A stretch of 64,000 bases of DNA, taken from positions 128,001 through 192,000 of the forward strand of contig CBDBLO010000002.1 in assembly GCA_965207075.1 (NCBI GenBank), read 5' to 3'. A program made the translations under genes and the position numbers. Positions within the stretch are counted from its first letter, which is position 1. The number at the start of each line of letters is the position of its first letter. The notes under the pieces were generated by a model. The model ran no database searches and was not told the DNA's origin. It saw only the letters and a list, made by a program, of their open reading frames with translations. This document shows, piece after piece, positions 1 to 64,000 of the stretch. This stretch comes from Nitrosopumilus sp. GTDB lineage: Archaea > Thermoproteota > Nitrososphaeria > Nitrososphaerales > Nitrosopumilaceae.

Positions 1-58
1 CACGTGCGCGTAACTGGACGTCGCCTCGCAGGACGTCACCGCAAAGTTAACGCCGCAG

Positions 59-394
59 TCAACTAGACACTTCGGTATTCCGTAAAAACTCGATCTCGTG
101 CTCAAGCACCTCGTTCATCTCCTCAAGTTTCTTGTTGTCTGCCTTGAGGCGCTCGACGCGTTCATACAGTGCCGAGATCGTCTCTGCTGATTCCTGATTC
201 TGCGCCTGCATTGTTGAAAGTGTTATGATTCCTTGTTCGACCAAGTACTGGATGGCGTCGACAAACGCACCGTCGTCTATCAGACCTTGTGACCAAAAGC
301 CCGCTGTGTCCTTCACCCACGACGGTACGCCTCCCGATGGCGTCTCTTCTGCATGCGCCAGGGAGCCGAGATCCGCGGACAAGTAACGGCGCAT
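59..394 (-). CDS. Small protein with thaumarchaeal 'PSWVK..AGxW..G.I.D..F..AIQYL' domain plus coiled-coil tail; N-terminal signal peptide may be eroded
   Basis: Motif VPSWVKDTAGFWSQGLIDDGAFVDAIQYLVEQGII is typical of secreted Nitrosopumilaceae proteins; no clean in-frame hydrophobic leader before AHAEE. Confidence 0.65.
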   Translation of the reverse strand: MRRYLSADLGSLAHAEETPSGGVPSWVKDTAGFWSQGLIDDGAFVDAIQYLVEQGIITLSTMQAQNQESAETISALYERVERLKADNKKLEEMNEVLEHEIEFLRNTEVSS

Positions 395-761
395 AACTCG
401 TAGTCAGCAACCCAATTTGAAACAGATTACGAACAGGTCACCTATTTGACAGTCCCGCTCAGGTCACCAAGACTGGACAGAGTCCATCGCCTATCGCGTT
501 CATTATGGTGTACTGCAGCACGGGGACGTATAAATCGCGTATCCGACAACCATGGATTGTCAGTTGCTTGACTATAAACCCCCCCGGAAAGGGCAACCGC
601 CCGCTCTCCTCCCTCTTTTATCCACCCCGCGCCCACGGAGAGCGCGGAATAGGTGCAGGAATCCACCAACGCAGCTGCAGGGGGAAGGGATCCCGGCTGT
701 GATAATGTTCTGTTATCTGGCTCGTTGACTACGCAGCCACGTCAAGGGGCTTGTCACGCGT

Positions 762-2303
762 TCAATAGTCCTTTAGTACAGCATCATCGGTTATGTTGCG
801 ATCTAACCTGTCTGAGCAGTACGTCACCATCTTTTTGATATTGTCATAGTCAGGATAACCTTTGCCCACTCCCGACATTGGATCGATCTCGCCTATCTTG
901 GACAGGGTGTCGCGTATCTCCTGAATCAGCTCGGAATGCATGATGTCGTTTGACTCGCTTATCATCTCGTTGGCGCGGGTTGTAGTCAGGTTCATGGTCT
1001 TGGATGCGTCTGCGATGGAAGATTGGACGGAATCGTACGTGCCAGTCTTTTTGAGACACATGTTTATCAGGCCGATACTCATGAGTATTACTCCAAGTTG
1101 GTTCTTGAGCTCCTGCTTGACGAATATGGCCCTGCTCTTCCGGGATTCGGCGTCGTATTTGATCAAGGCTATTGTAGTACGCATTCGGTTGCGATACAGG
1201 AACGTCAACAGCAATACGGCTGCTCCTGTAGCAATCAGAATCAAGTAAAGGCTGTCCGAACCCAGGGTGTACCCGATGTAACCGCTTACAAACGGGCCCA
1301 CCACCAGCCCTATTCCGTACAGCCCCTCGTACGTCCCTATCATTCTCCCAGCGGTGAACTTTTTGGAACCGGCCAGTAGCATGTCGAGAGTCACCGGATA
1401 TATGGAAATGAATCCAAATCCCAGCAACAGCATAGCAACGACAAACTCTGCAAAGGTGGTGGCCATCATTGATACGGCCATGGCTATGATCACGCACGAC
1501 GTGGACAGCAGAAGTGTCTCCCTTCTGTGTTCGGCCAGCTTCTTTGCCAGAAACGATCCTAAAATCCTGGTGATCCCAAAGACGGCATACAGCTGCATTA
1601 CGGCGGCGGCGTCGAATCCATGCTCCTGTATAAATACCGGATACAGTGACAAAACCAAGCCGAATGCGATGGTGCTGTATATCAGTACTGTAACCTGTAC
1701 TGGAAATTTCAGTACCTCCTTGAACAGGCGAAGATCTAGCTGGACTCCCTTTGACTTGTGATGCGGGTAATTTAGTACGATCAAGACAATTCCGGTACTT
1801 GTTATGATTGCTGTAATCAGAAGGAGCGTACGGTCATCCACTCCGAACGCTCCTAGTATGAACGATCCGACCAGCGGTCCTATCATAAAGCCTATCACGC
1901 GGCACATCGTGAGCATCGCCGTGAGCCTTACCCTCGTCTCGGGGTTTTGGGAGATGGCGTGTATCGCCGGTGGCCATATCAGGGAGTATGCAAAGCCCAA
2001 TAGGAGGCAGTACAGTGTGAGCTCCGTTATGGTGGTCGAGGTGGATATCAGGTACATCGCCAGGGCAGACGTTGCAAAGCCCGCCGTAAGCAGGTATTTG
2101 TCGTTTATGCGACCCAGCACGATCCCTAGCGCCAGCGGTACCAGAATATACGGCAGACAAGTCACAGTTACTATCATTCCGATATCACTGTAGGTCGCAC
2201 CCAACTCGTTGGCGGCAAAGATTGGCACTATTGGGGCGCGTATACCCCAAACGAAGCCGACCAGTAGTGATGCAGATAGCAACAGATACGTAGTCCGGCG
2301 CAC
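762..2303 (-). CDS. MFS transporter with ~140-aa soluble C-terminal extension
   Basis: About 12 hydrophobic segments and MFS-like loops (LGRINDK, LAEHRRE); likely GTG start at 2303, ~25 nt downstream of AATATATT (2326-2333); ORF track opens from 2435. Confidence 0.85.
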   Translation of the reverse strand: MRRTTYLLLSASLLVGFVWGIRAPIVPIFAANELGATYSDIGMIVTVTCLPYILVPLALGIVLGRINDKYLLTAGFATSALAMYLISTSTTITELTLYCLLLGFAYSLIWPPAIHAISQNPETRVRLTAMLTMCRVIGFMIGPLVGSFILGAFGVDDRTLLLITAIITSTGIVLIVLNYPHHKSKGVQLDLRLFKEVLKFPVQVTVLIYSTIAFGLVLSLYPVFIQEHGFDAAAVMQLYAVFGITRILGSFLAKKLAEHRRETLLLSTSCVIIAMAVSMMATTFAEFVVAMLLLGFGFISIYPVTLDMLLAGSKKFTAGRMIGTYEGLYGIGLVVGPFVSGYIGYTLGSDSLYLILIATGAAVLLLTFLYRNRMRTTIALIKYDAESRKSRAIFVKQELKNQLGVILMSIGLINMCLKKTGTYDSVQSSIADASKTMNLTTTRANEMISESNDIMHSELIQEIRDTLSKIGEIDPMSGVGKGYPDYDNIKKMVTYCSDRLDRNITDDAVLKDY

Positions 2304-2689
2304 GTAACGTGTGGCAAACGTCTTGAATATATTTTCGATGGGCGTGGCCCACAGGTTATTGATTCGATTCCGCCCAAGTCCTTCAACAGCATGTCTGACA
2401 CGCCGAGGTTCCGCTTCCTCCACGTCAGCACGCACCTATGCTGACGCGGTTGCGGCGTTATGCCGTCGCGCCACAACGGCGCGTCGACCTACCGCGGGAG
2501 CGGCATAATGAAGGGGGGCTCCAAGTGGATACGCAGCGCCACAGTCGAGGCTGTCGCCACCACGATGCGGCGCGACGCGAGGATGGCAAAGGCATGCGCG
2601 AAAACAAGAAGCGGGGCGGGGCGAGCAAGACAAGGTTGCCGTGGCGCGCCACACGCTTGAGATAATATGGTACATGCCGACCAAGAACG

Positions 2690-3361
2690 AACCGTGCCGG
2701 ATCCAGCGTGCAGAAACCCGTACGTCGTCCCGTCGGCCCCGGGGTTAGGGGCCCCGTCCGACAATCCCGCGCACCCCCGTCGCGCGCCGCGCGGGAGGCG
2801 ATCGTTGCCCGCGCGCGAGCGGGACGTCGGTGGCCTGCCTCGTGTCCGCGATGCGGCCCGCCTCCAACCTGCCGCTGCTGCATCCCCGGCACGTCTTGGA
2901 GGCGTGGTGTATGGTCGGCGATGACTTGCGGCCGTGCGAGACGCCCCTGTGCCCCGGCCTCCGTCTGGGCCTCTTGTAGTCTGTCGGATCCTTCCTTGAG
3001 GCCCTCTTCCGTTTCGGGAAGTTCGTCGACGGCCGGCTGTGCGGGTTCTCGTAGTATGCGGAGCGCCCCGCCTCCCTTGTCCAGCTGCCCCCGCCTCCCT
3101 TGTCCAGCTGCCCCCGCCTCCCTTGTCCAGCTGCCCCCGCCTCCCTTGTCCAGCTGCCCCCTCCCCCCCCCCACCAGCTGCTCAATCTGGATACTGCCGC
3201 TCCAAGGCCTCGTCCCTCCCTTGACCTACGCTATGACCCGCGCAAGCCCGCCTCGCAACAGCTTGACCTTGAGGGGTTTGACACTGCATTCGCGTATGCC
3301 AAGTACCGCATAGAACTGATGATCTGGAAAGTTTGGCCTTGCGTTCAACCTAACCAGTAAC
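2690..3361 (-). pseudogene. IS66-family transposase (TnpC) N-terminal remnant, frameshifted and truncated
   Basis: YYENPHSRPS...KRPRRRPGHRG...HHASKTCRGC...RQATDVP matches the IS66 leucine-zipper/zf-IS66 layout; no DDE domain; boundaries approximate. Confidence 0.6.
3066..3180. repeat. 23-bp tandem repeat (CCCCCGCCTCCCTTGTCCAGCTG) x4 plus one degenerate copy
   Basis: Copies at 3066 (one C short), 3088, 3111 and 3134, then a degenerate poly-C copy ending CAGCTG at 3180. Confidence 0.95.
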
Positions 3362-3632
3362 GGCCGCCACGCGGCAAAGCATATACATAACCAAGGGGGC
3401 GAAATAGCATCAAGTTGTCCAAATTCAATGGCGGGTATGTCACAGGGGGCGATACGTTGTCCTTTAATCTGCGCAGACCGTCAGCATATGAAAACGCAGA
3501 TCCCAATAAATGGCTGATCCGTCGGGGTGCTGTATTGCTGTATGAGGCAGGCGCGCCCGAGGGAAACGGGAAAGATAAAATGAAGAATAGTGGCGGGTTT
3601 CACTTTTCCACAAGAACGGGGGATCTGTAACA

Positions 3633-4013
3633 ATGAAGGTACTGGCAGTTGACGATAACCAAGATATACTAAATCTGATAAGTCTCATCGTAGAGTCGAT
3701 GGGGCACAATCTCGAGCTTGCACACGACGGCCAGGAGGGACTCGAGCTTATACGCAGCAAAGAATATGACTTGGTTTTTCTGGACATGTCAATGCCCAAC
3801 CTCACAGGCCTTGAGGTCATAGACGCGCTTGTACAAGACGGCATCATAAAGAAGCAGCGCGTAACTCTCTTCACCGCTTCATATCTGGGCGTAGAGGACA
3901 TAGAAGCCGATCTACGCAAGAAGGGCGTTTATTCCATACTGGCAAAGCCGGCAGACATAGATCAGATAACAGACCTGCTGGAGAAGGTTGCGTCTGAAGT
4001 CACATCCGCTTGA
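3633..4013 (+). CDS. Stand-alone response regulator (REC domain)
   Basis: VLAVDD, LVFLDMSMPNLTG (phospho-Asp), LFTAS and AKP motifs. Confidence 0.95.
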   Translation: MKVLAVDDNQDILNLISLIVESMGHNLELAHDGQEGLELIRSKEYDLVFLDMSMPNLTGLEVIDALVQDGIIKKQRVTLFTASYLGVEDIEADLRKKGVYSILAKPADIDQITDLLEKVASEVTSA

Positions 4014-4416
4014 GCAAAAATCGATGACAGGGCAGGGAGGCGGAAGCTAGGATGGGCCGGAGGCATTCGGCCACGCCGTCGGCAATTTCTACGGGCTCCA
4101 AAGCGGCACGGAGCCGCACACGGGAAAGGCGGCAAGGCCCCGGCAGAGGCCGCGGGCGTGCGCATAGACGGAATTGGCAAACGGGCGGCGCTCCTGGCGT
4201 CTGCGTTCATGCGTTGATCTGCATGGGCAGGGGTGAGCGGATGCAGCGCGCACAGGCACGCTGCACAGGTACGTCGTGACATCCCAATCCGCATTGCGGC
4301 AAGTCGCGCGCGGCCGGCCGGGTCCCAGTCTCTGCCATAACTCGCCGCGCGCCGCTTTTGCAACGGCACGGGGTGTTCAAAATCTAAATATACTACAAGG
4401 CAAAATATGGGCATAA

Positions 4417-5928
4417 ATGGAATCCACGACGGCCGAGCAGACGCACGTCGACAAGCCCAAGCTCAAGAAGATGGTACACGAAATGCGCCGGTTGATAAAC
4501 ATGGACGGAATCATCATAGACTGCAACGAAGCGTATGCCGAGAAGCTCGGCTACACCATAGACGAGGTAATCGGGATGAGCATGGATGAGCATACGCCTC
4601 CCGACCACAGGGCCGACATGCGCAGGGAATTCGACGAGTGGAAGGAGACGAAGAAGTCAAAAACCCTCAAGACTTGGATCATATCCAAGGACGGAAAGGG
4701 AATTGAGACGATCTCATCCATAAGCACCAGCATCGACAGCAGGGGCAGGGTAGCGGGCATGTCCGATGTCATGATGGATTTTGTCGAGCTAAAGACGTTC
4801 CAAAAGTACGTGATGATCAGAAAGTTTGAGAGCCTGTACGAGAAATCTCCGGATCTGTACAGGACAGTGAACTACAACGGCACAATCGTAGACTGCAACA
4901 GAACCTACCTGAAAGACCTGGGATACGACAGCAAGGACGAGGTGCTGGGCAGCAACCTGCTCGAGCATACGGCAGACAGGAGCGTCGATACCCTGCGCAT
5001 ACACATGGCAACCTGGAGAAAGACAGGCAGGGAGAAAGACTCGGAAATATGGATGAAGCGCAAGGACGGGACAGAGTTTCCGGCCCTCCTGACGCCAACC
5101 AACATCTACGACGACGACGGCTTCATGATCGGAAGAAACGTGGTCATAAAGGACACGTCAAAGCTGCACGAGACCAAGAAGATGCTCAGCGAGAAGGAGA
5201 AGATCGACAAGATGAAGGAAGAGTTCCTGTCGATGGTTACACACGAACTAAAATCGCCACTCACTCCGATTATTGGATTCGCGCAGGCATTGGCCAGGCC
5301 GAAACTGCTGGGGGAGATGAATGAGAAGCAGATGGAGGCACTGAACACCATCCTGTCGAACGCCACCACGCTCAAGAAGCTGATAGGGGACCTGCTCGAC
5401 GCGCACAAGCTGGAGCTGGGAAAGATGAAGTTCGCCCTCAAGGAGATGTCGGTAAACGACCTGATGGCCGTCATAGAAAAGTCCTTCCAGCTCACGGCGC
5501 AGGAAAAGGGAGTCACGATACAGTGTACGGTAGCAGGCAAAGAAGAGATCAAAATGGTCAGCGATATTGACAGGGTCAAGCAGGTGATCACGAACCTGGT
5601 ATACAATGCGATTGACTTTGTGCCAAAGGATACCGGCAGAATTACGATAACCGCGGAACGAAAGGACCCTGACGTTGTCTTCTCAGTGAAGGACAACGGG
5701 ATCGGCATACCGCCGGAGAAGCAGAAACAGCTGTTCGCAAAGTTCTATCAGGCCGACACATCGCACAGCAGGAAGCACGGCGGAACCGGACTTGGCCTGT
5801 CGATCTGCAAGGGGATGGTGGAGAGCCTGGGCGGCAAGATAAACGTGGAGAGCACGGAAGGGGAGGGAAGTAATTTCTACTTTGCCCTGCCCGTGGGGAA
5901 GCGCATTGAGCCGGTCCCCGCGAATTGA
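4417..5928 (+). CDS. Cytoplasmic PAS-PAS sensor histidine kinase
   Basis: Two PAS domains; H-box VTHELKSPL, N-box NLVYNAI, G1 DNGIGI, F-box KFYQ, G2 GGTGLGL; no TM segment. Confidence 0.95.
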   Translation: MESTTAEQTHVDKPKLKKMVHEMRRLINMDGIIIDCNEAYAEKLGYTIDEVIGMSMDEHTPPDHRADMRREFDEWKETKKSKTLKTWIISKDGKGIETISSISTSIDSRGRVAGMSDVMMDFVELKTFQKYVMIRKFESLYEKSPDLYRTVNYNGTIVDCNRTYLKDLGYDSKDEVLGSNLLEHTADRSVDTLRIHMATWRKTGREKDSEIWMKRKDGTEFPALLTPTNIYDDDGFMIGRNVVIKDTSKLHETKKMLSEKEKIDKMKEEFLSMVTHELKSPLTPIIGFAQALARPKLLGEMNEKQMEALNTILSNATTLKKLIGDLLDAHKLELGKMKFALKEMSVNDLMAVIEKSFQLTAQEKGVTIQCTVAGKEEIKMVSDIDRVKQVITNLVYNAIDFVPKDTGRITITAERKDPDVVFSVKDNGIGIPPEKQKQLFAKFYQADTSHSRKHGGTGLGLSICKGMVESLGGKINVESTEGEGSNFYFALPVGKRIEPVPAN

Positions 5929-5978
5929 GACTGGCCAGGCGGCAAGAATTCTTATATTTCAAGATCCAGACGCGCCGT

Positions 5979-6539
5979 ATGGAGTCTGGCCACTTGCAGG
6001 AGACTGACGCGGCATACAGGGTGTACCTGTACGTCTTTTACCTGTGCGCGACCGTCATGGCGGCGGGAGCCGCATACGGGGCGTACGCAACGACTATCGA
6101 GTGGCTCGAGAACGGCACCTACGTCATGGGAGAGGTCGTACACAACACCACCATTCCGTTTGAGAACTTTGCAAGGGTCTCCACGTGGCTATTCTTCTCC
6201 GCCGTGGTGGGCTGGTACTGCGTCTCCAGGATAGGGTGGAAGAAGACCGCGGGGGGCAAGATCACCGGGACCAGGATGGCCCTGCTGCAACTCATGCTTG
6301 TCGGGTTTGCCATCATCACGCTGTACGAGGTCCTGTACAACTTTACCGTCCTCAACGCCCAGATAACGGCCGGGGTGGCGGACGGCGCGGTCCCCGACAT
6401 AGACCGCCTGTCAGTGGCCTATCCGGATCCGGACAGGCCCTGGAACCTGGTCTTCGCGACAAAGATATTCCTTGCAGGGTTTATCATAAGCGCGCACGCC
6501 CTGTACCTGAGCACAAAACCAAGAAAGGAGCTCGACTAG
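5979..6539 (+). CDS. Hypothetical membrane protein (about 4 TM)
   Basis: ATG 5979 follows CTTATATT (5951-5958); hydrophobic helices; PDxPWNLVFATK motif. Confidence 0.75.
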   Translation: MESGHLQETDAAYRVYLYVFYLCATVMAAGAAYGAYATTIEWLENGTYVMGEVVHNTTIPFENFARVSTWLFFSAVVGWYCVSRIGWKKTAGGKITGTRMALLQLMLVGFAIITLYEVLYNFTVLNAQITAGVADGAVPDIDRLSVAYPDPDRPWNLVFATKIFLAGFIISAHALYLSTKPRKELD

Positions 6540-6721
6540 CGCGCACGGCGGCGCGCCCGCGGGGAAGCTGTTGTTGCGGCTGCGCCACAACCATGGGCGC
6601 CTAACGTGCGCGAAAGATGGGCAGGCTGTCGGCCGTGACGGGCCGCGCCGGGGCCGGCCTGCCGGGCCGGGGGCGATCCCGCGCGTAGCTTTATACGTTT
6701 ACCGCCGTCAGCCAAACTTGG

Positions 6722-7795
6722 TTGGATGTTGAGGATAGAATAAGGCTGATTGCCGCGCCGCCCACCCAGGAGATCGTAACGGAGGACGACCTGAGGACCA
6801 TACTCGAGACGAACGACTCGCCGAGGCACTACATAGGCCTGGAGATCTCAGGATTCCTGCACTTGGGGAGCCTCCTGAGCGTCGGCTACAAGATAAACGA
6901 CTTTGCGAGGGCCGGCGTCAGATGCACCGTGTTTCTGGCCGACTGGCACACCGTAATAAACGACAAACTGGGCGGAAGCTGGGACGCCGTATCAAGGGTT
7001 ACCAGATACTACCGGGACGCGTTCAGGCTGGTCTGCCCCGACGCCGAGATAAGGCTCGGAACCGACCTGTACAACGAAAAGCCCGGGTACTGGCAGGAGC
7101 TGGTCGCGTTCACAAAGCACATGTCCCTTGAGCGCACCAAGAGGGCCCTTACCATAATGGGGCGCTCAGAGGACGAGAAGAACATGGGCCTGGCAAGGCT
7201 CCTATACCCGCCCATGCAGGCAGTCGACATACACTCCCTTGACGTGGACATCGCGCATGCGGGGATGGACCAGCGCAGGATACACATGCTGGTAAGGGAG
7301 ATATTTCCAAAGATGGGGTGGAAGGTCCCCGTCGCCGTCCACCACGGGCTGCTGCCGGGACTCTCAAGGCCTGCCAGCAGCGGCGGCGGCGGCGTCGCCG
7401 CAGGCGGGCCGCAGGCGGGCGCCAAGATGAGCAAGTCGGATCCCGACTCCAGCGTCTTCATGCACGACACGGACGAGCAGATACAAAAAAAGATCAAAAA
7501 GGCGTGGTGCGAGGAGGGCGACATAGAGAACAACCCGGTGCTGGCAATCGCAAAGGGCATCGTGTTTCATGACGCGGGCAGGGCCGTTACGGTTGAGCGC
7601 CCGGAAAAATTCGGCGGAAACGTCTCGTACGACAGCTACGAGTCGCTAGAGTCGGCGTTTGGCTCCCGCAGCCTGCATCCGGCCGACCTGAAGCGCGCCA
7701 TAGGCGATGAGCTTGCAAAAATCGTGGCCCCGATAAGGGACAGGCTTACGCTGTCAGACGAGACGGCAGAGGCCATCAGAGGCAGCTCCCAGTGA
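6722..7795 (+). CDS. tyrS: Tyrosine--tRNA ligase (archaeal type)
   Basis: YIGLEISGFLHLGS (HIGH-like), YPPMQAVD, GMDQ, KMSKS. Confidence 0.95.
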   Translation: MDVEDRIRLIAAPPTQEIVTEDDLRTILETNDSPRHYIGLEISGFLHLGSLLSVGYKINDFARAGVRCTVFLADWHTVINDKLGGSWDAVSRVTRYYRDAFRLVCPDAEIRLGTDLYNEKPGYWQELVAFTKHMSLERTKRALTIMGRSEDEKNMGLARLLYPPMQAVDIHSLDVDIAHAGMDQRRIHMLVREIFPKMGWKVPVAVHHGLLPGLSRPASSGGGGVAAGGPQAGAKMSKSDPDSSVFMHDTDEQIQKKIKKAWCEEGDIENNPVLAIAKGIVFHDAGRAVTVERPEKFGGNVSYDSYESLESAFGSRSLHPADLKRAIGDELAKIVAPIRDRLTLSDETAEAIRGSSQ

Positions 7796-7857
7796 CGCAC
7801 GGCGCGGATGCCGGGGCTGTCTGCCTGCCGGGGCCGGTGCGCCGACGCCCGAGTCGC

Positions 7858-8649
7858 TCATGGCGCCGCGCCGAGCCTGTACTTTGACGTATAGCCGCGG
7901 GGGTTTATCATCAGGTCGCCGTACGTGTACGTAGAAGAGTTTCCCACTATGACCGTGCTTATCATGCCAAGCTTGTCGGAGTGGTCCGGTAGGCTCTGGA
8001 GATCCGTCAGCACCACCGTCTCAGAGTCCCTGAACGCGCCCTTTATTATGGCGACGGGCGTCTCCGGCTTGCGGTGCCGCAGCAGTATCTCACGCGTGTC
8101 CTGCAGCTGGTGTATGCGCCGCTTGCTTGCCGGATTATATATCACGAGGACAAAGTCGCCCATGGCAGCTGCCTCCACCCGCTTTACTATGATCTCCCAC
8201 GGGACCAGCAGGTCCGACATGCTGACCACGGCAAAGTCCGTCATAAGGGGCGAGCCCACTATCGACGCGCAGGAGTTCAGCGCGGATATCCCCGGGACAA
8301 TCTCCACCTCGGGGTCGGCCGCCCCGTCCTTGGCGGAGGGGTTCCAGCCCGACTCGGCAAGCGTCTCGTATATGAGGCCCGCCATCCCGTATATTCCGGG
8401 GTCGCCGCTTGACACGAGCGACACGGTCTTGCCGGACCTTGCAAGGTCGATACACTGCTGGGCCCGCTCGACCTCCTGCGTCATGGCGTACCGGTATACG
8501 GTCTTGCCGTCGATGAGGCCCTTGACCAGGTTGACGTACGTCTCGTATCCGACTATGGTGTCGCTCTGGGCAATGGCCTCCTTTGCGCGAAACGTCATGT
8601 GGTCATGGTGTCCCGGCCCGACGCCGACTATGAACAGCTTGCCTGCCAC
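7858..8649 (-). CDS. cobJ: Precorrin-3B C17-methyltransferase (CbiH/CobJ)
   Basis: VGVGPG, VSSGDPGIYGMAG, DFAVVSMSDLLVPW, YNPAS, NPRGY. Confidence 0.95.
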   Translation of the reverse strand: MAGKLFIVGVGPGHHDHMTFRAKEAIAQSDTIVGYETYVNLVKGLIDGKTVYRYAMTQEVERAQQCIDLARSGKTVSLVSSGDPGIYGMAGLIYETLAESGWNPSAKDGAADPEVEIVPGISALNSCASIVGSPLMTDFAVVSMSDLLVPWEIIVKRVEAAAMGDFVLVIYNPASKRRIHQLQDTREILLRHRKPETPVAIIKGAFRDSETVVLTDLQSLPDHSDKLGMISTVIVGNSSTYTYGDLMINPRGYTSKYRLGAAP

Positions 8650-8777
8650 GTAGTGACGCAGGGGCCGGTCGCAATTTATCCGTAGCGGCCGCCCCCGAGG
8701 ATCAAGAGGGTGTTTCCCAGCAGACCCCGTGCGGGCGGCTGCGGCGCCGGCCGGCCGGCGGCATCCGCGCCAATAAT

Positions 8778-10466
8778 TTACTGGAACGGGTCTACGAGGG
8801 GCGCGTTGATCACATAGTAGCTGTTGGTTGGCCGCGCGAGGCCCGCCGTCAGCATCCCCTCGTCCCGGAACGACTCTATGTCGGCCACGTTCTCAAGCAC
8901 GGTAGCGTGGGCAGGATCGTTCCACTCCACGGTATGCACGCGCCACAGGGGCGTGTACGCGGTTCCGTTCTGCCACCCGGGTTCGGCGCCAAATATCGGG
9001 GCCTGGAACCCCAGTGAGCCGGAGCCAGTGACGCCGTTCTCAAAGACGTAGAGATCGGCGGCGGCGGCGTGGTCAACCAAACCTGCATACGCGGGTACGG
9101 ACTCGACCCCTATTATGCCGGCGGGGCGCTCCGGGGTCGCGCCAGTCACTATGTGGTACGTGGTGCGCCCGTCGGGGCCCCAGCCGCGGTGGGCCACGAA
9201 CGTCACGGTCATGTTCTCCGTGTCAATCTCAGTTATCTGGCCGCCGCCGTACGGCATCTGGCCCGAAAAGTCGGCGTCCACGCGCACTGCTGCCTGGTCG
9301 TGTCGCTGGTATTTGCCGCCGTCAGTGTTGCCACCCCCGCCGCCGCTGCTGCCGGTGCTGGTGCCGTCGCCCGGCCACCTGACCTGCGGCATGTTCACTA
9401 TAACCACGTCATCACCAAGGGATACGCGTCCGGCCTCCTCCTCCCTGAGTATGTCGTCGACGCTCTCAAGCGTAATCTCGTTCTGTCCTGGCTTCCACGC
9501 CACCTTTATGACCTCGCTCAGCGCGCTGTACCCCGCCTCGGCAGGCGTTGACGAAAAGACCTCGGTCTGGTACCCGTACAGCCCGTCGCCCTCTATCCCG
9601 TTTGTAAACACGTAGACCTGCTGCAGGACAGATTCCGGCAGCGGGGCGGCAGGCGAGTCGGGCGGCAGGGCCAGAACCGGGGAGTGCTGCACGCGCCACC
9701 CCTGCGCCTCGGAGATCTCCGCCGCGTAGTCGGCGTCCCCCGCGTCGGTTATGATGTACAGCAGCGGGTCGCCCTCGTACATGCCCTCGTGCATCGGTAT
9801 GACCGCGGGAACGCTGGTCCTTGAGAGCGGCAGGTGCGGATCGCCGGGCGGCGTCTCCACTGAGATGGTCTGCATGACCACGGGGGTGGGCTCGCCGCGC
9901 ACCCAGCCGTCCACGCTCACGGTTGCGGCAAACCGGTCCTTCCCGTACAGCGCGACTGCCGCCCCGGTAAACTCGACGGAGGCCGCGCCCGCGCCGGTCC
10001 CAATGACGGAGGCCGCGTACCTGGTCTGCCCGTCCACAGTCCACACGGGAAGCCCGTAGTCTGCGGCGTCCTGGATGTCCTCTGAGGTGATCGCGTGGAG
10101 TATCATCACGTCCACCGGCGCGCTCGACGCAAAGGTCATGGAGCCGTCGTATATGGTGCCGGGGTTGGGCGACAGGACGAACGCGATGTGCCTTTCCCCT
10201 TGCTGCTGCTGTGGCTGCTCAGACACCAAGTCCGCGCCAGGCATGCCGGGATCGGCCGACGACGTGAGGGTCTCTGTAAAGTGCACCTTTTTGCGCGTGT
10301 TGGCGTCTGCAAACTGATCCAGCGCGCCCATCGGGACTGCATACAGCGCGCCGGATATGACGACAGCGGCGACTGCCGCGACGGCGGCAGCTGACAGGAA
10401 CCTCTTCAATACCCGCACCAATGCATGTTCCCATAAATGATTTTGGACGTCGGCGGAAAGCCGCAT
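8778..10466 (-). CDS. Exported/membrane-anchored hypothetical protein with two tandem C-terminal repeat domains
   Basis: N-terminal hydrophobic segment; repeated Y(I/H)IxTxA...YVFxNG..GxG.xG(Y/F)Q..(V/I)F...P...Y(S/T)xL..V..V.W module; start uncertain. Confidence 0.75.
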   Translation of the reverse strand: MRLSADVQNHLWEHALVRVLKRFLSAAAVAAVAAVVISGALYAVPMGALDQFADANTRKKVHFTETLTSSADPGMPGADLVSEQPQQQQGERHIAFVLSPNPGTIYDGSMTFASSAPVDVMILHAITSEDIQDAADYGLPVWTVDGQTRYAASVIGTGAGAASVEFTGAAVALYGKDRFAATVSVDGWVRGEPTPVVMQTISVETPPGDPHLPLSRTSVPAVIPMHEGMYEGDPLLYIITDAGDADYAAEISEAQGWRVQHSPVLALPPDSPAAPLPESVLQQVYVFTNGIEGDGLYGYQTEVFSSTPAEAGYSALSEVIKVAWKPGQNEITLESVDDILREEEAGRVSLGDDVVIVNMPQVRWPGDGTSTGSSGGGGGNTDGGKYQRHDQAAVRVDADFSGQMPYGGGQITEIDTENMTVTFVAHRGWGPDGRTTYHIVTGATPERPAGIIGVESVPAYAGLVDHAAAADLYVFENGVTGSGSLGFQAPIFGAEPGWQNGTAYTPLWRVHTVEWNDPAHATVLENVADIESFRDEGMLTAGLARPTNSYYVINAPLVDPFQ

Positions 10467-10475
10467 CCGGGGGGG

Positions 10476-11891
10476 TCAGCCTGCCCTTCCAAGCCCGAAC
10501 ATGTCGTGCAGGGCCCGCACGGCGCCGTCCGCGTCCTCGTTGCGCACCACAAATGCAAGATTCAGCTCAGACGACCCCTGGGTTATCATGGCCACGTTGA
10601 TCCCGGCGGTACCCATCGACTCGAAGACCTTGGAGGCCACGCCGACAGTGCCGCGCATCCCGGACCCGATGAGCGCCACGATCGACATGTTGGTGGTGAC
10701 CTCCAGCCTCTTGATTATCTTGCCCAGCAGTTTCAGCTCCAGCGAGCTTACGGCCCTGTCCAGATCCGAGTCCCGGACCACTATGGTAATGCTCGACTCC
10801 GACGGGTTCTGCGATATCATCATCACGTTGATTTCGGCCTCCGCCAGCGTGGCAAATATCCGGGCCGCCGTGCCGGGCGTCCCCACCATGCTCCCCCCCT
10901 GTATGTCCACCAGGCCGCTGTCCCTGATGCGGCTTACGCACTTTACGGTGTTCCTGACCGTGGGCGGCGGCGAGGCGGTGACCAGCGTGCCGGGATCCCC
11001 GGTGTTCCTTGAGCTGCGTATGCGCATCGGAATCTCCCGCGCCAGGACGGGCTCAAACGTGCGCGGGTGTATCTGCTTTGCCTCAAAGAGCGCCATCTCG
11101 ACTGCCTCCACGTACGAGACGTGCCTGAGGGTCCTCGCATCGCGCACGAGGCTCGGATCGGCGGTCAGGAGGCCGTCCACCTCCCCCATGAGCCAGATCT
11201 CGTCGGCCCCTATGCACGAGCCTATTATGGTGGCCGTATAGTCGGAGCCGCCCCTGCCAAGCGTCGTGAACCGGCCGTGCTGGTCGGCGCCCACAAAGCC
11301 GCCCACCACAGGAACCACGCCGTCGGACATGGCGGCGCCGAGGATCTTTGCAACCCGCAGGCGGGTGGTGTCCATCAGCGGCCTCGCCTGGCCGAACTCG
11401 GAGTCGGTCACGATACCGGCCTCCTTGCCGGTAAGCGGTACTGCGCGCACCCCGCGGCGGTCTGATATGGCCCCCGCAACCAGCTTGACTGACAGCCTCT
11501 CCCCGAACGACAGCATGTAGTCCATCATGCCCGGCGTCACCTCGCCGAGCAGCACCATGCCGTCTATGAGCGCCATCAGCTCCGCAGAGTCCGAGTCGAT
11601 GGCGGCAAGCATCCTCTTCTGGACCGATGCCTTTTCCGCCACCCGGACTGCCAGGCGCCTGTGCCTCCTGATCATGCCGGAGGCCAGGCGCTCTGCCGGC
11701 CTCTTGTCGCCCCTCTTGATCGAGTCTGCGATGCTCAGCAGGGTGTCCGTGGTGCCGCCCGTCGCGGAGCACACCACGACAAGCCGGCTGCTCCTCGAGA
11801 GTCCGGCGACGTATGCGGCCATGTTGCGGATGTCCTTTGCAGACGTGATTGACGCCCCGTCGTACTTGAGGACGAGCAGCTGCTCCCGCAT
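10476..11891 (-). CDS. lysC: Aspartate kinase with ACT domains (several ATP-site deviations)
   Basis: SFGERLS, TTLGRGGSDYTA, TADP, two ACT repeats; ATG 11891 (MREQLLVLKY). Confidence 0.88.
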   Translation of the reverse strand: MREQLLVLKYDGASITSAKDIRNMAAYVAGLSRSSRLVVVCSATGGTTDTLLSIADSIKRGDKRPAERLASGMIRRHRRLAVRVAEKASVQKRMLAAIDSDSAELMALIDGMVLLGEVTPGMMDYMLSFGERLSVKLVAGAISDRRGVRAVPLTGKEAGIVTDSEFGQARPLMDTTRLRVAKILGAAMSDGVVPVVGGFVGADQHGRFTTLGRGGSDYTATIIGSCIGADEIWLMGEVDGLLTADPSLVRDARTLRHVSYVEAVEMALFEAKQIHPRTFEPVLAREIPMRIRSSRNTGDPGTLVTASPPPTVRNTVKCVSRIRDSGLVDIQGGSMVGTPGTAARIFATLAEAEINVMMISQNPSESSITIVVRDSDLDRAVSSLELKLLGKIIKRLEVTTNMSIVALIGSGMRGTVGVASKVFESMGTAGINVAMITQGSSELNLAFVVRNEDADGAVRALHDMFGLGRAG

Positions 11892-11923
11892 GTCACACCG
11901 GCCGGTTGCAGCCTTAAAATGCT

Positions 11924-12709
11924 TTAACCCTCGACCCGCGGGGCCAGGTAAAAGTGGATCCTGCCTATGTTCGCAATCTTGCACTCGAGCCTGAGCGGCT
12001 TTGCAGACGAGAACTCGCACGTCACGCGGGACGTGGCTCCCCCGACGGCCTTTATGACCGGATTGAGGTACTCCAGCGAGTAGGTTCCGGTGCTCTCCGT
12101 CTTGGTCTCCACCTCCTCGATTATGTTATCCGAGGAGTTTGCGTCGTCGCTTCCGGAGTCGCGCGAGCCGGACACCCCAAGCTCTATCGCGACCTCGCCT
12201 GAGTCGCCCTTGCCGGAAAACTCCACTATGTTGCCCGCGACGCGGATCGTCAGGTACTCGGAGACCACCTGCACGTCGCCGAGCACCTTGTCAAACTTTG
12301 TGGTGGGGACCACGATCTTGGTGTCGTACGGTATCTTGGGGAGCGGCGTGTCGGTGGCAGAGCTCTCTATCAGCCGTATCCTGTACTTTTTGTTGCGGCC
12401 GACCGTAACGAGCAGCTTGTTGTCATCGGAGATGCTTATGTCGATGCTGTCCTTCTTGTCGGCCCTCTTTATTATCTTGGAGAACTCGTCGATGCGGACG
12501 CCGAACTTTATGTCGCTGTCGCACTCGTACTTTTCAAAGGCCGAGTTGGGCCACGAGATGTCTATCAGCGCCACGTGGGACGGATCCATGCCCCGGAACG
12601 TGATTCCCTCGGCCGTGGCGTCAAAGGTGGCCTCCTCGACCAGCGTGGATATCGCGGATATGATGGTCTTGAGGTCGTCTGAGCCGCTTGTCTTTGCAGT
12701 AAAAGTCAA
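11924..12709 (-). CDS. pcn: DNA polymerase sliding clamp PCNA
   Basis: GMDPSHVALI, YSLEYL, FYLAPRVE. Confidence 0.97.
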   Translation of the reverse strand: MTFTAKTSGSDDLKTIISAISTLVEEATFDATAEGITFRGMDPSHVALIDISWPNSAFEKYECDSDIKFGVRIDEFSKIIKRADKKDSIDISISDDNKLLVTVGRNKKYRIRLIESSATDTPLPKIPYDTKIVVPTTKFDKVLGDVQVVSEYLTIRVAGNIVEFSGKGDSGEVAIELGVSGSRDSGSDDANSSDNIIEEVETKTESTGTYSLEYLNPVIKAVGGATSRVTCEFSSAKPLRLECKIANIGRIHFYLAPRVEG

Positions 12710-12829
12710 GGTGACTTGGGCGCCGCAACCCCTTGTTAAAAATCATGCTGCTGGAGCTCGGCGGCGGTGGCAGGGGCGGCAGGGCGCGGGGGATTGCCCG
12801 GGCGGGCGCCCCCGCATCGCGCGGCGCGG

Positions 12830-13171
12830 TCACGAATAGTCGCGCCAGGTGTACTGGCATTTCGTGCAGCGGTAGAACTGCGTGGTGGGCTCGTCGGCGC
12901 TCCGGGTCTGCAGCATCCACCATACGGCCTCGTCGTTTCCGCACTTTTCGCACTCTATCTTGATCGTGGGGCGCGACTCGTCCTCGTCTGAATCATCAAA
13001 GACGTTCAGGCCGCTGACGCCTTGGGCGCCGTCGCCATTGTCTGCGGCAGCGGAGGCGGAGGCCGGATTCACTGGTTCCCCGCCCTGCGCGTTGGTATGC
13101 CCGCATTTCGGGCAGATCAGGCCGTCCGCGCCGCGCCTCATCTTCACCTCGCATGTGGGGCAGAACTTCAA
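12830..13171 (-). CDS. tfs: Transcription factor S (TFS/RpoM-like)
   Basis: Two Zn ribbons; QTRSADEPTTQFYRC. Confidence 0.95.
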   Translation of the reverse strand: MKFCPTCEVKMRRGADGLICPKCGHTNAQGGEPVNPASASAAADNGDGAQGVSGLNVFDDSDEDESRPTIKIECEKCGNDEAVWWMLQTRSADEPTTQFYRCTKCQYTWRDYS

Positions 13172-13172
13172 C

Positions 13173-13451
13173 TCATTCGACCTTGACTGTGGAATAAAAG
13201 AGATCCTTGAGGCCCGAGGCCGTCTTTATCGCGGACTCGGCCGCCTTTTGGATCTCGGCCAGCGGCGCCGAGGACGAGCCGACCTTCATCCAGCACTCGT
13301 TCGTGAGCGGATGCTTTACTATGACGCCTGCAAAGCTGGTTCCGGCCGCCTTGAGAAGCTCGTGCTGTATTATGTACAGGATTCCGATATCGGCCTCCGC
13401 GATTGACAGGTTGACCTCCTTGGGCTCCGAGCTTACCACATTGGCCTTCAT
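13173..13451 (-). CDS. rpoL: DNA-directed RNA polymerase subunit L (Rpo11)
   Basis: FAGVIVKHPL motif, size, position directly upstream of tfs and pcn. Confidence 0.85.
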   Translation of the reverse strand: MKANVVSSEPKEVNLSIAEADIGILYIIQHELLKAAGTSFAGVIVKHPLTNECWMKVGSSSAPLAEIQKAAESAIKTASGLKDLFYSTVKVE

Positions 13452-13511
13452 GTGAATGCGCCGCCCCAGTTGCGGATATAAATCAATCCTGCCGCAAAAG
13501 GAGGCTAAAGG

Positions 13512-14807
13512 TCAGCGGCAGATCGTGGCAGACGTATCCGCCACAGGGCGCCAGCCGTATCCGTCGGACTTTGGGTATACCTCATACTGGGTGTACGTGA
13601 GCGGAAAGTCCATGTCCCCGTCCGCGCCGAGCCTGTACTCGCCGAGCGCCCCGTCGCCGACGCTCCTGTCTGAGTGGTGGTGTTCGTGGGTGTCCAGCCC
13701 GGCCGCGACGTCGAGTATGAGTGACCTGACCGTGGACGTGGAGTTTATCGCAAGCTCCTCATCGTTTACGATTACGGTGTCTGCGAGCAGAAAGACCGCG
13801 TCATATGTGTTGTACCCATACGTGGAGTCATCCGTAAATGACTGGATTGGAATCGCGCGGTTTGTGGGATTCGGAACGGCCTCAAACTGTGATGCCACAT
13901 AGCCTACGGATTCCAGAAATTGAGCCACGACGGCGTTGCCTGCAATGGCGCTGCTCTGGGACGTTCCGTCCGCCCCGTACCACTTTACAGCACCAAGCGT
14001 GTCGGACAGTTCCGCGTTGGATGCAATGTGCTCGACTAGGGCGATCGTATCGCCGACAAACGACATCTGCACGACTGCAACCGCGTCTGCCCCGTGCGCG
14101 GAGACAAGTTCGTCGACCTCTGCCGCAGCCTGCGCTGCCACGGCAGGTGCGTTGGTGCCATCTTCATCCATCCGGATGGTGAGCGCCACGTTGCCTGCAT
14201 ATTCTTGGGCTATGGCGTCGCGGATCCCCTCACCCCATATGTCATTCCGGTATATGAGAACTATGTACCCCTTGCCGTCGTCTATGAGGCTCTCTGAGAT
14301 GACGACGGACTGTGCAGAGTCGTCTGGAACGAGCCTAAAGAGGCTGTCGTCTTCAATGGCAAGCTGTACGGCGGTGGAGGCCGGCGAGAGCAGGACGACG
14401 TCGTTGGTGGTGTCGGTATACGCCTTGGCCCTGTCAGCCGTCGAGCTGCACATTGGTCCGATGAAATACCGGAACCCCTCAGACTCCAGCTGCTTTATCG
14501 TGTCTACGACTACCTTGTTTGGGTCGCACGGATCTCCGTCGGTCAGGTCGATCACCCTGCTTGTGATGTAATAGTTTGATGTCGTAATGTCCGACTGCTC
14601 GCGGTTGTATGCCTCTACCGCATAATTGAACGCATCCTTGTGCCCAAAGTCGCTCAAGAGCGCAATCTTGATCTCGCCGTCGACGGTCTGGGCAGAGGTG
14701 TCGTGCACGAACAGGCCGTCCTCGGCCGTCACACCGCCAATGGAAAGAGCCGCCGCAACCGCAACAACTGCGCACAGCGCGGGTGTTGGGATCCCTAGAA
14801 GCTTCAC
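13512..14807 (-). CDS. Type-1 periplasmic-binding-fold (LivJ-like) solute-binding protein, orphan
   Basis: Signal peptide; FIGPMCSS, LSPASTAVQLAI.DDSLFRLVPDD, YRNDIWGEG, YDAVFLLA. Confidence 0.88.
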   Translation of the reverse strand: MKLLGIPTPALCAVVAVAAALSIGGVTAEDGLFVHDTSAQTVDGEIKIALLSDFGHKDAFNYAVEAYNREQSDITTSNYYITSRVIDLTDGDPCDPNKVVVDTIKQLESEGFRYFIGPMCSSTADRAKAYTDTTNDVVLLSPASTAVQLAIEDDSLFRLVPDDSAQSVVISESLIDDGKGYIVLIYRNDIWGEGIRDAIAQEYAGNVALTIRMDEDGTNAPAVAAQAAAEVDELVSAHGADAVAVVQMSFVGDTIALVEHIASNAELSDTLGAVKWYGADGTSQSSAIAGNAVVAQFLESVGYVASQFEAVPNPTNRAIPIQSFTDDSTYGYNTYDAVFLLADTVIVNDEELAINSTSTVRSLILDVAAGLDTHEHHHSDRSVGDGALGEYRLGADGDMDFPLTYTQYEVYPKSDGYGWRPVADTSATICR

Positions 14808-14852
14808 TTTACACTATTCCAATGTGGAGTATATAAGTTCACGCTGCCGCCG

Positions 14853-16103
14853 GGCGCTGTCCAACTTTTCACCGCCAAAGTCACGAAAAGCTTAAAGATC
14901 ATGACGCGCCCCGGTGGCAAAGCTTATTGATCATATTGTAATCGCCATGTCAATGGCTTCCAAAAGAAGCAAGAAGGACGACAAGAAAAGACAGGATGCC
15001 CATGTGCGGGCATACAAGGCGGAACGGCGAAGGCAGAAGATCAAGGAGTGCCGCGACTACAAGACGTATGAGAGAAAGCGAAGGGGCGAGGGCAGGGTGA
15101 AGAGGATCAGGATCAAGCAGCTAGCTAAACTGATCCGCGACACCCTGCCAGACGCCACAGATACGAACGTTTCCAGGATCGTGTGCGTCGTAGACATGAC
15201 ATACCGCGGCCACTCGTACCGCAGACACGTCGAGTACCTGGATGAGCATTCAGGCTCCGTAAGCATGTACGGGCTAAAAAGAGTTCCCTCGAAATCCGGC
15301 CTCCACGGCTGGGCAGGGGAGCTTGCAGGCGACATGGAGTTCGTGCTGGGGCTCCTCGCCAGACAGGCCGGGGACGACGCGCGCGGCACCCTGCTGGGCG
15401 ACTCGTCGGGGTTCTCCATAGTGAAATACGAGGACTGGGAGGACGCCAAGCGCGGGATCATATCCCGGCGCGAGTTCGACAAGCTCCACATACTGGTCGC
15501 GCCGCACGGCAGGATCGCGACGTGCGCGGTAACCGCGGGACGGCGGCACGACTCGCCGGTGTTCCGGGAGATGTACGGGCGCATACCGCAGGGAAGCGGC
15601 CGCACCATACTGGACGCCGCGTACCTGTGCAAGGCAAACTGCAGGATGATCGCGCGCAGCGGGCGCAGTCCGGTCATATGCCCAAAGGGGAACTCCCGGG
15701 CAAGGGGGCTGCATCCGATGGGCCAGATGCTGAAGTGGTACGAGAGCGACCGTGACGGGTTTGACAGGGCATACCACCAGCGGAGCCTGGTCGAGACCGC
15801 GTTCTCCGTCATCAAGGAGAGGTTTGGCGCCGTCGCGCGCGCAAAGACGTTCCGCATGAGGCAGCTGCAGCTCGCGCTAAAGTGCGTCTGCTACAATCTC
15901 GTCGCCTGATTCCGCATCCGCCCGCAGGGGGGCAGTGCACCCCCCCAGCGTACGCTGCAGACTGATGCGCCACACGCAACCAAAAACCGGAGACTTGCCG
16001 CCGGACATGCCACAATTGCGGCAGAAACGGACCCGCCCATCGCCTAAAGCCCGCTTAATTGTCCATAAAATTGGGGCGCGGCTTACAAGAGTTGGACAGC
16101 GCC
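14853..16103 (+). mobile_element. IS5-family element (IS903-like ends), 1251 bp
   Basis: Perfect 14-bp TIRs GGCGCTGTCCAACT (14853-14866) / AGTTGGACAGCGCC (16090-16103); 9-bp TSD CTGCCGCCG (14844-14852, 16104-16112). Confidence 0.93.
14914..15909 (+). CDS. IS5-family DDE transposase
   Basis: GDSSG, KLHI, HDS, LDAAY, YHQRSLVETAFSVIK; true start may be the ATG at 14947. Confidence 0.93.
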   Translation: MAKLIDHIVIAMSMASKRSKKDDKKRQDAHVRAYKAERRRQKIKECRDYKTYERKRRGEGRVKRIRIKQLAKLIRDTLPDATDTNVSRIVCVVDMTYRGHSYRRHVEYLDEHSGSVSMYGLKRVPSKSGLHGWAGELAGDMEFVLGLLARQAGDDARGTLLGDSSGFSIVKYEDWEDAKRGIISRREFDKLHILVAPHGRIATCAVTAGRRHDSPVFREMYGRIPQGSGRTILDAAYLCKANCRMIARSGRSPVICPKGNSRARGLHPMGQMLKWYESDRDGFDRAYHQRSLVETAFSVIKERFGAVARAKTFRMRQLQLALKCVCYNLVA

Positions 16104-16461
16104 CTGCCGCCGGGGCCGAACACATGGCAACGTCCACCACCACCACCACCCCCACGAACCGGCCTGTTTGGGTCGATCTTATCGGATGCTAGGATTCCAG
16201 AATTCGTGCGTGTTGCGCGAGGGAGGGGACGAACGGTTGCCGGACTCGTCTCCCGCCCGCAAAGTCTGAGGATGCGGGATGGCAGACACGAACTTTCAGG
16301 GGGCTTGGGTCCCTGCGGCGCCAAAGGTCATCCCCCTCCTCCACGCACGCCCCGCCGTACTGACCAAGTGATCCTTGCTCAAACGCCAACTATTCCCTAG
16401 CACGGGTGCCATGCGCGCCCGCAACGCACACATAAAGCAGGGACGCGCCCACCGCAGTCGG

Positions 16462-17007
16462 ATGGCAGAAAGCAGGTTCTCGGAGGTAACGCTGACGTCG
16501 CCCAAGGCCGAATACTCCCCCGGCGAGAACGTCGAGATAACGGCAGAGTTCTCCATACAGGGAGGGATCAGGAACGCCTTCAACGAGGACGACTGGACCA
16601 AGGCCTACGAGGCAAACGACGTCTCATTCAAGCTCAAGTACGGCGCAAGGCTGGTCACGGCAGGCGGCTTTAGAAAGAAGGCGGTGGGAAGGCCCGTCGA
16701 CACCTACCGCAAGGCATCCATATTCTGGACCAGAAACCCAAAGCTGGTCAACCCCATGAAGGACAAGCGCATATGGGTCCAAGTGGCAAAGAACTTCGAG
16801 CCGTACATCAGGCTGTCGGAGGATGAGGTCCGGGGCGAGCTGTTCGACTTTGCAGAGACGTTCGTCATAAAGCCGTCGGAGCTGGGAGGCGGGGGCACTC
16901 ACAGGATAGGCGCCGAGGTGTACGCGTCGTGGCAAAAGCACCAGTATGCCGAGGCAGGCAGCATAAAGAACGACTCGGACGGAATCGAGATTACGATTCT
17001 CAATTAG
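16462..17007 (+). CDS. Conserved-type hypothetical protein
   Basis: ATG 16462; coding-like codon usage; YRKASIFWTRNP motif. Confidence 0.75.
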   Translation: MAESRFSEVTLTSPKAEYSPGENVEITAEFSIQGGIRNAFNEDDWTKAYEANDVSFKLKYGARLVTAGGFRKKAVGRPVDTYRKASIFWTRNPKLVNPMKDKRIWVQVAKNFEPYIRLSEDEVRGELFDFAETFVIKPSELGGGGTHRIGAEVYASWQKHQYAEAGSIKNDSDGIEITILN

Positions 17008-17038
17008 GGATATAAGGAACTCTGCAGGAGCGTGACGC

Positions 17039-17191
17039 ATGGCAAAGTACGACGGACTGCTGGGACAGCCCGTGCTAGAGGTCGAAGAGCCCGACAAGGA
17101 GGGCGGAATCACGTTCATCTTCAAGGACAACAGGTTCCTCTTCATAAAGGCAAGGGACGGCAAGATAGACACGATCTCGATACCGGAGTGA
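17039..17191 (+). CDS. 50-aa small protein (absent from ORF track)
   Basis: MAKYDGLLGQPVLEVEEPDKEGGITFIFKDNRFLFIKARDGKIDTISIPE; GATATAAG box at about 17009-17016. Confidence 0.75.
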   Translation: MAKYDGLLGQPVLEVEEPDKEGGITFIFKDNRFLFIKARDGKIDTISIPE

Positions 17192-17206
17192 CGCGGAGGC
17201 CGTACA

Positions 17207-17371
17207 ATGGAAAAGTTTGATCCGATAAAGATGCAGGAGCTGGTAAAGGTCATCGACCCGGAGGACGGTGGCGGTGGCGGCAGGCTGACACTTGTCTTTC
17301 AGAACGGCAAGACGCTCTACATCAGCATAGCAGGCGACGGCGGGCTCGTGGCAGAGTTTGCAGAGGACTGA
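17207..17371 (+). CDS. 54-aa small protein, paralog of the preceding gene (absent from ORF track)
   Basis: MEKFDPIKMQELVKVIDPEDGGGGGRLTLVFQNGKTLYISIAGDGGLVAEFAED. Confidence 0.72.
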   Translation: MEKFDPIKMQELVKVIDPEDGGGGGRLTLVFQNGKTLYISIAGDGGLVAEFAED

Positions 17372-17422
17372 GCGGCCGCGCCGGGCGGCAGCCAGATCTG
17401 GCATGATCGCATCAGTGGTTGG

Positions 17423-17956
17423 TCACGGTTGCTCCCCGTCGTCACGCCCGTCGGGGCCTGCATGCTGCCTTGCAAAAAAGGCCACCGCGGTCTCCTGTTC
17501 TGCCGACTGGATGGAGCCCGGCCTCTTCTCCCTGATCTCGCGTATGGCCTGCTCGGCGGTACGCCCCCCGTATTTAATCAGATAACAGGCAAGGACGGTC
17601 CCCGCCCTGCCCAGCCCTGCCGCGCAGTGCACCATTACGGGGCGGCCCTCCCTAATCTGCGCGTCGATAAAGTCGGCCGCGTCGTTCAGGCGCCCATGAT
17701 CCGGGGCCGTAAGGTCCGGGGTTGGAACGTGCAGGTACCTCGCGCCCGAGGACGCTATCCATTGCGGAGGCAGCGGGTCCTCAGTCATTGTAACTATGCA
17801 CTTTATGCCCTGTGAGCCTACCGCCCAGTCAAGCTCGTCCCGGCTTGTGGGCCTGCCCGAGCCTGCAAGCCTGCCGTCGACCACCCATGAAAAGTTGGTC
17901 GGTCTTTTCGTAATGCGTCCGTGGACCTTTCTCCACATGTTTCCCGGCCTGCTCAT
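17423..17956 (-). CDS. Dual-specificity protein phosphatase
   Basis: VHCAAGLGRAG (CX5R), PDLTAP acid loop, RPGSIQ. Confidence 0.93.
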   Translation of the reverse strand: MSRPGNMWRKVHGRITKRPTNFSWVVDGRLAGSGRPTSRDELDWAVGSQGIKCIVTMTEDPLPPQWIASSGARYLHVPTPDLTAPDHGRLNDAADFIDAQIREGRPVMVHCAAGLGRAGTVLACYLIKYGGRTAEQAIREIREKRPGSIQSAEQETAVAFFARQHAGPDGRDDGEQP

Positions 17957-18050
17957 CGCGCGTACGGCAGGGGACGGCTCATTTTTATCTTGCCGGCCCT
18001 GCTGCTGCTGCTACTGCTGCGGTGCACGCGCCCCGTCCCCCCGCCGCGCA

Positions 18051-18755
18051 TCATCTGCTGAGCGCCAGGGCCCTGACCGGGGAGCCGCTTGCGCCCCTCA
18101 GTTTTAGCGGAAGTATGACAAAGTCAAACTCGCTTGAACGTATCTTCCCAAGGTTTGCCAGGTTCTCCACTATTACGGCCCCGGCCTCTGCCAGTACGCG
18201 GTGGGCCGGGAATCCGGGGTCGCCCCCCACGTCTATGCTGGGCGAGTCTATCCCCACCAGTCCCACCCCCTTTGATGCCAGGTATCTTGCGGCCGACCGG
18301 TCAATTCCGGGGTTTGCCAGAAAATAGTCCTTGGAGCCGAGGTGCCCCTCCTGCCAGCCGGTATAGAATATCACCGGCGTGCCGGGCCGTATTGCGCGGC
18401 CGTCCCTTGACTCCTCAAACTCCCTGATGTCGTCTTTGGTGATGGCGCGGCGGTCGCGGCGCCGGCGCTGCGCGGCGGTCGCGGCGCCGGCAGTCCTGAT
18501 CAGAACGGCCCTCCCGACAAGCCTCTCGGGCTTGATCTGGTCGACCCTGAGCCCGTCCCTTGCAAAGTGGTACGGGGCGTCAAGGTGCGTCCCGGAATGA
18601 GTGCTGGCAAGGAGCAGCTCTAGGTTGTATCCATCCTCGTCAAGGGTGGACCATCCTATGAACTGCGGCCTGGGCGAGCCCGGAAACGTCGGGAGCGTCT
18701 TTGATATGGCGAGGGTAAGGTCAAGCGGCTTCAGTGGCCTCCCCGGTGCCTGCAT
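18051..18755 (-). CDS. Cyclase-family metal hydrolase (kynurenine formamidase-like)
   Basis: HSGTHLDAPYH, VGIDSPSID, IVENL, GASGSPVRA. Confidence 0.93.
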   Translation of the reverse strand: MQAPGRPLKPLDLTLAISKTLPTFPGSPRPQFIGWSTLDEDGYNLELLLASTHSGTHLDAPYHFARDGLRVDQIKPERLVGRAVLIRTAGAATAAQRRRRDRRAITKDDIREFEESRDGRAIRPGTPVIFYTGWQEGHLGSKDYFLANPGIDRSAARYLASKGVGLVGIDSPSIDVGGDPGFPAHRVLAEAGAVIVENLANLGKIRSSEFDFVILPLKLRGASGSPVRALALSR

Positions 18756-18965
18756 GTGGCAATGGCCGCGGCCATGGTAAATATGTCATATGCCGGCCGG
18801 TGCGGCATGCGGTGGGGGGGGGAGGCGGGGTGGCGGCAGGGAGGAGCGCATGAGCCCGTCCTTTCTCTTGCGTCAGCCGGCCGGCCCCCTCGTACACGCT
18901 TGCCGCGCCGACAGCATGCGGGGGCATCCATGAAAGGTTAAATACACTTTGGACGGAGTCCAAGC

Positions 18966-19220
18966 GTGCCGACTGCGTACGTCCTGCTCAATTCTGATCT
19001 GGGATCCGACGAGTCCATAATCGACGAGGTAAAGCAGATACTGGAGTCGGAGAACGCCAAGTTCGAGATACAGGGGGTGTATGGAGTGTACGACATAGTC
19101 CTCAAGCTGACGGCCGACGATCCGGAAGAGCTGCGCGGAATAATAACGGACAGGATCAGGAAGATAGGCAAGGTCCAGTCCACCCTGACCATGATGGTAA
19201 TAGAGGGGCAGGGACAGTAG
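18966..19220 (+). CDS. Stand-alone Lrp/AsnC ligand-binding (RAM) domain protein
   Basis: AYVLLN, GVYGVYDIV, IRKIGKVQSTLT; GTTAAATAC box at 18938-18946. Confidence 0.9.
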   Translation: MPTAYVLLNSDLGSDESIIDEVKQILESENAKFEIQGVYGVYDIVLKLTADDPEELRGIITDRIRKIGKVQSTLTMMVIEGQGQ

Positions 19221-19233
19221 CAGCATGCAGGGC

Positions 19234-20535
19234 CTACAGCCTCTTTAGCGCATCGAGCAGCGCGTGCATATCGCCCTCGGTATTGAAAAAATGGGGCGAC
19301 GCCCGCACGTGCTCGAGGCTTCCCTGTGAGCGGACGGCGAGTATTATCCCCCGCCGCGCCAGTCTCTCAACCACCTGTCCCGGGCTCGTGCCGCCGATGT
19401 TAAATGATATGATGCTGGTGCGCCTTGCGGGATCGTCTGGCACATACACGGCGACGCCGGGCATCCGGCTTAGCTCGTCATACAGCAGGCCCGCTAGGTT
19501 CCGGTTTATCGCGCGTATGCGGCCGAGGCCGACACCCGTCACATACTCCAGGGAGGCCTCCAGCCCGGCCACCCCGGCATAGTTTCTAAAGCCGGCCTGG
19601 AACCTGTCTGGCGCGTCCTTGAGGGCAAGGCGCCGGGGCGCCGTGTCATTGCTGCTGCCGCTGTCGTTGCTGTTGCTGCTGCCGCTGCTGTCGCGGCCAT
19701 TGCCGCCTTCACCACTGCTGCAGCAAGCATCATGACCATCCAGTGTGGCAGACTCCCCCCCTATCATTATGGGATCCAAGGTGCGGCCTGCCTCCCGGCT
19801 GCAGTAAAACAGTCCGGTGCCCATGGGGCCGCACAGCCATTTTGAGCCGTTAAACGACATATAGTCGCAGCCTATGCGGGAGACGTCGCAGTCTGCAGGG
19901 TCTATGCAGCCGACGGTCTGCGCCGCGTCAAGAAAGAATCTGCAGCCGTCCGCGCGCTCCCTTATGACGCCGCCCGCCTCCTCTACCGGCAGGATGGCGC
20001 CTGTGTTGTACAGGGCGTGGCTCAAGACGACCAGTCCGGCGTGCCCGTCAAGAAGGGACGCGAGCTGGCCCATCTCAAAGAGCCCGTCTCGGTCTATCCC
20101 GAGGCTCCTGATTCGGACGCCTCTCTCGGCCAGCCGGAGCCACGGATACAGGTTGGCATGGTGTTCGTGCTCCATGCCCCGAATTATCACCCCGGCCGCG
20201 TCGGCGCCTAGTCCGAGCCCGCTGGCCACCATGTTTACCCCGTCCGTGGTACTCTGGGTCAGCACGACCTCGTCCGGGCTGCACGAGATTATCTTTGAAA
20301 TCATGCTCCTGACGTTTTGGATCTTTTTTGTTACGAGCTCTTTGGATACGGCAGAGTCCGGTCCCGCCGAATTGTACTCTATCAGAAAGTCCCTCATGGC
20401 GTCTATGCTCGGCTCTGGCATCACGGAGACGGACGCGCTGTTCAGGTAGATTCTGTCTCCCGTGTATGCAAAGTCGTCTGCAAAATCACTCTTGGCCCCT
20501 CCGGCGGGGCGGGCAGTGGAATCATCCAAGCTCAT
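19234..20535 (-). CDS. Class V PLP-dependent enzyme (SufS/C-S lyase-like; lacks the SufS catalytic Cys)
   Basis: YLNSAS, EHHAN, LDAAQTVG, NGSKWLCGPMGTG, VRASPHFFN; LAVRSQGS in place of RxGxHCA. Confidence 0.88.
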   Translation of the reverse strand: MSLDDSTARPAGGAKSDFADDFAYTGDRIYLNSASVSVMPEPSIDAMRDFLIEYNSAGPDSAVSKELVTKKIQNVRSMISKIISCSPDEVVLTQSTTDGVNMVASGLGLGADAAGVIIRGMEHEHHANLYPWLRLAERGVRIRSLGIDRDGLFEMGQLASLLDGHAGLVVLSHALYNTGAILPVEEAGGVIRERADGCRFFLDAAQTVGCIDPADCDVSRIGCDYMSFNGSKWLCGPMGTGLFYCSREAGRTLDPIMIGGESATLDGHDACCSSGEGGNGRDSSGSSNSNDSGSSNDTAPRRLALKDAPDRFQAGFRNYAGVAGLEASLEYVTGVGLGRIRAINRNLAGLLYDELSRMPGVAVYVPDDPARRTSIISFNIGGTSPGQVVERLARRGIILAVRSQGSLEHVRASPHFFNTEGDMHALLDALKRL

Positions 20536-20564
20536 TATTATGTCTCAAGCAGCTACCACACGTG

Positions 20565-21263
20565 ATGGATAAAAACCATGGCGGGGCGGGCGGAAAGGGG
20601 TCCGGGCAGGAGGGACAGCCGCCGCCGTCCGCGCCCTCGCATGCAGAACTGCTCGCGCGAAGACTGACAGGCCGGGAGGGACCCCCGCTGAGCGTCATAC
20701 TCTGCACCGGCGCGGCCGCAAAGACGCGGTTTCTGCGCGCGGCGGCCGGCGCGGCGGCCGGATCCGTGCTGTACATGGACACGGATCTGCTGTACGCGGG
20801 GTGCGCAAGGGCGGGCCTCGAAAGGATCCGCGACCGCACGACCCTAGTCTGCCCCGACCAGGACACGTGGCACCGCGATCTTGCATCTGCCATATCCGCG
20901 TCGTCCGCCGGCAGGATGACCGTCATAATAGACTCGCTGAACGGGATCTACGAGATGTACGGTGGGGCTGACTCGGCCATGACTGCAAACACGCACATAA
21001 TGGCCCTCGCGTCGCTTGCAGGGCAGGCCGGCTCGGCCGTCATAGTAGGGGTGCGGGTAAGGAGAAGGATGAGTATGAAGGCGAACGGGTTCGGCGGCGG
21101 CGGCGGCAGAGAGGCGGCGTATGCCGCCCAGCCCACGGCGGCGACTGCCGGGGAATGGGTGCTGCACCCCGGGGGAAGGCAGGTTCCGCGCATGGCGGCC
21201 GACAGCACTTACCTGCTGCCGCCCGAAGGCACGGACGCGCCGCCTGGCAAGGTAGAGGTGTAG
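20565..21263 (+). CDS. Hypothetical protein, degenerate RecA/P-loop-like fold
   Basis: AAKTRFL, LYMDTDLLY, VIIDSLNG; start uncertain. Confidence 0.6.
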   Translation: MDKNHGGAGGKGSGQEGQPPPSAPSHAELLARRLTGREGPPLSVILCTGAAAKTRFLRAAAGAAAGSVLYMDTDLLYAGCARAGLERIRDRTTLVCPDQDTWHRDLASAISASSAGRMTVIIDSLNGIYEMYGGADSAMTANTHIMALASLAGQAGSAVIVGVRVRRRMSMKANGFGGGGGREAAYAAQPTAATAGEWVLHPGGRQVPRMAADSTYLLPPEGTDAPPGKVEV

Positions 21264-21375
21264 CCGCAACGGCATGCGATCGTTTTCATAACGGTGTTAT
21301 AAAACGGCAAACGCCGTTATAGGTCATGGTTTTACGGCAAGCCTTATTAACAATGAATGGAGATTCTGAATCACA

Positions 21376-21675
21376 ATGCCAGTAGGAATTATTCCTGACA
21401 TCAGCGAACAGATGTGCATAGGCTGTGCACTATGTGTGGAGATCTGTACAACTCTGGGACCTGATGTGCTAAGAGTAAAACCAGTCGAGGGCTGGAAGAG
21501 AGGCAAGGCGTTTGTCTTTTATCCGGAGAGATGCATCTCTGACGGCGCATGCATTGGCGTGTGCCCGACGAAGGCAATCTTTTGGATGAGGCCGATGGAC
21601 TTTACCGTCGGACAACCCGTGCCGCTCTACAAGAACTCAGTCTTTGTAAAGGGCTGGACTGAACTGATTGACTAA
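21376..21675 (+). CDS. 4Fe-4S ferredoxin
   Basis: CIGCALCVEIC and CISDGACIGVCP. Confidence 0.93.
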   Translation: MPVGIIPDISEQMCIGCALCVEICTTLGPDVLRVKPVEGWKRGKAFVFYPERCISDGACIGVCPTKAIFWMRPMDFTVGQPVPLYKNSVFVKGWTELID

Positions 21676-21689
21676 GTCGGTTCCAAACC

Positions 21690-21708
21690 TTTTTTTATTT
21701 TATTTTTG
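21690..21708 (+). terminator. Oligo-T archaeal terminator after the ferredoxin gene
   Basis: T-rich run (TTTTTTTATTTTATTTTT) about 15 nt after the stop codon. Confidence 0.6.
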
Positions 21709-21737
21709 GGCGGGTCTGCCGCGCCTGGGCGTAGTGG

Positions 21738-22940
21738 TCACGGCGGCGGCTGTTGCCGCTGCCCGAATCCGAACCTTGCGGCCCAGCCCCCTCCCGACGG
21801 CTTCTCTTCCTTCTTGTCCTTCCTCTTTGACGGCTTCTGGCCCACCGATATGCTCTCAAGCATCTCGTATGTTATGGTAAACCCGCCCCCCACCATGGTC
21901 GCGTCCTTTGCATACGATTCCTTGTCCCGGACAAGCTCGTCGGGAAGCGTCCTTATGCGCTTGGTCTTGAGGTTGAAGAGGCGTATGGCCTTGCCCGAAC
22001 CCTCCAGTTTTATCACGGCGTCGCCGCTCAGCCCCTGTATCGAGAACTGCTCAAAGAACCGGATGGTGCCGCCCCGCTTCAGTATGATTGCCGAATCGTA
22101 CGTAAGCTTGCCGCCGTAAAACAGCAGCTCGCGGGCAGATATCACCACGTCGTCCTCCACGTTGAGCACCATCACGGTGTCGGCCTCCAGCGAGACCGTA
22201 TTGACCACGTTCTCGGCGATTATCCTGCCCCGGGGGGCCGAGATCCTGGTGCGGTACTCTTGCATGTGGAACACGCCGACCCTGCCCTCCTGGTCGTCCA
22301 CCCTGTACTTGCGGCCGAACACGTTTCCGACGATGGCGCTGCCGTCCTCCACCGTAATGGAGGCCCCGTTCTCTATCCTGTACTTGTTCTCAAGCGGGTT
22401 TACCAGCTTGAAGTCGCCCCGGGTGAGCCGTATCCGGGTGCGGTACTCCTCGGCCCACGACGGGCTTGTAACGTTGCCGCTCATCGTAATGGGGCCGTCA
22501 TACGTCAGGCTGCCGGCCATAAAGTTGCCCTTTATCGAGAGGGCTCCGTTTGCCTTGCGCTCAAGCTCGATCTCCCCCAGCGTCTTTGAGCCGAACAGCT
22601 TTGACGCGGTCATGTTGGCGCGGTTCAGGGCGGCCGCCCACTCCTCGGCGGCCATCATCTCCTTGTGTATCTGCTGGCCCAGTATCTGGTTGCGCCTCTT
22701 CACGTCGGCGTCCGTGTCCCCCGCAAACACCCTCGAGTTTCTCAGGCGCTCGTCGTCCGTGTCCGGATACTTTTTGCCCGCCTTCAGGTCCTCGTACGCC
22801 TGCTTGATGCGGATGAACTGCTTGCTCTCGCCCCCGCGATCAGAATGCAGCCGGAGCGCAAGCTGCCTGAACGCGTCCCGGACCTCCCTATCCGTGGAGT
22901 CCTCGGGCACCCCCAGAATGTCATAGTTTGATTCGACCAT
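21738..22940 (-). CDS. J-domain protein with beta-rich C-terminal region (HSD instead of HPD)
   Basis: NYDILGV...FRQLALRLHSDRGG...IKQAYE. Confidence 0.85.
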   Translation of the reverse strand: MVESNYDILGVPEDSTDREVRDAFRQLALRLHSDRGGESKQFIRIKQAYEDLKAGKKYPDTDDERLRNSRVFAGDTDADVKRRNQILGQQIHKEMMAAEEWAAALNRANMTASKLFGSKTLGEIELERKANGALSIKGNFMAGSLTYDGPITMSGNVTSPSWAEEYRTRIRLTRGDFKLVNPLENKYRIENGASITVEDGSAIVGNVFGRKYRVDDQEGRVGVFHMQEYRTRISAPRGRIIAENVVNTVSLEADTVMVLNVEDDVVISARELLFYGGKLTYDSAIILKRGGTIRFFEQFSIQGLSGDAVIKLEGSGKAIRLFNLKTKRIRTLPDELVRDKESYAKDATMVGGGFTITYEMLESISVGQKPSKRKDKKEEKPSGGGWAARFGFGQRQQPPP

Positions 22941-23024
22941 CCCAGACCTGCAGTGGGTCAGTCGGGTTTCATATTTGTGGTTTGATGCGCCGCAGTGCGG
23001 TGACGGTGGCGGCGGGAAGAGCGG

Positions 23025-24512
23025 CTAGGCGTCCGCATACATGGAGATCTCCCACGCGGTGGGGGTCTGTGCAAACGACGAGTACTCGCTGTACTTTAGG
23101 TCTGCGTACACCTCCAGAAAGTCCCTTGTAAACACGTCTACGAGGAACTCCCTGTCGCTTGCAAGCGAGTCGAGGGCGCCCTTCAGCGACGCGGGCAGCG
23201 AGCTGATGTTGTACTCGCGCTTCTTCTCGGGGGTGAGCCTGTATACGTTCTCCTCGACGGGGTCGCCCGGATCAAGCTTTCTCCGGATGCCGTCAAGCCC
23301 GGCCAGCAGCAGAGCCGCCTCCAGCAGGTAGATGTTGGCAGTCGGGTCCGGCACGCGGTACTCGATCCTCTTGCTCTTCTCCTGGTGCCGGGTGTACATG
23401 GGCACCCTCACGGCCGCGGAGCGGTTTCCCAGGCCCCAGCAGACGTTTACCGGCGCCTCAAAGCCCGGAACGAGCCGCTTGTACGAGTTCGTGGTGGGGT
23501 TTGTTATGGCGCAGAGCGCCTCTGCGTGATCCAGTATGCCCCCCACGTAGTACCTGCCGGCCTGGCTGATCTGTGCCACCAGGTCGTTCTCGTCGTACAT
23601 CTCGTTTGTCTGGCCGTTCCACAGGCTCTGGTGCGTGTGCATGGCCGACGCGTTGTCGCCGAATATCGGCTTTGGCATGAACGTCGCCACCCTGTTCTTG
23701 CGCTTTGCCTTTACCTTTACGAGGTTCTTCACCGTGACCACGTTGTCGGCCATCGGTATCATGCGCCCGTACCGGAGGTTGACCTCGCACTGGCCGGACG
23801 TCGCAACCTCGTGGTGCTCGGCCTCGACCTCTATGCCAAAGTGGCGGTACAGGTCCACGCAGACGTCCTTGCGGAACCCGTCAAGCGTGTCCTTTGGCTG
23901 CGAGGGATAGTACCCCTCGCGCACCTCGATGGCGGTGCTGACGTTTCCCTTGGACCAGGGCGACTCCTTGGACTCGATCGAGTACCCGGAGCCCGCGCCG
24001 GAGTGGGTCGCCGCGTACGGCGAGGGATACACGCTTATCGCGTCGAATATGAAGAACTCTATCTCTGGCCCCCAGCTCGTGTGCGTGAACCCGAGCTCGG
24101 ACAGCTTGCCCGCCGCCTTTTCGGCTATTCCGCGCGAGTCCCGGTTGTACCTGGCGTCCGGATGCGTGCTCCCGTCGTACAGGTCGCATATTATCCGCGC
24201 GTTCTTGCGGCCGTGGCCGCCGCCGCTGCCTGCGCCCATGTCATAGTCGTCGGGAAGTATGCGGAACGTGGACGGGTCGGGCAGCATCACCATGTCGGAC
24301 TTGTTGACCGTCTTGAACCCCACAATGGAGCTTCCGTCCAGCTTTTCAAGCCCGTTTACAAAGTTGTCCTCGTCTATCGCATAGGTGGGCATCCCCACAT
24401 TGTGCAGCTCGCCGAAGACGTCCACAAACCAAAAGTCGATAAAGGAGATGCCCTCGCTCTCGACGACATCAAGAACCCTGCCTGCCGTCATCTCCTCGCT
24501 TCCCGTGCTCAT
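23025..24512 (-). CDS. glnA: Glutamine synthetase type I (paralog 1)
   Basis: DGSSI, GPEIEFF, HHEVATSGQCE, TFMPKP, NSYKRLVPGFEAP, NRSA, RIEYRVPD. Confidence 0.96.
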   Translation of the reverse strand: MSTGSEEMTAGRVLDVVESEGISFIDFWFVDVFGELHNVGMPTYAIDEDNFVNGLEKLDGSSIVGFKTVNKSDMVMLPDPSTFRILPDDYDMGAGSGGGHGRKNARIICDLYDGSTHPDARYNRDSRGIAEKAAGKLSELGFTHTSWGPEIEFFIFDAISVYPSPYAATHSGAGSGYSIESKESPWSKGNVSTAIEVREGYYPSQPKDTLDGFRKDVCVDLYRHFGIEVEAEHHEVATSGQCEVNLRYGRMIPMADNVVTVKNLVKVKAKRKNRVATFMPKPIFGDNASAMHTHQSLWNGQTNEMYDENDLVAQISQAGRYYVGGILDHAEALCAITNPTTNSYKRLVPGFEAPVNVCWGLGNRSAAVRVPMYTRHQEKSKRIEYRVPDPTANIYLLEAALLLAGLDGIRRKLDPGDPVEENVYRLTPEKKREYNISSLPASLKGALDSLASDREFLVDVFTRDFLEVYADLKYSEYSSFAQTPTAWEISMYADA

Positions 24513-24732
24513 GACATACCGTTGCAGAGGTATTATTTAATGGCAAGCGTGCCGCGGCCAACCCAGGGGTTCGGCCTCCCCGCCGCCACCCTCGGGGGGG
24601 GAGGATTCAAGCCGGTCTGAATGAAACGCACGAGTTCGCGTCGGGCGTAAAAGGCAGCCGCGGCGTGGAACTTGTGCCTGATTGCAGGAGCTTCCGTACT
24701 GCACGGCCCCGCGGCGTGGCGTATCCAGATCG

Positions 24733-25908
24733 TCAGCCCTCGTCGCTAAGTATCGGCCCCATATGCCCAGATACAAGCGCGTGGTCGGCTATTACAAGCG
24801 AGACCAGCGCGTCGACTATGGGCGGGGCCCGCGGAACCGCGCACGGGTCGAACCGCCCCTTTATGGTCAGCGGGGCTTCGCTCATCGTGTCTACGTTAAC
24901 GGCAGGTTGTTCCTTCAACAGGGAGGGAACCGGCTTGAAGGCGACCCTCATCGTGATGGGCATGCCGTTTGATATCCCTCCCAGAATGCCGCCGGCGTTG
25001 TTTGTGCGCGTGATTATGCGCGGGCTGCCACCGCTGCCGTCATGGCCGTCTACGACCGCGTACGTGTCGTTGTTCTCTGAGCCGTAAAGCTTCGAGCCGG
25101 CAAAGCCGGAGCCAAACTCCACGCCCTTGACGGACGGAATCGAGAACATGGCCGAGCTTATGTCGGACTCGAGTGAGCCGAAGATAGGTTCGCCCAGTCC
25201 GACCGGCACCCCGGTCGTCACGGATTGTATGACCCCCCCGATCGAGTCGGCCCTCCTCTTTGTCTCCAATAGGGTTTCCCTCATGGCGGCGGCGGTGGTG
25301 GGATCGGGGCATCTTACGTCGTTGCCGTATATCGTGGCGTCGTCATATGTGACGGCGGACCCGCTACCACCGCGTGGCGCAGCTGCGGGCGTCTCCGCCG
25401 TGGCCGCCGGCATGGCAGTCGTGCCTATCGATTGAACGTACGAGCAGGTCTCGACACCAAGCGAGATCCTGAGAAGCTTTCGTGCAATTGCCCCCGCCAT
25501 CACATACGTGGCGGTGATCCTGCCAGAGAACCTGCCGCTGCCCCGGATATCGTTGAAGCGGCCGTACTTTACCATGGCCGTATAATCGGCGTGTCCGGGC
25601 CTGAGGTATGCCCTGAGAAGCTCATAGTGGGTCGAGGGCGTGTCCTGGTTCGCCATGAGCATTGCAATGGGCGCGCCGGTCGTGCGCCCGCGATACGTGC
25701 CAGAAATAATCTTGACGACGTCACCCTCCTTGCGCTGGGTATAGAGGATGCTCTGCCCGGGCCTGCGTCGGTCAAGCATGGGCTGGATGTCGGCCTCTGA
25801 GAGTTCTAGGCCTGCAGGGCAGCCGTCAAGCATGGCGCCGATCTGTTGCCCGTTGGCCTCGCCAAAGCTTGATAGCACGAGCCTCTGGCCCATGCTATTT
25901 CTGGACAT
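24733..25908 (-). CDS. aroC: Chorismate synthase
   Basis: RRRPGQS, RPGHAD, GRFSGRIT, SIPSVKGVEFG, NNAGGILGGISNG, KPVPS, GRFDPC. Confidence 0.95.
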   Translation of the reverse strand: MSRNSMGQRLVLSSFGEANGQQIGAMLDGCPAGLELSEADIQPMLDRRRPGQSILYTQRKEGDVVKIISGTYRGRTTGAPIAMLMANQDTPSTHYELLRAYLRPGHADYTAMVKYGRFNDIRGSGRFSGRITATYVMAGAIARKLLRISLGVETCSYVQSIGTTAMPAATAETPAAAPRGGSGSAVTYDDATIYGNDVRCPDPTTAAAMRETLLETKRRADSIGGVIQSVTTGVPVGLGEPIFGSLESDISSAMFSIPSVKGVEFGSGFAGSKLYGSENNDTYAVVDGHDGSGGSPRIITRTNNAGGILGGISNGMPITMRVAFKPVPSLLKEQPAVNVDTMSEAPLTIKGRFDPCAVPRAPPIVDALVSLVIADHALVSGHMGPILSDEG

Positions 25909-25952
25909 GCCGTCGCTTTGATGAGTGTACTATAAAAGATTATATCGCGCCG

Positions 25953-27379
25953 AATTCTGTTTCCTAATTGCACCAGTAGGCACCCGCCTGGCCGGGTGTT
26001 TTTTGCATGTTAGTCAGGTATTTTTCGCCTTGGGTGTTAAGTGTGCATGACACGATGTCCCACCGCACACAAATGATGGGACAAAGATGCCAGGCACAAG
26101 GCATACTTGCAGGGCATGGCTTTAAGCATGGCGCGGCGGCGCGGTCCGTCCGCAGAGGAGGGGACTGTCCGTGAGCAGGGCCGGGCGCGGCGCGGCTGCA
26201 AAGACTGACAACGAAAAGTACGTCAGGCGCGGCGCGGATCTGGTCATTGAATATGATCCGGAGTGGGAGGATGACGTAAGGCGCGCAAACGAGGGCAGGG
26301 TGGGCGCCCCGTACCAGTACGCGGACACGCTCATCATGCTGGCCGCCGGCATCAGGGTCGCGCAGGGGGTCCGGTACAGGCAGCTCCAGGGGATGGTCGG
26401 CAAGATGATAGGCAGGTCCAACGCGCCCGTGTTCAGCCAGCTGTGCAAGCGGATCAACGGGCTTGACACGGACATCCGCCGGGGCCCGGACGGGATGGTG
26501 ACGGTGTCGGACAGGAAGGGGCCGCGGGTGCTGGCGCTCGACGCGAGCGGGCTCAAGCAGCACAACAGGGGCGAATGGATGAGGGCCAAGTGGAAGGTGA
26601 GGCGGGGCTTTGTAAAGATGCACGTGCTGGTCGACACGGAGACCATGAAGGTACTCGCGCTGGAGGTCACCGACGACTCCGTGGGAGACCCGACCATGTT
26701 CGAGTCGCTGCTCGGACAGGTCGTGGACGCGGACGGCGCCAATGCGGAGGACGGCACGCGGCACGCGGAGCCGCCCGCCGCGCCCCGCTCCGACGGCGGC
26801 GGTCCGAGGTACGAAAACCTGCTCGCGTCCGGCGTCTCCCCGCTCGCGTCGTTCTTCCCGGGCGCCCCCCGGGACCGGACCGCGCCCGACCTCCTGCTCG
26901 GCGATGCCGCGTACGGCTCAAGAAAAAACATATCCGCGTGCGCGCGGGCCGGGGTGACACCGGGCATTGCGCACACCATCAACGTGACGGCGCGCGGCAA
27001 GGGATCCGGAGACGCGTGGGGCATGTCGGTAAGGGACCAGATGGGCGGAAGCCCCGACGCGACGCGCCTGGACCTGATGGGCAGGGAGCAGAAGAGGGAG
27101 AACCAGACGTACTGGAAGGCCCGCATAGGCTACGGCTTTCGCTGGCTCGTGGAGAGCGTGTTTTCGGCGTTCAAGCGCCTGTTCGGAGAGCACCTGTTGG
27201 CCCTCAAGTGGGAAAACATCGTGCAGGAGGTAAAACTCAAGGTGATCCAGTACAACAAGTGGAGGGACGAGTCGATAGTGCGGGAGGCGGGAGGCGGGAC
27301 GTCCTGATGGCATGACGCCCATGTCGCCGTCCGATAGGGACTCGGCAGGCATCCAGATGGCGAATTAGGAAACAAAGTT
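25953..27379 (+). mobile_element. IS5-family element, 1427 bp
   Basis: 17-bp imperfect TIRs AATTCTGTTTCCTAATT (25953-25969) / AATTAGGAAACAAAGTT (27363-27379); 8-bp TSD TCGCGCCG (25945-25952, 27380-27387). Confidence 0.9.
26171..27307 (+). CDS. IS5-family (IS903-like) DDE transposase
   Basis: LDASGLK...GEW...KMH.LVD, GDAAYG, GYGFRWLVESVFSAFKRLFG. Confidence 0.93.
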   Translation: MSRAGRGAAAKTDNEKYVRRGADLVIEYDPEWEDDVRRANEGRVGAPYQYADTLIMLAAGIRVAQGVRYRQLQGMVGKMIGRSNAPVFSQLCKRINGLDTDIRRGPDGMVTVSDRKGPRVLALDASGLKQHNRGEWMRAKWKVRRGFVKMHVLVDTETMKVLALEVTDDSVGDPTMFESLLGQVVDADGANAEDGTRHAEPPAAPRSDGGGPRYENLLASGVSPLASFFPGAPRDRTAPDLLLGDAAYGSRKNISACARAGVTPGIAHTINVTARGKGSGDAWGMSVRDQMGGSPDATRLDLMGREQKRENQTYWKARIGYGFRWLVESVFSAFKRLFGEHLLALKWENIVQEVKLKVIQYNKWRDESIVREAGGGTS

Positions 27380-27535
27380 TCGCGCCGTAGTTCCGGCCCT
27401 TCCTCCATCCAGTCGGGGTTGATTTGTCCTGATCGCTTTTGCGGCCTTCTTGTCCGGGAACGCCGAGCGGGGTTTGGCAGTCATCTACGTCAAGTCACCG
27501 GTCTAGGTTGTGATCAGTCTTCATACACTAATTGG

Positions 27536-28945
27536 TCAGCTTGCCTGCTTTGGGGGGTCTTGGCCCGAGCGCGTACTGCTATGCCCCGCCTGATGCTTTG
27601 CCGCCTTTATCGCGTCAAGCTCGTCCTCAAAGAAGAACCTAGAGCCCTCCACCGGCCTGAGGTCGTCAAGCCATATGGCGTCCTCGTCATATTTTGCAAA
27701 GAACGGGGTGTGCGCCCAGTCGGGGTTCCTTCCCTGCAGGAACCGGAGCACGAGCATCTTTTGGCCGCCTATCGTGGCGACGCCGGAAACCTGCACCTTG
27801 CCGGGCGTGGCCGACATGCTGGGGCCCCTGACCGTCCTTGCCAGCCCGCTGACTGACGAGTATGCCCTGCTGAATATCTCGTACGCCCTGACAAGCGGCA
27901 CGCCAAAGTAGTGCTGCGCGCCCGTGTCCCTGACCACGAACATGTAGTACGGAATGCATCCCATGCTGACCTGCTTGGTCCACATGCGCCCCCACATCTG
28001 CGCGTCGTCGTTTATGTGCGCAAGCAGAGGCGACTGCGTCCTTATCTGCGCGCCCGTGGCCCTGACCTTCTTGATGGCGGCCGCCACCGCGTCAGTCGAG
28101 AGCTCGTTGAGGTGGTTAAAGTGTGACATGAACGCAAGGTGCAGCCCGCTCTCGGTTATGCGGCGGAACACGTCGAGCATCTCCTCCGCGTCGGGATCCG
28201 TCAGGAACTTGTACGGCCAGTACGCGAGCGCCTTTGTGCCTATCCTGACGGTCTTGAGGTGCGGGAGCCTCGACTCTATTATGGCGTCCGCATACTTTGC
28301 AAATATGCGCGCCTTCATTATCATCGGGTCGCCGCCGGTAAACAAGATGTCGGTAATCTCGGGATGCTCCGACACGTACTGGACCAGCTGCTCGCCCTCC
28401 TTCATTGCAAACTTCATCTCGTCCATCCCGACGAACTGCGGCCACCTGAAGCAAAAGCTGCAGTACGCGTGGCAGGTCTGGCTCTGGCTTGGAAAGAAGA
28501 GGCAGGTCTCCTTGTACTTGTGCTGCATGCCGTACAGCTTTGTCCCGTCCCGGAGCGACGGGACGTTGAGCTCCATCTGTCCGGCCGGGTGCGGGTTGAG
28601 CTGCAGGCGTATCTCGTTTGCGACCCGCGCAATCTCTTCCTTGCCGGCTCCGCTGTTGAGCGTCGACTCCATCTTTGCATAGTGGTCCGGCTTTAGCATG
28701 CCCCTCTGCGGAAACGTCAGGACGAACATGGGGTCGTTTGGTATGTCGTCCCAGTCGATGAGCTGCTCCACCACGTAGTTGTTGGCCTTGAACGGCAGCA
28801 CGTTTCCGACCACCTCCATCTCAGACACCATCTGTTCCGGGACGGACTCGAGCTGCGGGAGGCTCCGAAAGTTGGCCAGCGTGTACGACTTGAGCGAGGG
28901 GGACGCGGATCCGTCGTCCCACACGGTCTGCTGAGCGGATGCCAT
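27536..28945 (-). CDS. KamA-family radical SAM/PLP 2,3-aminomutase (substrate probably not lysine)
   Basis: CHAYCSFCFR (CX3CX2C), HKY, LFTGGDP, HFNH, PYYMF, PGK (PLP Lys); ATG 28945 downstream of CTTTAACAT box. Confidence 0.9.
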   Translation of the reverse strand: MASAQQTVWDDGSASPSLKSYTLANFRSLPQLESVPEQMVSEMEVVGNVLPFKANNYVVEQLIDWDDIPNDPMFVLTFPQRGMLKPDHYAKMESTLNSGAGKEEIARVANEIRLQLNPHPAGQMELNVPSLRDGTKLYGMQHKYKETCLFFPSQSQTCHAYCSFCFRWPQFVGMDEMKFAMKEGEQLVQYVSEHPEITDILFTGGDPMIMKARIFAKYADAIIESRLPHLKTVRIGTKALAYWPYKFLTDPDAEEMLDVFRRITESGLHLAFMSHFNHLNELSTDAVAAAIKKVRATGAQIRTQSPLLAHINDDAQMWGRMWTKQVSMGCIPYYMFVVRDTGAQHYFGVPLVRAYEIFSRAYSSVSGLARTVRGPSMSATPGKVQVSGVATIGGQKMLVLRFLQGRNPDWAHTPFFAKYDEDAIWLDDLRPVEGSRFFFEDELDAIKAAKHQAGHSSTRSGQDPPKQAS

Positions 28946-29129
28946 TGTAGTTGGTACGCGCGTGCCATATGTTAAAGCTTTAGTTCGCGCGGCGCCCCCG
29001 ACGCTGGTCAGCCATACGGACGGGACGGACGCCGCCGCAGACAAACGATATTAACGCGGTTTGCAGGACTCTGTTGTTGACAGCGTGGATAGCAATGCAG
29101 CGGCAGGGCGGCAGGACCGGTGACGCGTA

Positions 29130-30881
29130 GTGGCGGGGGAGGAAGAGCTGTCGCAGCTCACTGCGGGCGAGCTGCAGGCCGTCCCGCAGCTGCTGGCGTC
29201 ATCAGAGGCCCTGCAGGTCGCGTTTGTCATACTGGCAGTAGGCATCATAAGCATCGTGATAGTATACAGAAAGTTCTCCTCCTGGGTGCGCTCGCAGAGG
29301 TTCTATTACGAGAGGCCGCACATCTCAAGGTTCCTGCGCAGCGTCATGCTCCCGTTCCTTGCCATCGCCCTGATCACCGCCGTCAACGTGTACGTGCAGG
29401 CCGGGATACTCACGGAGGAGGGAGGGGCCGCTGCAGAATCCGCAGCGGCCGGCGCCCTCACCGCAGGCGACGCGTTTGCAAAGATCCTCAACACGTTTAA
29501 CATACTCGTGATCGGGTACGCGGTCTCCCACCTGATTCCAATCATACTGACAAAGCACGAGCGCTACCTGCAGGAGAGGGGCGACTTTGAGCAGTGGTTT
29601 GAGATGCGCGGGTTCGCCGACGACGAGGACGGCCTCTTCCACAGGCTGTACAAGTGGATTCCCCCAAAGGACGCCCCGGAGGACATGGGCCAGGACGAGT
29701 ACGAGGCCATGCTGAAAACCGAGGAGGGCGTAAAAAGGCTGGAGCAGTTCCGGACTGCGCAGGGAAACCCGATAGGCGGGTACGAGAAGAGGGTCAAGAG
29801 CCCGTTTGAGGACTGGAAGAGGTCCGAGCGCGCAAAGTACTCCAAGTACTACGGCGGCTGCATAAGCGGCAACAACGAGACGGGGCTCAAGCTGAAGCCC
29901 GGGGCAAAGCCCGAGGAGATATACCCGATCGACACGTGGAGGGAGGAGAAGCGCCTCAACGGGTACGAGAAGGTGGTCCCCAGCGCGCGCCCCCCGGGAT
30001 ACGCAGAGAAGAAGAGGCAGGGGCTTCCAAAGTCCATAAAGCAGCTCCTTCCAATAGGGCTCTTTGCGGCCACCATACTGGGCGTGCTTGGGTGGTGGGG
30101 CGTCGACCTGTTTGTGGTGGCCACCGCGACCGGCGGATTCTCCATAGGCCTCGGGCTGGCGCTGCAGGAGACCATGAAGAACTACTTTGCATACCTGAGG
30201 ATCAGAAAGGACAAGATCTTCGTGGAGGGCGACAGGATACAGCTGGAGTCCGGGTACAACGGCTACGTGCACAAGATAACGCCGCTTGTCACGTATGTCA
30301 TCGACGCGCTGTACGAGTCGGTGGCCATAATCCCCACAAGCGACTTGGTCACCGCGCAGATCATAAACTACACAAAGGAGAACAAGCTGGTGCCCGCCGT
30401 CGTAAACGTGGGGGTGTCATACCTGAACAACCCAAAGCAGGTCGCGGCCATACTGGTAAAGGTCGGAAAGCGCGCCATGACTGAGATCGTAGACTCAAAA
30501 GGCAGGCACCTCGTAAGGCAGGCGCGCTGCCCGTACCTAAACGAGAACAGGCCGAGCTGCGGGTGTGACAGGGACCTGCACGTAGAGCTGACGCAGCCCG
30601 TGGTCAGGTTTGACAACTTTAACGACTCGTCGCTTGACTTTTCGATGTGGGTCTACGTCCGAAACTATGGCTCACAGTTCAAGACGAAGACCGACATGCG
30701 GATCATGATATATGAAGAGTTTAAAAAGTATGACATAAGGATCCCGTGGCCCATCAGGACCATATACCAGGGAGACGAAAAGCGGGAGGGCGCCGAGATC
30801 GGGTCTCTCGACAAGGAGAGGCAGGGCGTCATCGACGAGCACGGCATAGGTGACCTGCGGCGCGAAGGGGACGAAGAATAG
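29130..30881 (+). CDS. MscS-family mechanosensitive channel with large internal insertion
   Basis: GLGLALQETMKNYFA, GDRIQL, IIPTS, IINYT, VGVSY, FNDSSLDF, IRIPWP. Confidence 0.92.
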   Translation: MAGEEELSQLTAGELQAVPQLLASSEALQVAFVILAVGIISIVIVYRKFSSWVRSQRFYYERPHISRFLRSVMLPFLAIALITAVNVYVQAGILTEEGGAAAESAAAGALTAGDAFAKILNTFNILVIGYAVSHLIPIILTKHERYLQERGDFEQWFEMRGFADDEDGLFHRLYKWIPPKDAPEDMGQDEYEAMLKTEEGVKRLEQFRTAQGNPIGGYEKRVKSPFEDWKRSERAKYSKYYGGCISGNNETGLKLKPGAKPEEIYPIDTWREEKRLNGYEKVVPSARPPGYAEKKRQGLPKSIKQLLPIGLFAATILGVLGWWGVDLFVVATATGGFSIGLGLALQETMKNYFAYLRIRKDKIFVEGDRIQLESGYNGYVHKITPLVTYVIDALYESVAIIPTSDLVTAQIINYTKENKLVPAVVNVGVSYLNNPKQVAAILVKVGKRAMTEIVDSKGRHLVRQARCPYLNENRPSCGCDRDLHVELTQPVVRFDNFNDSSLDFSMWVYVRNYGSQFKTKTDMRIMIYEEFKKYDIRIPWPIRTIYQGDEKREGAEIGSLDKERQGVIDEHGIGDLRREGDEE

Positions 30882-31111
30882 GCGGCGGCGCCAACGGGTT
30901 GTACGCAAGACGGAAGAGACGGGGCGCCCGGCATTTTTGGCGCCGCAGTAACCCGCGCCTTCATCTGCGCCCGCCCGCGCGCAATCAATTCTCAAAAACG
31001 CCGTAAATTGTCCCGGCATGTGTTCATTATTCACGCCTGCACGAGTTTTTTCTTCAACTACGCAGAACGTCTACTGAATGGTTTTTTAACAAGTCACGGC
31101 CGACAAGGTTG

Positions 31112-33301
31112 ATGAAAGTAGCTATCGTGTATAACAAGAAGCGCATAGACGACCAAGACGTGATCAACGTCTTCGGCATGACCACAAAGGAGCACTACTC
31201 ATACAAGACGGTCGAGAAGGTCGCAAAGGCGCTCGAAAAGGGGGGGCACTCCGTGAAGATCATAGAGGGCGGAATGAACTTTATAGACGAGATGAAGGAC
31301 TTTATGCCGCGCGTCGTGGCGGGCGAGAGGCCGGGCATGGTATTCAACATGGCGTACGGCATACAGGGACGCAACCGATACACACACGTTCCTGCCATGC
31401 TCGAGATGCTCGGGATACCGTACGTGGGATCGGGGCCCGAGGCCCACGCGGTAGTGCAGGACAAGGTAATGACAAAACTGGTGCTGCAGAAGAACAACAT
31501 ACCCACGCCCGGATTCTGGGTCTTCACCAGCCCGGACGACGAGTTCGAGGACCTCGCGTTCCCGGTCATCGTAAAGCCGAAGATGGAGTCCACGTCCATG
31601 GGGATGGAGGTCGTCCGCGACAGGGACAGCCTGCGCAGGGCGGTAAGGGGCCAGATGGAGAAGTACTCGCAGGAGATACTGGTGGAGCAGTTCATACCCG
31701 GAAGGGAGTTCGCGGTAGGCCTACTGGGAAACGGCACGCACGTCGAGGTACTGCCGATAGTCGAGATGGATCTCGGGGGCGATCCGGACAGGATCCAGAC
31801 CATAACCGAAAAGAAGTCGGACCCGCTTGACAAGGTGTGCCCAGCCGAACTCACCGAGGAACAGGCGGCCCACATAAAGAAGATCTGCCTTGCGGCGTTC
31901 GGGAAGCTCGGGCTGAACGACTTTACAAGGGTGGATCTGCGCATGTCCCAGGACGGGAAGGTCTACATACTGGAGCTCAACTCGATGGCAAGCCTCGGGC
32001 AGACGGGCTCGTACTATACGGCGGCCAAGGCGGCCGGCTACACCTACGACACGCTGATCAACAAGATTTTTGAGGTGGCCTCTATGCGGTACTTTGGGGA
32101 CATACACCCCCACCCCGAACCGGGCAAAAAGTCGTCCGCCCAGTCGCTGCGCTCTATGATCCGGAGCTACCTCCGGAGCCACTACACCACAAACGAGAAG
32201 CTGCTGGAGCAGCTGGTAACCATAAACTCGAGCGTCTACAATCTGGAGGACGTGAACAAGCTCGGCCGCATGATCGCCAAGAGGCTTGAGCACCTCGGGT
32301 TCACGACGCGCACGCACCAGATGTTCGACGTGGGGAACATGATATACTGCGCCAACCACGACGGAGCGGAGAACGACGTCCTGCTGCTGAGCCACCTTGA
32401 CACTTGGTACACGAACCAAGACTTTGGCGCGTTCCACAAGGTGGGCAGCAAGCTGTACGGATCGGGCATAGCGGAGAGCAAGGGGGGGCTCGTCGTGATG
32501 CTCTCCGCGCTCCAGGCCCTGAGGTTCGCGCGCAGGCTGAAGAGGGTCAGGTGCGGCATACTGCTGATCAGCGACGACTCCGTAGGCGGAAGATTCAGCG
32601 AGAAGCTGGTCCGCGATACGGCGGAATCCTCAAGGTACATACTGGACCTGAAATGGGGCATGGAGGACGGATCGGTTGCGACCTCCTGTTCGGGCATCAC
32701 CAACTACCACATAGACATGCTTCATGTACGGAGCCCGGGAGAGGCCATAAAGGACGTCATACCGGAGATGTGCAGGAAGGTCGTGGACTGGGAGAAGGCA
32801 GCCTTGGCCCACGGCGACGCAAGGGTCAGCATATCGGAATTCAAGGCGCGCACGTCGTTAGGCTCATCACCGGACTACGGGAGCCTCACCCTCACCTCCA
32901 GATACGTCACGAAGCAGCAGGGAAGGGATATCGATGCGGATCTGCGCAAGATCGCCAAGAAGAAGGGCAAGGTCAAGCTCGATATCCACATAATACAGCA
33001 GACCCAGCAGGATCCGGTGGTGGTAACCGAGGGCGGGCGCGGCTTCTACAAGATAGTCGACGGGCTGGCAAGAGAGGCCGAGATCAAGATCTCCCCAGCC
33101 CACAGGTATGCACCGTCCAGCCTGGGGGACGTGTCTGACGACGGCCACAAACCCATGCTGGGCTCGATGGGGCCGATAGGGATAGACTGCAGGACGCCAA
33201 ACGAGCACGTCATAAGGGACAGCGTGATAGACAGGGCCCTGCTGCTGGCGCTGACCATGAACGAGATCTCAACGGGCAAGGGAAGGACGGATTGGACATA
33301 G
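31112..33301 (+). CDS. D-Ala-D-Ala-ligase-like ATP-grasp enzyme fused to an M20-peptidase-like domain
   Basis: VFNMAYG, GIPYVGS, QDK, VKPKMESTSMG, EQFIPGREF, RVDLR, LELN; C-terminal SHLDT, GIAESKGG, GPIG...PNEH. Confidence 0.92.
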   Translation: MKVAIVYNKKRIDDQDVINVFGMTTKEHYSYKTVEKVAKALEKGGHSVKIIEGGMNFIDEMKDFMPRVVAGERPGMVFNMAYGIQGRNRYTHVPAMLEMLGIPYVGSGPEAHAVVQDKVMTKLVLQKNNIPTPGFWVFTSPDDEFEDLAFPVIVKPKMESTSMGMEVVRDRDSLRRAVRGQMEKYSQEILVEQFIPGREFAVGLLGNGTHVEVLPIVEMDLGGDPDRIQTITEKKSDPLDKVCPAELTEEQAAHIKKICLAAFGKLGLNDFTRVDLRMSQDGKVYILELNSMASLGQTGSYYTAAKAAGYTYDTLINKIFEVASMRYFGDIHPHPEPGKKSSAQSLRSMIRSYLRSHYTTNEKLLEQLVTINSSVYNLEDVNKLGRMIAKRLEHLGFTTRTHQMFDVGNMIYCANHDGAENDVLLLSHLDTWYTNQDFGAFHKVGSKLYGSGIAESKGGLVVMLSALQALRFARRLKRVRCGILLISDDSVGGRFSEKLVRDTAESSRYILDLKWGMEDGSVATSCSGITNYHIDMLHVRSPGEAIKDVIPEMCRKVVDWEKAALAHGDARVSISEFKARTSLGSSPDYGSLTLTSRYVTKQQGRDIDADLRKIAKKKGKVKLDIHIIQQTQQDPVVVTEGGRGFYKIVDGLAREAEIKISPAHRYAPSSLGDVSDDGHKPMLGSMGPIGIDCRTPNEHVIRDSVIDRALLLALTMNEISTGKGRTDWT

Positions 33302-35001
33302 AGCAGATAGAGTCGTCGTTTCGTCCCTCACGCAGCGGGAAGGCGGCGTACGCCGCAAACGGCATGGTCGCGTCCGCGTTTCCCGACGCGACCGGGGCCG
33401 GGGTCGAGATGCTCAGGAAGGGCGGAAACGCCGTCGACGCGGCGTGCGCAACGGCGTTCGCGCTGGGCGTCTGCGAGCCGCAGGCATCCGGCATAGGCGG
33501 GCAGTCTATGTGCATAATGCGCGTCAACGGAAAGAACATAGCAGTCGACGGCTCAAGCCGGGCCCCCTCGCTGGCACACTCGTCCATATACGCGAGGAGA
33601 AAGCGCCGGCGGCTCCTCGGCTACAGGGCGACCACGGTCCCGAGCACGGTAGCCGTCCTAGGCAAGATGCATGAGCGCTACGGCCGGCTCGAGTGGCAGA
33701 AGATCCTGGCCCCCGCCATACGGATCGCCAAGAGGGGATACCGCATCACCATGCTGCAACACAGTATCCAGAAGGAGAAGCTTGATGAGTTTCTAAGCGT
33801 AGACTCGGGGTCGGGCGCGCGATACTTTCTGAAGGACGGCCAAGTGCCGTACGAGGTGGGGGACAGATTCGTCCAGGACGATTTGGCGCACACCTTGGAG
33901 GCCATCTCGGAGAGCGGCTACCTGAGCTTCTACCACGGCAGTATCGCAAAACAGATAGACGCCGACATGAGGGCAAACGGCGGGCTGATCCGCGAGGAGG
34001 ACCTGGCGTTTGTCCCCGAACCCATCGAGCGCATTCCAATCATGCGAAAGTACCGGGGCGTCTCCGTGGTGACCATGCCCCCGCCCGCAGCAGGCAGCAC
34101 CCTGCTGCTCACGTTGATGATGCTCAACCACCTTCCGTCCAAGTTCCTGCACGGCGACAGGCCCAGCTCCTACCACTTTATGGCCGAGGCGTTCAGAAAG
34201 GCATTCCTGCACAGGGTGCTGCGGCCGTTCAACCCGCACACCTACGACCAGATGCAGAGCAGGCACCACCTGCAACGCACGTTTGCAAGGCAGATGGCGG
34301 ACTCCATACACAACGCCATGGACGCCACGCTGCCAATGATAGATCCAATATTTGGCGGGGAGGGGGACACCACCCACTTCTCCGTCATGGACAGCGGTCC
34401 GCTCAGGTACCACCCCGGGCTCGTTGAAAAGGAGGGGGAAACCACCCATCTCTCCGTCATGGACAGCGAGGGCAACGCCGTGGGCATCACGCAGTCCATC
34501 GAACTGGCATACGGCTCAAAGGCGGCGGCCGAGGGGCTGGGGTTCCTATACAACGACTACATATCGGCGTTCGAGTTCTCGACCCCGACCAACCCGTTCT
34601 ACATCAGGCCGAACGGGATACCTTGGACTTCAGTCTCCCCCGCGCTGATCTTTTATGACGGGCAGCTCTGGATGGTGGTCGGAAGCCCGGGCAGCCAGAG
34701 GATATTCTCCACCGTTACCCAGTTTCTCACCGGCATGATCGACGGAGACATGCCGATGGACAGGGCGATGGACAGGCCCAGGTTCCACTGCACCATCGGG
34801 GGCACGATCAGCGTGGAAGAGGGCGGGTTTGACGCGGCAGTCAGGCGGTACCTTGAGAAGATGGGCTACAAGCTCACCGACAGGGAGAGGTACTCGTTCT
34901 ATCACGGGGCCATCCACGCGGCCATGAGGCTCCAGACGCGGGCCGGCTTCCAAGGCGTAGCGGAGGTCAGGCGCGACGGCACCGCGGGTGGCATGAATTG
35001 A
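33292..35001 (+). CDS. ggt: Gamma-glutamyltransferase-family Ntn hydrolase (no signal peptide)
   Basis: GGNAVDAA, EPQASGIGG, VP, PPP, TTHLSVMDSEGNAV, GSPG, PRFH; TTG start overlaps upstream stop. Confidence 0.92.
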   Translation: MDIEQIESSFRPSRSGKAAYAANGMVASAFPDATGAGVEMLRKGGNAVDAACATAFALGVCEPQASGIGGQSMCIMRVNGKNIAVDGSSRAPSLAHSSIYARRKRRRLLGYRATTVPSTVAVLGKMHERYGRLEWQKILAPAIRIAKRGYRITMLQHSIQKEKLDEFLSVDSGSGARYFLKDGQVPYEVGDRFVQDDLAHTLEAISESGYLSFYHGSIAKQIDADMRANGGLIREEDLAFVPEPIERIPIMRKYRGVSVVTMPPPAAGSTLLLTLMMLNHLPSKFLHGDRPSSYHFMAEAFRKAFLHRVLRPFNPHTYDQMQSRHHLQRTFARQMADSIHNAMDATLPMIDPIFGGEGDTTHFSVMDSGPLRYHPGLVEKEGETTHLSVMDSEGNAVGITQSIELAYGSKAAAEGLGFLYNDYISAFEFSTPTNPFYIRPNGIPWTSVSPALIFYDGQLWMVVGSPGSQRIFSTVTQFLTGMIDGDMPMDRAMDRPRFHCTIGGTISVEEGGFDAAVRRYLEKMGYKLTDRERYSFYHGAIHAAMRLQTRAGFQGVAEVRRDGTAGGMN

Positions 35002-35807
35002 CCGGACTTCCCGTCCTGATCTCCATCCCGCACGGCGGCACGGAGGTGCCAGAGGAGCTTGCCGGGCGCGTCCGCATTACAGAATCCGCGCAGTTTGACG
35101 ACTCGGATGCGTTCACGGCCGAGATCTACGACATCGGGGAATCGGCCCTCCACGTTATCAAGGCCGAGATTGCAAGGGCGTACGTCGACCTGAACAGGTC
35201 AAGGGAGCAGCTGCCGCCAGACGTCCCGGACGGGCTGATCAAGAGCGTCACCTGCTACAACGAACCCGTCTACATGAGCGGTATGGAGCCGGGCCCGCAG
35301 CTTACAGAGCGGCTCATCAAAAGGTACTATGATCCGTACTATGGCGCGATAGAGAGGGCGTGCGCGGATCCGCAGAACGGGCTGCGGCTGTGCCTTGACT
35401 GCCACTCCATGGCGCCCACCGCGCCCCCGGTCAGCGGCAATAGCAGCAGTGAGGGCGGCAGTGGCAATACGGCCCGACCGCTGTTCTGCCTCTCAAACCG
35501 CAACGGCAAGACGTGTCCCGATGATCAGATGGAGGTGCTTGCACGCTGCATGTCAGAGTCCTTTGAAATACCCAGGGACCGCATACTCCTGAACCACCCG
35601 TTTCAGGGCGGACACATAACAGAATGGTTTGGGGCAAGGCACGATCCCGCCATCCCATGGGTGCAGATTGAGATGAACCGTGCTCTGTATCTGGATGAGC
35701 AGTGGTTTGACCGCGCCTCCATGAAAATGACCGACAGGAAGCGGCTTGCCGAGCTCAATCGCATGTTCAGGGACGCGCTGGCCGGGTTCTTTGACTGCCG
35801 CACGTGA
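34998..35807 (+). CDS. N-formylglutamate amidohydrolase (HutG-like)
   Basis: SIPHGG, ARAYVDLNR, DCHSM, NHPFQGG, QIEMNRALY; 4-nt overlap with ggt stop. Confidence 0.92.
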   Translation: MTGLPVLISIPHGGTEVPEELAGRVRITESAQFDDSDAFTAEIYDIGESALHVIKAEIARAYVDLNRSREQLPPDVPDGLIKSVTCYNEPVYMSGMEPGPQLTERLIKRYYDPYYGAIERACADPQNGLRLCLDCHSMAPTAPPVSGNSSSEGGSGNTARPLFCLSNRNGKTCPDDQMEVLARCMSESFEIPRDRILLNHPFQGGHITEWFGARHDPAIPWVQIEMNRALYLDEQWFDRASMKMTDRKRLAELNRMFRDALAGFFDCRT

Positions 35808-36193
35808 CGGCCTGCGGGCGCCAAGCCAGCCGCGGGTGGATCTTTCCCGGACTCTCGCGCCGGTGCCGGAAACGTAGCCCGGAAAGCTGTATGCCGTGCG
35901 GCGTCCGGGCCCCGGCACGAGGATCCGTCTTTGGGGCACGGTATTGGTGGGCTGTTGCAGACGGTCCCTTGCGCAGATGCTTTCTGCCGCATCCCTCAGA
36001 CGTGAGGCCTACAAGCCGACTCCTGCCAGGCCCTAGAATCCGGACGGATTGCCGTTCGCCAAAGGGAGACAAGATGCCGGCTTCTCGTCCGTATCAGGAG
36101 CGTTCGGTGCGGCTCATGCCAGACTGTGACCAACCGCATTTTCCAGAGCTGTTACTCTCAAGATTTAAGATGCGGTGTGGGATACGGCCGGAC

Positions 36194-37111
36194 ATGGGAC
36201 AGAAGAGGGGGGCGTGCGTGTTATCGGGCGGCTCCTCGGACGGCCTTGCCAGGAGCATATCGGAAAAGATCGGCGCCAAGCTGATCACCACGGAGGTGCG
36301 CGTGTTTTCCGACGGGGAGAGCAAGATGAGGCTCGGGGGCAGAACCTCCGGATACGACAGGGCGGTCATAGTGCAGTCGCTCCACCCGCCCGTGGACACC
36401 AACCTGTTCAGGGCGCTCTGCCTCATATCAAGGATAAGCGAGGACACCAAGGATGTAACCGCGGTGATCCCGTACGTCGGGTATGCAAGGCAGGATGCCG
36501 AGTTCCTTCCGGGTGAGATCATATCCGCAAAGGTGCTCGGCAGGATGCTCAGAAGCGCCGGCGCAGCCAGGATCGTGGTAGTCGACATACACAGTGAGAG
36601 GGGGCTTGCGCTGCTCGGCACGCGGAACACGACCAACGTGTCCGCCGTACCCGCACTGGCGCGGCACTTTGACGGCGTCAGGCTGGAGAGGCCCATTGCG
36701 GTGTCCCCCGACAAGGGGGGCGCAAGGAGGGCGGAACGGTTCGCGTCGGAGATGGGGTGCGACCTGCTGGTGCTCGAAAAGTCAAGGGACAGGAGGACGG
36801 GGGCCGTGAGCATAAAGACCAAGAAGGCGGGGGCCGTGGGGGGCAGGGACGCCATCATAATTGACGACATGATAAGCACCGGAGGAAGCGTTGTCAAGGC
36901 CGCGGAGTTCCTAAAGAAGCAGGGCTGCGGGCGCATATTTGCCGCATGCACGCACGCCCTGCTCGCGGGCGGCGCCAAATCCAGGATAAGGAGGGCGGGG
37001 ATCAGCAAGATAGTCTGCGCCAACACCATGCCTGCCGGCAAGGGAGTCGCATCAGTCGACGTATCAGACGAGATTGCCAGGGTCCTGAAGAGGAGACGAC
37101 AGCGGCGGTAA
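36194..37111 (+). CDS. prs: Ribose-phosphate pyrophosphokinase
   Basis: FSDGE, PYVGYARQD, VDIHS, SPDKGG, IIDDMISTGGS; ATG 36194 after GATTTAAG. Confidence 0.95.
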   Translation: MGQKRGACVLSGGSSDGLARSISEKIGAKLITTEVRVFSDGESKMRLGGRTSGYDRAVIVQSLHPPVDTNLFRALCLISRISEDTKDVTAVIPYVGYARQDAEFLPGEIISAKVLGRMLRSAGAARIVVVDIHSERGLALLGTRNTTNVSAVPALARHFDGVRLERPIAVSPDKGGARRAERFASEMGCDLLVLEKSRDRRTGAVSIKTKKAGAVGGRDAIIIDDMISTGGSVVKAAEFLKKQGCGRIFAACTHALLAGGAKSRIRRAGISKIVCANTMPAGKGVASVDVSDEIARVLKRRRQRR

Positions 37112-37152
37112 ATGGGTATGCATAAAGCATCACGCGTGCCGGGTACCAGTGT

Positions 37153-38070
37153 ATGAGAATCCTGTTTCTGGGCACGTCTGCCGCCCAGCCCACCGCGTCA
37201 AGGGGCCTCTCATGCACCTGCATAGAGAGGAACGGCGAGATCATCATGTTTGACGCAGGCGAGTGCGCCCAGACCGCGTACGCCAAGACGGGGCTGGGAT
37301 GGAACAAGAGAATGAGGATACTCATCACGCACCTTCACGGCGACCACTGCATAGGAATACTGGGGCTCCTGCAGACGATGTCCATGCAGCGCAGGACCGA
37401 GCCGCTTGAGATATTCGGGCCCGCCGGCATCGAGGAGTTTGTAACGGCAAACATCCGCATGCTCGGCTTTGCCCCGACCTTTCCCATAACCATCGGAACG
37501 GTCAGCCCCGGCGCGGTGGTCGGACACGGGGATGGCGGGCAAGGCGGCGACTATGAGATTCTGGCATGCAGGGCAAGCCACACGATAGCGGCGTTCTCGT
37601 ACGTGCTACGCGAGAAGAACAGGCCCGGAAGATTCAGCGAGGAGAACGCCGCAAAGCTGGGCATACCGAGGGGGCGCCTGTGGGGGCTGCTCCAAGAAGG
37701 ACGCGAGGTGGTGGTGGACGGCAAGACGTTCAGGCCCGAGCAGGTTCTGGGGGAGGAGCGCCCCGGAAAGGTCATAGGCATATCCGGGGACACGATGCCA
37801 AGCGCGGAGCTCGAAGAGTTCTTTGCGGGGTGCGACTATCTAATATTTGACGCCACCTTTCTTGACGGGGAGCAGCAGAGGGCCGCGGAGACCAGGCACT
37901 CGACGGCGTCCCAGGCGGCCTCGCTGGCAAAGTCTGCCGGCGCCAAGAACCTGATCCTGACGCACTTTTCTGCCAGATACAGGGACGACACCGGGCACCT
38001 GGCCGAGGCGCGGAGGATCCATCCCTGCGTGACCGCCGCGGCGGACCGCATGGAGATACGGGTCGCGTGA
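37153..38070 (+). CDS. rnz: Ribonuclease Z
   Basis: [36 protein letters not shown]. Confidence 0.96.
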
Positions 38071-38159
38071 AAGCGCGTCGTTGTAGAAACTGGACGGACG
38101 CGACCGTTGTTGTTGTTGTTGCTGTTGCTATCGTCGGTGGCGGCGGCTACTGCGGCGCG

Positions 38160-38867
38160 TCACTGCTTGACGGGCCTGAGCGCGACGGTCCTGCCGACCA
38201 GAGCGCCGTCCTCGTCACGCTCGTCCGTGGCGGTAAGGGACACGAGAAACTCGCTCTTGTCTTTTCGCAGCATCCAGATCTTTGCCGTGTCGTGTATCCC
38301 GTTCCTCCAGTTCTCCATGTGGGCGCTTATGTTACCGCGGGAGCGCGGGGCCGTGTGCTCCAGCAGGTTGACGCCTATCACCTCCTCCTTTGTGTATCCC
38401 AGACTGTCAACGTACGTCTGGTTGCAGTCTATGATGATGCCTTTGTAGTTTACCGACCTGTGCAGGATCTCCGGGTGCTCGTATCCCTCCCTTGAAGAGA
38501 CGTCGTACATCTTTCTCATCTCCTCGAGGTGCGCGATCTCCCTTATCGTGGAGTTGCGGCCTATGAGGTTCCTGTTGTCGTCATACAGGCTCGACGCGGC
38601 CAGCATGACCTCGAACTCCTCGCCGGACTTGGTCAGGAGGAATATGTGCCCGGCCGAGTGCGCGTGGGTCTCCTTCCATCTCTCAAAGTTGGCCACCAGA
38701 TCGTCGCGGTACTTTTCGGGCGTGTGGTCAATAAACGACTTGCCGATTACCTCCTCAAGGGGGTACCCCAGCCTCTCCGCATACGTGCGGTTGCAGTCAA
38801 TTATGGTGCCGTTTAGATCAACGGAACGAAACATCTCGGGAATCGACGTTCCAATGCTGCGGCCCAT
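38160..38867 (-). CDS. Stand-alone tandem-PAS protein
   Basis: Two PAS repeats (RSVxxxGxIIDCNxTY...LGY..EEVIG); no output domain. Confidence 0.9.
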   Translation of the reverse strand: MGRSIGTSIPEMFRSVDLNGTIIDCNRTYAERLGYPLEEVIGKSFIDHTPEKYRDDLVANFERWKETHAHSAGHIFLLTKSGEEFEVMLAASSLYDDNRNLIGRNSTIREIAHLEEMRKMYDVSSREGYEHPEILHRSVNYKGIIIDCNQTYVDSLGYTKEEVIGVNLLEHTAPRSRGNISAHMENWRNGIHDTAKIWMLRKDKSEFLVSLTATDERDEDGALVGRTVALRPVKQ

Positions 38868-39174
38868 TGTTAGGGGACAAAACCCGTGTTATATTAAAAT
38901 TTATGAAACAAGGTTGTTCTGACTGGCCCCGAAGGTAGGCCGCTCCCCGCGTGCCTGCCGCAGGCAAAAAGTGTCGTCCGGCGGGGCGTTCTTGGAATAC
39001 CTGCTTGGCCGCAGCTGGAGTCTGAGCGCCGGCGGGGGCCGCCGTACACTATCCTGTCACTGCAACCCGCCTGCACAGGAGGGACGGCGCCGGCCTGCCG
39101 CGCTATAGAGTGGCCCGAAGGTGAAGTCCGGGAGGACTGCAACACCTTATTAACGCAGCAGTGACACGCGGACT

Positions 39175-40371
39175 ATGCCAGACGATGTCCCTGGGCCGGC
39201 AGAAGAGAAGGGGGAGGAGGAAGGCAAAGGGGCCGCGGAACCTGCGGGTTCCGATGCGGAGGAAGACGGTTTTGGGCCGCCCCGCATAATGGTGGGCATC
39301 TTCAACATACCGGAGACGATCAGGACCCTCAGCGGCCTCGGGGTCGCCAAGACGAAGATAAACCCGGCGCAGGGCCTGCTCATGGGCTGGCAGGCCGTCG
39401 TATACCTTGCGTTTGCGGCGTTTCTGGCGTGGATGATAATGGCGTACGTGTCAGTGGACCTGTCCGTGGGTCTGGGCAAGTTCCTGGCCTTCGGGGTGTT
39501 CGGATTCTCGGCCCTGGGCCTGGTGATACTCTATGGATCAAACCTTGTGACCGGGGACTATATGACCGGCGGCCTGGCCATGATGACGCAGCGGTCGCGG
39601 TGGCGCGAGGTGCTCTGGGAGTGGACCATAACGCACGCCGGACACTGGATAGGCGGGTTTGTGATCGCGTGGATGATCGTAATAGGGGCGGCGCAGGCCG
39701 GTCCGATAGGCTCCACAATGATGGAGGTGCTCCAGGATATAGGAACGACAAAGGTGCACGATCTGACGTGGGAGCAGCTCTTCTACAGGGGGATATTTGC
39801 GAACTGGCTGATTGCGATGGGAGTGTGGGGCGCGTTCAGGGCAAAGGACACCGTGGGGCGGCTCCTCCTGATCGGGATACCGGTCTCGATCTTTTTTGCA
39901 ATAGGGTTTGAGCACAGCATCGTCAACCACTTTGCGCTCTCGGCCGGAATCTGGGCCGGGGCGGACTATACGTGGGGGGAGGCGTGGTTCAACAACCTAG
40001 TCCCGGTCACGCTGGGGAACATCATAGGCGCCATGATATTCCAGGGCATGGTATACTGGTACGTGAGCGGCATGCAGGTCTGGGTCGGCCCCGGCAGGTG
40101 GAAAAAGCCGCACGGCACGTACCGCGATCTTGCCAAGGCCGTCAGGGACACGTGGACGCTGATGATATTCTTCGTCGCGATGGCGCCCCTCGCGGCGGGC
40201 GTGCTGTTCCTTTATGTGGTGGAGCCCGCGCTGGGAATCTCGGCCGGGTACGACAACAATGACAACTGGATAGAGCCCGTCGGCATAACGATATACCTGG
40301 TCATAACGGCGCTCGCGGTAAAGTGGACCATGATGCGCAGGTGGCAGTGGTGGAAGGCTCCATCGGAGTGA
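39175..40371 (+). CDS. Formate/nitrite transporter (FNT) family channel with extra C-terminal TM segments
   Basis: GSNLVTGD, GIFANWL, GFEHSIVN, VTLGNIIG. Confidence 0.88.
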   Translation: MPDDVPGPAEEKGEEEGKGAAEPAGSDAEEDGFGPPRIMVGIFNIPETIRTLSGLGVAKTKINPAQGLLMGWQAVVYLAFAAFLAWMIMAYVSVDLSVGLGKFLAFGVFGFSALGLVILYGSNLVTGDYMTGGLAMMTQRSRWREVLWEWTITHAGHWIGGFVIAWMIVIGAAQAGPIGSTMMEVLQDIGTTKVHDLTWEQLFYRGIFANWLIAMGVWGAFRAKDTVGRLLLIGIPVSIFFAIGFEHSIVNHFALSAGIWAGADYTWGEAWFNNLVPVTLGNIIGAMIFQGMVYWYVSGMQVWVGPGRWKKPHGTYRDLAKAVRDTWTLMIFFVAMAPLAAGVLFLYVVEPALGISAGYDNNDNWIEPVGITIYLVITALAVKWTMMRRWQWWKAPSE

Positions 40372-40412
40372 CCGACCCGGCGGGCAGCAGGACGGCCGCG
40401 ACGCGGGCGCCG

Positions 40413-40775
40413 CTACGTCTCCCCGGCCGGCGCGTCGCCGCCTGCCAAGACCTCTTGCAGCGGCTCGATCGGGTTTATGGATGAGGCTCCTCCGATGATG
40501 CGCTCCTGGGCGCCTTGGATGTTCTCGACTATACCGCTTGTGGCCTCGTCTGTCATGCTCTCAAGCTGCATTGCCGACTCGTTGATCCTCTCCTCTACAA
40601 AGCCGGTGGCCTCGCCGCCAAGCTTCTCAACGTCCTCTGCCAGGGACTCGGGCACGGTGGAGACCGTGTTTGGAAACAGCGTGCCCAGCTCGTTGTAGAA
40701 TATCATGCCTCCCAGAATCACAAGCCCGGCCACGATTCCAATCTTTATCAGCATGATACGTGGTTGCCGCGTCAT
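40413..40775 (-). CDS. Hypothetical membrane-anchored protein
   Basis: N-terminal TM helix followed by an acidic helical domain. Confidence 0.7.
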   Translation of the reverse strand: MTRQPRIMLIKIGIVAGLVILGGMIFYNELGTLFPNTVSTVPESLAEDVEKLGGEATGFVEERINESAMQLESMTDEATSGIVENIQGAQERIIGGASSINPIEPLQEVLAGGDAPAGET

Positions 40776-40944
40776 GATATTACGGCCCAGCTAAAAAAGA
40801 TCAGGTATATTGGATAAATTTTCTTTACCAGCGCGGGCAGGGCATGGGCCTGACGGTCCTGCAGTGCGGCATCCTGCACGCGGCTCCGTGCTGGTGTGGC
40901 AGTTCGTAGAAGTGACGTGGGGGGCTTGCACGCAGGGGTACAGG

Positions 40945-41364
40945 TCATCCCAGAAGCCAGTCGATTATCCCCTGGGGATTCGCGGACTCGATGGTTATCT
41001 TGACCGGCCCGAGCGGGGACTCGTCGGACTCGCGGCATATTGCCACGCGGCCAGCAAAGGCGGCCTGCTTGTTGAGGTAGAACCAGACGGAGCCTCCGTT
41101 GGCGTTGTCTGCCAGGTTGCGCCTGTACGCGCTCCTGGATTCCGCCCCCGTGCGGATCGCCTCGCGCACGCGCTCAAGGGAGGATGCGGCCGACGCGTCG
41201 GATACCACTGAGAATCGTTGCCGCCTCGTCTCGCCGTCAAAGACGTTGTTGACTGCCGCCTCCACCTTTGCGGGATCCTCAGACGGGTACACGGGGGCAG
41301 CTGCCCTGAACCTGGCCCTGGGTACGGCCGCAGGGATGACCGCATCATCTGATGTTTTGGACAC
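40945..41364 (-). CDS. UPF0201-like RNA-binding protein
   Basis: YPSEDPAKV, LNKQAAFAG, SPLGPV. Confidence 0.85.
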   Translation of the reverse strand: MSKTSDDAVIPAAVPRARFRAAAPVYPSEDPAKVEAAVNNVFDGETRRQRFSVVSDASAASSLERVREAIRTGAESRSAYRRNLADNANGGSVWFYLNKQAAFAGRVAICRESDESPLGPVKITIESANPQGIIDWLLG

Positions 41365-41448
41365 TGTTCACACCGCCGCCACTGCTACTGCTGCTGCTAC
41401 CGCCGTCAAATATCACTTGCGCCGATCCCGCGCTCAAAATGGCGGGCG

Positions 41449-42060
41449 TCACGCCGCATCGGCGTGCGTCGCATCGGCGTTGCCGCCGTTGCCGCTCTCG
41501 CGCAGCCACATACCTACGACGCGGTACGCCTCCCCGACCAGCTGCTCCTTTGTCAGGCCCGCGTTTGATATGGCATAGTCGGACAGCGCTATGGAGTCGC
41601 TTATCCCCACTGCCATCTCGCGCGTGTCCCTCTCCTCAAAGTGGTCCCGCGTTTGCGGATCGTCGGGCCTCCCCCTCTCCTGCAGAAATCCAAACCGCGT
41701 GCCGGCAGAGGCGTGGACAGCCAGCACCTTTAGCGTGCCAATCTCTGAGAGCGATCTTATCTCGGCATTTGAGCGCACCCCGTCGACCAGTACCACGTCA
41801 GAATCCGACCGCGAGATCCGTGGGCGCACGAGCTCGGCTATGGCGCCAGGCCCGTTCTTTTCGCGCAGCTCCAGCATTATCCTGCCAAGGTTCGAGCGGG
41901 TAGGCTCAAGGTTGCGCCTCTTGGCCTCCTCGCGGACCGCATCTCCCATGTTCACCGTGTCGTACCCGTACAGGGCGCGCAGTCCGTCCGCAATAGTCGA
42001 CTTGCCTGCCCCCGGCATGCCGGTCAGGCACACGATGAGCACCTTCTTCCCCCGGTTCAA
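41449..42060 (-). CDS. UPF0200-like nucleotide kinase (dephospho-CoA kinase-like)
   Basis: TGMPGAGKST, MGDAVR, DGVRS, RGRPDD, RDTRE. Confidence 0.87.
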   Translation of the reverse strand: MNRGKKVLIVCLTGMPGAGKSTIADGLRALYGYDTVNMGDAVREEAKRRNLEPTRSNLGRIMLELREKNGPGAIAELVRPRISRSDSDVVLVDGVRSNAEIRSLSEIGTLKVLAVHASAGTRFGFLQERGRPDDPQTRDHFEERDTREMAVGISDSIALSDYAISNAGLTKEQLVGEAYRVVGMWLRESGNGGNADATHADAA

Positions 42061-42269
42061 CGGCCGGTGTTCACCGCGCTTGCATTATGAAGTTACCTAC
42101 TGATCTTGGCACGCCGGAGCCAGTGCCCCTTCCGGCAGCTTGCACGTCCCGCCGCTCCCGCTGTTTTGCGTCATTGGCCCCCGTCGGGGCGCGTCCTGGC
42201 GTACTGAACATGGGTATTGCTGTTGCTGTTGCTGTTGCTGCTGCCAGAGCGTGCTGCACCGCCACGCCC

Positions 42270-43052
42270 TTACAGGCCCAGCCTCCCAAGCAACCTTGCA
42301 AGGGCGCGCCCGTCCCGCGAGTGCTTGTACTCCCTGAGACTTGCTATCACCTCGTCCTTGGGCGGGGCCCTGCAGATTCTCCGGACCTTTCCTGCCAGGG
42401 GCGGGGAGATGAAGATGGCCTGGGTTATGGACGTGACGTTCGAGGGCCTGCGCGCCGTGCTGGCGCTCTCAAAGTCTATTATGACCGGCCTGTCGCCCCG
42501 CTCTGAGATGATGACGTGCTTTGAGATGCGGACGAGCTCTCCGTGGTCTATGCCGGCCTCGTCAAGCTTGTGGCAGTCAGATATTATCGATCTTGCGGCG
42601 CGCCTGAATCTTGCTGACGTGCCGGCGCCCCGGAGCGCGTCAAGCCAGTCGCCTATTCTCCTGCCGCCGGCGTACTGCATGACAAGAAAGTTCCGGCTGT
42701 AGGAGACCAGCCTAGGCCCCACCCCCGCCGCGTTGGCCGCGCCAAGCAGGGACGCCTCGTCCCTCATGTGCGGCCTCGGCGAGTCAGTCCGCCGCGCCTT
42801 TATGGCAAGGCGCCTGCCGCCCGAATCCCTGCCCAGAATCACTACCCCGACATACCCCTTGCCGAGCACGCGCGTCCTGCTCAGAATCGTGGGGCCCGAA
42901 AACGAGACGGAGTCGATTCCGAGTTTTGAGAGCTCCCGCAGCCGCGCCTTCTTCTGCCGCTGGGTGGCGCGCGGATACCCGAAGACTGCCAGCGCGTCCG
43001 GGTCGCCGGACACGCCGTCAACTGAGACGTACGATCGCCGCATCGGTTGCAA
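42270..43052 (-). CDS. RIO-like Ser/Thr protein kinase
   Basis: LGKGYVGVV, AIK, IDHGEL, IIDFESAS. Confidence 0.87.
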   Translation of the reverse strand: MQPMRRSYVSVDGVSGDPDALAVFGYPRATQRQKKARLRELSKLGIDSVSFSGPTILSRTRVLGKGYVGVVILGRDSGGRRLAIKARRTDSPRPHMRDEASLLGAANAAGVGPRLVSYSRNFLVMQYAGGRRIGDWLDALRGAGTSARFRRAARSIISDCHKLDEAGIDHGELVRISKHVIISERGDRPVIIDFESASTARRPSNVTSITQAIFISPPLAGKVRRICRAPPKDEVIASLREYKHSRDGRALARLLGRLGL

Positions 43053-44436
43053 TCAGCTCCTCGGCCGCGCCCCTGGCCGCCGCGCCCAGATCCGCGGCTC
43101 TCCCAATCCATACCTTTGGCCTGCCCTCCCGCCCCGGCGGTAGCAGCGCGTCGGCGCTTCCCCCCGCGCTCTCCCGGTTCAGGAGGCGCCTTGCGTGCGC
43201 GTCGGCCCTCGTGTCGTCCCACTTTTTGAGCGCCGCCAGCCTTCCCTTGGCGTCCACCCACATCATCTCCGAGCCCCCGAGGTTCTTTCCGATGTACGCG
43301 TCCAAGTTCTCTGACATGGAGAACTCGGGGCCGTACTGCACATACACGGGCGAGATCTCAGTTGCGCCCAGCAGCACGAAGAGGTATCCCCGCCCCTCCC
43401 CGGTCTCGACGTGCGCGCCATGCCTGTGCACGGCAAAGCCGTCCTGTGCCAGCTTTTTTGCAAGCTTTGCAGCGGACTTTTTTGTCTGTCCCCATATCAC
43501 GTCGGGCGCCCTCTTCCTGAACCCGAACCTCACCACCAGCAGGTTGTCCCAGTATCTCCGGGCCACCCTTCTTCCGGACCTCTTGGCGCGGCGCCCGTCA
43601 AAAAAGTCGGCCGAGGGCGCCCTTACAAATGCCCGGCACGCAAGTACGAACCTCACCACGTTCGCGCTGGATATCGCGGCCGCCAAGTTCCTGTTGCCAT
43701 CAATGGGATCGATTATCGATATGATTCCCGTAAACTCCCTTGCCGCCCGGCCTATGACGTGGCCGGGGACCACGTCACGTGCAAACGCCCCTACGACCCC
43801 CTCAAAGCTGCCGTAATGCGAGACCAGAACCTCGGCGACGTACCCGCTAAACCCGTTGGTTGCAACCTGGGCCCCGTACAGCCCGTTTGCCTTTAGAAAG
43901 GACTTGAGAAGCCTGACGTCGTCCCTCATCTTCTTGGTCAGTTTTCTGGTCATGTACCGTACGTGGAATCTGGAGCGATCCGCCGCGCTCTGCCACCGGC
44001 CCTCGTCGACGTCATAGCAAGGCACCACGTTTGCTAGGACGCCCTTCTGAAGCCTGGCCTCCACGTAGGGATGGTCCGAGAACTTGAGGTATGGCGCAAA
44101 GTCCCTGAGGGCGGAGCGCCCCACGTCGATTGCAACGTCCTTGAACCGGTCCTGCTCCGTGCCGCGGTCAAACCTGAGGTAGACGTCGACGTCCATCTCG
44201 GGCTTGGCAAGCCACGTGCCCTTCCTGTAGGAGCCCCCCACCTCCACGTCCAGTATCTCCGGATGCTTTGCGGCCTCCTCGGAGACCAAGCCCAGCACCA
44301 TGTCGGCCAGCCTCTTGGCCCGGGAGGCCTGCGCGTCGGTGGGCCGTGCCGCGTCGCGGGCGTCTGCTATGGCCTTCCTGATGTCGGTTCCCTTCTTTCC
44401 CCCTCTCCCCTTTTTTACGGCCGCCGCCCAGCTCAA
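43018..44436 (-). CDS. cca: CCA-adding tRNA nucleotidyltransferase (class I)
   Basis: GGSYRKGTWL...DVDVY, HPY, SAADRS.FH, GFSGY..E, DPID..RN. Confidence 0.95.
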   Translation of the reverse strand: MSWAAAVKKGRGGKKGTDIRKAIADARDAARPTDAQASRAKRLADMVLGLVSEEAAKHPEILDVEVGGSYRKGTWLAKPEMDVDVYLRFDRGTEQDRFKDVAIDVGRSALRDFAPYLKFSDHPYVEARLQKGVLANVVPCYDVDEGRWQSAADRSRFHVRYMTRKLTKKMRDDVRLLKSFLKANGLYGAQVATNGFSGYVAEVLVSHYGSFEGVVGAFARDVVPGHVIGRAAREFTGIISIIDPIDGNRNLAAAISSANVVRFVLACRAFVRAPSADFFDGRRAKRSGRRVARRYWDNLLVVRFGFRKRAPDVIWGQTKKSAAKLAKKLAQDGFAVHRHGAHVETGEGRGYLFVLLGATEISPVYVQYGPEFSMSENLDAYIGKNLGGSEMMWVDAKGRLAALKKWDDTRADAHARRLLNRESAGGSADALLPPGREGRPKVWIGRAADLGAAARGAAEELIATDAAIVRLS

Positions 44437-45095
44437 TTCTCGACGCCCTCCACCACCGCAAGGTCGCTGTAGACCGGCCCCTGGGGGGTCAGCAGGCTCC
44501 GTTTTAGCTTGAAGTTTTTCACCCTCTGCACCCCAAATGATCTGCCGGCCATCTCCCTCAACTCTTTGGCAATGTCTACCCTCCTTTTAATCCTGAATAT
44601 GGTGCAGTGCGGCCTGAACGGCTTGTCAGGCTTGTATCCCAGGGGGCCCAGCACTCCTGACACCCTCTGCGCCAGATCCTGCAGTTTCGGGCAGCTGGGC
44701 GCCGCACCCGCGGCGGGGGCCGGCCCGCCGTTGTCACCGCGGCCGGCGACGGTGCCACTGGGCCGGCCGCCCCCCTGCGCCGCCGCGGTCGCCGTTATGG
44801 GCGGCGACGGTGACGCCCCCACCCAGACCACCCTGGGCGATCTGGCGTTTGGAAACGCCCCCACCCCGCCTATTCTGACGTCAAAGGCGTCAAACTTGAT
44901 CGAGCCGAGCGCGCCTATGACCCGGCTCTCCGCACCCTCCGGCACCTCCCCAAGGAACTGAAGCGTGATGTGGAGCAGGCCGGCGCCGACCGGCCTTGCG
45001 CCCCCGGGTTCTGCCCGCAGCAGCTCTGACTGCAGGTTCTCAATGGCGCCCGTTATGCCGGGTTCGGTAATCTCCACTGCCACGAACGCCCTCAT
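44433..45095 (-). CDS. thpR: RNA 2',3'-cyclic phosphodiesterase (2H family)
   Basis: MRAFVAV, HITLQFLG, PRVVW, PHCTIFR, GPVYS. Confidence 0.93.
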   Translation of the reverse strand: MRAFVAVEITEPGITGAIENLQSELLRAEPGGARPVGAGLLHITLQFLGEVPEGAESRVIGALGSIKFDAFDVRIGGVGAFPNARSPRVVWVGASPSPPITATAAAQGGGRPSGTVAGRGDNGGPAPAAGAAPSCPKLQDLAQRVSGVLGPLGYKPDKPFRPHCTIFRIKRRVDIAKELREMAGRSFGVQRVKNFKLKRSLLTPQGPVYSDLAVVEGVEN

Positions 45096-45214
45096 GCTGT
45101 TGCCGCGCGCGCCGCGGCTATAAAATGTAGCAGGCAGCCGCGCGCCGCCCGCCCGGAATTCCGATGGGCCGACGGGCCGTGCTGCACCGCGGGCGCGCGC
45201 CTGCACGTGATAAG

Positions 45215-45291
45215 TGGTGGGACCGGCAGGATTTGAACCTGCGACCACTAGCCCCCCAGACTAGTATCATACCAAGCTAGACGACGATCCC
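45215..45291 (-). tRNA. tRNA-Pro(GGG), CCA encoded, no intron
   Basis: Minus strand GGGATCGTCGTCTAGCTTGGTATGATACTAGTCTGGGGGGCTAGTGGTCGCAGGTTCAAATCCTGCCGGTCCCACCA folds as a cloverleaf with anticodon GGG. Confidence 0.96.
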
Positions 45292-45330
45292 TTGCAAAAG
45301 GCCGAAACACGAAATTATTAAACCGTCGTA

Positions 45331-45561
45331 TTGCAGATCACACACATGAGGGTCTGCCGCATCTGCAACAGGATATCGGCGACGGATTCGGACCACACCG
45401 ACTGCGTACAGCAGAGAAGGATAGAGATGGAGGACGAGGGCCTAAAGGAGTCCATACCAGAAAAGCTCGACATGGCAAAAAACCCCGGTGAACTCGGTGT
45501 CGAGATAAAGGCCATTCTGGAGCACCTTGCAAGGGAGAAGGCCGAATCCGAAGAGAAGTGA
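45331..45561 (+). CDS. Small hypothetical protein with CxxC...HxxC motif
   Basis: CRICNR...DHTDC; ATTATTAAA box upstream; start may be ATG 45347-region. Confidence 0.65.
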   Translation: MQITHMRVCRICNRISATDSDHTDCVQQRRIEMEDEGLKESIPEKLDMAKNPGELGVEIKAILEHLAREKAESEEK

Positions 45562-45673
45562 CGCGCGGCCCCTTGCGCGCCGAGGCGCCGGGGAAGGAAG
45601 ACCGTAGTAGAAGACTGCGCTCATCCCTGCGGCCCGGACGCCGGCTGGCGTGCGGGTTCGAAAACAGGCCCTG

Positions 45674-46414
45674 TCAGCGCTCCTGCGTGGTGGGCCTGAT
45701 GAGAATCTCGTTTATGTTGGCGTGCGGCGGAGCCCCGACTGCGTAGACTATTGCGCCTGCAATGTCCTCGGCCCTGAGTGACTCCATCTCCTTTGCCTTT
45801 TTCACAAAGCCGGCAAGCGACTCGTCGGTTATGGTGGAGTTCAGCTCCGTATCCACCACGCCCGGCTCGATGCACGTGACGCGCACGTTAGAGCGCGTGC
45901 TGAACTCCTGCCTGAGGCCCTCGCTTAGCGCCGTCACCGCGTGCTTGGTGGCGCAGTACACGCTGCCGGACGGGAACACGGTCCTGCCGGCCACGGACGA
46001 GACGTTGATTATGTGCCCGGATTTTTTCTCCTTCATGTGGGATATGACCGCCGCCGTGCAGTACAGCACGCCCTTGAGGTTGACGTCGACCATCCTGTCC
46101 CACTCGTCTATCTTCAGGCTCTGAAAGAAGCTCAGCGGCATCAGTCCCGCGTTGTTCACCAGAATGTCAATAGAGCCCCATTTTTCAAGGACGGCCGCGG
46201 CAAACCCCTCGCACTCGGACCGCTGCGTCACGTCAAGTCTCTGGTACATGACGCTGCCCCCCTCCTTCTCTATCACGCCTGCAAGGTCGGCCAGCTTGTC
46301 GGTCCGGCGGGCCCCGATGGCCACCTTGGCGCCCGCCCTTGAGAGGGCAAGCGCGGTGGCAAGTCCGATCCCGCTGCTGGCGCCCGTTACGATGGCGACC
46401 TTGTCCTTTATCAT
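45674..46414 (-). CDS. SDR-family oxidoreductase (YdfG-like)
   Basis: TGASSGIG, NNAG, SSVAG, YCATK, IEPG. Confidence 0.95.
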   Translation of the reverse strand: MIKDKVAIVTGASSGIGLATALALSRAGAKVAIGARRTDKLADLAGVIEKEGGSVMYQRLDVTQRSECEGFAAAVLEKWGSIDILVNNAGLMPLSFFQSLKIDEWDRMVDVNLKGVLYCTAAVISHMKEKKSGHIINVSSVAGRTVFPSGSVYCATKHAVTALSEGLRQEFSTRSNVRVTCIEPGVVDTELNSTITDESLAGFVKKAKEMESLRAEDIAGAIVYAVGAPPHANINEILIRPTTQER

Positions 46415-46472
46415 ACGGGGCCGGCGGGCCGCGGGCGGCTAAAAATCTTTAGAAGTGTCGCCGTCGCGCGCC

Positions 46473-46562
46473 GTTGCAGTCACCGTGTTGCAGTCACCGT
46501 GTTGCAGTCACCGTGTTGCAGTCACCGTGTTGCAGTCACCGTGTTGCAGTCACCGTGTTGCA
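46473..46562. repeat. 14-bp perfect tandem repeat (GTTGCAGTCACCGT) x6 plus GTTGCA
   Basis: Units start at 46473, 46487, 46501, 46515, 46529 and 46543; no spacers. Confidence 0.97.
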
Positions 46563-46663
46563 ACATGTCGTCGTCACCACCGCCGGACGACGTTGGCGCG
46601 CGGCGCGTCCGCGACGCCGCGCTACTAAAACTTGATTAACAGCCACAGCGTCACACAGATGTC

Positions 46664-46885
46664 ATGAACGCGGAGAACTGCGCCTACTGCGGGGACTTGA
46701 CTGACATGCCGTTCCAGTGCAACTACTGCAAGGATCCGTTCTGCGCCGAGCACAGGCTGCCCGAGGAGCACCGCTGCGTAAAGCTCAGCCAGATAAGGGC
46801 AAGGAGGTTCGGGGAGAGGGGCGTGATACGGGACGGCGGCCGCGACAAGCCAAGCGTGTTCAGGCGCATATTCGGACGGTTCTGA
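46664..46885 (+). CDS. AN1-type zinc finger protein
   Basis: CAYC...PFQCNYC...FCAEHRLPEEHRC. Confidence 0.9.
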   Translation: MNAENCAYCGDLTDMPFQCNYCKDPFCAEHRLPEEHRCVKLSQIRARRFGERGVIRDGGRDKPSVFRRIFGRF

Positions 46886-46942
46886 CGGCGGCCGCGGGCA
46901 TGGCGGGCAGCCGCGAACAGGGACGCCGAAGAGGCCCGCCAA

Positions 46943-47227
46943 CTAGTACGGGCTCTTGTCAGGCGATATCCTTGCGCGCTTTCCCTGGTAGATGAGTGCC
47001 GCGGCGAGCGCAAACAGGACGAGCGCGGTCATCGGAAAGTTCTGGGGCGCCGGCAGCACGAACCAGTAGTACGCGCCAAAGCCGATTGAGAGGGCCGCCT
47101 GCGCCCAGAGCTTGGACCACTTCGGGGCGCGCACGAGCCTGGCCAGCCCCTCTATGGCAAGGAGTCCGATCACCGGATATATCGTGTAAAACAGAAAATC
47201 TATCACGTCGACTCCCGTGTGCGACAT
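46943..47227 (-). CDS. Small membrane protein
   Basis: Three hydrophobic segments. Confidence 0.7.
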   Translation of the reverse strand: MSHTGVDVIDFLFYTIYPVIGLLAIEGLARLVRAPKWSKLWAQAALSIGFGAYYWFVLPAPQNFPMTALVLFALAAALIYQGKRARISPDKSPY

Positions 47228-47269
47228 GCAGTACGCTGGGCGCGCTTGTAATTTCTACCTATGTGGCGG

Positions 47270-47896
47270 CTAGTCCTCCCAGCGCACCCGCGCGGCCGAC
47301 CTCTCGGATATCAGGGCCTGCGCGTTCTCGTGCGGGATGGTCGCGATGTCCTCGGCCCTGAACGGTCCGTACATGCCCATGTCCGCCCCCACCATCTGCT
47401 CCACGTCCTTGAGGAACCTGACTACGATCCTGCCTGCCTTGTGCCTCTCGGATATCGACTCGAGGAGCTTGGACCTGCCGCTCTTGGTCGCAGACAGTAT
47501 GATCTCCCGGCGCTCGTCGCGCTCCTCCTCGGAGTCCAGGATGTACTTTTCCTCGTCAAGCAGCCGCTGCATCACATGCGAGGCCTCCTCGGCGCCGGAC
47601 GCGGCCCTGAGCTTGGAGGCCTTCTCAAGTCTCGTCCTCAGCAGCATGGAGACCAGCCCGGATGAGACCGCTATGGCCTGGTCCTTGACCTCGTCCTCCA
47701 CCCCGGCATACTCCTGCCGCGACAGGTTTCCTATGAACTCGGACATCTCCCTGTACAGCCCCGAGTCAATCTCGGTGAGGGCCGACTCGTCCTCCACCTC
47801 GCGCAGCACCATGTGGTACAGCTTGCCAAGCCGGGTCTGTGCGTCCATGTCCAAGGGCGGGGGGTCGGCGGAGGGGGAGGAGGGGGAGCCGGACAT
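47270..47896 (-). CDS. GINS complex subunit (Gins51-type)
   Basis: E...LTEID..LY helical A domain; C-terminal VGADM..YGPF..EDIATIP.ENA..LI B domain. Confidence 0.8.
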   Translation of the reverse strand: MSGSPSSPSADPPPLDMDAQTRLGKLYHMVLREVEDESALTEIDSGLYREMSEFIGNLSRQEYAGVEDEVKDQAIAVSSGLVSMLLRTRLEKASKLRAASGAEEASHVMQRLLDEEKYILDSEEERDERREIILSATKSGRSKLLESISERHKAGRIVVRFLKDVEQMVGADMGMYGPFRAEDIATIPHENAQALISERSAARVRWED

Positions 47897-47960
47897 TGCA
47901 GTTACTACTTACCAAACCTTAAATGATGGTTCTATTTGTGTTTGGTTGAAGCGCAGAGAT

Positions 47961-49421
47961 ATGCCATACAGAGTCAGTCACGGTAAGGCGATACAGGTTC
48001 AGTTTTCACCCGACGAGGTCTTCTCAAGGATACAGCACGAGAACATCCAGTTTATCGACCTGCAGTTTACAGGACTGACCGGGCACTTCCACCACACCAC
48101 CATATCGGCCGCCACCTTCACGCCGGAGCAGATGAGGGACGGCCTGCCAAAGCTCGACGGCTCGTCGATAATAGGGTTCACCAGCATAGACGACTCGGAC
48201 CTGCTGCTAAAGCCGGACCCCAACACGTTTGCCATAATCCCGTGGATGACGGAGAACAAGACGGCGCGCCTGCTGTGCGACGTATACTGGGGGGGCGACC
48301 GCGGCAGGCTCTCGCGTGACCCCAGGGGGATCGCGCAAAAGGCCGAGGAGTACATCAAGTCCCAGGGCTTTGACTACTCAACGTGGGGCCCCGAGGTAGA
48401 GTTCTTTGTCTTTGACAAGGTGCACTGGGACGTGCTCACGCCATACAAGGGCCAGTCATACGCCATAGAGTCCAAGGAGGCCCCGTGGAGCCAGGAGGGT
48501 GACGGGTATCCGATGGGGCTCCAAGAGGGGTACTATCCGAGCACCCCGTCTGACACGCTTACGCCATACCGGAACGAGTGCGTAAACATACTGCAGAACA
48601 ACTTCGGGATACTGTGCGACAACCACCACCACGAGGTCGCGACGGCGGGCCAGTGCGAGATCGACATCAGGTACGACCACCTGACGAACGCGGCCGACGC
48701 CGCGCAGTCATACAAGTACGTAATCAGGAACATAGCGCAAAAGTACGGCAAGGTGGCCACCATGATGCCCAAGCCCATTGCGATGGACTCGGGCAGCGGA
48801 ATGCACGTCAACGTCAGCCTCTGGAAGAAGGACCGGAACATGTTCTACGACTCGGGCAGCGAGGACGAGCTGAGCCAGACGGCGCGCTACTTTTGCGGCG
48901 GCGTCATAGAGCACGCAAAGGCGCTCTCCGCCATCTGCAACCCCACCACGAACTCGTACCACAGGCTCGTGCCCGGCTACGAGGCGCCCGCATATATCGC
49001 GTGGAGTTCTGGAAACCGTTCGGCAATAGTCAGGGTCCCGAGGCACCTGACGGGCAAGCAGTACGCCCACCTAAAGCGCCTGGAGTTCAGGGCGCCCGAT
49101 CCGTCCTCAAACCCGTACCTGGTGTTCGCCGCCATAACGGCGGCCGGCATGGACGGCGTCAAGAAGAAGATGGAGCCTGGCGACCAGATACACGACGACA
49201 TATTCAAGATGACGCGCTCAGACAGGGCAAAGCGCGGAATCGATGTGTTGCCAAAGAGCCTGGGCGACGCGCTCAACGAGCTTGAGAGCGACAGAAAGTT
49301 CCTGCTGTCCATATACACGGACGACGTGATAGACAAGGTGATAGAGCTGGAGAGGAGGGACCAGCGCGAGATATCGATCAGGCCGCACCCGCACGAGTTT
49401 TACCTGTACTTTGACGTCTAG
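47961..49421 (+). CDS. glnA: Glutamine synthetase type I (paralog 2)
   Basis: DGSSI, RDPR, GPEVEFF, HHEVATAGQCE, MPKP, GSGMH, NSYHRLVPGYEAP, RLEFRAPD; ATG 47961. Confidence 0.96.
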   Translation: MPYRVSHGKAIQVQFSPDEVFSRIQHENIQFIDLQFTGLTGHFHHTTISAATFTPEQMRDGLPKLDGSSIIGFTSIDDSDLLLKPDPNTFAIIPWMTENKTARLLCDVYWGGDRGRLSRDPRGIAQKAEEYIKSQGFDYSTWGPEVEFFVFDKVHWDVLTPYKGQSYAIESKEAPWSQEGDGYPMGLQEGYYPSTPSDTLTPYRNECVNILQNNFGILCDNHHHEVATAGQCEIDIRYDHLTNAADAAQSYKYVIRNIAQKYGKVATMMPKPIAMDSGSGMHVNVSLWKKDRNMFYDSGSEDELSQTARYFCGGVIEHAKALSAICNPTTNSYHRLVPGYEAPAYIAWSSGNRSAIVRVPRHLTGKQYAHLKRLEFRAPDPSSNPYLVFAAITAAGMDGVKKKMEPGDQIHDDIFKMTRSDRAKRGIDVLPKSLGDALNELESDRKFLLSIYTDDVIDKVIELERRDQREISIRPHPHEFYLYFDV

Positions 49422-49439
49422 CTGCGCGGCGTGCGCCCG

Positions 49440-49727
49440 TCAGACCCTGCCGGTCATGTAGTAGATTGCCAGCGCGGATACGGCCATCAGGCCAAAGCCG
49501 GCCCCGAGGATCGCGCCCCTCTTTCCGCTGCCGCTGTCGGTGGCCGACCTGTACAACAGTATGCCGCCGGCGAGGCCCAGCAGGAGAACCAGCACCCCGA
49601 TCACCACGATGTCAAAACTGGTGTTGGTTATCAGCGGGTGGAAGAAGCCGGCAAGGAACATGAAGAAGACTATAATGTATACATACTTGAAGCCGCCCAT
49701 CAGGAGGGTGCCCTTCTCAAGTGCCAT
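49440..49727 (-). CDS. Small membrane protein
   Basis: Three hydrophobic segments. Confidence 0.7.
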   Translation of the reverse strand: MALEKGTLLMGGFKYVYIIVFFMFLAGFFHPLITNTSFDIVVIGVLVLLLGLAGGILLYRSATDSGSGKRGAILGAGFGLMAVSALAIYYMTGRV

Positions 49728-49786
49728 CGTCAGGCCGGTCTTGGGCTAATCAAATAAACCTTGAGCCGCCAAGCGCCGCGGCGCTA

Positions 49787-51490
49787 CTACATCATTCCGC
49801 CCATGTCGGGCATGCCGCCGCCCATTCCGGGCATTCCTCCGGGCATGCCACCCATTCCGGGCATGCCGCCTTCCCCGCCTCCCGGGGGTCCTCCGGCGGA
49901 CTTTTGCGTGGCGATGACGTCATCAATCCTGAGAATCATGCAGGCGGCCTCCGTCGCCGACGACGTCACCTGCAGCTTTACTGAGAGGGGCTCGATTATC
50001 TCGCTGTTCTTCATGCTTGCGATCCTCGCCTCCATCACGTCGATGCCCGTCCAGCTCTCGCCGCGCTGCTGCTTTGAGCGCAGGAGCGTCAGCGTGTCTA
50101 TCGGGTCCATCCCGGCGTTCTCTGCAAGGGTAAGCGGAAGCGACTCGAGGGAGTCGGCAAACTTTTCTGCGGCAAGCTGCTCCCTGCCCTCCAGGGACTT
50201 TGCCCAGCTCCGGAGCTTTGTGGCCGCAAAGGTCTCAGGCGAGCCTCCGCCTGCCACCACGGACGGGCTCAGTATGACGTCCCTGACCACCATCAGCGCG
50301 TCGTGGACGGAGCGCTCCGCCTCGTCGACGACCCTCTGCGAGCCTCCGCGCAGGAGCAGCGTAACGGATTTTGGGTTCTTGCACCCCTCTACAAAGACCC
50401 ACTTGTCCTCTTCTATCTTTCTCTCCTCCACCAGCGAGGCCGCGCCCAGGTCGTCTGCCGACAGATCGTCAAGGTTCGTAACCACCCTGCCGCCGGTGGC
50501 CCTCGAGAGCTTTGTAAGGTCGCTCTCCTTTATGCGCCTGACAGCGATTATCCCGGCCTTTGCCAGATAGTGCTGCGCCATCTCGTCTATTCCCTTCTGG
50601 CACAAGACCACGTTGGCCCCGGTGCCGGTCACCTTGTCGACCATCGACTTGAGCATGTTGTTCTCCTCGTCAAGGAAGGACTTTAGCTGCTGCGGATCGG
50701 ATATGTTGATCTTGGCATCCGTCTCGGTCTTGCTGATCTCAAGCGCCGTGTTGAGGAGGGCGATCTTCGCGTCCGAGACGTCCTTTGGCATTCCGCCGTG
50801 TACAATCTCCTTGTCCAGGACGATTCCCCGGACTATCGACGAGTCCTTTATTGAGCCGCCCGCCTTCTTCTCGACCTTTATGTCGTCTATGTCGACGTCG
50901 TAATCGTCACCGCTCTTCTCGGAGACCGTGAGTACCGCGTCCACTATTATCCCGGCAATCTGATCCGAGTCCTTGCGCACGAGCTTTGTCTGCATGGACG
51001 TCTTTGCAATCTTCGTCAGGACGTCCCTGTCGTCGGGCGTGACCGGCTCGGCAATCTCCCTGAGGAACTCCTCGGCCTGCTTGCCCGCCCTGCGGTACCC
51101 GTCCACTATGATCGTGGGGTGGACGTTCTGATCCAGGAGCGACTCGGCGTTCTCAAGCAGGGCGCCGGCAAGAACGACCGCGGAGGTGGTGCCGTCGCCC
51201 ACCTCGTTGTCGGTGGTCTTGGATATCTCTACAAGCATCTTGGCCGCCGGGTGCTGCACGTCGATCTCCTTTAGGATGGTCGCCCCGTCGTTTGTTATCG
51301 TAACGTCCCCAAGCGAGTCTACCAGCATCTTGTCCATGCCGCGCGGGCCGAGGCTGGAGTGCACTATCTCCGCGATTATCTTTGACGCCGCAATGTTGTT
51401 CTTTTGCGCGTCCCTGCCCTTGGTCTCGGTGCCGCCCTCCTTTAGGAGTACGACGGGCATGTTGCCCTTTGACGTCGCCTGTATTGCCAT
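49787..51490 (-). CDS. ths: Thermosome (group II chaperonin) subunit
   Basis: [23 protein letters not shown]-terminal GGM repeats. Confidence 0.97.
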
Positions 51491-51540
51491 GCCTGCCGAC
51501 TTGGAAATCCACTTTTTATATCTTGAGATCGGCGGCGGCG

Positions 51541-52879
51541 TGTGAAGAGTCGGGGAATCATGTCACCCCGACGCATAAGAGAGCCGACATGGAGGGAGGC
51601 GTAATGACACCTCAAACCAAGTATGACGAACATGTCCTCATACAGGAACAAAGGGAGGAGACCGAGCGCATACTCAAGACTGCCAGCGAGAAGGGCAGGA
51701 AGCCCATACGCAAGCTGGACACGCTTGACGCAAGGTTCATCGTCCGCGAAAAGAGGAGGGGGACAAGCAACAAGACGATTGCAGGCATCCTGAAGGTCTG
51801 CATAAGGCAGGTGCAGCGCATCTGGAGCCGGTTCAGGCGCCTCGACACGGGGCGGATACTGTACCTTCCAAGGCGCCCCGGCAGGCACCGGAAGGGCGAG
51901 CCGGGGCGCAGGGAGCACTCCGCGGTTTTGGCCGCGTTCGGCCGGGTCGTAAACGGCGCGTCTGCCACATACTGGCACATCAGGAACGCGGGGGACCACG
52001 TCCCAAAGGACGCCGTGCACCGGGTGCTGCTTGAGAACGGGCTGGCGCGCGAGGAGCACGCCAAGAAGAGGCAGCGCAGGTACGTGAGGTACGAGCGGAG
52101 GCACAGCAACACGCTCTGGCACACGGACTATACGCAGCTGGAGGACGGGAGGTGGCTGATCGTATACGTGGACGACTCGTCCCGGTACATCGTCGGACAC
52201 GGCGTGTTTGACCGCGCCACGTCCGAGAACGCCACCGCGGTCTTCAAGCAGGCCTGCCTGGCGCACGGGACGCCGTACTCGGTCCTGACCGACCACGGAT
52301 CCCAGTTCTACGCCATGGAGTCCGAGGCAAAGCGCGAAAGGGGGCGCACGCACTTTGAGGAGCACCTCGGGGACGCCGGCGTAAAGCAGATCCTGGCGCG
52401 CGTGGGACACCCCCAGACCAATGGCAAGGCGGAGCGCGTGTTCAAGGAGTACAAGTACAAGGTTGGGCACTTTGCCGACGTTGCGGGACCGCCGGGCACG
52501 GCGGCCCCGTTTGGCGCCCCCGCCGCAATGGAGAGCGACCCGACTGCCAGGTTCGTCAGGAACCACAACAACAAGCCGCACGGCAGCCTGTACGGGCAGA
52601 CGCCCGCGGACGCATACCGCGAGCGGAGGCTCCCAGAGGGCCGGTCATACAAGGATGACGACGGGTAAGACACCTCAGTCAACCCCGCCGTAGGACCCTC
52701 CAGCGTATGCTGCGCACGATCATGTAAAAGCGTACCTTTCGCGGCAGTTCGCGCACGTCGGGCACGCTGCCGGCCGCTTGGGCTGGCCCAGCGGAACCGG
52801 GAATTCAAAATTCATATGGAGTCCAGACATGCGTGGAGCAATGTCACGACACACCGTGACATCATTTTCCGACTCTACA
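51541..52879 (+). mobile_element. IS481-family element, copy 1 (1339 bp)
   Basis: TGT...ACA ends; imperfect TIRs TGTGAAGAGTCGGGGAATCATGTCAC vs TGTAGAGTCGGAAAATGATGTCAC; 13-bp TSD ATCGGCGGCGGCG (51528-51540, 52880-52892). Confidence 0.94.
51589..52668 (+). CDS. IS481-family transposase (rve-type DDE)
   Basis: HTH region, LWHTD, VDDSSR, LTDHGSQF, HPQTNGKAER, HNNKPHGSL. Confidence 0.93.
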   Translation: MEGGVMTPQTKYDEHVLIQEQREETERILKTASEKGRKPIRKLDTLDARFIVREKRRGTSNKTIAGILKVCIRQVQRIWSRFRRLDTGRILYLPRRPGRHRKGEPGRREHSAVLAAFGRVVNGASATYWHIRNAGDHVPKDAVHRVLLENGLAREEHAKKRQRRYVRYERRHSNTLWHTDYTQLEDGRWLIVYVDDSSRYIVGHGVFDRATSENATAVFKQACLAHGTPYSVLTDHGSQFYAMESEAKRERGRTHFEEHLGDAGVKQILARVGHPQTNGKAERVFKEYKYKVGHFADVAGPPGTAAPFGAPAAMESDPTARFVRNHNNKPHGSLYGQTPADAYRERRLPEGRSYKDDDG

Positions 52880-53182
52880 ATCGGCGGCGGCGTGCTCCTA
52901 CCGACGCACCACTGCTACTGCGGCCGCCGCCACACGCCGAGACGGCCCTTCACATACGCCCGGGTCGTGAGATACGCCGGACTTGGTCCATACAACTCTA
53001 ACTGAAAATACGTACACCCATGCTTTAGGGGCAGAAGAGGGACGGGGCATTTTCCTGGGCCGGGCGATGGTTCCGGACTGCACCGGACAATCTAGTTTCC
53101 GGCCGTATACAGGTGCGCGGTGTCCGCGCGGGGGCGGTACCGGGGCCTATCTTTTTATGCCAAGCGGCCGGAGCCGATTGTA

Positions 53183-53689
53183 ATGTTTAATAGATTCAGA
53201 AGGGAAGGGAAGGGAGAAGTAGAGATGGCAGCAGTAGAAGAGAACAGTGCCGGGCCGCCAAACGAAGGGACGGTAGTAGAGGCGCCGACTTCCCCGGGCG
53301 GGCGCATAGGAATCGGGGACCTGATGGACAAACGTGCAAGGCTCGAGGAGGCCATCGACTATGTCGGGGTCATGATAAAGAACCTCAAGGACAAGCGCAC
53401 CCTGCTTGAAAAGGACATAGAGGACGAGTCAGTCGACATCAAGAACCTCAAGGAAAAGCTCCAAAAGGTCAACGAGTACATAGAGGACGAGAGCGCCGGG
53501 ATTACAAAGCTGGCCCTCAAGAGGAGGGAGGTCGAGGAGGAGGCCGACGAGGTGGGCGCCATAATCAACAACCTCAGAAACAAGCTTGCCGGAATCGACC
53601 AGGTCATAGAAGAAGAGGGCGACAGGGTCAGGAAGATAAAGGGAACAAAGGAGGCCTCGGTAGGGGCAGCCTCTGAATTTACAGACTAG
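53183..53689 (+). CDS. Coiled-coil hypothetical protein
   Basis: Heptad-rich charged sequence; ATG 53183 after CTTTTTATG. Confidence 0.75.
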   Translation: MFNRFRREGKGEVEMAAVEENSAGPPNEGTVVEAPTSPGGRIGIGDLMDKRARLEEAIDYVGVMIKNLKDKRTLLEKDIEDESVDIKNLKEKLQKVNEYIEDESAGITKLALKRREVEEEADEVGAIINNLRNKLAGIDQVIEEEGDRVRKIKGTKEASVGAASEFTD

Positions 53690-53773
53690 CGGCAGGGTAG
53701 CCGCCACTTCGGGTATGGGTGCCGCGCGATGTCAGTCCGTCGTGTGTGGGTGCCTAGCATGCACGCGCGCAAG

Positions 53774-54448
53774 CTACGGGTTAAAGCGCTGATTGGTGGC
53801 GGCCGACGGCGACGCTGCCATGGTAGACACGTCCTGCGTCTGGGTCGGCACCGAGGGGAACATCTGTCCTGTCGAGGTCCCCGCTATGGCGGCGGCTTCC
53901 TTTAGTATCTCGTCTGTCTCCGCACTGGTCACCGAGTCCGTCCCAAACGCTGCGTCTCCTGCAAAGCTCTCCGTCATTAACCCGTCGAGCATCTCGGCCA
54001 TCTGCGTCAGCTCCTGTTCTGCCCCCGGCATGACCTTGCCCAGGGACGACTTTATGTTCTTCATCAGGGCTACCGTCGGCATTATAGTGACTACCGTGTC
54101 CCCGAGGTCGCTGCACGTGGTAAGGCGCAGCTCGATACGCTCCAGTGCGGTCCTGGCCCCACCCAGCACCTTTGTAACCTTGCGTATCTCGGCCAGTTCG
54201 TTGCCGAGGATCTTGCTGGTCTGCTGATCGTTCTTCTGTACGGCGTCAACGACCCTCTGGAACAGCGCGGCATCCCGCTTCTGCAAGCTTCCAAGCATAG
54301 AGTCCAGTTTCCTGATCTGCGGCTTTAGCATCTTTGTCGCGTCCCGTATGCGGGGCTTGAGCGGGCCCTTGGGCCTGACGACGGATCCTATCCTTTCGGA
54401 TATGGTTGGCGTCTCCTGCCTCGACCAGGTCTTCTGGAAGTTTGCCAT
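53774..54448 (-). CDS. ESCRT-III (Snf7) family cell-division protein, CdvB paralog
   Basis: PLKPRI, RD..LF..VV.A, NELAEIRK, ALE...LRL.T..DLGD, ETDEILKEA; GTTAAATAC box at about 54469-54477. Confidence 0.9.
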   Translation of the reverse strand: MANFQKTWSRQETPTISERIGSVVRPKGPLKPRIRDATKMLKPQIRKLDSMLGSLQKRDAALFQRVVDAVQKNDQQTSKILGNELAEIRKVTKVLGGARTALERIELRLTTCSDLGDTVVTIMPTVALMKNIKSSLGKVMPGAEQELTQMAEMLDGLMTESFAGDAAFGTDSVTSAETDEILKEAAAIAGTSTGQMFPSVPTQTQDVSTMAASPSAATNQRFNP

Positions 54449-54515
54449 TGACCCCCATCTCAAAGTTAGTATTTAACCCTGTACGGGCGGCGGCCGGTGC
54501 AGGGCCGTGCCGGCG

Positions 54516-55046
54516 ATGCAGAATTCGTCAAGGCCAATCGGCAGGCTTTTACCTCCGGGCGCCGGATACCGCGCAGCCTTGAGCCGCGCAAAGACTGCAC
54601 TTGTCGTGATAGTGGTGCTGCTGGCGGCAGGCCTGATTGTGGGGGCGCTCGTACCGGAGGGGGGGACGGAGCCCGGCATCGGCGCGCCCCGGGGCGACGG
54701 GGACGAGGTCTTTCACGTCAGGCTGGCAGAGCCCGGCATGTACTCGGGCGGCGTGTACACCGACTCGTTTGAGGCGCCCGGCGGCCAGTACGCGTTTGAC
54801 TTTGTGCCCAACGGGAGCAGCCCCGAGATCCTCTCCATTACGCTGGAGGGCGGCGGCGGTCCCGAGTACCGCGAGGACTTTGTGCTGGAGGGAACCAAGC
54901 ACGAGGCGCTTCTCGGGGAGTACTATACGTGGGAGTATCTGGGACAAAAGCACGTAGCCATACAGGACGGCGGCACGGTCTCCATTACGATAGACCCTCA
55001 CGGTGACACACTGGGCTCCGTGTCCGTATACCTGTATGAGAATTAA
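54516..55046 (+). CDS. Hypothetical membrane-anchored protein
   Basis: N-terminal TM helix; FVPNGSSP, YYTWEYLG; start uncertain. Confidence 0.72.
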   Translation: MQNSSRPIGRLLPPGAGYRAALSRAKTALVVIVVLLAAGLIVGALVPEGGTEPGIGAPRGDGDEVFHVRLAEPGMYSGGVYTDSFEAPGGQYAFDFVPNGSSPEILSITLEGGGGPEYREDFVLEGTKHEALLGEYYTWEYLGQKHVAIQDGGTVSITIDPHGDTLGSVSVYLYEN

Positions 55047-55050
55047 GATA

Positions 55051-55183
55051 AGGGGTGGCGCAACCCCTCTGCTACAGAACAATGAGAGATTTCCTCTCCG
55101 TTCGGGAAACCAAGTCCCTTGGCCATTTCGTTCTGCGGGGTTACGCGCCGTCAGTCGATAGAACTTGCATCCATCGGCATCAA
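55051..55183 (-). ncRNA. Candidate structured noncoding RNA (~130 nt), family not recognised
   Basis: Five nested helices whose wobble pairs are G-U only on the minus strand; own BRE/TATA about 25 nt upstream; only a 9-codon ORF. Confidence 0.55.
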
Positions 55184-55201
55184 TCTAACTAGTAAATCTG
55201 G

Positions 55202-55219
55202 GTATTTAACATTTTTTCC
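55202..55219 (-). promoter_or_regulatory. BRE+TATA promoter (GGAAAAAAT GTTAAATAC) with no downstream CDS
   Basis: Same GTTAAATAC box precedes the Lrp-domain gene and the CdvB gene in this window. Confidence 0.65.
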
Positions 55220-55468
55220 ACCATCTCATATTCTCTGGGGCTGTTTTTAGAAAAAATTGCATCATTCCTGCAGGCATGCCAACGCGCCGGCAGGGACGGA
55301 TCTCAGGGGCCTGAATGAGGCCGTTCATCCCCCTGGCGCGCCACGCGCGAATTCCGGAACTCCGACGCCCGCCAAGACGGATCTGGGCGGCCGGCCTGAA
55401 AGGGGTGCGGAACGGCCGCGCCCGGGCCTGCGAGGTCCCCGCACTCCGACATTTATTACGGCAGGGCC

Positions 55469-55687
55469 ATGCCAAGTCGCATGATGAACAGAAAGGCAAA
55501 GGCCAAGCTGATCATACTCTTGGGAATCATATGGGTAATCATAACCCTGCCGCTGCCCTGGATCGTAAACAACCCGGAGGTCTCCGAGTCACAGTTCAAT
55601 ACCATACTTGGCATCGTGGGCGTCATGTCGATACCGTTCGTCGTCCTGGGCGTGGTCTGGACGCTAAAGCCGGAGCTGACGACATGA
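55469..55687 (+). CDS. Small two-TM membrane protein
   Basis: Two hydrophobic helices; ATGA overlap with cysQ. Confidence 0.72.
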   Translation: MPSRMMNRKAKAKLIILLGIIWVIITLPLPWIVNNPEVSESQFNTILGIVGVMSIPFVVLGVVWTLKPELTT

Positions 55688-56559
55688 GCCGGCCTGTGCT
55701 GGCGCCGGATCCACCGCCGATAAAAGATGCGGCCCCGGAGCTCGGCGCCGCGCTCGAGGCAGTGGCCAGTGCGGGCGCCGCGGTCCTCGACATATACCGC
55801 AAGAACGCCGGCGGCTCCGAGGAGAAGGAGGACGGCTCGCCTGTCACGGAGGCCGATCTTGCAAGCCACAGAATACTGACAGAGCTGCTGTCAAAGACGG
55901 GACACGCCATACTGTCCGAAGAAGGCGCGGACCGGTGGATCCTGCGCGCGGACAGAACGGGATCAGAGACGGTGTGGATAGTGGATCCACTCGACGGCAC
56001 GTCCGACTTTATAGACAGGACCGGCGAGTTTACCATAATGGCGGCGCTCATAAAAGAAAAGAGGCCCGTGCTGGGGGTCATACTGCGGCCCACCGACAAC
56101 ACCATATTTGTCGCGCAGAAAGGCCGGGGCGCGCTCTGCCATGACGCGGAGGGCTGGAGGAGGATCGCAGTGACGGGCACGTCCGCGCTGTCCGAGTGCA
56201 GGATGGTCGGCTCAAGGCACCACCTCACGGACCAAGAGAGGGGGTTCATAGCCGGGCTCGGGGTAAAGGAGTTTGTGAGCATAGGAAGCTCCCTCAAGGT
56301 CGGGATGATAAGCTCCGGCCGGGCCGAGGCGTACATTACGACCACCGACAGGATAAAGGAGTGGGACACGGCCGCGTCGTACTGCATCATAACGGAGGCC
56401 GGCGGAAGGATGACCGACGTGCGCGGGCGCGACCTCACGTACAACAACGAGGACATCCACCACAGGCACGGTGTCTTGGCCACGAACGGCGCCGTGCACG
56501 GGCGCATAGTCAGCGAGTTTGCGCTGTACTCAGATCAGGCCGCGGCCGCGGAGAAATGA
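55684..56559 (+). CDS. cysQ: 3'(2'),5'-bisphosphate nucleotidase CysQ-like
   Basis: SPVTEAD, LSEE, WIVDPLDGT, GSSLK, KEWDTAA. Confidence 0.92.
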   Translation: MSRPVLAPDPPPIKDAAPELGAALEAVASAGAAVLDIYRKNAGGSEEKEDGSPVTEADLASHRILTELLSKTGHAILSEEGADRWILRADRTGSETVWIVDPLDGTSDFIDRTGEFTIMAALIKEKRPVLGVILRPTDNTIFVAQKGRGALCHDAEGWRRIAVTGTSALSECRMVGSRHHLTDQERGFIAGLGVKEFVSIGSSLKVGMISSGRAEAYITTTDRIKEWDTAASYCIITEAGGRMTDVRGRDLTYNNEDIHHRHGVLATNGAVHGRIVSEFALYSDQAAAAEK

Positions 56560-57048
56560 CTTTACCTTTTGCGCGCTGTCCTCCAGCGGCTCGTCCTCCG
56601 TGTCGACTATGAGATCCGCGTTCTCGGGCGCCTCGTACGGGTCGTCTATCCCCGTAAACCCCTTGATCTCGCCCCTGCGGGCCTTGGCGTACATGCCCTT
56701 GACGTCCCGCTCCTCGCACTTTGCAAGGGAGCACTTGACGTAGCACTCGGCAAACTGGTCGCCAGAGTCCACTATGCTCCGGGCGTTCTCCCTGTTCTCC
56801 GCGTAAGGGGAGACCAGTGATACCACGCTGGGAACCCCGTGCCTTAGCAGCATCTTGGCAAGGTGCGCGACCTTTTTGTTGTGCTCGTCGCGCCCCTCCT
56901 TTGAAAAGTCCTTGGGGGACAGCCACTCCCTCAGCTCGTCGCCGTCGAGCATCGCCAGGTTTGGAATGTCCCTCTGGAGATCCTTCACTATGGTGGTCTT
57001 GCCGGAGCACGGCAGCCCCGTCATCCACAGTACGAACGGCCTTGCCAT
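56530..57048 (-). CDS. cysC: Adenylyl-sulfate kinase
   Basis: TGLPCSGKTT, LDGD, RDVKGMY, FTGIDDPYEAP. Confidence 0.95.
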   Translation of the reverse strand: MARPFVLWMTGLPCSGKTTIVKDLQRDIPNLAMLDGDELREWLSPKDFSKEGRDEHNKKVAHLAKMLLRHGVPSVVSLVSPYAENRENARSIVDSGDQFAECYVKCSLAKCEERDVKGMYAKARRGEIKGFTGIDDPYEAPENADLIVDTEDEPLEDSAQKVKSFLRGRGLI

Positions 57049-57126
57049 GACGCACTGGCACAGGGCCGGCCTTAAAGAGCTTGCCGTGACCGACAGGGCC
57101 GCGCGCAGCTGGGACAGCGGCGGGCG

Positions 57127-57681
57127 TCAGGCCGCCCAGGGCTGCGACTCGAGATGGTCTATGTCGCCCATCAGATCGTCAAGCTTCTTGGACGTGGCCA
57201 CTACGGAGCGGAACTGCTCGTACATCTCAAACTCCTCCTCCTTTGAGAGTATCTCCGCCTCGGCCCTGTCAAAAAAGTCCTCCTCCTTTGAGAGGTGGTC
57301 GGATATGTATACGGAGTACGCCCTCATGTACCGGGCAATGGGCTCGCGCGCGTTCAGGTCGCTCCCCTCCTCCTTCCAGCGCCGCATGTACCGCCGCAGC
57401 TGCACCGCGACGCGCCTGGAGAACTCGTGCTCTACCAGCAGCACGTGGATCTCGCGCCTCAGGTGGTCGTAGCTTGCGACGCACGGAAAGTACGAGTCCT
57501 CCTCCCGGGAGTAGTGCACGGCATCGAGGAACTCCTCCATTACGCGCGCGATCTTTTCAACGTCGCCGAACGGGACGTTCCTGCCGTCGTATAGCGCGGT
57601 ATAGCACTTTGTGACTATGCTGTCGAACCTGCGCACCTGTATGTGGTCACGCCGCAGCTCCTCCGTCGCGCTCAACGTCAC
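57127..57681 (-). CDS. Hemerythrin (HHE) domain protein
   Basis: DH, HYSREE, EH, HLSKEE ligand pattern. Confidence 0.88.
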   Translation of the reverse strand: MTLSATEELRRDHIQVRRFDSIVTKCYTALYDGRNVPFGDVEKIARVMEEFLDAVHYSREEDSYFPCVASYDHLRREIHVLLVEHEFSRRVAVQLRRYMRRWKEEGSDLNAREPIARYMRAYSVYISDHLSKEEDFFDRAEAEILSKEEEFEMYEQFRSVVATSKKLDDLMGDIDHLESQPWAA

Positions 57682-57775
57682 GCGGGGCGCAGGCGGGGCT
57701 TAATAATGATCGGGCGGCGGCACCTATGCCGCGCCGCGCGTGTCAAGACGGTAAAGAAAAACTCGGGTAACGGAG

Positions 57776-58678
57776 TCAGAGGTCGAGCGAGTCCTTGAGC
57801 CCCTTGTACCTGTTCCGTATGGTAACCTCTGTCACGTTTGCCGACTCTGCTATGTCGCGCTGGGTCTTGTCCTCCCCGTTCTTGACGCACGACAGGTACA
57901 GCGCCGCGGCCGCAAGCCCCATCGGATCCTTTCCGGCGGAGACCTCGTTCTCCTGCGCCTTTTTGAGGACCTTTATTGCGTACCTCTTCGTCTTCTCCTC
58001 TATCCCAATCCTGCTTGCGATCCTTGCAATGCACTGGATCGAGTCCGTGACGGGCATCCTCAGGTCGAGCTCCTTGACAAGCAGCCGGTAGCATCTCGCG
58101 ATGTCCTTGCGCTTGATGTTGGCGGCCTGCTCCACGTCCTTGAGGTTCCGCGGCGTGGCGGTCTCCCTGCACGCCGCGTACAGGGCAGATGCCATCAGGG
58201 CCGATATGGAACGGCCCCGTACAAGCCCCTTGTCGAGCGCCTTTCTGTATATGTAGGCGGCCTTCTCGATCACGGGATCCGAGATTGCCATCTTGTCCTT
58301 TAGGCGGTTGAGCTCGCTGAACGCCTGCCTGAAGTTGCGATCAACCGGCTCGTGCACCTGGCTGCGGCTGTCCCACGTACGGAGCCGCTCTATGGTGCTC
58401 TTCATGGTCGCGGCAAGCGGGCGCCCGGAGGCGTCCTTGTTCAGAGGATTGATGATGGTTGCAAGCCCCATGTCATGCATTGTCAGCGAGGTCGGGGCCC
58501 CGGCCCTTGCACGATCGCCGTGCTCGTCTTGGGCAAACGAGCGCCACTCAGGGCCCGACTCCTGCAGCTTTTCAGATACCACGTAGCCGCAGGCGGAGCA
58601 GAACATCTCTCCAGACTCGTTGTCGGTGACCATAACGCCCCTACACCTGTTACACAGGTCTTTTGATACACTTACCAT
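57776..58678 (-). CDS. tfb: Transcription initiation factor IIB
   Basis: Zn ribbon CNRC...CSACG, GPEWR, GLVRGRS, GKDPMG, VTEVTIRNR; ATG 58678. Confidence 0.97.
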   Translation of the reverse strand: MVSVSKDLCNRCRGVMVTDNESGEMFCSACGYVVSEKLQESGPEWRSFAQDEHGDRARAGAPTSLTMHDMGLATIINPLNKDASGRPLAATMKSTIERLRTWDSRSQVHEPVDRNFRQAFSELNRLKDKMAISDPVIEKAAYIYRKALDKGLVRGRSISALMASALYAACRETATPRNLKDVEQAANIKRKDIARCYRLLVKELDLRMPVTDSIQCIARIASRIGIEEKTKRYAIKVLKKAQENEVSAGKDPMGLAAAALYLSCVKNGEDKTQRDIAESANVTEVTIRNRYKGLKDSLDL

Positions 58679-58836
58679 GGCTATTAACCTCAAAAAGTGG
58701 TCTTTATTAATCATGAACTCATTCGGGGCACAGCGGGCGCTGTAGGCACGCACATGCCAAGGCGCCCGTGCGTCCGCAGCCACGGGAGGGGATCTGCAGG
58801 CAGTGTATTATTATCAAACCGCCACCACAAGGAGGC

Positions 58837-59901
58837 ATGAGGGATCGGTTGCCGTCGCGGTGCGGGAGCGGGGGTGCACAAGGGACGCTGGGGTCACCGT
58901 CACCGTCACCACCACGGTCACTGTCGTCATTGCCGTCGCCTCCAGTGCTGGCACTCATGGTAATGGCAGTGGCCGTCGCATATGCGGGAGCATCCGCGCA
59001 GCACGCGGCGCACGCAGAGGTGGGATCCCTCGTGGATGCGCACTCCGTGGAGGGCGGAATAAACATAGAGATAACATATCCTGACGGCCTAGTTGCGGGA
59101 AGGGAGGGGACCGTCTCCATCCTCGTCAAGAACAACGGCTGGGAGGACAAGCAGGACATCTCCTTTGAGGTATCGCTGTCTGACGATAGGGCGGTCGGCG
59201 CCGACCCCCCGGACGTCCTGGCCATAGGGCGGCTGGCCGAGGGCGGTTCGTACGGCGAGAGCATATCCATATCCGCGGCCGACGACGCGGGCCCCGGCAC
59301 GCACTACCTGAACCTGCGTTACACTCACGTCTTGGTTGCAAACAACGAGGAGCCCCAAGCGCCGTTCTTTTACGACATAGCGGTTCCGATCAGGATAAAG
59401 GGGGACGCGAGCGTCAGCATCCGCACGCAGATGCCAGAGTCGATATTCGGCAACGCCGAGTTCCCAATTACGGTCGAGGTTTTATCAAACGACATTGATC
59501 TCAGGGACGTGCGGATCAGGATAATCCCGCCGTCGGACATCGAGTTCCGGGGCGAGACACTGCACGCGTTCTCAAAGATAGAGAGGGGGGTGCCCGTCAG
59601 CATAACCTCAAGAATAGTCACGCCAGCGGATGAGGTACCCACAGAGTACAAGCTGCCGTTTGAGATCACGGTCCAGTACGTGGACGACGTGGGGGAGGAG
59701 CAGTCCGACGCGCAGACCGTGTCGACCGTGCTGCGGCCCAGGATGTTCATGGAGCTTACCGCCGAGGGGGGCATATGGCTGGGAAATATCTTCATCGCGC
59801 CCTACGTGAGCATAGGCACGATAGCGGGGATCCCCGCGGGCGCAGTCATCTCAATCCTGCTAAAGCGAAGGTTCGGTGGGGACGGGAGGCGCAAAGGGTA
59901 A
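58837..59901 (+). CDS. Exported protein with Ig-like domains and C-terminal membrane anchor (COG1361/S-layer-like)
   Basis: Signal-like segment, beta-rich domains, C-terminal TM plus basic tail. Confidence 0.7.
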   Translation: MRDRLPSRCGSGGAQGTLGSPSPSPPRSLSSLPSPPVLALMVMAVAVAYAGASAQHAAHAEVGSLVDAHSVEGGINIEITYPDGLVAGREGTVSILVKNNGWEDKQDISFEVSLSDDRAVGADPPDVLAIGRLAEGGSYGESISISAADDAGPGTHYLNLRYTHVLVANNEEPQAPFFYDIAVPIRIKGDASVSIRTQMPESIFGNAEFPITVEVLSNDIDLRDVRIRIIPPSDIEFRGETLHAFSKIERGVPVSITSRIVTPADEVPTEYKLPFEITVQYVDDVGEEQSDAQTVSTVLRPRMFMELTAEGGIWLGNIFIAPYVSIGTIAGIPAGAVISILLKRRFGGDGRRKG

Positions 59902-59919
59902 CAGGGCCGGGCGCGGCCG

Positions 59920-60249
59920 TCACTTGCCGGCGCCGTCCGGCTCCGGCGCCCCGCCGTCGCACCTTGCGCGTATGGCATCCGTATACCTCCGGCTGTACTC
60001 GTTGAAGAGGCGTATCTTGTCCTGGGCCAGCGCCATGGCTCCAGGCCTGCCGTTGACGGCGGAATCTGCATCCATCTGTTCTGCAAGCAGCCGCTGGAGC
60101 TCCTCCGCGCCGGCGCCCGCAAGTCCCACCAGCAGCACCTCAAGCTCGGAGGCAAGCATGTCCCTAGTGTCCGGAACGGCGGGCGGCCGGGCACCGATGA
60201 TCTCCCTTGCCACGATGCGCCCGAACACCCTCCTGTCTAGATCCAGCAA
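59920..60249 (-). CDS. Hypothetical protein
   Basis: TTG start about 25 nt downstream of CTTTTATAC; RPGAMALAQ.KI.LFNEY motif. Confidence 0.6.
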   Translation of the reverse strand: MLDLDRRVFGRIVAREIIGARPPAVPDTRDMLASELEVLLVGLAGAGAEELQRLLAEQMDADSAVNGRPGAMALAQDKIRLFNEYSRRYTDAIRARCDGGAPEPDGAGK

Positions 60250-60336
60250 CGCATGACCGCGGCGCAGAGGCCGTATAAAAGGCGCGGCGGCGTCCCTTAA
60301 CTACAATTTTATAGGTTTGAATTTTCCGCCCTGACA

Positions 60337-60528
60337 ATGGTTCTCAACCTGAGGTGCGCAGACTATGGCTTTGAGTGCAGTTTTGCCCTTAATGCCAAGG
60401 CGACTGCAGAAACCATTCAAAAACTGAGGCATCATTTCGAGGAGGAGCACGGGATAGACTATACCACCGAGGCCGTGATCCAGATGGTGACCAACCGCGG
60501 GCACACGCTGGACTCCATAAGGCGCTAG
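60337..60528 (+). CDS. DUF1059-like small metal-binding protein
   Basis: LRCADYGFECSF...HFEEEHG. Confidence 0.8.
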   Translation: MVLNLRCADYGFECSFALNAKATAETIQKLRHHFEEEHGIDYTTEAVIQMVTNRGHTLDSIRR

Positions 60529-60562
60529 GCCGTTCCCCGCTCGTCATCCGGCTTCCCCCGGA

Positions 60563-61063
60563 CTAGGGAGATGGCCTTTGCGCGTCTTGCGCCCCGTCCC
60601 CATTTCCGTTTCCCCGTCCCCGGCCTGCAACGGCATTATCCACCTTGCCGGTGCCGCCGCAAGAGGTGCACGCGTACCTGCGCGTCTTGCGGAACAGCAT
60701 ACCCGTCTTGCGCTCTAGATATCCGTCCCCGCCGCAAGAGGTGCACCGCACCGGCGGGCGGGCCTGGGATCTGCTGCGGCGGCGTGTCTTCTGGCGGGCG
60801 GCCCTGCCCTTCTTGGACGGATCCTTGCGCGTATACTTGGCCGACTGCTTCCTGACGTGGCCGCTCTTGCGCGGCATGCTCGGCACCTCGCCTTGGGGAC
60901 CCGCTATGCTGTTGTACGCCCATACCACCATCTTGTACATCTCAATGTCGCCCGAGGGCCTGTCGGGGTGGTACCTCAGTATGCAGCTGCGGTACTTGGC
61001 CTTGATCGTCTCGGGGGGATCCAGCGGCGAGGCTCCAAGTACGTCATACGGGTCCGCATTCAT
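60563..61063 (-). CDS. J-domain protein with two CxxCxGxG zinc-finger repeats
   Basis: DPYDVLG, YHPD, CTSCGGDG and CTSCGGTG. Confidence 0.85.
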   Translation of the reverse strand: MNADPYDVLGASPLDPPETIKAKYRSCILRYHPDRPSGDIEMYKMVVWAYNSIAGPQGEVPSMPRKSGHVRKQSAKYTRKDPSKKGRAARQKTRRRSRSQARPPVRCTSCGGDGYLERKTGMLFRKTRRYACTSCGGTGKVDNAVAGRGRGNGNGDGAQDAQRPSP

Positions 61064-61446
61064 GGCAGGCGATTCCGGTACGGCGGCAGTATATTCATGT
61101 CTTGGGTTGCCGCCGCCACCGGTCCCCCGCCACGACCAGCCCATTGGCAAGAGCGCGGGCTCGCATGCGGCGACCAGATCCTAAGGCTTGGTCGAACAGG
61201 CGCGGTATTTCTAAAAGTCCTGCAGGGCGCTCGTTGGCCGTACGCGAACAATAAAGCTCCCGGCACCCACCGGTCTAGAATAGTTACCAGACCAATGTCG
61301 ACTTTTCAACTGCAGGTCGGTGCCTTGCGCCAACCGCTCGTACGGGGACAGATCCGCCTTGCAGGTCACGGGTCGGATCTTGCATGCAAGAAGGCACTCC
61401 AGATTTGGATACACCTCCTTATATAACGCAGGGCGTAAGGGTATGT

Positions 61447-62112
61447 ATGGCTGCCATGCTGACGCCGGACTTGCAGGCGGGCGCGGAGAGACGCGGGGGC
61501 GCCGTGCGCGGTGCCGCCATGGGGCACGTGGGGCTTGACACGGACGACCTGTACTGGCTGAACCCCGCCGTCGCCAGCGCTGCCATCACCGCCTCCGGTA
61601 TACTTACGAGGCTGGAACTTGCAACGGACGCGCTTGACTCCGCGATTGCGTCCATAAGGGGGCAGGTGCGCGACATACGCGGGCGCAACAGGAGGCTGGC
61701 CCCTAGGTACGACCCCGGCAACGAGGTACACGCCAAGTCGATGGGCCTGGAGCATGTGATGTCCGTCATGCTCGAGGCGCTGATCCGCGCGCGCCAGAGA
61801 ATGGTGACGCCTGTCACGGCGCGCCAGATGCCCCGCATGCTGCTGCCTGCGCTGTATGTGGTGCGCACCGCACACATGCAGCTGTCCCAGGACGCGGCGC
61901 CCGGGTGCCAAGAAAGCCTGCACGACGCATCGGCCCACTTGGGCGGCATCATCCTCGACGCGGCCACGATATCGGGCTCCAACCTGAACCTTGGCCGGTC
62001 CAACGCGGAGGTCTCGGCAATATTTAGTCAAGCGAGATTGACTGTCGACTCTAAGTTAAGAAAGCAGTATGACAAACTGGAGATGCCGGCAGCATGCAGG
62101 CGATACTGCTAG
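61447..62112 (+). CDS. Divergent ESCRT-III/Snf7-like protein
   Basis: Aligns by eye with the CdvB paralog at 53774-54448; CTTATATAA box at about 61418-61426. Confidence 0.55.
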   Translation: MAAMLTPDLQAGAERRGGAVRGAAMGHVGLDTDDLYWLNPAVASAAITASGILTRLELATDALDSAIASIRGQVRDIRGRNRRLAPRYDPGNEVHAKSMGLEHVMSVMLEALIRARQRMVTPVTARQMPRMLLPALYVVRTAHMQLSQDAAPGCQESLHDASAHLGGIILDAATISGSNLNLGRSNAEVSAIFSQARLTVDSKLRKQYDKLEMPAACRRYC

Positions 62113-62354
62113 GCGGGGCACGGACTAACAGCGGCACGCTATGCAAAATGCCCATCCCCGTATCATCATATCTGCGTCCTGTCGTTCGGTGTTACAGGTT
62201 TGTCGTCGTCCTACCGGTGCGGCGGCGCAGGTGACGCTTGTAAGGCAGCTAGAAGTACTGCAAGGACAAGGGGGGGATTCCGGGGGGAATGGGCGCGGCG
62301 GCCTAGTACGGAAAGCCGATCCGATATCCATGCATTGCGCATGGCGGCCAAACA

Positions 62355-63693
62355 TGTAGAGTCGGAAAATGATGTCACGGTGTGTCGTGACATTGCTCCA
62401 CGCATGCCTGGACTCCATATGAATTTTGAATTCCCGGTTCCGCTGGGCCAGCCCAAGCGGCCGGCAGCGTGCCCGACGTGCGCGAACTGCCGCGAAAGGT
62501 ACGCTTTTACATGATCGTGCGCAGCATACGCTGGAGGGTCCTACGGCGGGGTTGACTGAGGTGTCTTACCCGTCGTCATCCTTGTATGACCGGCCCTCTG
62601 GGAGCCTCCGCTCGCGGTATGCGTCCGCGGGCGTCTGCCCGTACAGGCTGCCGTGCGGCTTGTTGTTGTGGTTCCTGACGAACCTGGCAGTCGGGTCGCT
62701 CTCCATTGCGGCGGGGGCGCCAAACGGGGCCGCCGTGCCCGGCGGTCCCGCAACGTCGGCAAAGTGCCCGACCTTGTACTTGTACTCCTTGAACACGCGC
62801 TCCGCCTTGCCATTGGTCTGGGGATGCCCCACGCGCGCCAGGATCTGCTTTACGCCGGCGTCCCCGAGGTGCTCCTCAAAGTGCGTGCGCCCCCTTTCGC
62901 GCTTTGCCTCGGACTCCATGGCGTAGAACTGGGATCCGTGGTCGGTCAGGACCGAGTACGGCGTCCCGTGCGCCAGGCAGGCCTGCTTGAAGACCGCGGT
63001 GGCGTTCTCGGACGTGGCGCGGTCAAACACGCCGTGTCCGACGATGTACCGGGACGAGTCGTCCACGTATACGATCAGCCACCTCCCGTCCTCCAGCTGC
63101 GTATAGTCCGTGTGCCAGAGCGTGTTGCTGTGCCTCCGCTCGTACCTCACGTACCTGCGCTGCCTCTTCTTGGCGTGCTCCTCGCGCGCCAGCCCGTTCT
63201 CAAGCAGCACCCGGTGCACGGCGTCCTTTGGGACGTGGTCCCCCGCGTTCCTGATGTGCCAGTATGTGGCAGACGCGCCGTTTACGACCCGGCCGAACGC
63301 GGCCAAAACCGCGGAGTGCTCCCTGCGCCCCGGCTCGCCCTTCCGGTGCCTGCCGGGGCGCCTTGGAAGGTACAGTATCCGCCCCGTGTCGAGGCGCCTG
63401 AACCGGCTCCAGATGCGCTGCACCTGCCTTATGCAGACCTTCAGGATGCCTGCAATCGTCTTGTTGCTTGTCCCCCTCCTCTTTTCGCGGACGATGAACC
63501 TTGCGTCAAGCGTGTCCAGCTTGCGTATGGGCTTCCTGCCCTTCTCGCTGGCAGTCTTGAGTATGCGCTCGGTCTCCTCCCTTTGTTCCTGTATGAGGAC
63601 ATGTTCGTCATACTTGGTTTGAGGTGTCATTACGCCTCCCTCCATGTCGGCTCTCTTATGCGTCGGGGTGACATGATTCCCCGACTCTTCACA
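62355..63693 (-). mobile_element. IS481-family element, copy 2 (1339 bp), inverted relative to copy 1
   Basis: Same ends as copy 1; own 13-bp TSD TGGCGGCCAAACA (62342-62354, 63694-63706). Confidence 0.94.
62566..63645 (-). CDS. IS481-family transposase, same protein as copy 1
   Basis: Translation matches 51589-52668 from MEGGVM onward. Confidence 0.93.
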   Translation of the reverse strand: MEGGVMTPQTKYDEHVLIQEQREETERILKTASEKGRKPIRKLDTLDARFIVREKRRGTSNKTIAGILKVCIRQVQRIWSRFRRLDTGRILYLPRRPGRHRKGEPGRREHSAVLAAFGRVVNGASATYWHIRNAGDHVPKDAVHRVLLENGLAREEHAKKRQRRYVRYERRHSNTLWHTDYTQLEDGRWLIVYVDDSSRYIVGHGVFDRATSENATAVFKQACLAHGTPYSVLTDHGSQFYAMESEAKRERGRTHFEEHLGDAGVKQILARVGHPQTNGKAERVFKEYKYKVGHFADVAGPPGTAAPFGAPAAMESDPTARFVRNHNNKPHGSLYGQTPADAYRERRLPEGRSYKDDDG

Positions 63694-63738
63694 TGGCGGC
63701 CAAACAGGCAAAGAAAAAGAAGGGGTGGTGCGGAGGAC

Positions 63739-64000
63739 TCAGTCTACCCTGACCGTCTTTCCGCGGTTTGCGCCTTCGGCCAGGCCGAAGGTGATCTGGA
63801 GAATGCCGTTGCGGTAGGATGCCTTGGCAGAGTTGGCGTTGACCTTGCGCTCAAGCGGGATCCGCGCCTGGTACTTCTTGCCGCCCCCGCCCTCCGCGGA
63901 GACTGACACGTGTTTCCCCTCGACTGCGATCCTGATGTCGCGCTTCTCTACGCCGGGCATCTCGGTTATCATCTTGACAACCTTCTCCTTCTCGTCGACT
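63739..64000 (-). CDS. hsp20: Small heat-shock protein Hsp20 (5' end outside window)
   Basis: EMPGVEK.DI, ASYRNGILQI alpha-crystallin motif. Confidence 0.9.
   Translation of the reverse strand, partial: VDEKEKVVKMITEMPGVEKRDIRIAVEGKHVSVSAEGGGGKKYQARIPLERKVNANSAKASYRNGILQITFGLAEGANRGKTVRVD

Follow-up and report, generated by a model that had tools for sequence, protein, structure and literature searches.

A KamA-like aminomutase/MscS pair and a three-gene ATP-grasp ligase cassette lie side by side in a sponge-type Nitrosopumilus

Gene content of the interval

We examined five adjacent genes in Nitrosopumilus sp., a sponge-type ammonia-oxidising archaeon, within a window of 64,000 nucleotides, the whole stretch analysed (GCA_965207075.1, contig CBDBLO010000002.1, positions 128,001-192,000 of the forward strand). 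All five open reading frames called in an earlier note on this DNA are present (Table 1), and their arrangement is as it described: the KamA-like and MscS-like genes diverge across a gap of 85-184 nt, and the three genes that follow overlap, the fusion and GGT-like genes by 10 nt (33292-33301) and the GGT-like and FGase-like genes by 4 nt (34998-35001). A single contig of run X1, possibly the source sample, covers 27500-36300 without differences, and contigs of run X5, from a separate study, tile the interval, likewise without differences; together they rule out an assembly artefact as the cause of the gene arrangement. Further, a contig of run X6 bridges the junction between the MscS-like and fusion genes (30878-31218), so that the adjacency also exists in a related population. 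Three transposase or integrase genes lie within the window. The lack of ablB, histidine-utilisation and peptidoglycan genes, claimed earlier for this stretch, holds across the whole assembly (95.4% complete), in which AblB (TIGR03827), HutU (urocanase) and a Mur-ligase domain were not found.

Table 1. Features of the interval and its surroundings, in window coordinates
Feature	Position	Strand	Basis or remark
GlnA-2, second type I glutamine synthetase	23025..24512	-	TIGR00653, 498.5 bits (cut-off 429.15)
aroC	24733-25908		between GlnA-2 and aminomutase, with DDE transposase
DDE transposase ORF	26171..27307	+	PF01609, E 5.8e-18
KamA-like radical-SAM/PLP aminomutase, candidate glutamate 2,3-aminomutase (beta-glutamate synthase)	27536..28945	-	HMM and alignment
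MscS-like mechanosensitive channel (583 aa), transcribed divergently from aminomutase	29130..30881	+	PF00924, PF21082
TTTTTTAA, TATA-like box, putative own promoter of the cassette	31082..31089	+	23-30 nt upstream of fusion ATG, read from sequence
Ddl-like ATP-grasp ligase fused to M20-like domain without canonical metal site	31112..33301 (alternative start 31109)	+	Pfam, alignments
Leaderless GGT-like Ntn hydrolase, nucleophile Thr384	33292..35001	+	PF01019, 385.9 bits
In-frame 72-nt (24-aa) insertion in GGT-like gene	34369..34440	+	repeats nucleophile motif
FGase-family (HutG-like) amidohydrolase	34998..35807	+	PF05013, 157.9 bits
Ribose-phosphate diphosphokinase (PRPP synthase), ancestral MscS neighbour, outside both units	36194..37111	+	TIGR01251, 259 bits

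The aminomutase and its conserved partners

The aminomutase reading frame spans 27536-29044 on the minus strand, and alignment of 21 orthologs places the true start at Met34 (coordinate 28945). It is the only KamA-family gene in the assembly. Among curated models it is best matched by the generic KamA model, EpmB and AblA, with TIGR00238 (KamA family) giving 128.4 bits, below the cut-off of 199.2, and the AblA model 99.9 bits against 525.4; the Radical_SAM model matches weakly, and the lowest curated score is that of TIGR04368, the glutamate 2,3-aminomutase model (about 77.4 bits against 650). All 21 orthologs keep CHAYCSFC with the next Arg, VVRDTGAQHYF and MSATPGK. The only solved relative, lysine 2,3-aminomutase (LAM) from Clostridium subterminale (PDB 2A5H), aligns over residues 159-401 at E 2.6e-19, and the protein shares with it CxxxCxxC and the Arg that comes next. 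Unlike LAM, it has an additional N-terminal stretch of about 120 residues and carries Arg372, invariant among the 21 orthologs, in place of Asp293, which we take to be the acidic residue binding the side-chain amine of lysine. The LAM Asp330/Lys337 region falls outside the alignment, and the invariant PGK motif is present in the aminomutase. Within the clade, which is large and heterogeneous (325 representatives at E < 1e-30), Arg occupies the Asp293 position in 28 of 49 aligned sequences, query counted, and none of 48 full-length representatives reaches any curated cut-off.

In the available part of PMC8269262, beta-glutamic acid is the top identified metabolite by abundance in N. maritimus SCM1, at 730 mM, and the word "aminomutase" does not occur. 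The Arg at the Asp293 position together with this concentration makes beta-glutamate synthesis the best reading of the enzyme; the product proposed in the earlier note is plausible, and is probably correct. The same reaction, L-glutamate to beta-glutamate, has been proposed for clostridial Eam (TIGR04368) and for IdnL4 of the incednine cluster, both of the same radical-SAM/PLP family. Given the TIGR04368 score, we rejected orthology with Eam, whose gene is tied to salt response by Na+ riboswitches (PMC9337991). IdnL4 has genetic support only, and its activity was never shown in vitro (PMC11284099). A further parallel is AblA, a KamA-family radical-SAM enzyme that also makes a beta-amino acid used as an osmolyte, the charge of which is neutralised by the second enzyme of the AblA/AblB system (PMC1224877). 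In contrast to that system, the protein described here scores far below the AblA cut-off and has Arg at the Asp293 position, AblB is missing from the genome, and its conserved neighbours are MscS and a glutamine synthetase paralog instead of a GNAT.

Alternatively, the KamA-like enzyme might use another substrate and produce a different beta-amino acid, such as beta-lysine or beta-arginine, or serve, like EpmB, in protein modification, beta-glutamate being made by a different route. This would agree with the order of the curated matches, none of the best being a glutamate enzyme, with the mixed clade in which just 28 of 49 sequences have the Arg, and with NMR evidence from methanogens that spoke against their making beta-glutamate through an aminomutase (PMC1224877). 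However, a pool of 730 mM (PMC8269262) calls for a dedicated enzyme. The assembly holds no detectable AblB, and the conserved pairing with MscS is ill-suited to a modifier of a translation factor. A basic residue in place of the presumed lysine-amine binder also speaks against a basic substrate, and to our knowledge there is no other candidate enzyme for beta-glutamate in these archaea. We consider this alternative unlikely.

Conservation of the neighbourhood was assessed in 80 genomes of the family besides the window's own. The aminomutase has orthologs in 67 of them and was found in none of the 71 genomes sampled from elsewhere. The MscS-like channel, which passes both Pfam cut-offs (PF00924, 26.9 against 20.2 bits; PF21082, 29.1 against 21), has an ortholog in 55 of the 80, every one of which also has the aminomutase, and the two genes are direct, head-to-head neighbours in 49 of these 55, a strongly conserved link. 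Two GlnA genes are present in the genome. Orthologs of GlnA-2 (at least 56% identity) occur in 52 of the 80 family genomes, all aminomutase-bearing, versus none of the 13 without aminomutase; the gene lies directly downstream of the aminomutase in 38 of the 52 and within 2.3 kb in three more. Its loop DNASAMHTHQS, the counterpart of DSGSGMHVNVS in GlnA-1, is invariant in 16/16 GlnA-2 sequences. The glutamine synthetase of Methanohalophilus turns beta-glutamate into beta-glutamine (PMC1224877). The ATP-grasp ligase had been proposed as the amide-forming partner of the aminomutase; the conserved adjoining amide former is instead this glutamine synthetase paralog. Other genomes have an amino-acid permease, Usp and Na+/H+ exchangers near the aminomutase. 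The aminomutase and MscS, which we call Unit A, most likely serve osmolyte synthesis and release: the aminomutase would move the L-glutamate amino group to C3, yielding beta-glutamate, MscS would let solutes out upon hypo-osmotic shock, and GlnA-2 may amidate part of the beta-glutamate pool to beta-glutamine or supply nitrogen only.

Active sites and neighbours of the three-gene cassette

The three overlapping genes, here Unit B, begin with a fusion protein whose ligase part (Dala_Dala_lig_C, 113 bits over residues 144-321) finds its best structural and HMM matches in DdlB (2DLN) and VanA over residues 20-325. DdlB Arg255, Asp257, Glu270 and Asn272 are retained, and with Glu15 all five have conserved equivalents. 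It departs from DdlB at the omega-loop Lys215-Tyr216 and around Ser281; all Ddl models stay below cut-off (for example NF002378, 165 against 243), and in this organism, which has no Mur ligases, the ligase part is joined to an M20-like domain. That second half (Peptidase_M20, 27.4 bits over residues 425-716) is a fold-level match to carboxypeptidase G2 (1CG2) over residues 364-716. The equivalents of His112 and Asp114 are kept; unlike in M20 metallopeptidases, Lys and Arg replace two metal ligands (Glu200 and His385), with three further swaps (Asp141 to Glu, Glu175-Glu176 to Asp-Asp). The states at His112, Asp141, Glu175-Glu176 and Glu200 are invariant in 28/28 orthologs, and the His385 position holds Arg in 27 and Lys in one. 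The active-site change noticed earlier is therefore real in that the canonical di-metal site is missing and, judged from the alignments, the site has been remodelled and kept in its new form rather than having simply decayed.

The GGT-like protein scores slightly below the TIGR00066 cut-off (352.8 against 357.85), and PDB small subunits align with it from residue 384. It belongs with the GGTs of E. coli (2E0W) and Bacillus (4Y23) to the Ntn hydrolases and, like them, has a Thr nucleophile, a TTH motif and a GSPG oxyanion region. Unlike in the E. coli enzyme, the equivalents of Arg114, Gln430 and Asp433, which presumably bind the gamma-glutamyl moiety by its alpha-amino and alpha-carboxylate groups, are Ser, Tyr and Ala, within DGSSR and YNNYMSAF. 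This core pattern is common to 29/29 family members, a few of the aligned rows showing letter variants; the canonical glutamyl anchors are missing from all 29, and the earlier claim of an altered pocket holds. In a further difference from the two GGTs, the protein is predicted to be cytoplasmic, no signal peptide being visible by eye at its N-terminus. In this genome's copy, moreover, a 24-aa insertion duplicates the nucleophile motif and places TTHFSVMDS upstream of the functional TTHLSVMDS; the two 38-nt copies, in direct orientation, are 92% identical and spaced 72 nt apart. The insertion is missing from the 28 other aligned sequences and present, without gaps, in a contig of run X6 that covers 33179-34888 with 60 differences and in X5.

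The FGase-like protein matches the Pfam FGase family strongly and shares the motifs PHGG, DLNR, HSM and IEMNR with 2Q7S. Its TIGR02017 score is far under the cut-off (79.9 against 278.75) and the genome has no urocanase; we therefore rejected a HutG role in histidine use. Of the 80 family genomes, 26 hold the full-length fusion, and the same 26 have the GGT-like gene; 25 have the FGase-like gene, which in every case comes immediately after the GGT-like gene and so bears out the cassette as a real conserved unit. We compared 27 other cassette loci by tblastn, comprising 20 fetched from sampled genomes (L008-L027) and seven others. The order fusion, CorA-like, Ion_trans channel, GGT-like, FGase-like is found in 9 of the 20 and 0 of the seven; a CNNM gene follows the fusion in four of the nine, and genes for CNNM, Na+/H+-CBS, Usp and a Na+:dicarboxylate symporter are close by.

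GGT, M20 dipeptidases and ATP-grasp ligases jointly form the gamma-glutamyl cycle in other organisms. Unit B, which has this combination and an M20 half closest to carboxypeptidase G2, a glutamate carboxypeptidase, might accordingly salvage or break down ordinary gamma-glutamyl compounds, as in a glutathione or gamma-glutamyl cycle, or, RimK-like, add glutamate tails to a protein and trim them, with no tie to compatible solutes. Such a role is very improbable in view of the non-canonical M20 metal site, the loss of all three glutamyl anchors, the leaderless GGT-like N-terminus, and the ion channels and transporters, not thiol or ribosomal genes, with which cassette genes are interleaved elsewhere. 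The NAGGN system of Pseudomonas and Sinorhizobium, whose product is a glutamine-derived compatible solute, likewise pairs an ATP-grasp dipeptide ligase with a peptidase of the MH-clan fold (M42); Unit B differs in its ATP-grasp branch, in having no amidotransferase and in its fused, metal-less peptidase fold. We infer all substrates and products of both units. Unit B would be a make-and-break cassette for a small amide, probably glutamate-related, which the ligase would form via an acyl-phosphate and whose amide bonds the GGT-like and FGase-like hydrolases would cleave.

Independence of the two units and their juxtaposition

The earlier note joined all five genes into one pathway: beta-glutamate from the aminomutase would be condensed by the ligase to give an amide or dipeptide, which the GGT-like and FGase-like enzymes would turn over and MscS would release. 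The genes are indeed adjacent, both here and in the population represented by X6, and a GGT-like pocket without alpha-amino and alpha-carboxylate holders could fit the isomeric beta-glutamyl group of equal chain length. Moreover, all 26 cassette-bearing family genomes carry the aminomutase, versus no cassette in the 13 without it; this co-occurrence may reflect a functional tie between the units, but the genomes are close kin and the count is weak either way. Against a single pathway, tblastn found the aminomutase in 0/27 other cassette loci and a cassette gene in 0/20 other aminomutase loci. An MscS paralog (52% identity) was present in one of the 27. The cassette is missing from 41 of the 67 aminomutase-bearing family genomes, and the Atlas lists fusion-protein clusters composed largely of Bacillota and Pseudomonadota. 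In complete genomes the units lie 47 kb (G148, the nearest) to more than 1 Mb apart; in G092, for example, their positions are 1,262,109 and 889,167. In the closest sampled relative, L001, whose fusion is 89% identical, neither aminomutase nor MscS is present within 10 kb upstream. The cassette also seems to have its own TATA-like box, TTTTTTAA, so called on our assumption of where archaeal TATA boxes lie. We regard a single five-gene pathway as decidedly unlikely. What stands of the earlier interpretation are the gene identities, the aminomutase-MscS link, the plausible beta-glutamate product, the cassette and the altered M20 and GGT sites.

The interval is, we think, quite likely made up of two independent units, A (aminomutase/MscS) for osmolyte synthesis and release and B (ligase and two amidases) as a make-and-break amide cassette, brought side by side in this lineage only. 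At other aminomutase loci the ancestral order is GlnA-2, aminomutase and then, divergently, MscS, PRPP synthase and RNase Z. PRPP synthase adjoins MscS in 13 of 16 other MscS-holding loci, with a single small ORF between them in one more, and was found by tblastn in 0/27 other cassette loci. In this genome the cassette sits between these two genes, and Unit B would have moved in there. The TIGR01251 match to the PRPP synthase begins at residue 139 of a long ORF, and TTTAAG lies 25-30 nt upstream of the ATG at 36194. On the other side of the locus, aroC and the DDE transposase split GlnA-2 from the aminomutase here only, neither being there in 20 other aminomutase loci, and would have moved in likewise.

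Linkage and origin of the arrangement

The main result of this analysis corrects an earlier reading. In a single IS-rich genome, adjacency mimicked a five-gene pathway, which comparative genomics dismantles. The earlier note had read a KamA-like aminomutase, an MscS channel, an ATP-grasp::M20-like fusion and two hydrolases as a single beta-glutamate amide/osmolyte system. All five ORFs are present in the window with the domains it described, and the lack of beta-lysine acetyltransferase, histidine-utilisation and peptidoglycan genes that it remarked on extends to the whole 95.4%-complete assembly (2.23 Mb in two contigs, a Nitrosopumilaceae archaeon; window G+C ~61%), where no AblB, HutU or Mur-ligase domain was found and a genome-wide profile search returned one KamA-family gene. 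Positions 27500-36300 are spanned without a difference by a single contig of sequencing run X1, possibly the source sample, and are tiled, again with no differences, by contigs of run X5 from a separate study.

Features of the window considered in the text (positions in the window)
Feature	Position	Strand	Basis or remark
DDE transposase or rve integrase ORF	14914-15909		
DDE transposase ORF	26171-27307		
KamA-like radical-SAM protein	27536-29044	-	domain searches
MscS-like channel	29130-30881	+	domain searches
Ddl-like ATP-grasp domain fused to M20-like domain	31109/31112-33301	+	domain searches
GGT-family protein	33292-35001	+	domain searches
Duplication in GGT-like gene	34359-34468		in-frame 72-nt insertion
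FGase-family protein	34998-35807	+	domain searches
PRPP synthase (ORF)	35804-37111	+	next ORF after FGase-like gene; RNase Z downstream
GlnA-1	~48015-49415	+	GlnA type of nearly every genome in the class
DDE transposase or rve integrase ORF	51382-52668		

Our survey covered 151 genomes of the class, among them that of the window, and 80 of the others belong to its family; one of the 80, the unpublished G132, is negative for all counted features, and no claim depends on it alone. Within the family, the full-length fusion and the GGT-like gene occur in an identical set of 26 of 80 genomes, and the FGase-like gene in 25, the contig of the 26th cassette genome ending at that point. The aminomutase is found in 67 of the 80 and in none of the 71 genomes sampled outside the family. 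An MscS ortholog is carried by 55 family genomes, all of which have the aminomutase; the two genes are directly head-to-head in 49, 1.1-3.7 kb apart in five and 26 kb apart in one. In the other loci compared, the aminomutase/MscS pair is not linked to the cassette. Using tblastn, we compared 20 cassette and 20 aminomutase loci of ~20 kb each, together with seven cassette loci from a species-genome collection. Neither aminomutase nor PRPP synthase was detected in any of the 27 other cassette loci, one of which holds an MscS paralog (52% identity), and cassette genes were detected in none of the 20 other aminomutase loci. In L001, the locus of the closest relative sampled (fusion protein 89% identical), the 10 kb upstream of the cassette hold no aminomutase and no MscS by tblastn. 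In all complete genomes with both units, these lie far apart, the nearest by 47 kb (G148) and the rest by 150 kb to >1 Mb. With the pair and the cassette unlinked in every one of these loci and at least 47 kb apart in complete genomes, the five-gene pathway as a single system is not supported. The first step of that pathway is still the reading we prefer: the aminomutase would make beta-glutamate, and MscS would be the valve that releases it.

Elsewhere, one strand typically carries the genes for a small secreted protein, the second glutamine synthetase GlnA-2 and the aminomutase, in that order, and the opposite strand those for MscS, PRPP synthase, a methyltransferase and RNase Z. Nothing separates MscS from PRPP synthase in 13 of 16 other MscS-bearing loci, and one small ORF lies between them in one more. 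In the window, a 4.7-kb cassette is inserted exactly between these two genes, while aroC and a DDE transposase ORF (26171-27307) stand between GlnA-2 and the aminomutase. Three transposase or integrase ORFs (two DDE, one rve) within 64 kb fit a genome prone to rearrangement. Read from the sequence, a TATA-like box precedes the ATG of the cassette by 23-30 nt, the position expected for an archaeal TATA box, and another does so for PRPP synthase, which probably starts at the ATG at 36194. A repeat and end search of the cassette flanks returned no direct or inverted repeats, tRNA-like ends or IS ends, and a scan with bacterial-type promoter and terminator models, which are not applicable to archaea, did no better than shuffles.

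Contigs of two further runs bear on the same stretch. A contig of run X6, from a related population, bridges 30878-31218, where MscS adjoins the fusion gene; the arrangement is thus real, yet limited to this lineage. A contig joint in the same run, linking 30821 to 36155, would correspond to the ancestral state in which MscS and PRPP synthase adjoin and no cassette lies between them; it is a hint only, because its shorter side of 27 letters is below the reliability limit. Contigs of RNA run X20, a sponge metatranscriptome, are 90-97% alike and cover 27552-28952 in the aminomutase and, in short stretches, the MscS and fusion genes, with the GGT-like and FGase-like genes left uncovered. Since an RNA library can contain DNA and the contigs carry no expression levels, we draw nothing from them on expression or operon structure.

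Aminomutase, channel and glutamine synthetase

Ammonia-oxidising archaea rank with the most abundant cells of the ocean, and beta-glutamate is reported at ~0.7 M for one cultured species in a publication from which the word aminomutase is absent (PMC8269262). In the library searched, we found no paper on Nitrosopumilus or ammonia-oxidising archaeal aminomutases that names a gene for beta-glutamate, and a survey from 2026 of the osmoprotection genes of these archaea does not mention radical SAM, glutamyl, CorA or beta-glutamate (PMC12949516). With moderate confidence, we regard the aminomutase and MscS as a unit for beta-glutamate synthesis and release.

The aminomutase scores below the cut-off of the KamA family (TIGR00238, 128.4 bits vs 199.2; 128.9 bits in the genome search). 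Its segment CHAYCSFCFR aligns with CSMYCRHCTR of lysine 2,3-aminomutase (LAM, PDB 2A5H), so that the CxxxCxxC cluster motif and the next Arg are present, the latter matching the carboxylate-binding LAM Arg134. All 21 orthologs retain the three Cys and the Arg, with Thr replacing Ser in two. Within the invariant segment VVRDTGAQHYF, Arg372 aligns with LAM Asp293, the residue that presumably binds the epsilon-amine of the lysine side chain; the glutamate enzyme, we assume, has a basic residue there. This Arg, together with a TIGR03820 score of 99.9 bits vs 525.4, argues against a lysine 2,3-aminomutase. The cut-off of the model for the glutamate 2,3-aminomutase Eam is not reached either (TIGR04368, 77.4 bits vs a cut-off of 650), nor is it by any of 48 clade representatives. 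The HMMER alignment to LAM ends at residue 322, short of the PLP-binding Lys337; an invariant PGK motif lies at the distance expected for it, and its Lys is kept in 43 of 49 aligned clade sequences, the query included. In this clade alignment, Arg stands at the Asp293 position in 28 of 49. The clade is large and without a name (325 representatives at E < 1e-30), and none of its 48 full-length representatives reaches a curated NCBIfam cut-off.

The channel exceeds the cut-offs of the MscS beta-domain and C-terminal domain models, with 26.9 vs 20.2 for PF00924 and 29.1 vs 21 for PF21082, and is a predicted mechanosensitive channel. GlnA-2, a paralog distinct from GlnA-1, is present in 52 of the 80 family genomes; all 52 have the aminomutase, and GlnA-2 is missing from each of the 13 family genomes without an aminomutase. 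In 38 of the 52, GlnA-2 is the next gene downstream of the aminomutase, and in three more it is no farther than 2.3 kb away. All 16 sequences compared have NASAMH in the glutamate-binding loop, where canonical enzymes have NGSGMH. In Methanohalophilus, a glutamine synthetase turns beta-glutamate into beta-glutamine (PMC1224877). A beta-glutamine step in the unit is less certain than the synthesis and release of beta-glutamate. One testable candidate gene with a channel and a glutamine-synthetase partner would open marine beta-glutamate production to genetics and biochemistry.

Depending on the genome, the aminomutase also has genes for an amino-acid permease, universal stress proteins or Na+/H+ exchangers as neighbours. 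GlnA-2 is followed in 13 of 20 aminomutase loci (including L028-L036 and L041-L043) by a conserved ~220-aa protein that has a signal peptide and a C-terminal membrane anchor and matches no Pfam family; no copy of it was found in window positions 17001-40000, the part included in the clustering. GlnA-1 reads DSGSGMHVNVS vs the canonical DNGSGMHVHQS, and its open frame runs ~230 codons further upstream. P0134, an 882-aa protein of the representative library, joins an N-monooxygenase-like half (TIGR04439, 259 bits, below cut-off) to a KamA-like half 45% identical to the window enzyme.

The ligase and hydrolase cassette

The ligase half of the fusion is a predicted ATP-grasp amide ligase (PF07478, 113 bits; PF13535, 50.3). 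Its RVD and ELN motifs, with the catalytic Arg, Asp, Glu and Asn of the Mg-ATP/acyl-phosphate site, are conserved, RVD being RAD in one of 28 orthologs, and the equivalents of DdlB Glu15, Arg255, Asp257, Glu270 and Asn272 are retained. It differs from D-Ala-D-Ala ligase in falling below the cut-offs (NF002378, 165.4 vs 243; TIGR01205, 158.9 vs 245.65) and, among the residues of the D-Ala site, in having TEKKSD in the omega-loop region of Lys215-Tyr216 and GQTGSY in that of Ser281. The M20-like half barely exceeds its Pfam cut-off (27.4 bits vs 24.6) and does not have the five M20 metal ligands and catalytic Glu: of the positions of carboxypeptidase G2, His112 alone is kept, Asp141 being Glu, Glu175-Glu176 Asp-Asp, Glu200 Lys and His385 Arg. 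These residues are identical in 28 of 28 orthologs except at the His385 position (Arg in 27, Lys in one); the site has been remodelled and is under selection, and has not decayed.

In the GGT-like protein, Thr384 is the predicted nucleophile, since PDB small subunits align from there and TTH is found in 29 of 29 sequences. The oxyanion region is intact, and the score lies just below the family cut-off (TIGR00066, 352.8 bits vs 357.85). The positions of E. coli Arg114, Gln430 and Asp433, which we understand to anchor the alpha-amino and alpha-carboxylate groups of the gamma-glutamyl moiety, are Ser, Tyr and Ala, a pattern common to all 29 sequences. Judged by eye, the N-terminus has no signal peptide. 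The FGase-like protein belongs to the FGase superfamily (PF05013, 157.9 bits) and retains motifs in common with 2Q7S; its HutG score (TIGR02017, 79.9 bits vs 278.75) and a genome in which HutU was not found speak against that assignment.

The order fusion, CorA-like, Ion_trans channel, GGT-like and FGase-like occurs in nine of the 20 cassette loci taken from the surveyed genomes (L008-L027), with a CNNM gene directly after the fusion in four of the nine, and in none of the seven other cassette loci. Genes for CNNM/CorC, Na+/H+-CBS, Usp, Na+:dicarboxylate symporter, GNAT and amidohydrolase proteins also lie nearby in cassette loci. The most economical reading is that the cassette would make a small glutamate-type amide at the expense of ATP and turn it over by hydrolysis, in connection with cation and osmotic balance. 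A glutathione-type cycle and a LysW-like carrier system were considered as well, and both were set aside on the altered sites and the gene context. We found no described function for a ligase/amidase cassette of this kind in the literature; with active sites both remodelled and conserved, it is well suited to a search for its substrate.

That the cassette acts on beta-glutamate wherever it is present, and that the juxtaposition in this symbiont reflects a biochemical link, we consider unlikely. On such a scheme, the Ddl-like ligase would use the anionic solute to make a beta-glutamyl amide or dipeptide that is zwitterionic or neutral. The GGT-like enzyme would then act as a beta-glutamyl amidase, its pocket having lost the anchors for the alpha-amino and alpha-carboxylate groups, and the FGase-like enzyme would complete the breakdown. 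If true, aminomutase and cassette would form a tunable anion-to-zwitterion osmolyte switch in marine nitrifiers, coupled to K+/Mg2+ transport.

Some further features of the cassette loci were observed. The genes between fusion and GGT-like (L014-L018, L020-L022 and L024, all on the same strand) encode a 548-aa CorA-like and a 267-aa Ion_trans protein, often with CNNM/CorC; the window's cassette has none of these. Look-alike fusion clusters in the Atlas come chiefly from Bacillota and Pseudomonadota. The window's GGT-like gene has an in-frame 72-nt insertion that repeats the autoprocessing/nucleophile motif, TTHFSVMDS being followed 24 residues on by TTHLSVMDS. A repeat search gives this duplication as a 38-nt repeat with 72-nt spacing, and Tandem Repeats Finder reported nothing there. 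The insertion is absent from all 28 other aligned GGT-like sequences and present in the X5 and X6 contigs. Some genomes have a second GGT-like copy: that at G107:C1:922471-924855 is broken by a TGA stop and adjoins an FGase-like gene, and that at L004:3022-4647 is intact and 49% identical.

Follow-up and report, generated by a model that had tools for sequence, protein, structure and literature searches.

Lysine 2,3-aminomutase (LAM), represented by KamA of Clostridium subterminale (structure 2A5H) and by AblA of methanogens (TIGR03820), is among the known enzymes closest to the protein studied here, and two of its aspartates (D293 and D330) are reported in the paper on its structure to bind the epsilon-amine of lysine. 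The glutamate 2,3-aminomutase Eam of Clostridioides difficile, ascribed to work of Ruzicka and Frey in 2007, is said to carry Lys and Asn at the specificity sites. A methanogen glutamate 2,3-aminomutase was reportedly described by Tunckanat et al. in 2022, the title of that work referring to its use for an osmolyte. Radical-SAM aminomutases are usually oxygen-sensitive, and the archaea dealt with in this work are aerobic.

In N. maritimus, beta-glutamic acid was measured at 730 mM, more than any other metabolite identified there, and no gene is named for it in the accessible part of the paper (PMC8269262). In the literature searched, whose scope left most subscription journals outside, no gene was named for the synthesis of beta-glutamate in ammonia-oxidising archaea. 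With regard to methanogens, it is stated in Roberts' review that early NMR work excluded a glutamate aminomutase, and that a glutaconyl-CoA route was proposed. Beta-glutamate is also an intermediate in the formation of incednine, in which IdnL3 acts as its decarboxylase, and disruption of idnL4, coding for a radical SAM enzyme, confirmed the part of this gene in the formation of 3-aminobutyrate, according to the accessible sections of the article (PMC11284099).

Here we analyzed a stretch of 64,000 nucleotides from Nitrosopumilus sp. (referred to as the window) that carries the gene of a KamA-like radical-SAM/PLP protein, hereafter the aminomutase. We consider it the best candidate for the beta-glutamate-making enzyme of marine ammonia-oxidising archaea.

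Results

The aminomutase gene (27536..28945, minus strand) codes for 469 amino acids, with an ATG at 28945 and the stop codon at 27536-27538, and it is the only KamA-family gene of the source genome. Alignments with homologues, which displayed 76-100% identity, began at residue 4-5 of this form; an alternative TTG start at 29044, which would add 33 residues, is unlikely. Contigs from RNA libraries of two studies spanned positions 27552-28952, corresponding to the aminomutase ORF, which gives a hint of expression and no proof of transcription or of its level. Three motifs (CxxxCxxCxRW, PYYMF[VA]VRDTG, and the invariant RTVRGPSMSATPGK) were each kept in all of the 80 related archaeal loci, thus reflecting a conservation that is not due to chance. 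The ORF is a real gene.

The AF2 model of the protein (pLDDT 92.5) presented 2A5H (2a5h_B) as its top structural match (Z 35.6, rmsd 3.3, 334 residues aligned), with the runner-up entry at Z 14.6, and Foldseek gave an E value of 2e-20 for the comparison of the model with 2A5H. The same structure was the sole match in searches of PDB sequences, both by phmmer and with a 43-sequence profile. The model of the aminomutase has the LAM fold. The [4Fe-4S]/SAM cluster motif CHAYCSFC (Cys158/Cys162/Cys165; 28451..28474, minus strand) was aligned to CSMYCRHCTR of 2A5H and is directly followed by Phe-Arg167, the Arg aligning with LAM Arg134; in the phmmer alignment with 2A5H the GGD motif, HFNH..E, and NDD were also matched, in addition to the three Cys and R167. 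Fold, CxxxCxxC, the following Arg, GGD, HFNHxxE, NDD, and the Lys at the PLP position are common to LAM and the aminomutase, and a radical 1,2-amino shift as in LAM is expected by homology. Both proteins differed, in contrast, in their overall sequence (about 19-22% identity in structural alignments) and in the N-terminal part, around 30 residues longer in the aminomutase. The C-terminal part was different from that of AblA, without a cysteine cluster where AblA has CDRNCEKC, and no Pfam match to LAM_C was found in the aminomutase.

In the initial annotation, Arg and Ser had been placed by eye at the two lysine-binding positions, in two peptides that were both recovered on the minus strand (codons of R339, D340, and K383 checked). 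In the first peptide, PYYMFVVRDTG (27920..27952), Arg339 (27929-27931) corresponds to LAM Asp293 and is followed by Asp340 (27926-27928). Three alignments concurred on this placement: phmmer against 2A5H, in which PYYMFVVRD stood opposite PYYIYQCD, the D being chain residue 293; the 43-sequence profile against 2A5H; and MAFFT L-INS-i with 62 sequences, including four canonical AblA. A one-residue shift that would bring Asp340 to the Asp293 position is unlikely because the three sequence alignments agree on Arg339. In the model, the strand 331-337 is followed by a loop. In the second peptide, RTVRGPSMSATPGK (27797..27838), Ser376 (27818-27820) corresponds to LAM Asp330, with Lys383 (27797-27799) as putative PLP lysine. 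Both assignments come from the MAFFT alignment, ungapped at this site, in which Ser376 falls in the Asp330 column and Lys383 in that of the AblA GGGK lysine, since the two HMMER alignments end at LAM residue 322/323. When the C-terminal 111 residues were searched against the PDB with phmmer, no LAM alignment was obtained, with chance matches only (Csy1 and DsrR; E of at least 0.7). The shortening of the PLP loop also claimed in the initial annotation did not hold, as the stretch from the conserved SG to the Lys counts 18 residues, the same as in AblA; the loop differs from that of AblA by its composition (MSATPGK vs. APxGGGK) and not by its length.

As read from these alignments, both lysine-binding aspartates have been lost and a conserved Arg occupies the first site. 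The first, second, and PLP sites were D/D/K in AblA, R/(S, V, C..)/K in the aminomutase clade, and K/N/K in the Methanobacteria type (MAFFT). The long Methanococci type presented K at the first and PLP sites. The Lys/Asn signature given for glutamate 2,3-aminomutase in the initial annotation was thus borne out indirectly: Lys was found at the first site of the methanogen paralogues with TIGR04368 as best equivalog and Asn at the second site of the Methanobacteria type, whereas the second-site column of the long Methanococci type contained Phe, with Asn one residue on. Within the aminomutase clade, the Arg at the first site was conserved throughout the subclade of the protein, and a subclade of 14 rows without this Arg was apparent in alignment and tree. 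The second site varied (S/V/C/I/M in the MAFFT alignment), indicating that it is no specificity determinant. The substrate cannot be deduced from sequence.

The aminomutase was scored against six KamA-family NCBIfam models with curated cut-offs, and fell below the cut-off in all six. It reached 128.4 bits with TIGR00238 (KamA family; cut-off 199.2, 18 relatives being likewise below), 99.9 with TIGR03820 (AblA; cut-off 525.4, vs. 805.6 for a true AblA), 77.4 with TIGR04368 (Eam; cut-off 650), and 100 with TIGR03821 (EpmB-type). In the tree, 48 rows formed one clade (100 SH-aLRT) separate from AblA, from the Lys/Asn group of Methanobacteria, and from the long Lys/Asn group. The aminomutase group is a divergent sister clade of the KamA family: CxxxCxxC, the PLP-position Lys, and the LAM fold are those of the family, with a score below the family-model cut-off. 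The replacement of the two epsilon-ammonium Asp by Arg339 and Ser376 sets the protein apart from lysine aminomutases, and Arg/Ser instead of Lys/Asn from Eam, the score lying below the equivalog cut-off in both cases. The Eam-like proteins of methanogens, with Lys/Asn-type sites as compared to Arg/Ser, belong to a different clade, and the 600-aa protein of Methanococci among them is presumably the enzyme of Tunckanat et al. The close homologues of the aminomutase bear the names 'lysine 2,3-aminomutase' or 'KamA family', in agreement with the automatic mislabeling anticipated in the initial annotation. The nearest clusters in the protein atlas were unnamed 'KamA family', mostly bacterial, and the scored candidate homologues were significant in 8000 out of 8000 cases in one search and in 7582 out of 8000 in another.

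A protein encoded on a Streptomyces plasmid was 48% identical to the aminomutase over 392 residues (E 6e-147) and carried RDTG plus RTVRGPxMSTTPGK, as the aminomutase does (RTVRGPxMSxTPGK); both share a tree group of 21 rows (support 89, not starred). The plasmid gene is flanked by genes for type I PKS, an S33 peptidase, a PLP enzyme with aminotransferase fold, and an AMP-binding enzyme. This cassette is called incednine-type by its gene order, and the likeness of the aminomutase to IdnL4 runs through the plasmid gene, the name 'IdnL4' being absent among the source names of the homologues listed. In the IdnL4-type system the bacterial product feeds a polyketide starter unit, whereas the archaeal neighbors are a channel and a glutamine synthetase (GS) instead. 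No beta-glutamate decarboxylase, adenylating enzymes or ligase, or PKS was found in the window, with whose genes alone the 80 archaeal loci were compared.

Contexts of other relatives were mixed, with CoA-pathway genes, NRPS-like genes, MFS transporters, or the gene alone, and the PKS cassette occurred in one out of six plasmid contexts inspected. Among 98 flanking ORFs from 49 loci of bacterial relatives, the most frequent neighbors were MFS_1 in 12 loci and PlsX in about 10, probably from one lineage; four loci had a class I/II aminotransferase immediately downstream, four had SDR, one had MscS, and one had GDH. The bacterial contexts have no common theme, and these kin are not independent. 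Methanococcoides possesses a canonical AblA plus an orthologue of the aminomutase clade, the latter among housekeeping genes (IleRS, PUA, ProRS) that are uninformative. The clade was not found in 40 genomes of Methanococci; their 29 KamA-family matches were all above the TIGR00238 cut-off and of the AblA or the long type, and 16 of the 40 genomes, including one Methanothermococcus, lacked any KamA-family match.

No strong match to the aminomutase was obtained in 74 genomes from 13 other families of the class, and no match in four named Nitrososphaera/Nitrososphaeraceae MAGs. The gene was present in one lake-labelled Nitrosarchaeum MAG and in one Nitrosotalea-labelled MAG, and absent from two Baikal Nitrosarchaeum MAGs, strain BD3, and one lake MAG, absence being read largely from MAGs. 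A strict split between marine and freshwater organisms was rejected on account of the two positive MAGs.

In the window, an MscS-like mechanosensitive channel of 583 aa (29130..30881, plus strand; Pfam MS_channel_2nd and MS_channel_3rd) is divergent from the aminomutase gene, and the two were adjacent and head to head in 78 out of 80 loci. The window encodes both glutamine synthetases of the genome, which share 40% identity; the second one (GS-2; 23025..24512, minus strand; Pfam) lay downstream of the aminomutase on the same strand in 62 out of 80 loci. GS-2 is usually directly downstream; here, aroC and an IS element lie in between, the latter carrying a DDE transposase (26171..27307, plus strand; Pfam DDE_Tnp_1) that had no counterpart in the 80 related loci and is outside the module. 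Across 161 Nitrosopumilaceae genomes, 116 presented the aminomutase, 97 the MscS-like channel, 96 both, one the channel alone, and 44 neither, so that 20 of the 116 positive genomes were without this MscS type; GS-2 was present in 87 genomes, 86 of them aminomutase-positive (hand count). The aminomutase, the channel, and GS-2 are gained and lost as a set. At gathering score, no Rfam family was detected near the aminomutase in the window, in the Methanococcoides locus, or in the 60 bacterial metagenome loci scanned (of 80).

Discussion

The aminomutase is probably a glutamate 2,3-aminomutase of a third type, converting L-glutamate to beta-glutamate (3-aminoglutarate) and thus making an osmolyte. 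Arg339 would bind the gamma-carboxylate of glutamate, a task that falls to a Lys/Asn pair in the two known glutamate-aminomutase-like types. The product would build up in marine ammonia-oxidising archaea as their main organic osmolyte, the MscS-like channel being its likely release valve on osmotic down-shock, and GS-2 might amidate beta-glutamate or manage the glutamate pool. The acidic substrate, likely Glu, proposed in the initial annotation gains indirect support from the conserved Arg, the incednine-type kin, the tight linkage to MscS and GS, and the 730 mM beta-glutamate. The reaction proposed here is the one ascribed to Eam and to the methanogen enzyme, and the proposed archaeal osmolyte use is that named in the title of the work of Tunckanat et al.

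Some observations count against this reading. The second site is variable, and the 14-row subclade is without Arg. Beta-glutamate is apparently obtainable by other routes (Roberts' review), and the 16 Methanococci genomes mentioned above have no KamA-family gene. The gene is not strictly marine, the channel is missing from 20 of the positive genomes, the contexts of relatives are heterogeneous, and the hosts are aerobic.

Arg339 tells only that the distal group of the substrate is no cation. A rather unlikely alternative is that the aminomutase performs the 2,3-shift on a different amino acid whose distal group is polar or a carboxylate, such as 2-aminoadipate or glutamine, and that beta-glutamate of ammonia-oxidising archaea comes from a different route. 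The variable second site and the very different contexts of relatives speak for it, as do the non-aminomutase route proposed for beta-glutamate and the many Methanococci without a KamA-family gene. Against it, the accessible literature reports no other beta-amino acid at high level in these archaea, the closest context backed by genetics is one of beta-glutamate supply, and the linkage in 62 out of 80 loci is to GS, a glutamate enzyme. Aspartate is excluded on chemical grounds, since a 2,3-shift would regenerate aspartate.

The joint gain and loss with a mechanosensitive channel across genera argues against a product that is no free osmolyte but a beta-amino acid destined for the modification of a protein or cofactor (as with EpmB) or for some small secondary metabolite; in that case the linkage to MscS and GS would be incidental. 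This possibility is improbable. It draws on the EpmB-type functions within the family (TIGR03821), on the relatives found in PKS/NRPS clusters, and on the Methanococcoides orthologue amid housekeeping genes; the lack of a ligase or carrier gene beside the aminomutase (80 archaeal loci compared with the window genes) and its very high conservation, as for a core metabolic enzyme, point in the opposite direction. Finally, a lysine 2,3-aminomutase, as the source names and the LAM fold would have it, can be practically discarded, with both lysine-binding Asp positions replaced, a score far below the AblA cut-off, a clade separate from the four AblA, no acetyltransferase among the neighbor genes of the window (the only ones with which the 80 loci were compared), and a canonical AblA beside the aminomutase-clade type in Methanococcoides.

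Glutamate 2,3-aminomutase activity being the preferred reading, a broader proposal can be put forward tentatively, with the odds somewhat against it as a whole: the aminomutase would make the dominant solute of marine ammonia-oxidising archaea and represent a third, independently specialised lineage in which a single Arg, in place of Lys/Asn, reads the gamma-carboxylate, operating in an obligate aerobe and within a three-gene module with a dedicated mechanosensitive valve and a dedicated GS paralogue maybe acting on beta-glutamate. Its clade, now mislabelled as lysine aminomutase, would then supply beta-glutamate widely, across many bacterial phyla and in some methanogens.

If glutamate is the substrate, the systematic mis-annotation of thousands of proteins would be corrected, metagenomes could be surveyed for beta-glutamate production with a marker gene, a second mode of glutamate recognition in the KamA fold would be defined, and a possibly oxygen-tolerant enzyme would become of interest to biocatalysis. 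Few cells in the ocean are as numerous as ammonia-oxidising archaea, and the 730 mM beta-glutamate measured in N. maritimus implies a sizeable marine pool of carbon and nitrogen; with a named candidate, the source of this beta-glutamate becomes directly testable.

The aminomutase gene and its family

The ORF containing the motifs seen in the initial annotation extended over positions 27536-29044 on the minus strand. Translation likely starts at the ATG at 28945, giving a predicted protein of 469 aa, and homologues (446-454 aa) aligned from residue 4-5 onwards. Two RNA libraries yielded contigs (95-99% alike) over 27552-28952, none extending beyond 28952; this degree of likeness indicates that the contigs derive from close relatives of the window organism, and their presence over the ORF is a hint of expression, short of proof. 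The codons of R339, D340, G342, and T380-K383, lying in PYYMFVVRDTG (27920-27952, minus strand, residues 332-342) and RTVRGPSMSATPGK (27797-27838, minus strand, residues 370-383), were verified by hand on the window DNA, and three motifs of the aminomutase were conserved in 80/80 related archaeal loci. No Rfam elements were found near the gene in the window scan, nor at any of 60 loci of the aminomutase clade from bacterial metagenomes.

All six KamA-family models of NCBIfam matched the protein with scores far under their cut-offs (128.4 vs. 199.2 for the family model TIGR00238, 99.9 vs. 525.4 for the lysine 2,3-aminomutase AblA, and 77.4 vs. 650 for glutamate 2,3-aminomutase), and only weak radical-SAM signals were obtained with Pfam. 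The AlphaFold model was confident (pLDDT 92.5, pTM 0.91) and its top structural match, by a wide margin, was lysine 2,3-aminomutase (LAM; PDB 2A5H; Foldseek E 2e-20); with VIA-align, this pair reached Z 35.6 and an rmsd of 3.3 Å over 334 residues, vs. Z 14.6 for the runner-up entry. The cysteines of the cluster motif and the Arg that follows (Arg134 in LAM) aligned with those of LAM, as did the GGD, HFNHxxE, and NDD motifs; the C-terminal part lacked the cysteine cluster found there in AblA. The gene was the sole KamA-family member in the window genome.

Residues at the specificity sites

A phmmer search against PDB returned LAM 2A5H as sole match (E 2.6e-19), with PYYMFVVRD over PYYIYQCD; a profile from 43 family members aligned with 2A5H in identical register at Arg339 (E 1.3e-35), and MAFFT L-INS-i on 62 sequences, including four canonical AblA, again put Arg339 in the Asp293 column. 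The three alignments agree with the initial annotation in placing Arg at the position of the lysine-binding Asp of LAM. Both HMMER alignments (phmmer and profile) stopped at LAM residue 322/323, so that the second site was read from MAFFT alone; the C-terminal part aligned separately against PDB gave no LAM alignment. In MAFFT, where the stretch between the conserved SG and Lys is ungapped, Ser376 shared a column with the Asp of V(I/V)DAPxGGGK, as did Lys383 with the PLP lysine of AblA; by this one method the Ser proposed at the second lysine-binding Asp would also stand. The PLP loop, which had been described as shortened, is not, because the SG-to-Lys stretch comprises 18 residues in both the window protein and AblA.

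Comparison groups and phylogeny

Comparison sequences came from genomes found via published primers and from family searches. Canonical AblA (loci L218, L219, L278, and L279) carried D/D/K at the first site, second site, and PLP position, respectively, L219 scoring 805.6 on TIGR03820. A Methanobacteria type of 385-416 aa (L224 and relatives) presented K/N/K, with glutamate 2,3-aminomutase (TIGR04368) as best equivalog (497 bits). A Methanococci long type of about 600 aa (L280, L281, L260, and L272), present together with AblA in four Methanococci genomes, had K at the first site, F in the second column with N adjoining, and the PLP K; its best equivalog was also TIGR04368 (184-259 bits), and it exceeded the TIGR00238 cut-off. 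The long type may be the methanogen glutamate 2,3-aminomutase of Tunckanat et al. 2022. The K/N pair agrees with the signature of glutamate 2,3-aminomutase. The window protein and its subclade (L221, L282, and others) displayed R, then S, V, C, I, or M, then K, with all scores under cut-off. Outside Methanococci, the long Lys-type was also represented by a 629-aa gene (L097:641-2527) in a genome of the window's class that is not from an ammonia oxidiser (G014).

In a quick maximum-likelihood tree with SH-aLRT support, the window family (48 rows) formed one clade (100) on a long stem, with AblA, the Methanobacteria type, and the long type falling outside it (99, 97, and 100, respectively); long branches converged on one row, a second Nitrosopumilus KamA-like gene, which was not used in the argument. 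The window protein is outside the AblA and glutamate 2,3-aminomutase equivalogs, in a separate clade. In a 14-row subclade of the family (support 100) the first-site Arg has been lost, and the substrate is probably a different one. Two GC-rich bacterial members, P0179 and P0219, had lost the CxxxCxxC cysteines, the PLP-position Lys being kept in P0179 and absent in P0219; both are probably non-catalytic relatives. A second, distinct KamA-family gene of 389 aa occurred in a Nitrosopumilus genome (L096:1356-2522, G060), its first site being neither Asp, Lys, nor Arg.

Gene context and co-occurrence

When 80 loci of named genomes were compared with the window genes by tblastn, the MscS-like channel gene (29130-30881, plus strand, in the window) adjoined the aminomutase divergently in 78, a glutamine synthetase (GS) gene directly followed the aminomutase on the same strand in 62, and a ribose-phosphate-pyrophosphokinase-like (PRS-like) gene lay beyond the channel gene in 70. 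In the window, chorismate synthase aroC (24733-25908, minus strand) and the DDE transposase of an IS element (26171-27307, plus strand) are located between the aminomutase and the linked GS-2 (23025-24512, minus strand). GS-2 is a paralogue with 40% identity to the other of the two GS in the window (about 47961-49421, plus strand). The PRS-like gene (35804-37111, plus strand) encodes about 135 extra residues at the N-terminus. Between it and the channel gene lies a plus-strand block (31109-35807) encoding a 730-aa fusion of a D-Ala-D-Ala-ligase-like ATP-grasp with an M20 peptidase domain, together with a gamma-glutamyltranspeptidase and a member of the N-formylglutamate-amidohydrolase family; since the ATP-grasp gene was shared by only one of the 80 loci (L015), the block looks like a lineage-specific insertion, which possibly serves a gamma-glutamyl peptide.

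Among 161 genomes of the window's family, the aminomutase was found in 116 and the MscS type in 97, the two together in 96; the aminomutase appeared without the MscS type in 20, of which 12 fell in a single genus, the contrary held for a single genome, which was 91% complete and had GS-2 at the end of a contig, and 44 had neither. In three genera with partial presence, both genes occurred in the same genomes (9/19, 3/5, and 8/9). The GS-2 type (E ≤ 1e-170, counted by hand) was present in 87/161 genomes, 86 of which had the aminomutase, and the listed genomes lacking the aminomutase had only a GS of roughly 46% identity. All these counts include single rows of the unpublished-flagged genomes G420, G452, G410, G115, and G456. 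As a single deletion removes neighbouring genes together and related genomes are not independent, these figures indicate a module and are not a statistic.

Distribution

Close homologues were 76-100% identical, the named ones all belonging to Nitrosopumilus or Nitrosopumilaceae and labelled "lysine 2,3-aminomutase" or "KamA family", as the initial annotation had expected of automatic annotation. In a class survey of 201 genomes, the gene was present in 103/127 of the window's family and in all 52 from its genus; 13 other families, represented by 74 genomes, contributed two matches, both weak. It occurred in 2/3 Nitrosopelagicus genomes, Baltic Nitrosopumilus, one lake-labelled Nitrosarchaeum MAG, and one Nitrosotalea-labelled MAG (flagged unpublished); no match came from two Baikal Nitrosarchaeum MAGs, strain BD3, another lake MAG, or four Nitrososphaera/Nitrososphaeraceae MAGs. 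By these named genomes, the aminomutase is mostly, not strictly, marine.

Beyond archaeal ammonia oxidisers, the family comprised 325 clusters (E ≤ 1e-30, 50% library), with named members in Bacteroidota, Gemmatimonadota, Gammaproteobacteria, Armatimonadota, and Acidobacteriota and on plasmids of actinomycetes and the Burkholderia group; bacterial neighbours were heterogeneous. An orthologue in Methanococcoides seepicolus (L221 / L288:8741-10102, G203), alone amid housekeeping genes, contained RDTG and GPSMSTDPGK, and canonical AblA was found in the same genome.

Plasmid relatives, one in an incednine-like cassette

Full-length relatives were detected by tblastn on plasmids of Streptomyces, Amycolatopsis, Nocardia, Rhodococcus, and Mycetohabitans. 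On the plasmid of Streptomyces sp. NBC_00334, whose protein was 48% identical to the window protein over 392 residues (E 6e-147) and shared its motifs, the gene is preceded by two type I PKS genes and an S33-family peptidase and followed by a class I/II aminotransferase-fold PLP enzyme, an AMP-binding enzyme, and a type I PKS. This cassette was matched to that of incednine by gene order, not by IdnL4 sequence. According to a macrolactam review (PMC11284099), beta-glutamate is the intermediate toward incednine's 3-aminobutyrate starter and the substrate of the PLP-dependent decarboxylase IdnL3, and the radical-SAM enzyme IdnL4 is "likely responsible" for the 2,3-shift, with disruption of idnL4 as confirmation and the activity never observed in vitro. 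The IdnL4 type is the clade's sole functional anchor, genetic and indirect. The other five plasmid contexts examined were unlike the NBC_00334 cassette. On the plasmid of Amycolatopsis sp. AA4 (L284), the relative stands beside a Glu/Leu/Phe/Val dehydrogenase, CoA ester lyases, MaoC dehydratases, a CoA transferase, and a PLP aminotransferase, a set suggestive of a catabolic or CoA-linked pathway for beta-amino acids.

Routes to beta-glutamate

No KamA-family match was found in 16/40 Methanococci genomes, including Methanothermococcus sp. Ax23 (G354). Methanothermococcus is the genus of a classical beta-glutamate producer, and because it includes a genome without such a match, a route to beta-glutamate without an aminomutase may exist. 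In Roberts' 2005 review, early NMR is stated to have excluded the glutamate aminomutase route in methanogens, and a route via glutaconyl-CoA is proposed for them. The NMR statement and the 16/40 Methanococci together count against an easy assignment of beta-glutamate to an aminomutase. In N. maritimus, beta-glutamic acid reached 730 mM and ranked first in abundance among identified metabolites, with no gene named (Heal et al., PMC8269262); Law et al. 2021 cite these data and add none of their own. The literature outside most subscription journals yielded no paper tying an aminomutase to beta-glutamate in ammonia-oxidising archaea.

With these points weighed, the best-supported reading, which we consider moderately probable, is a glutamate-type 2,3-aminomutase that has been labelled a lysine enzyme in error and would make the osmolyte beta-glutamate within a module formed by the MscS-like channel, the aminomutase, and GS-2.
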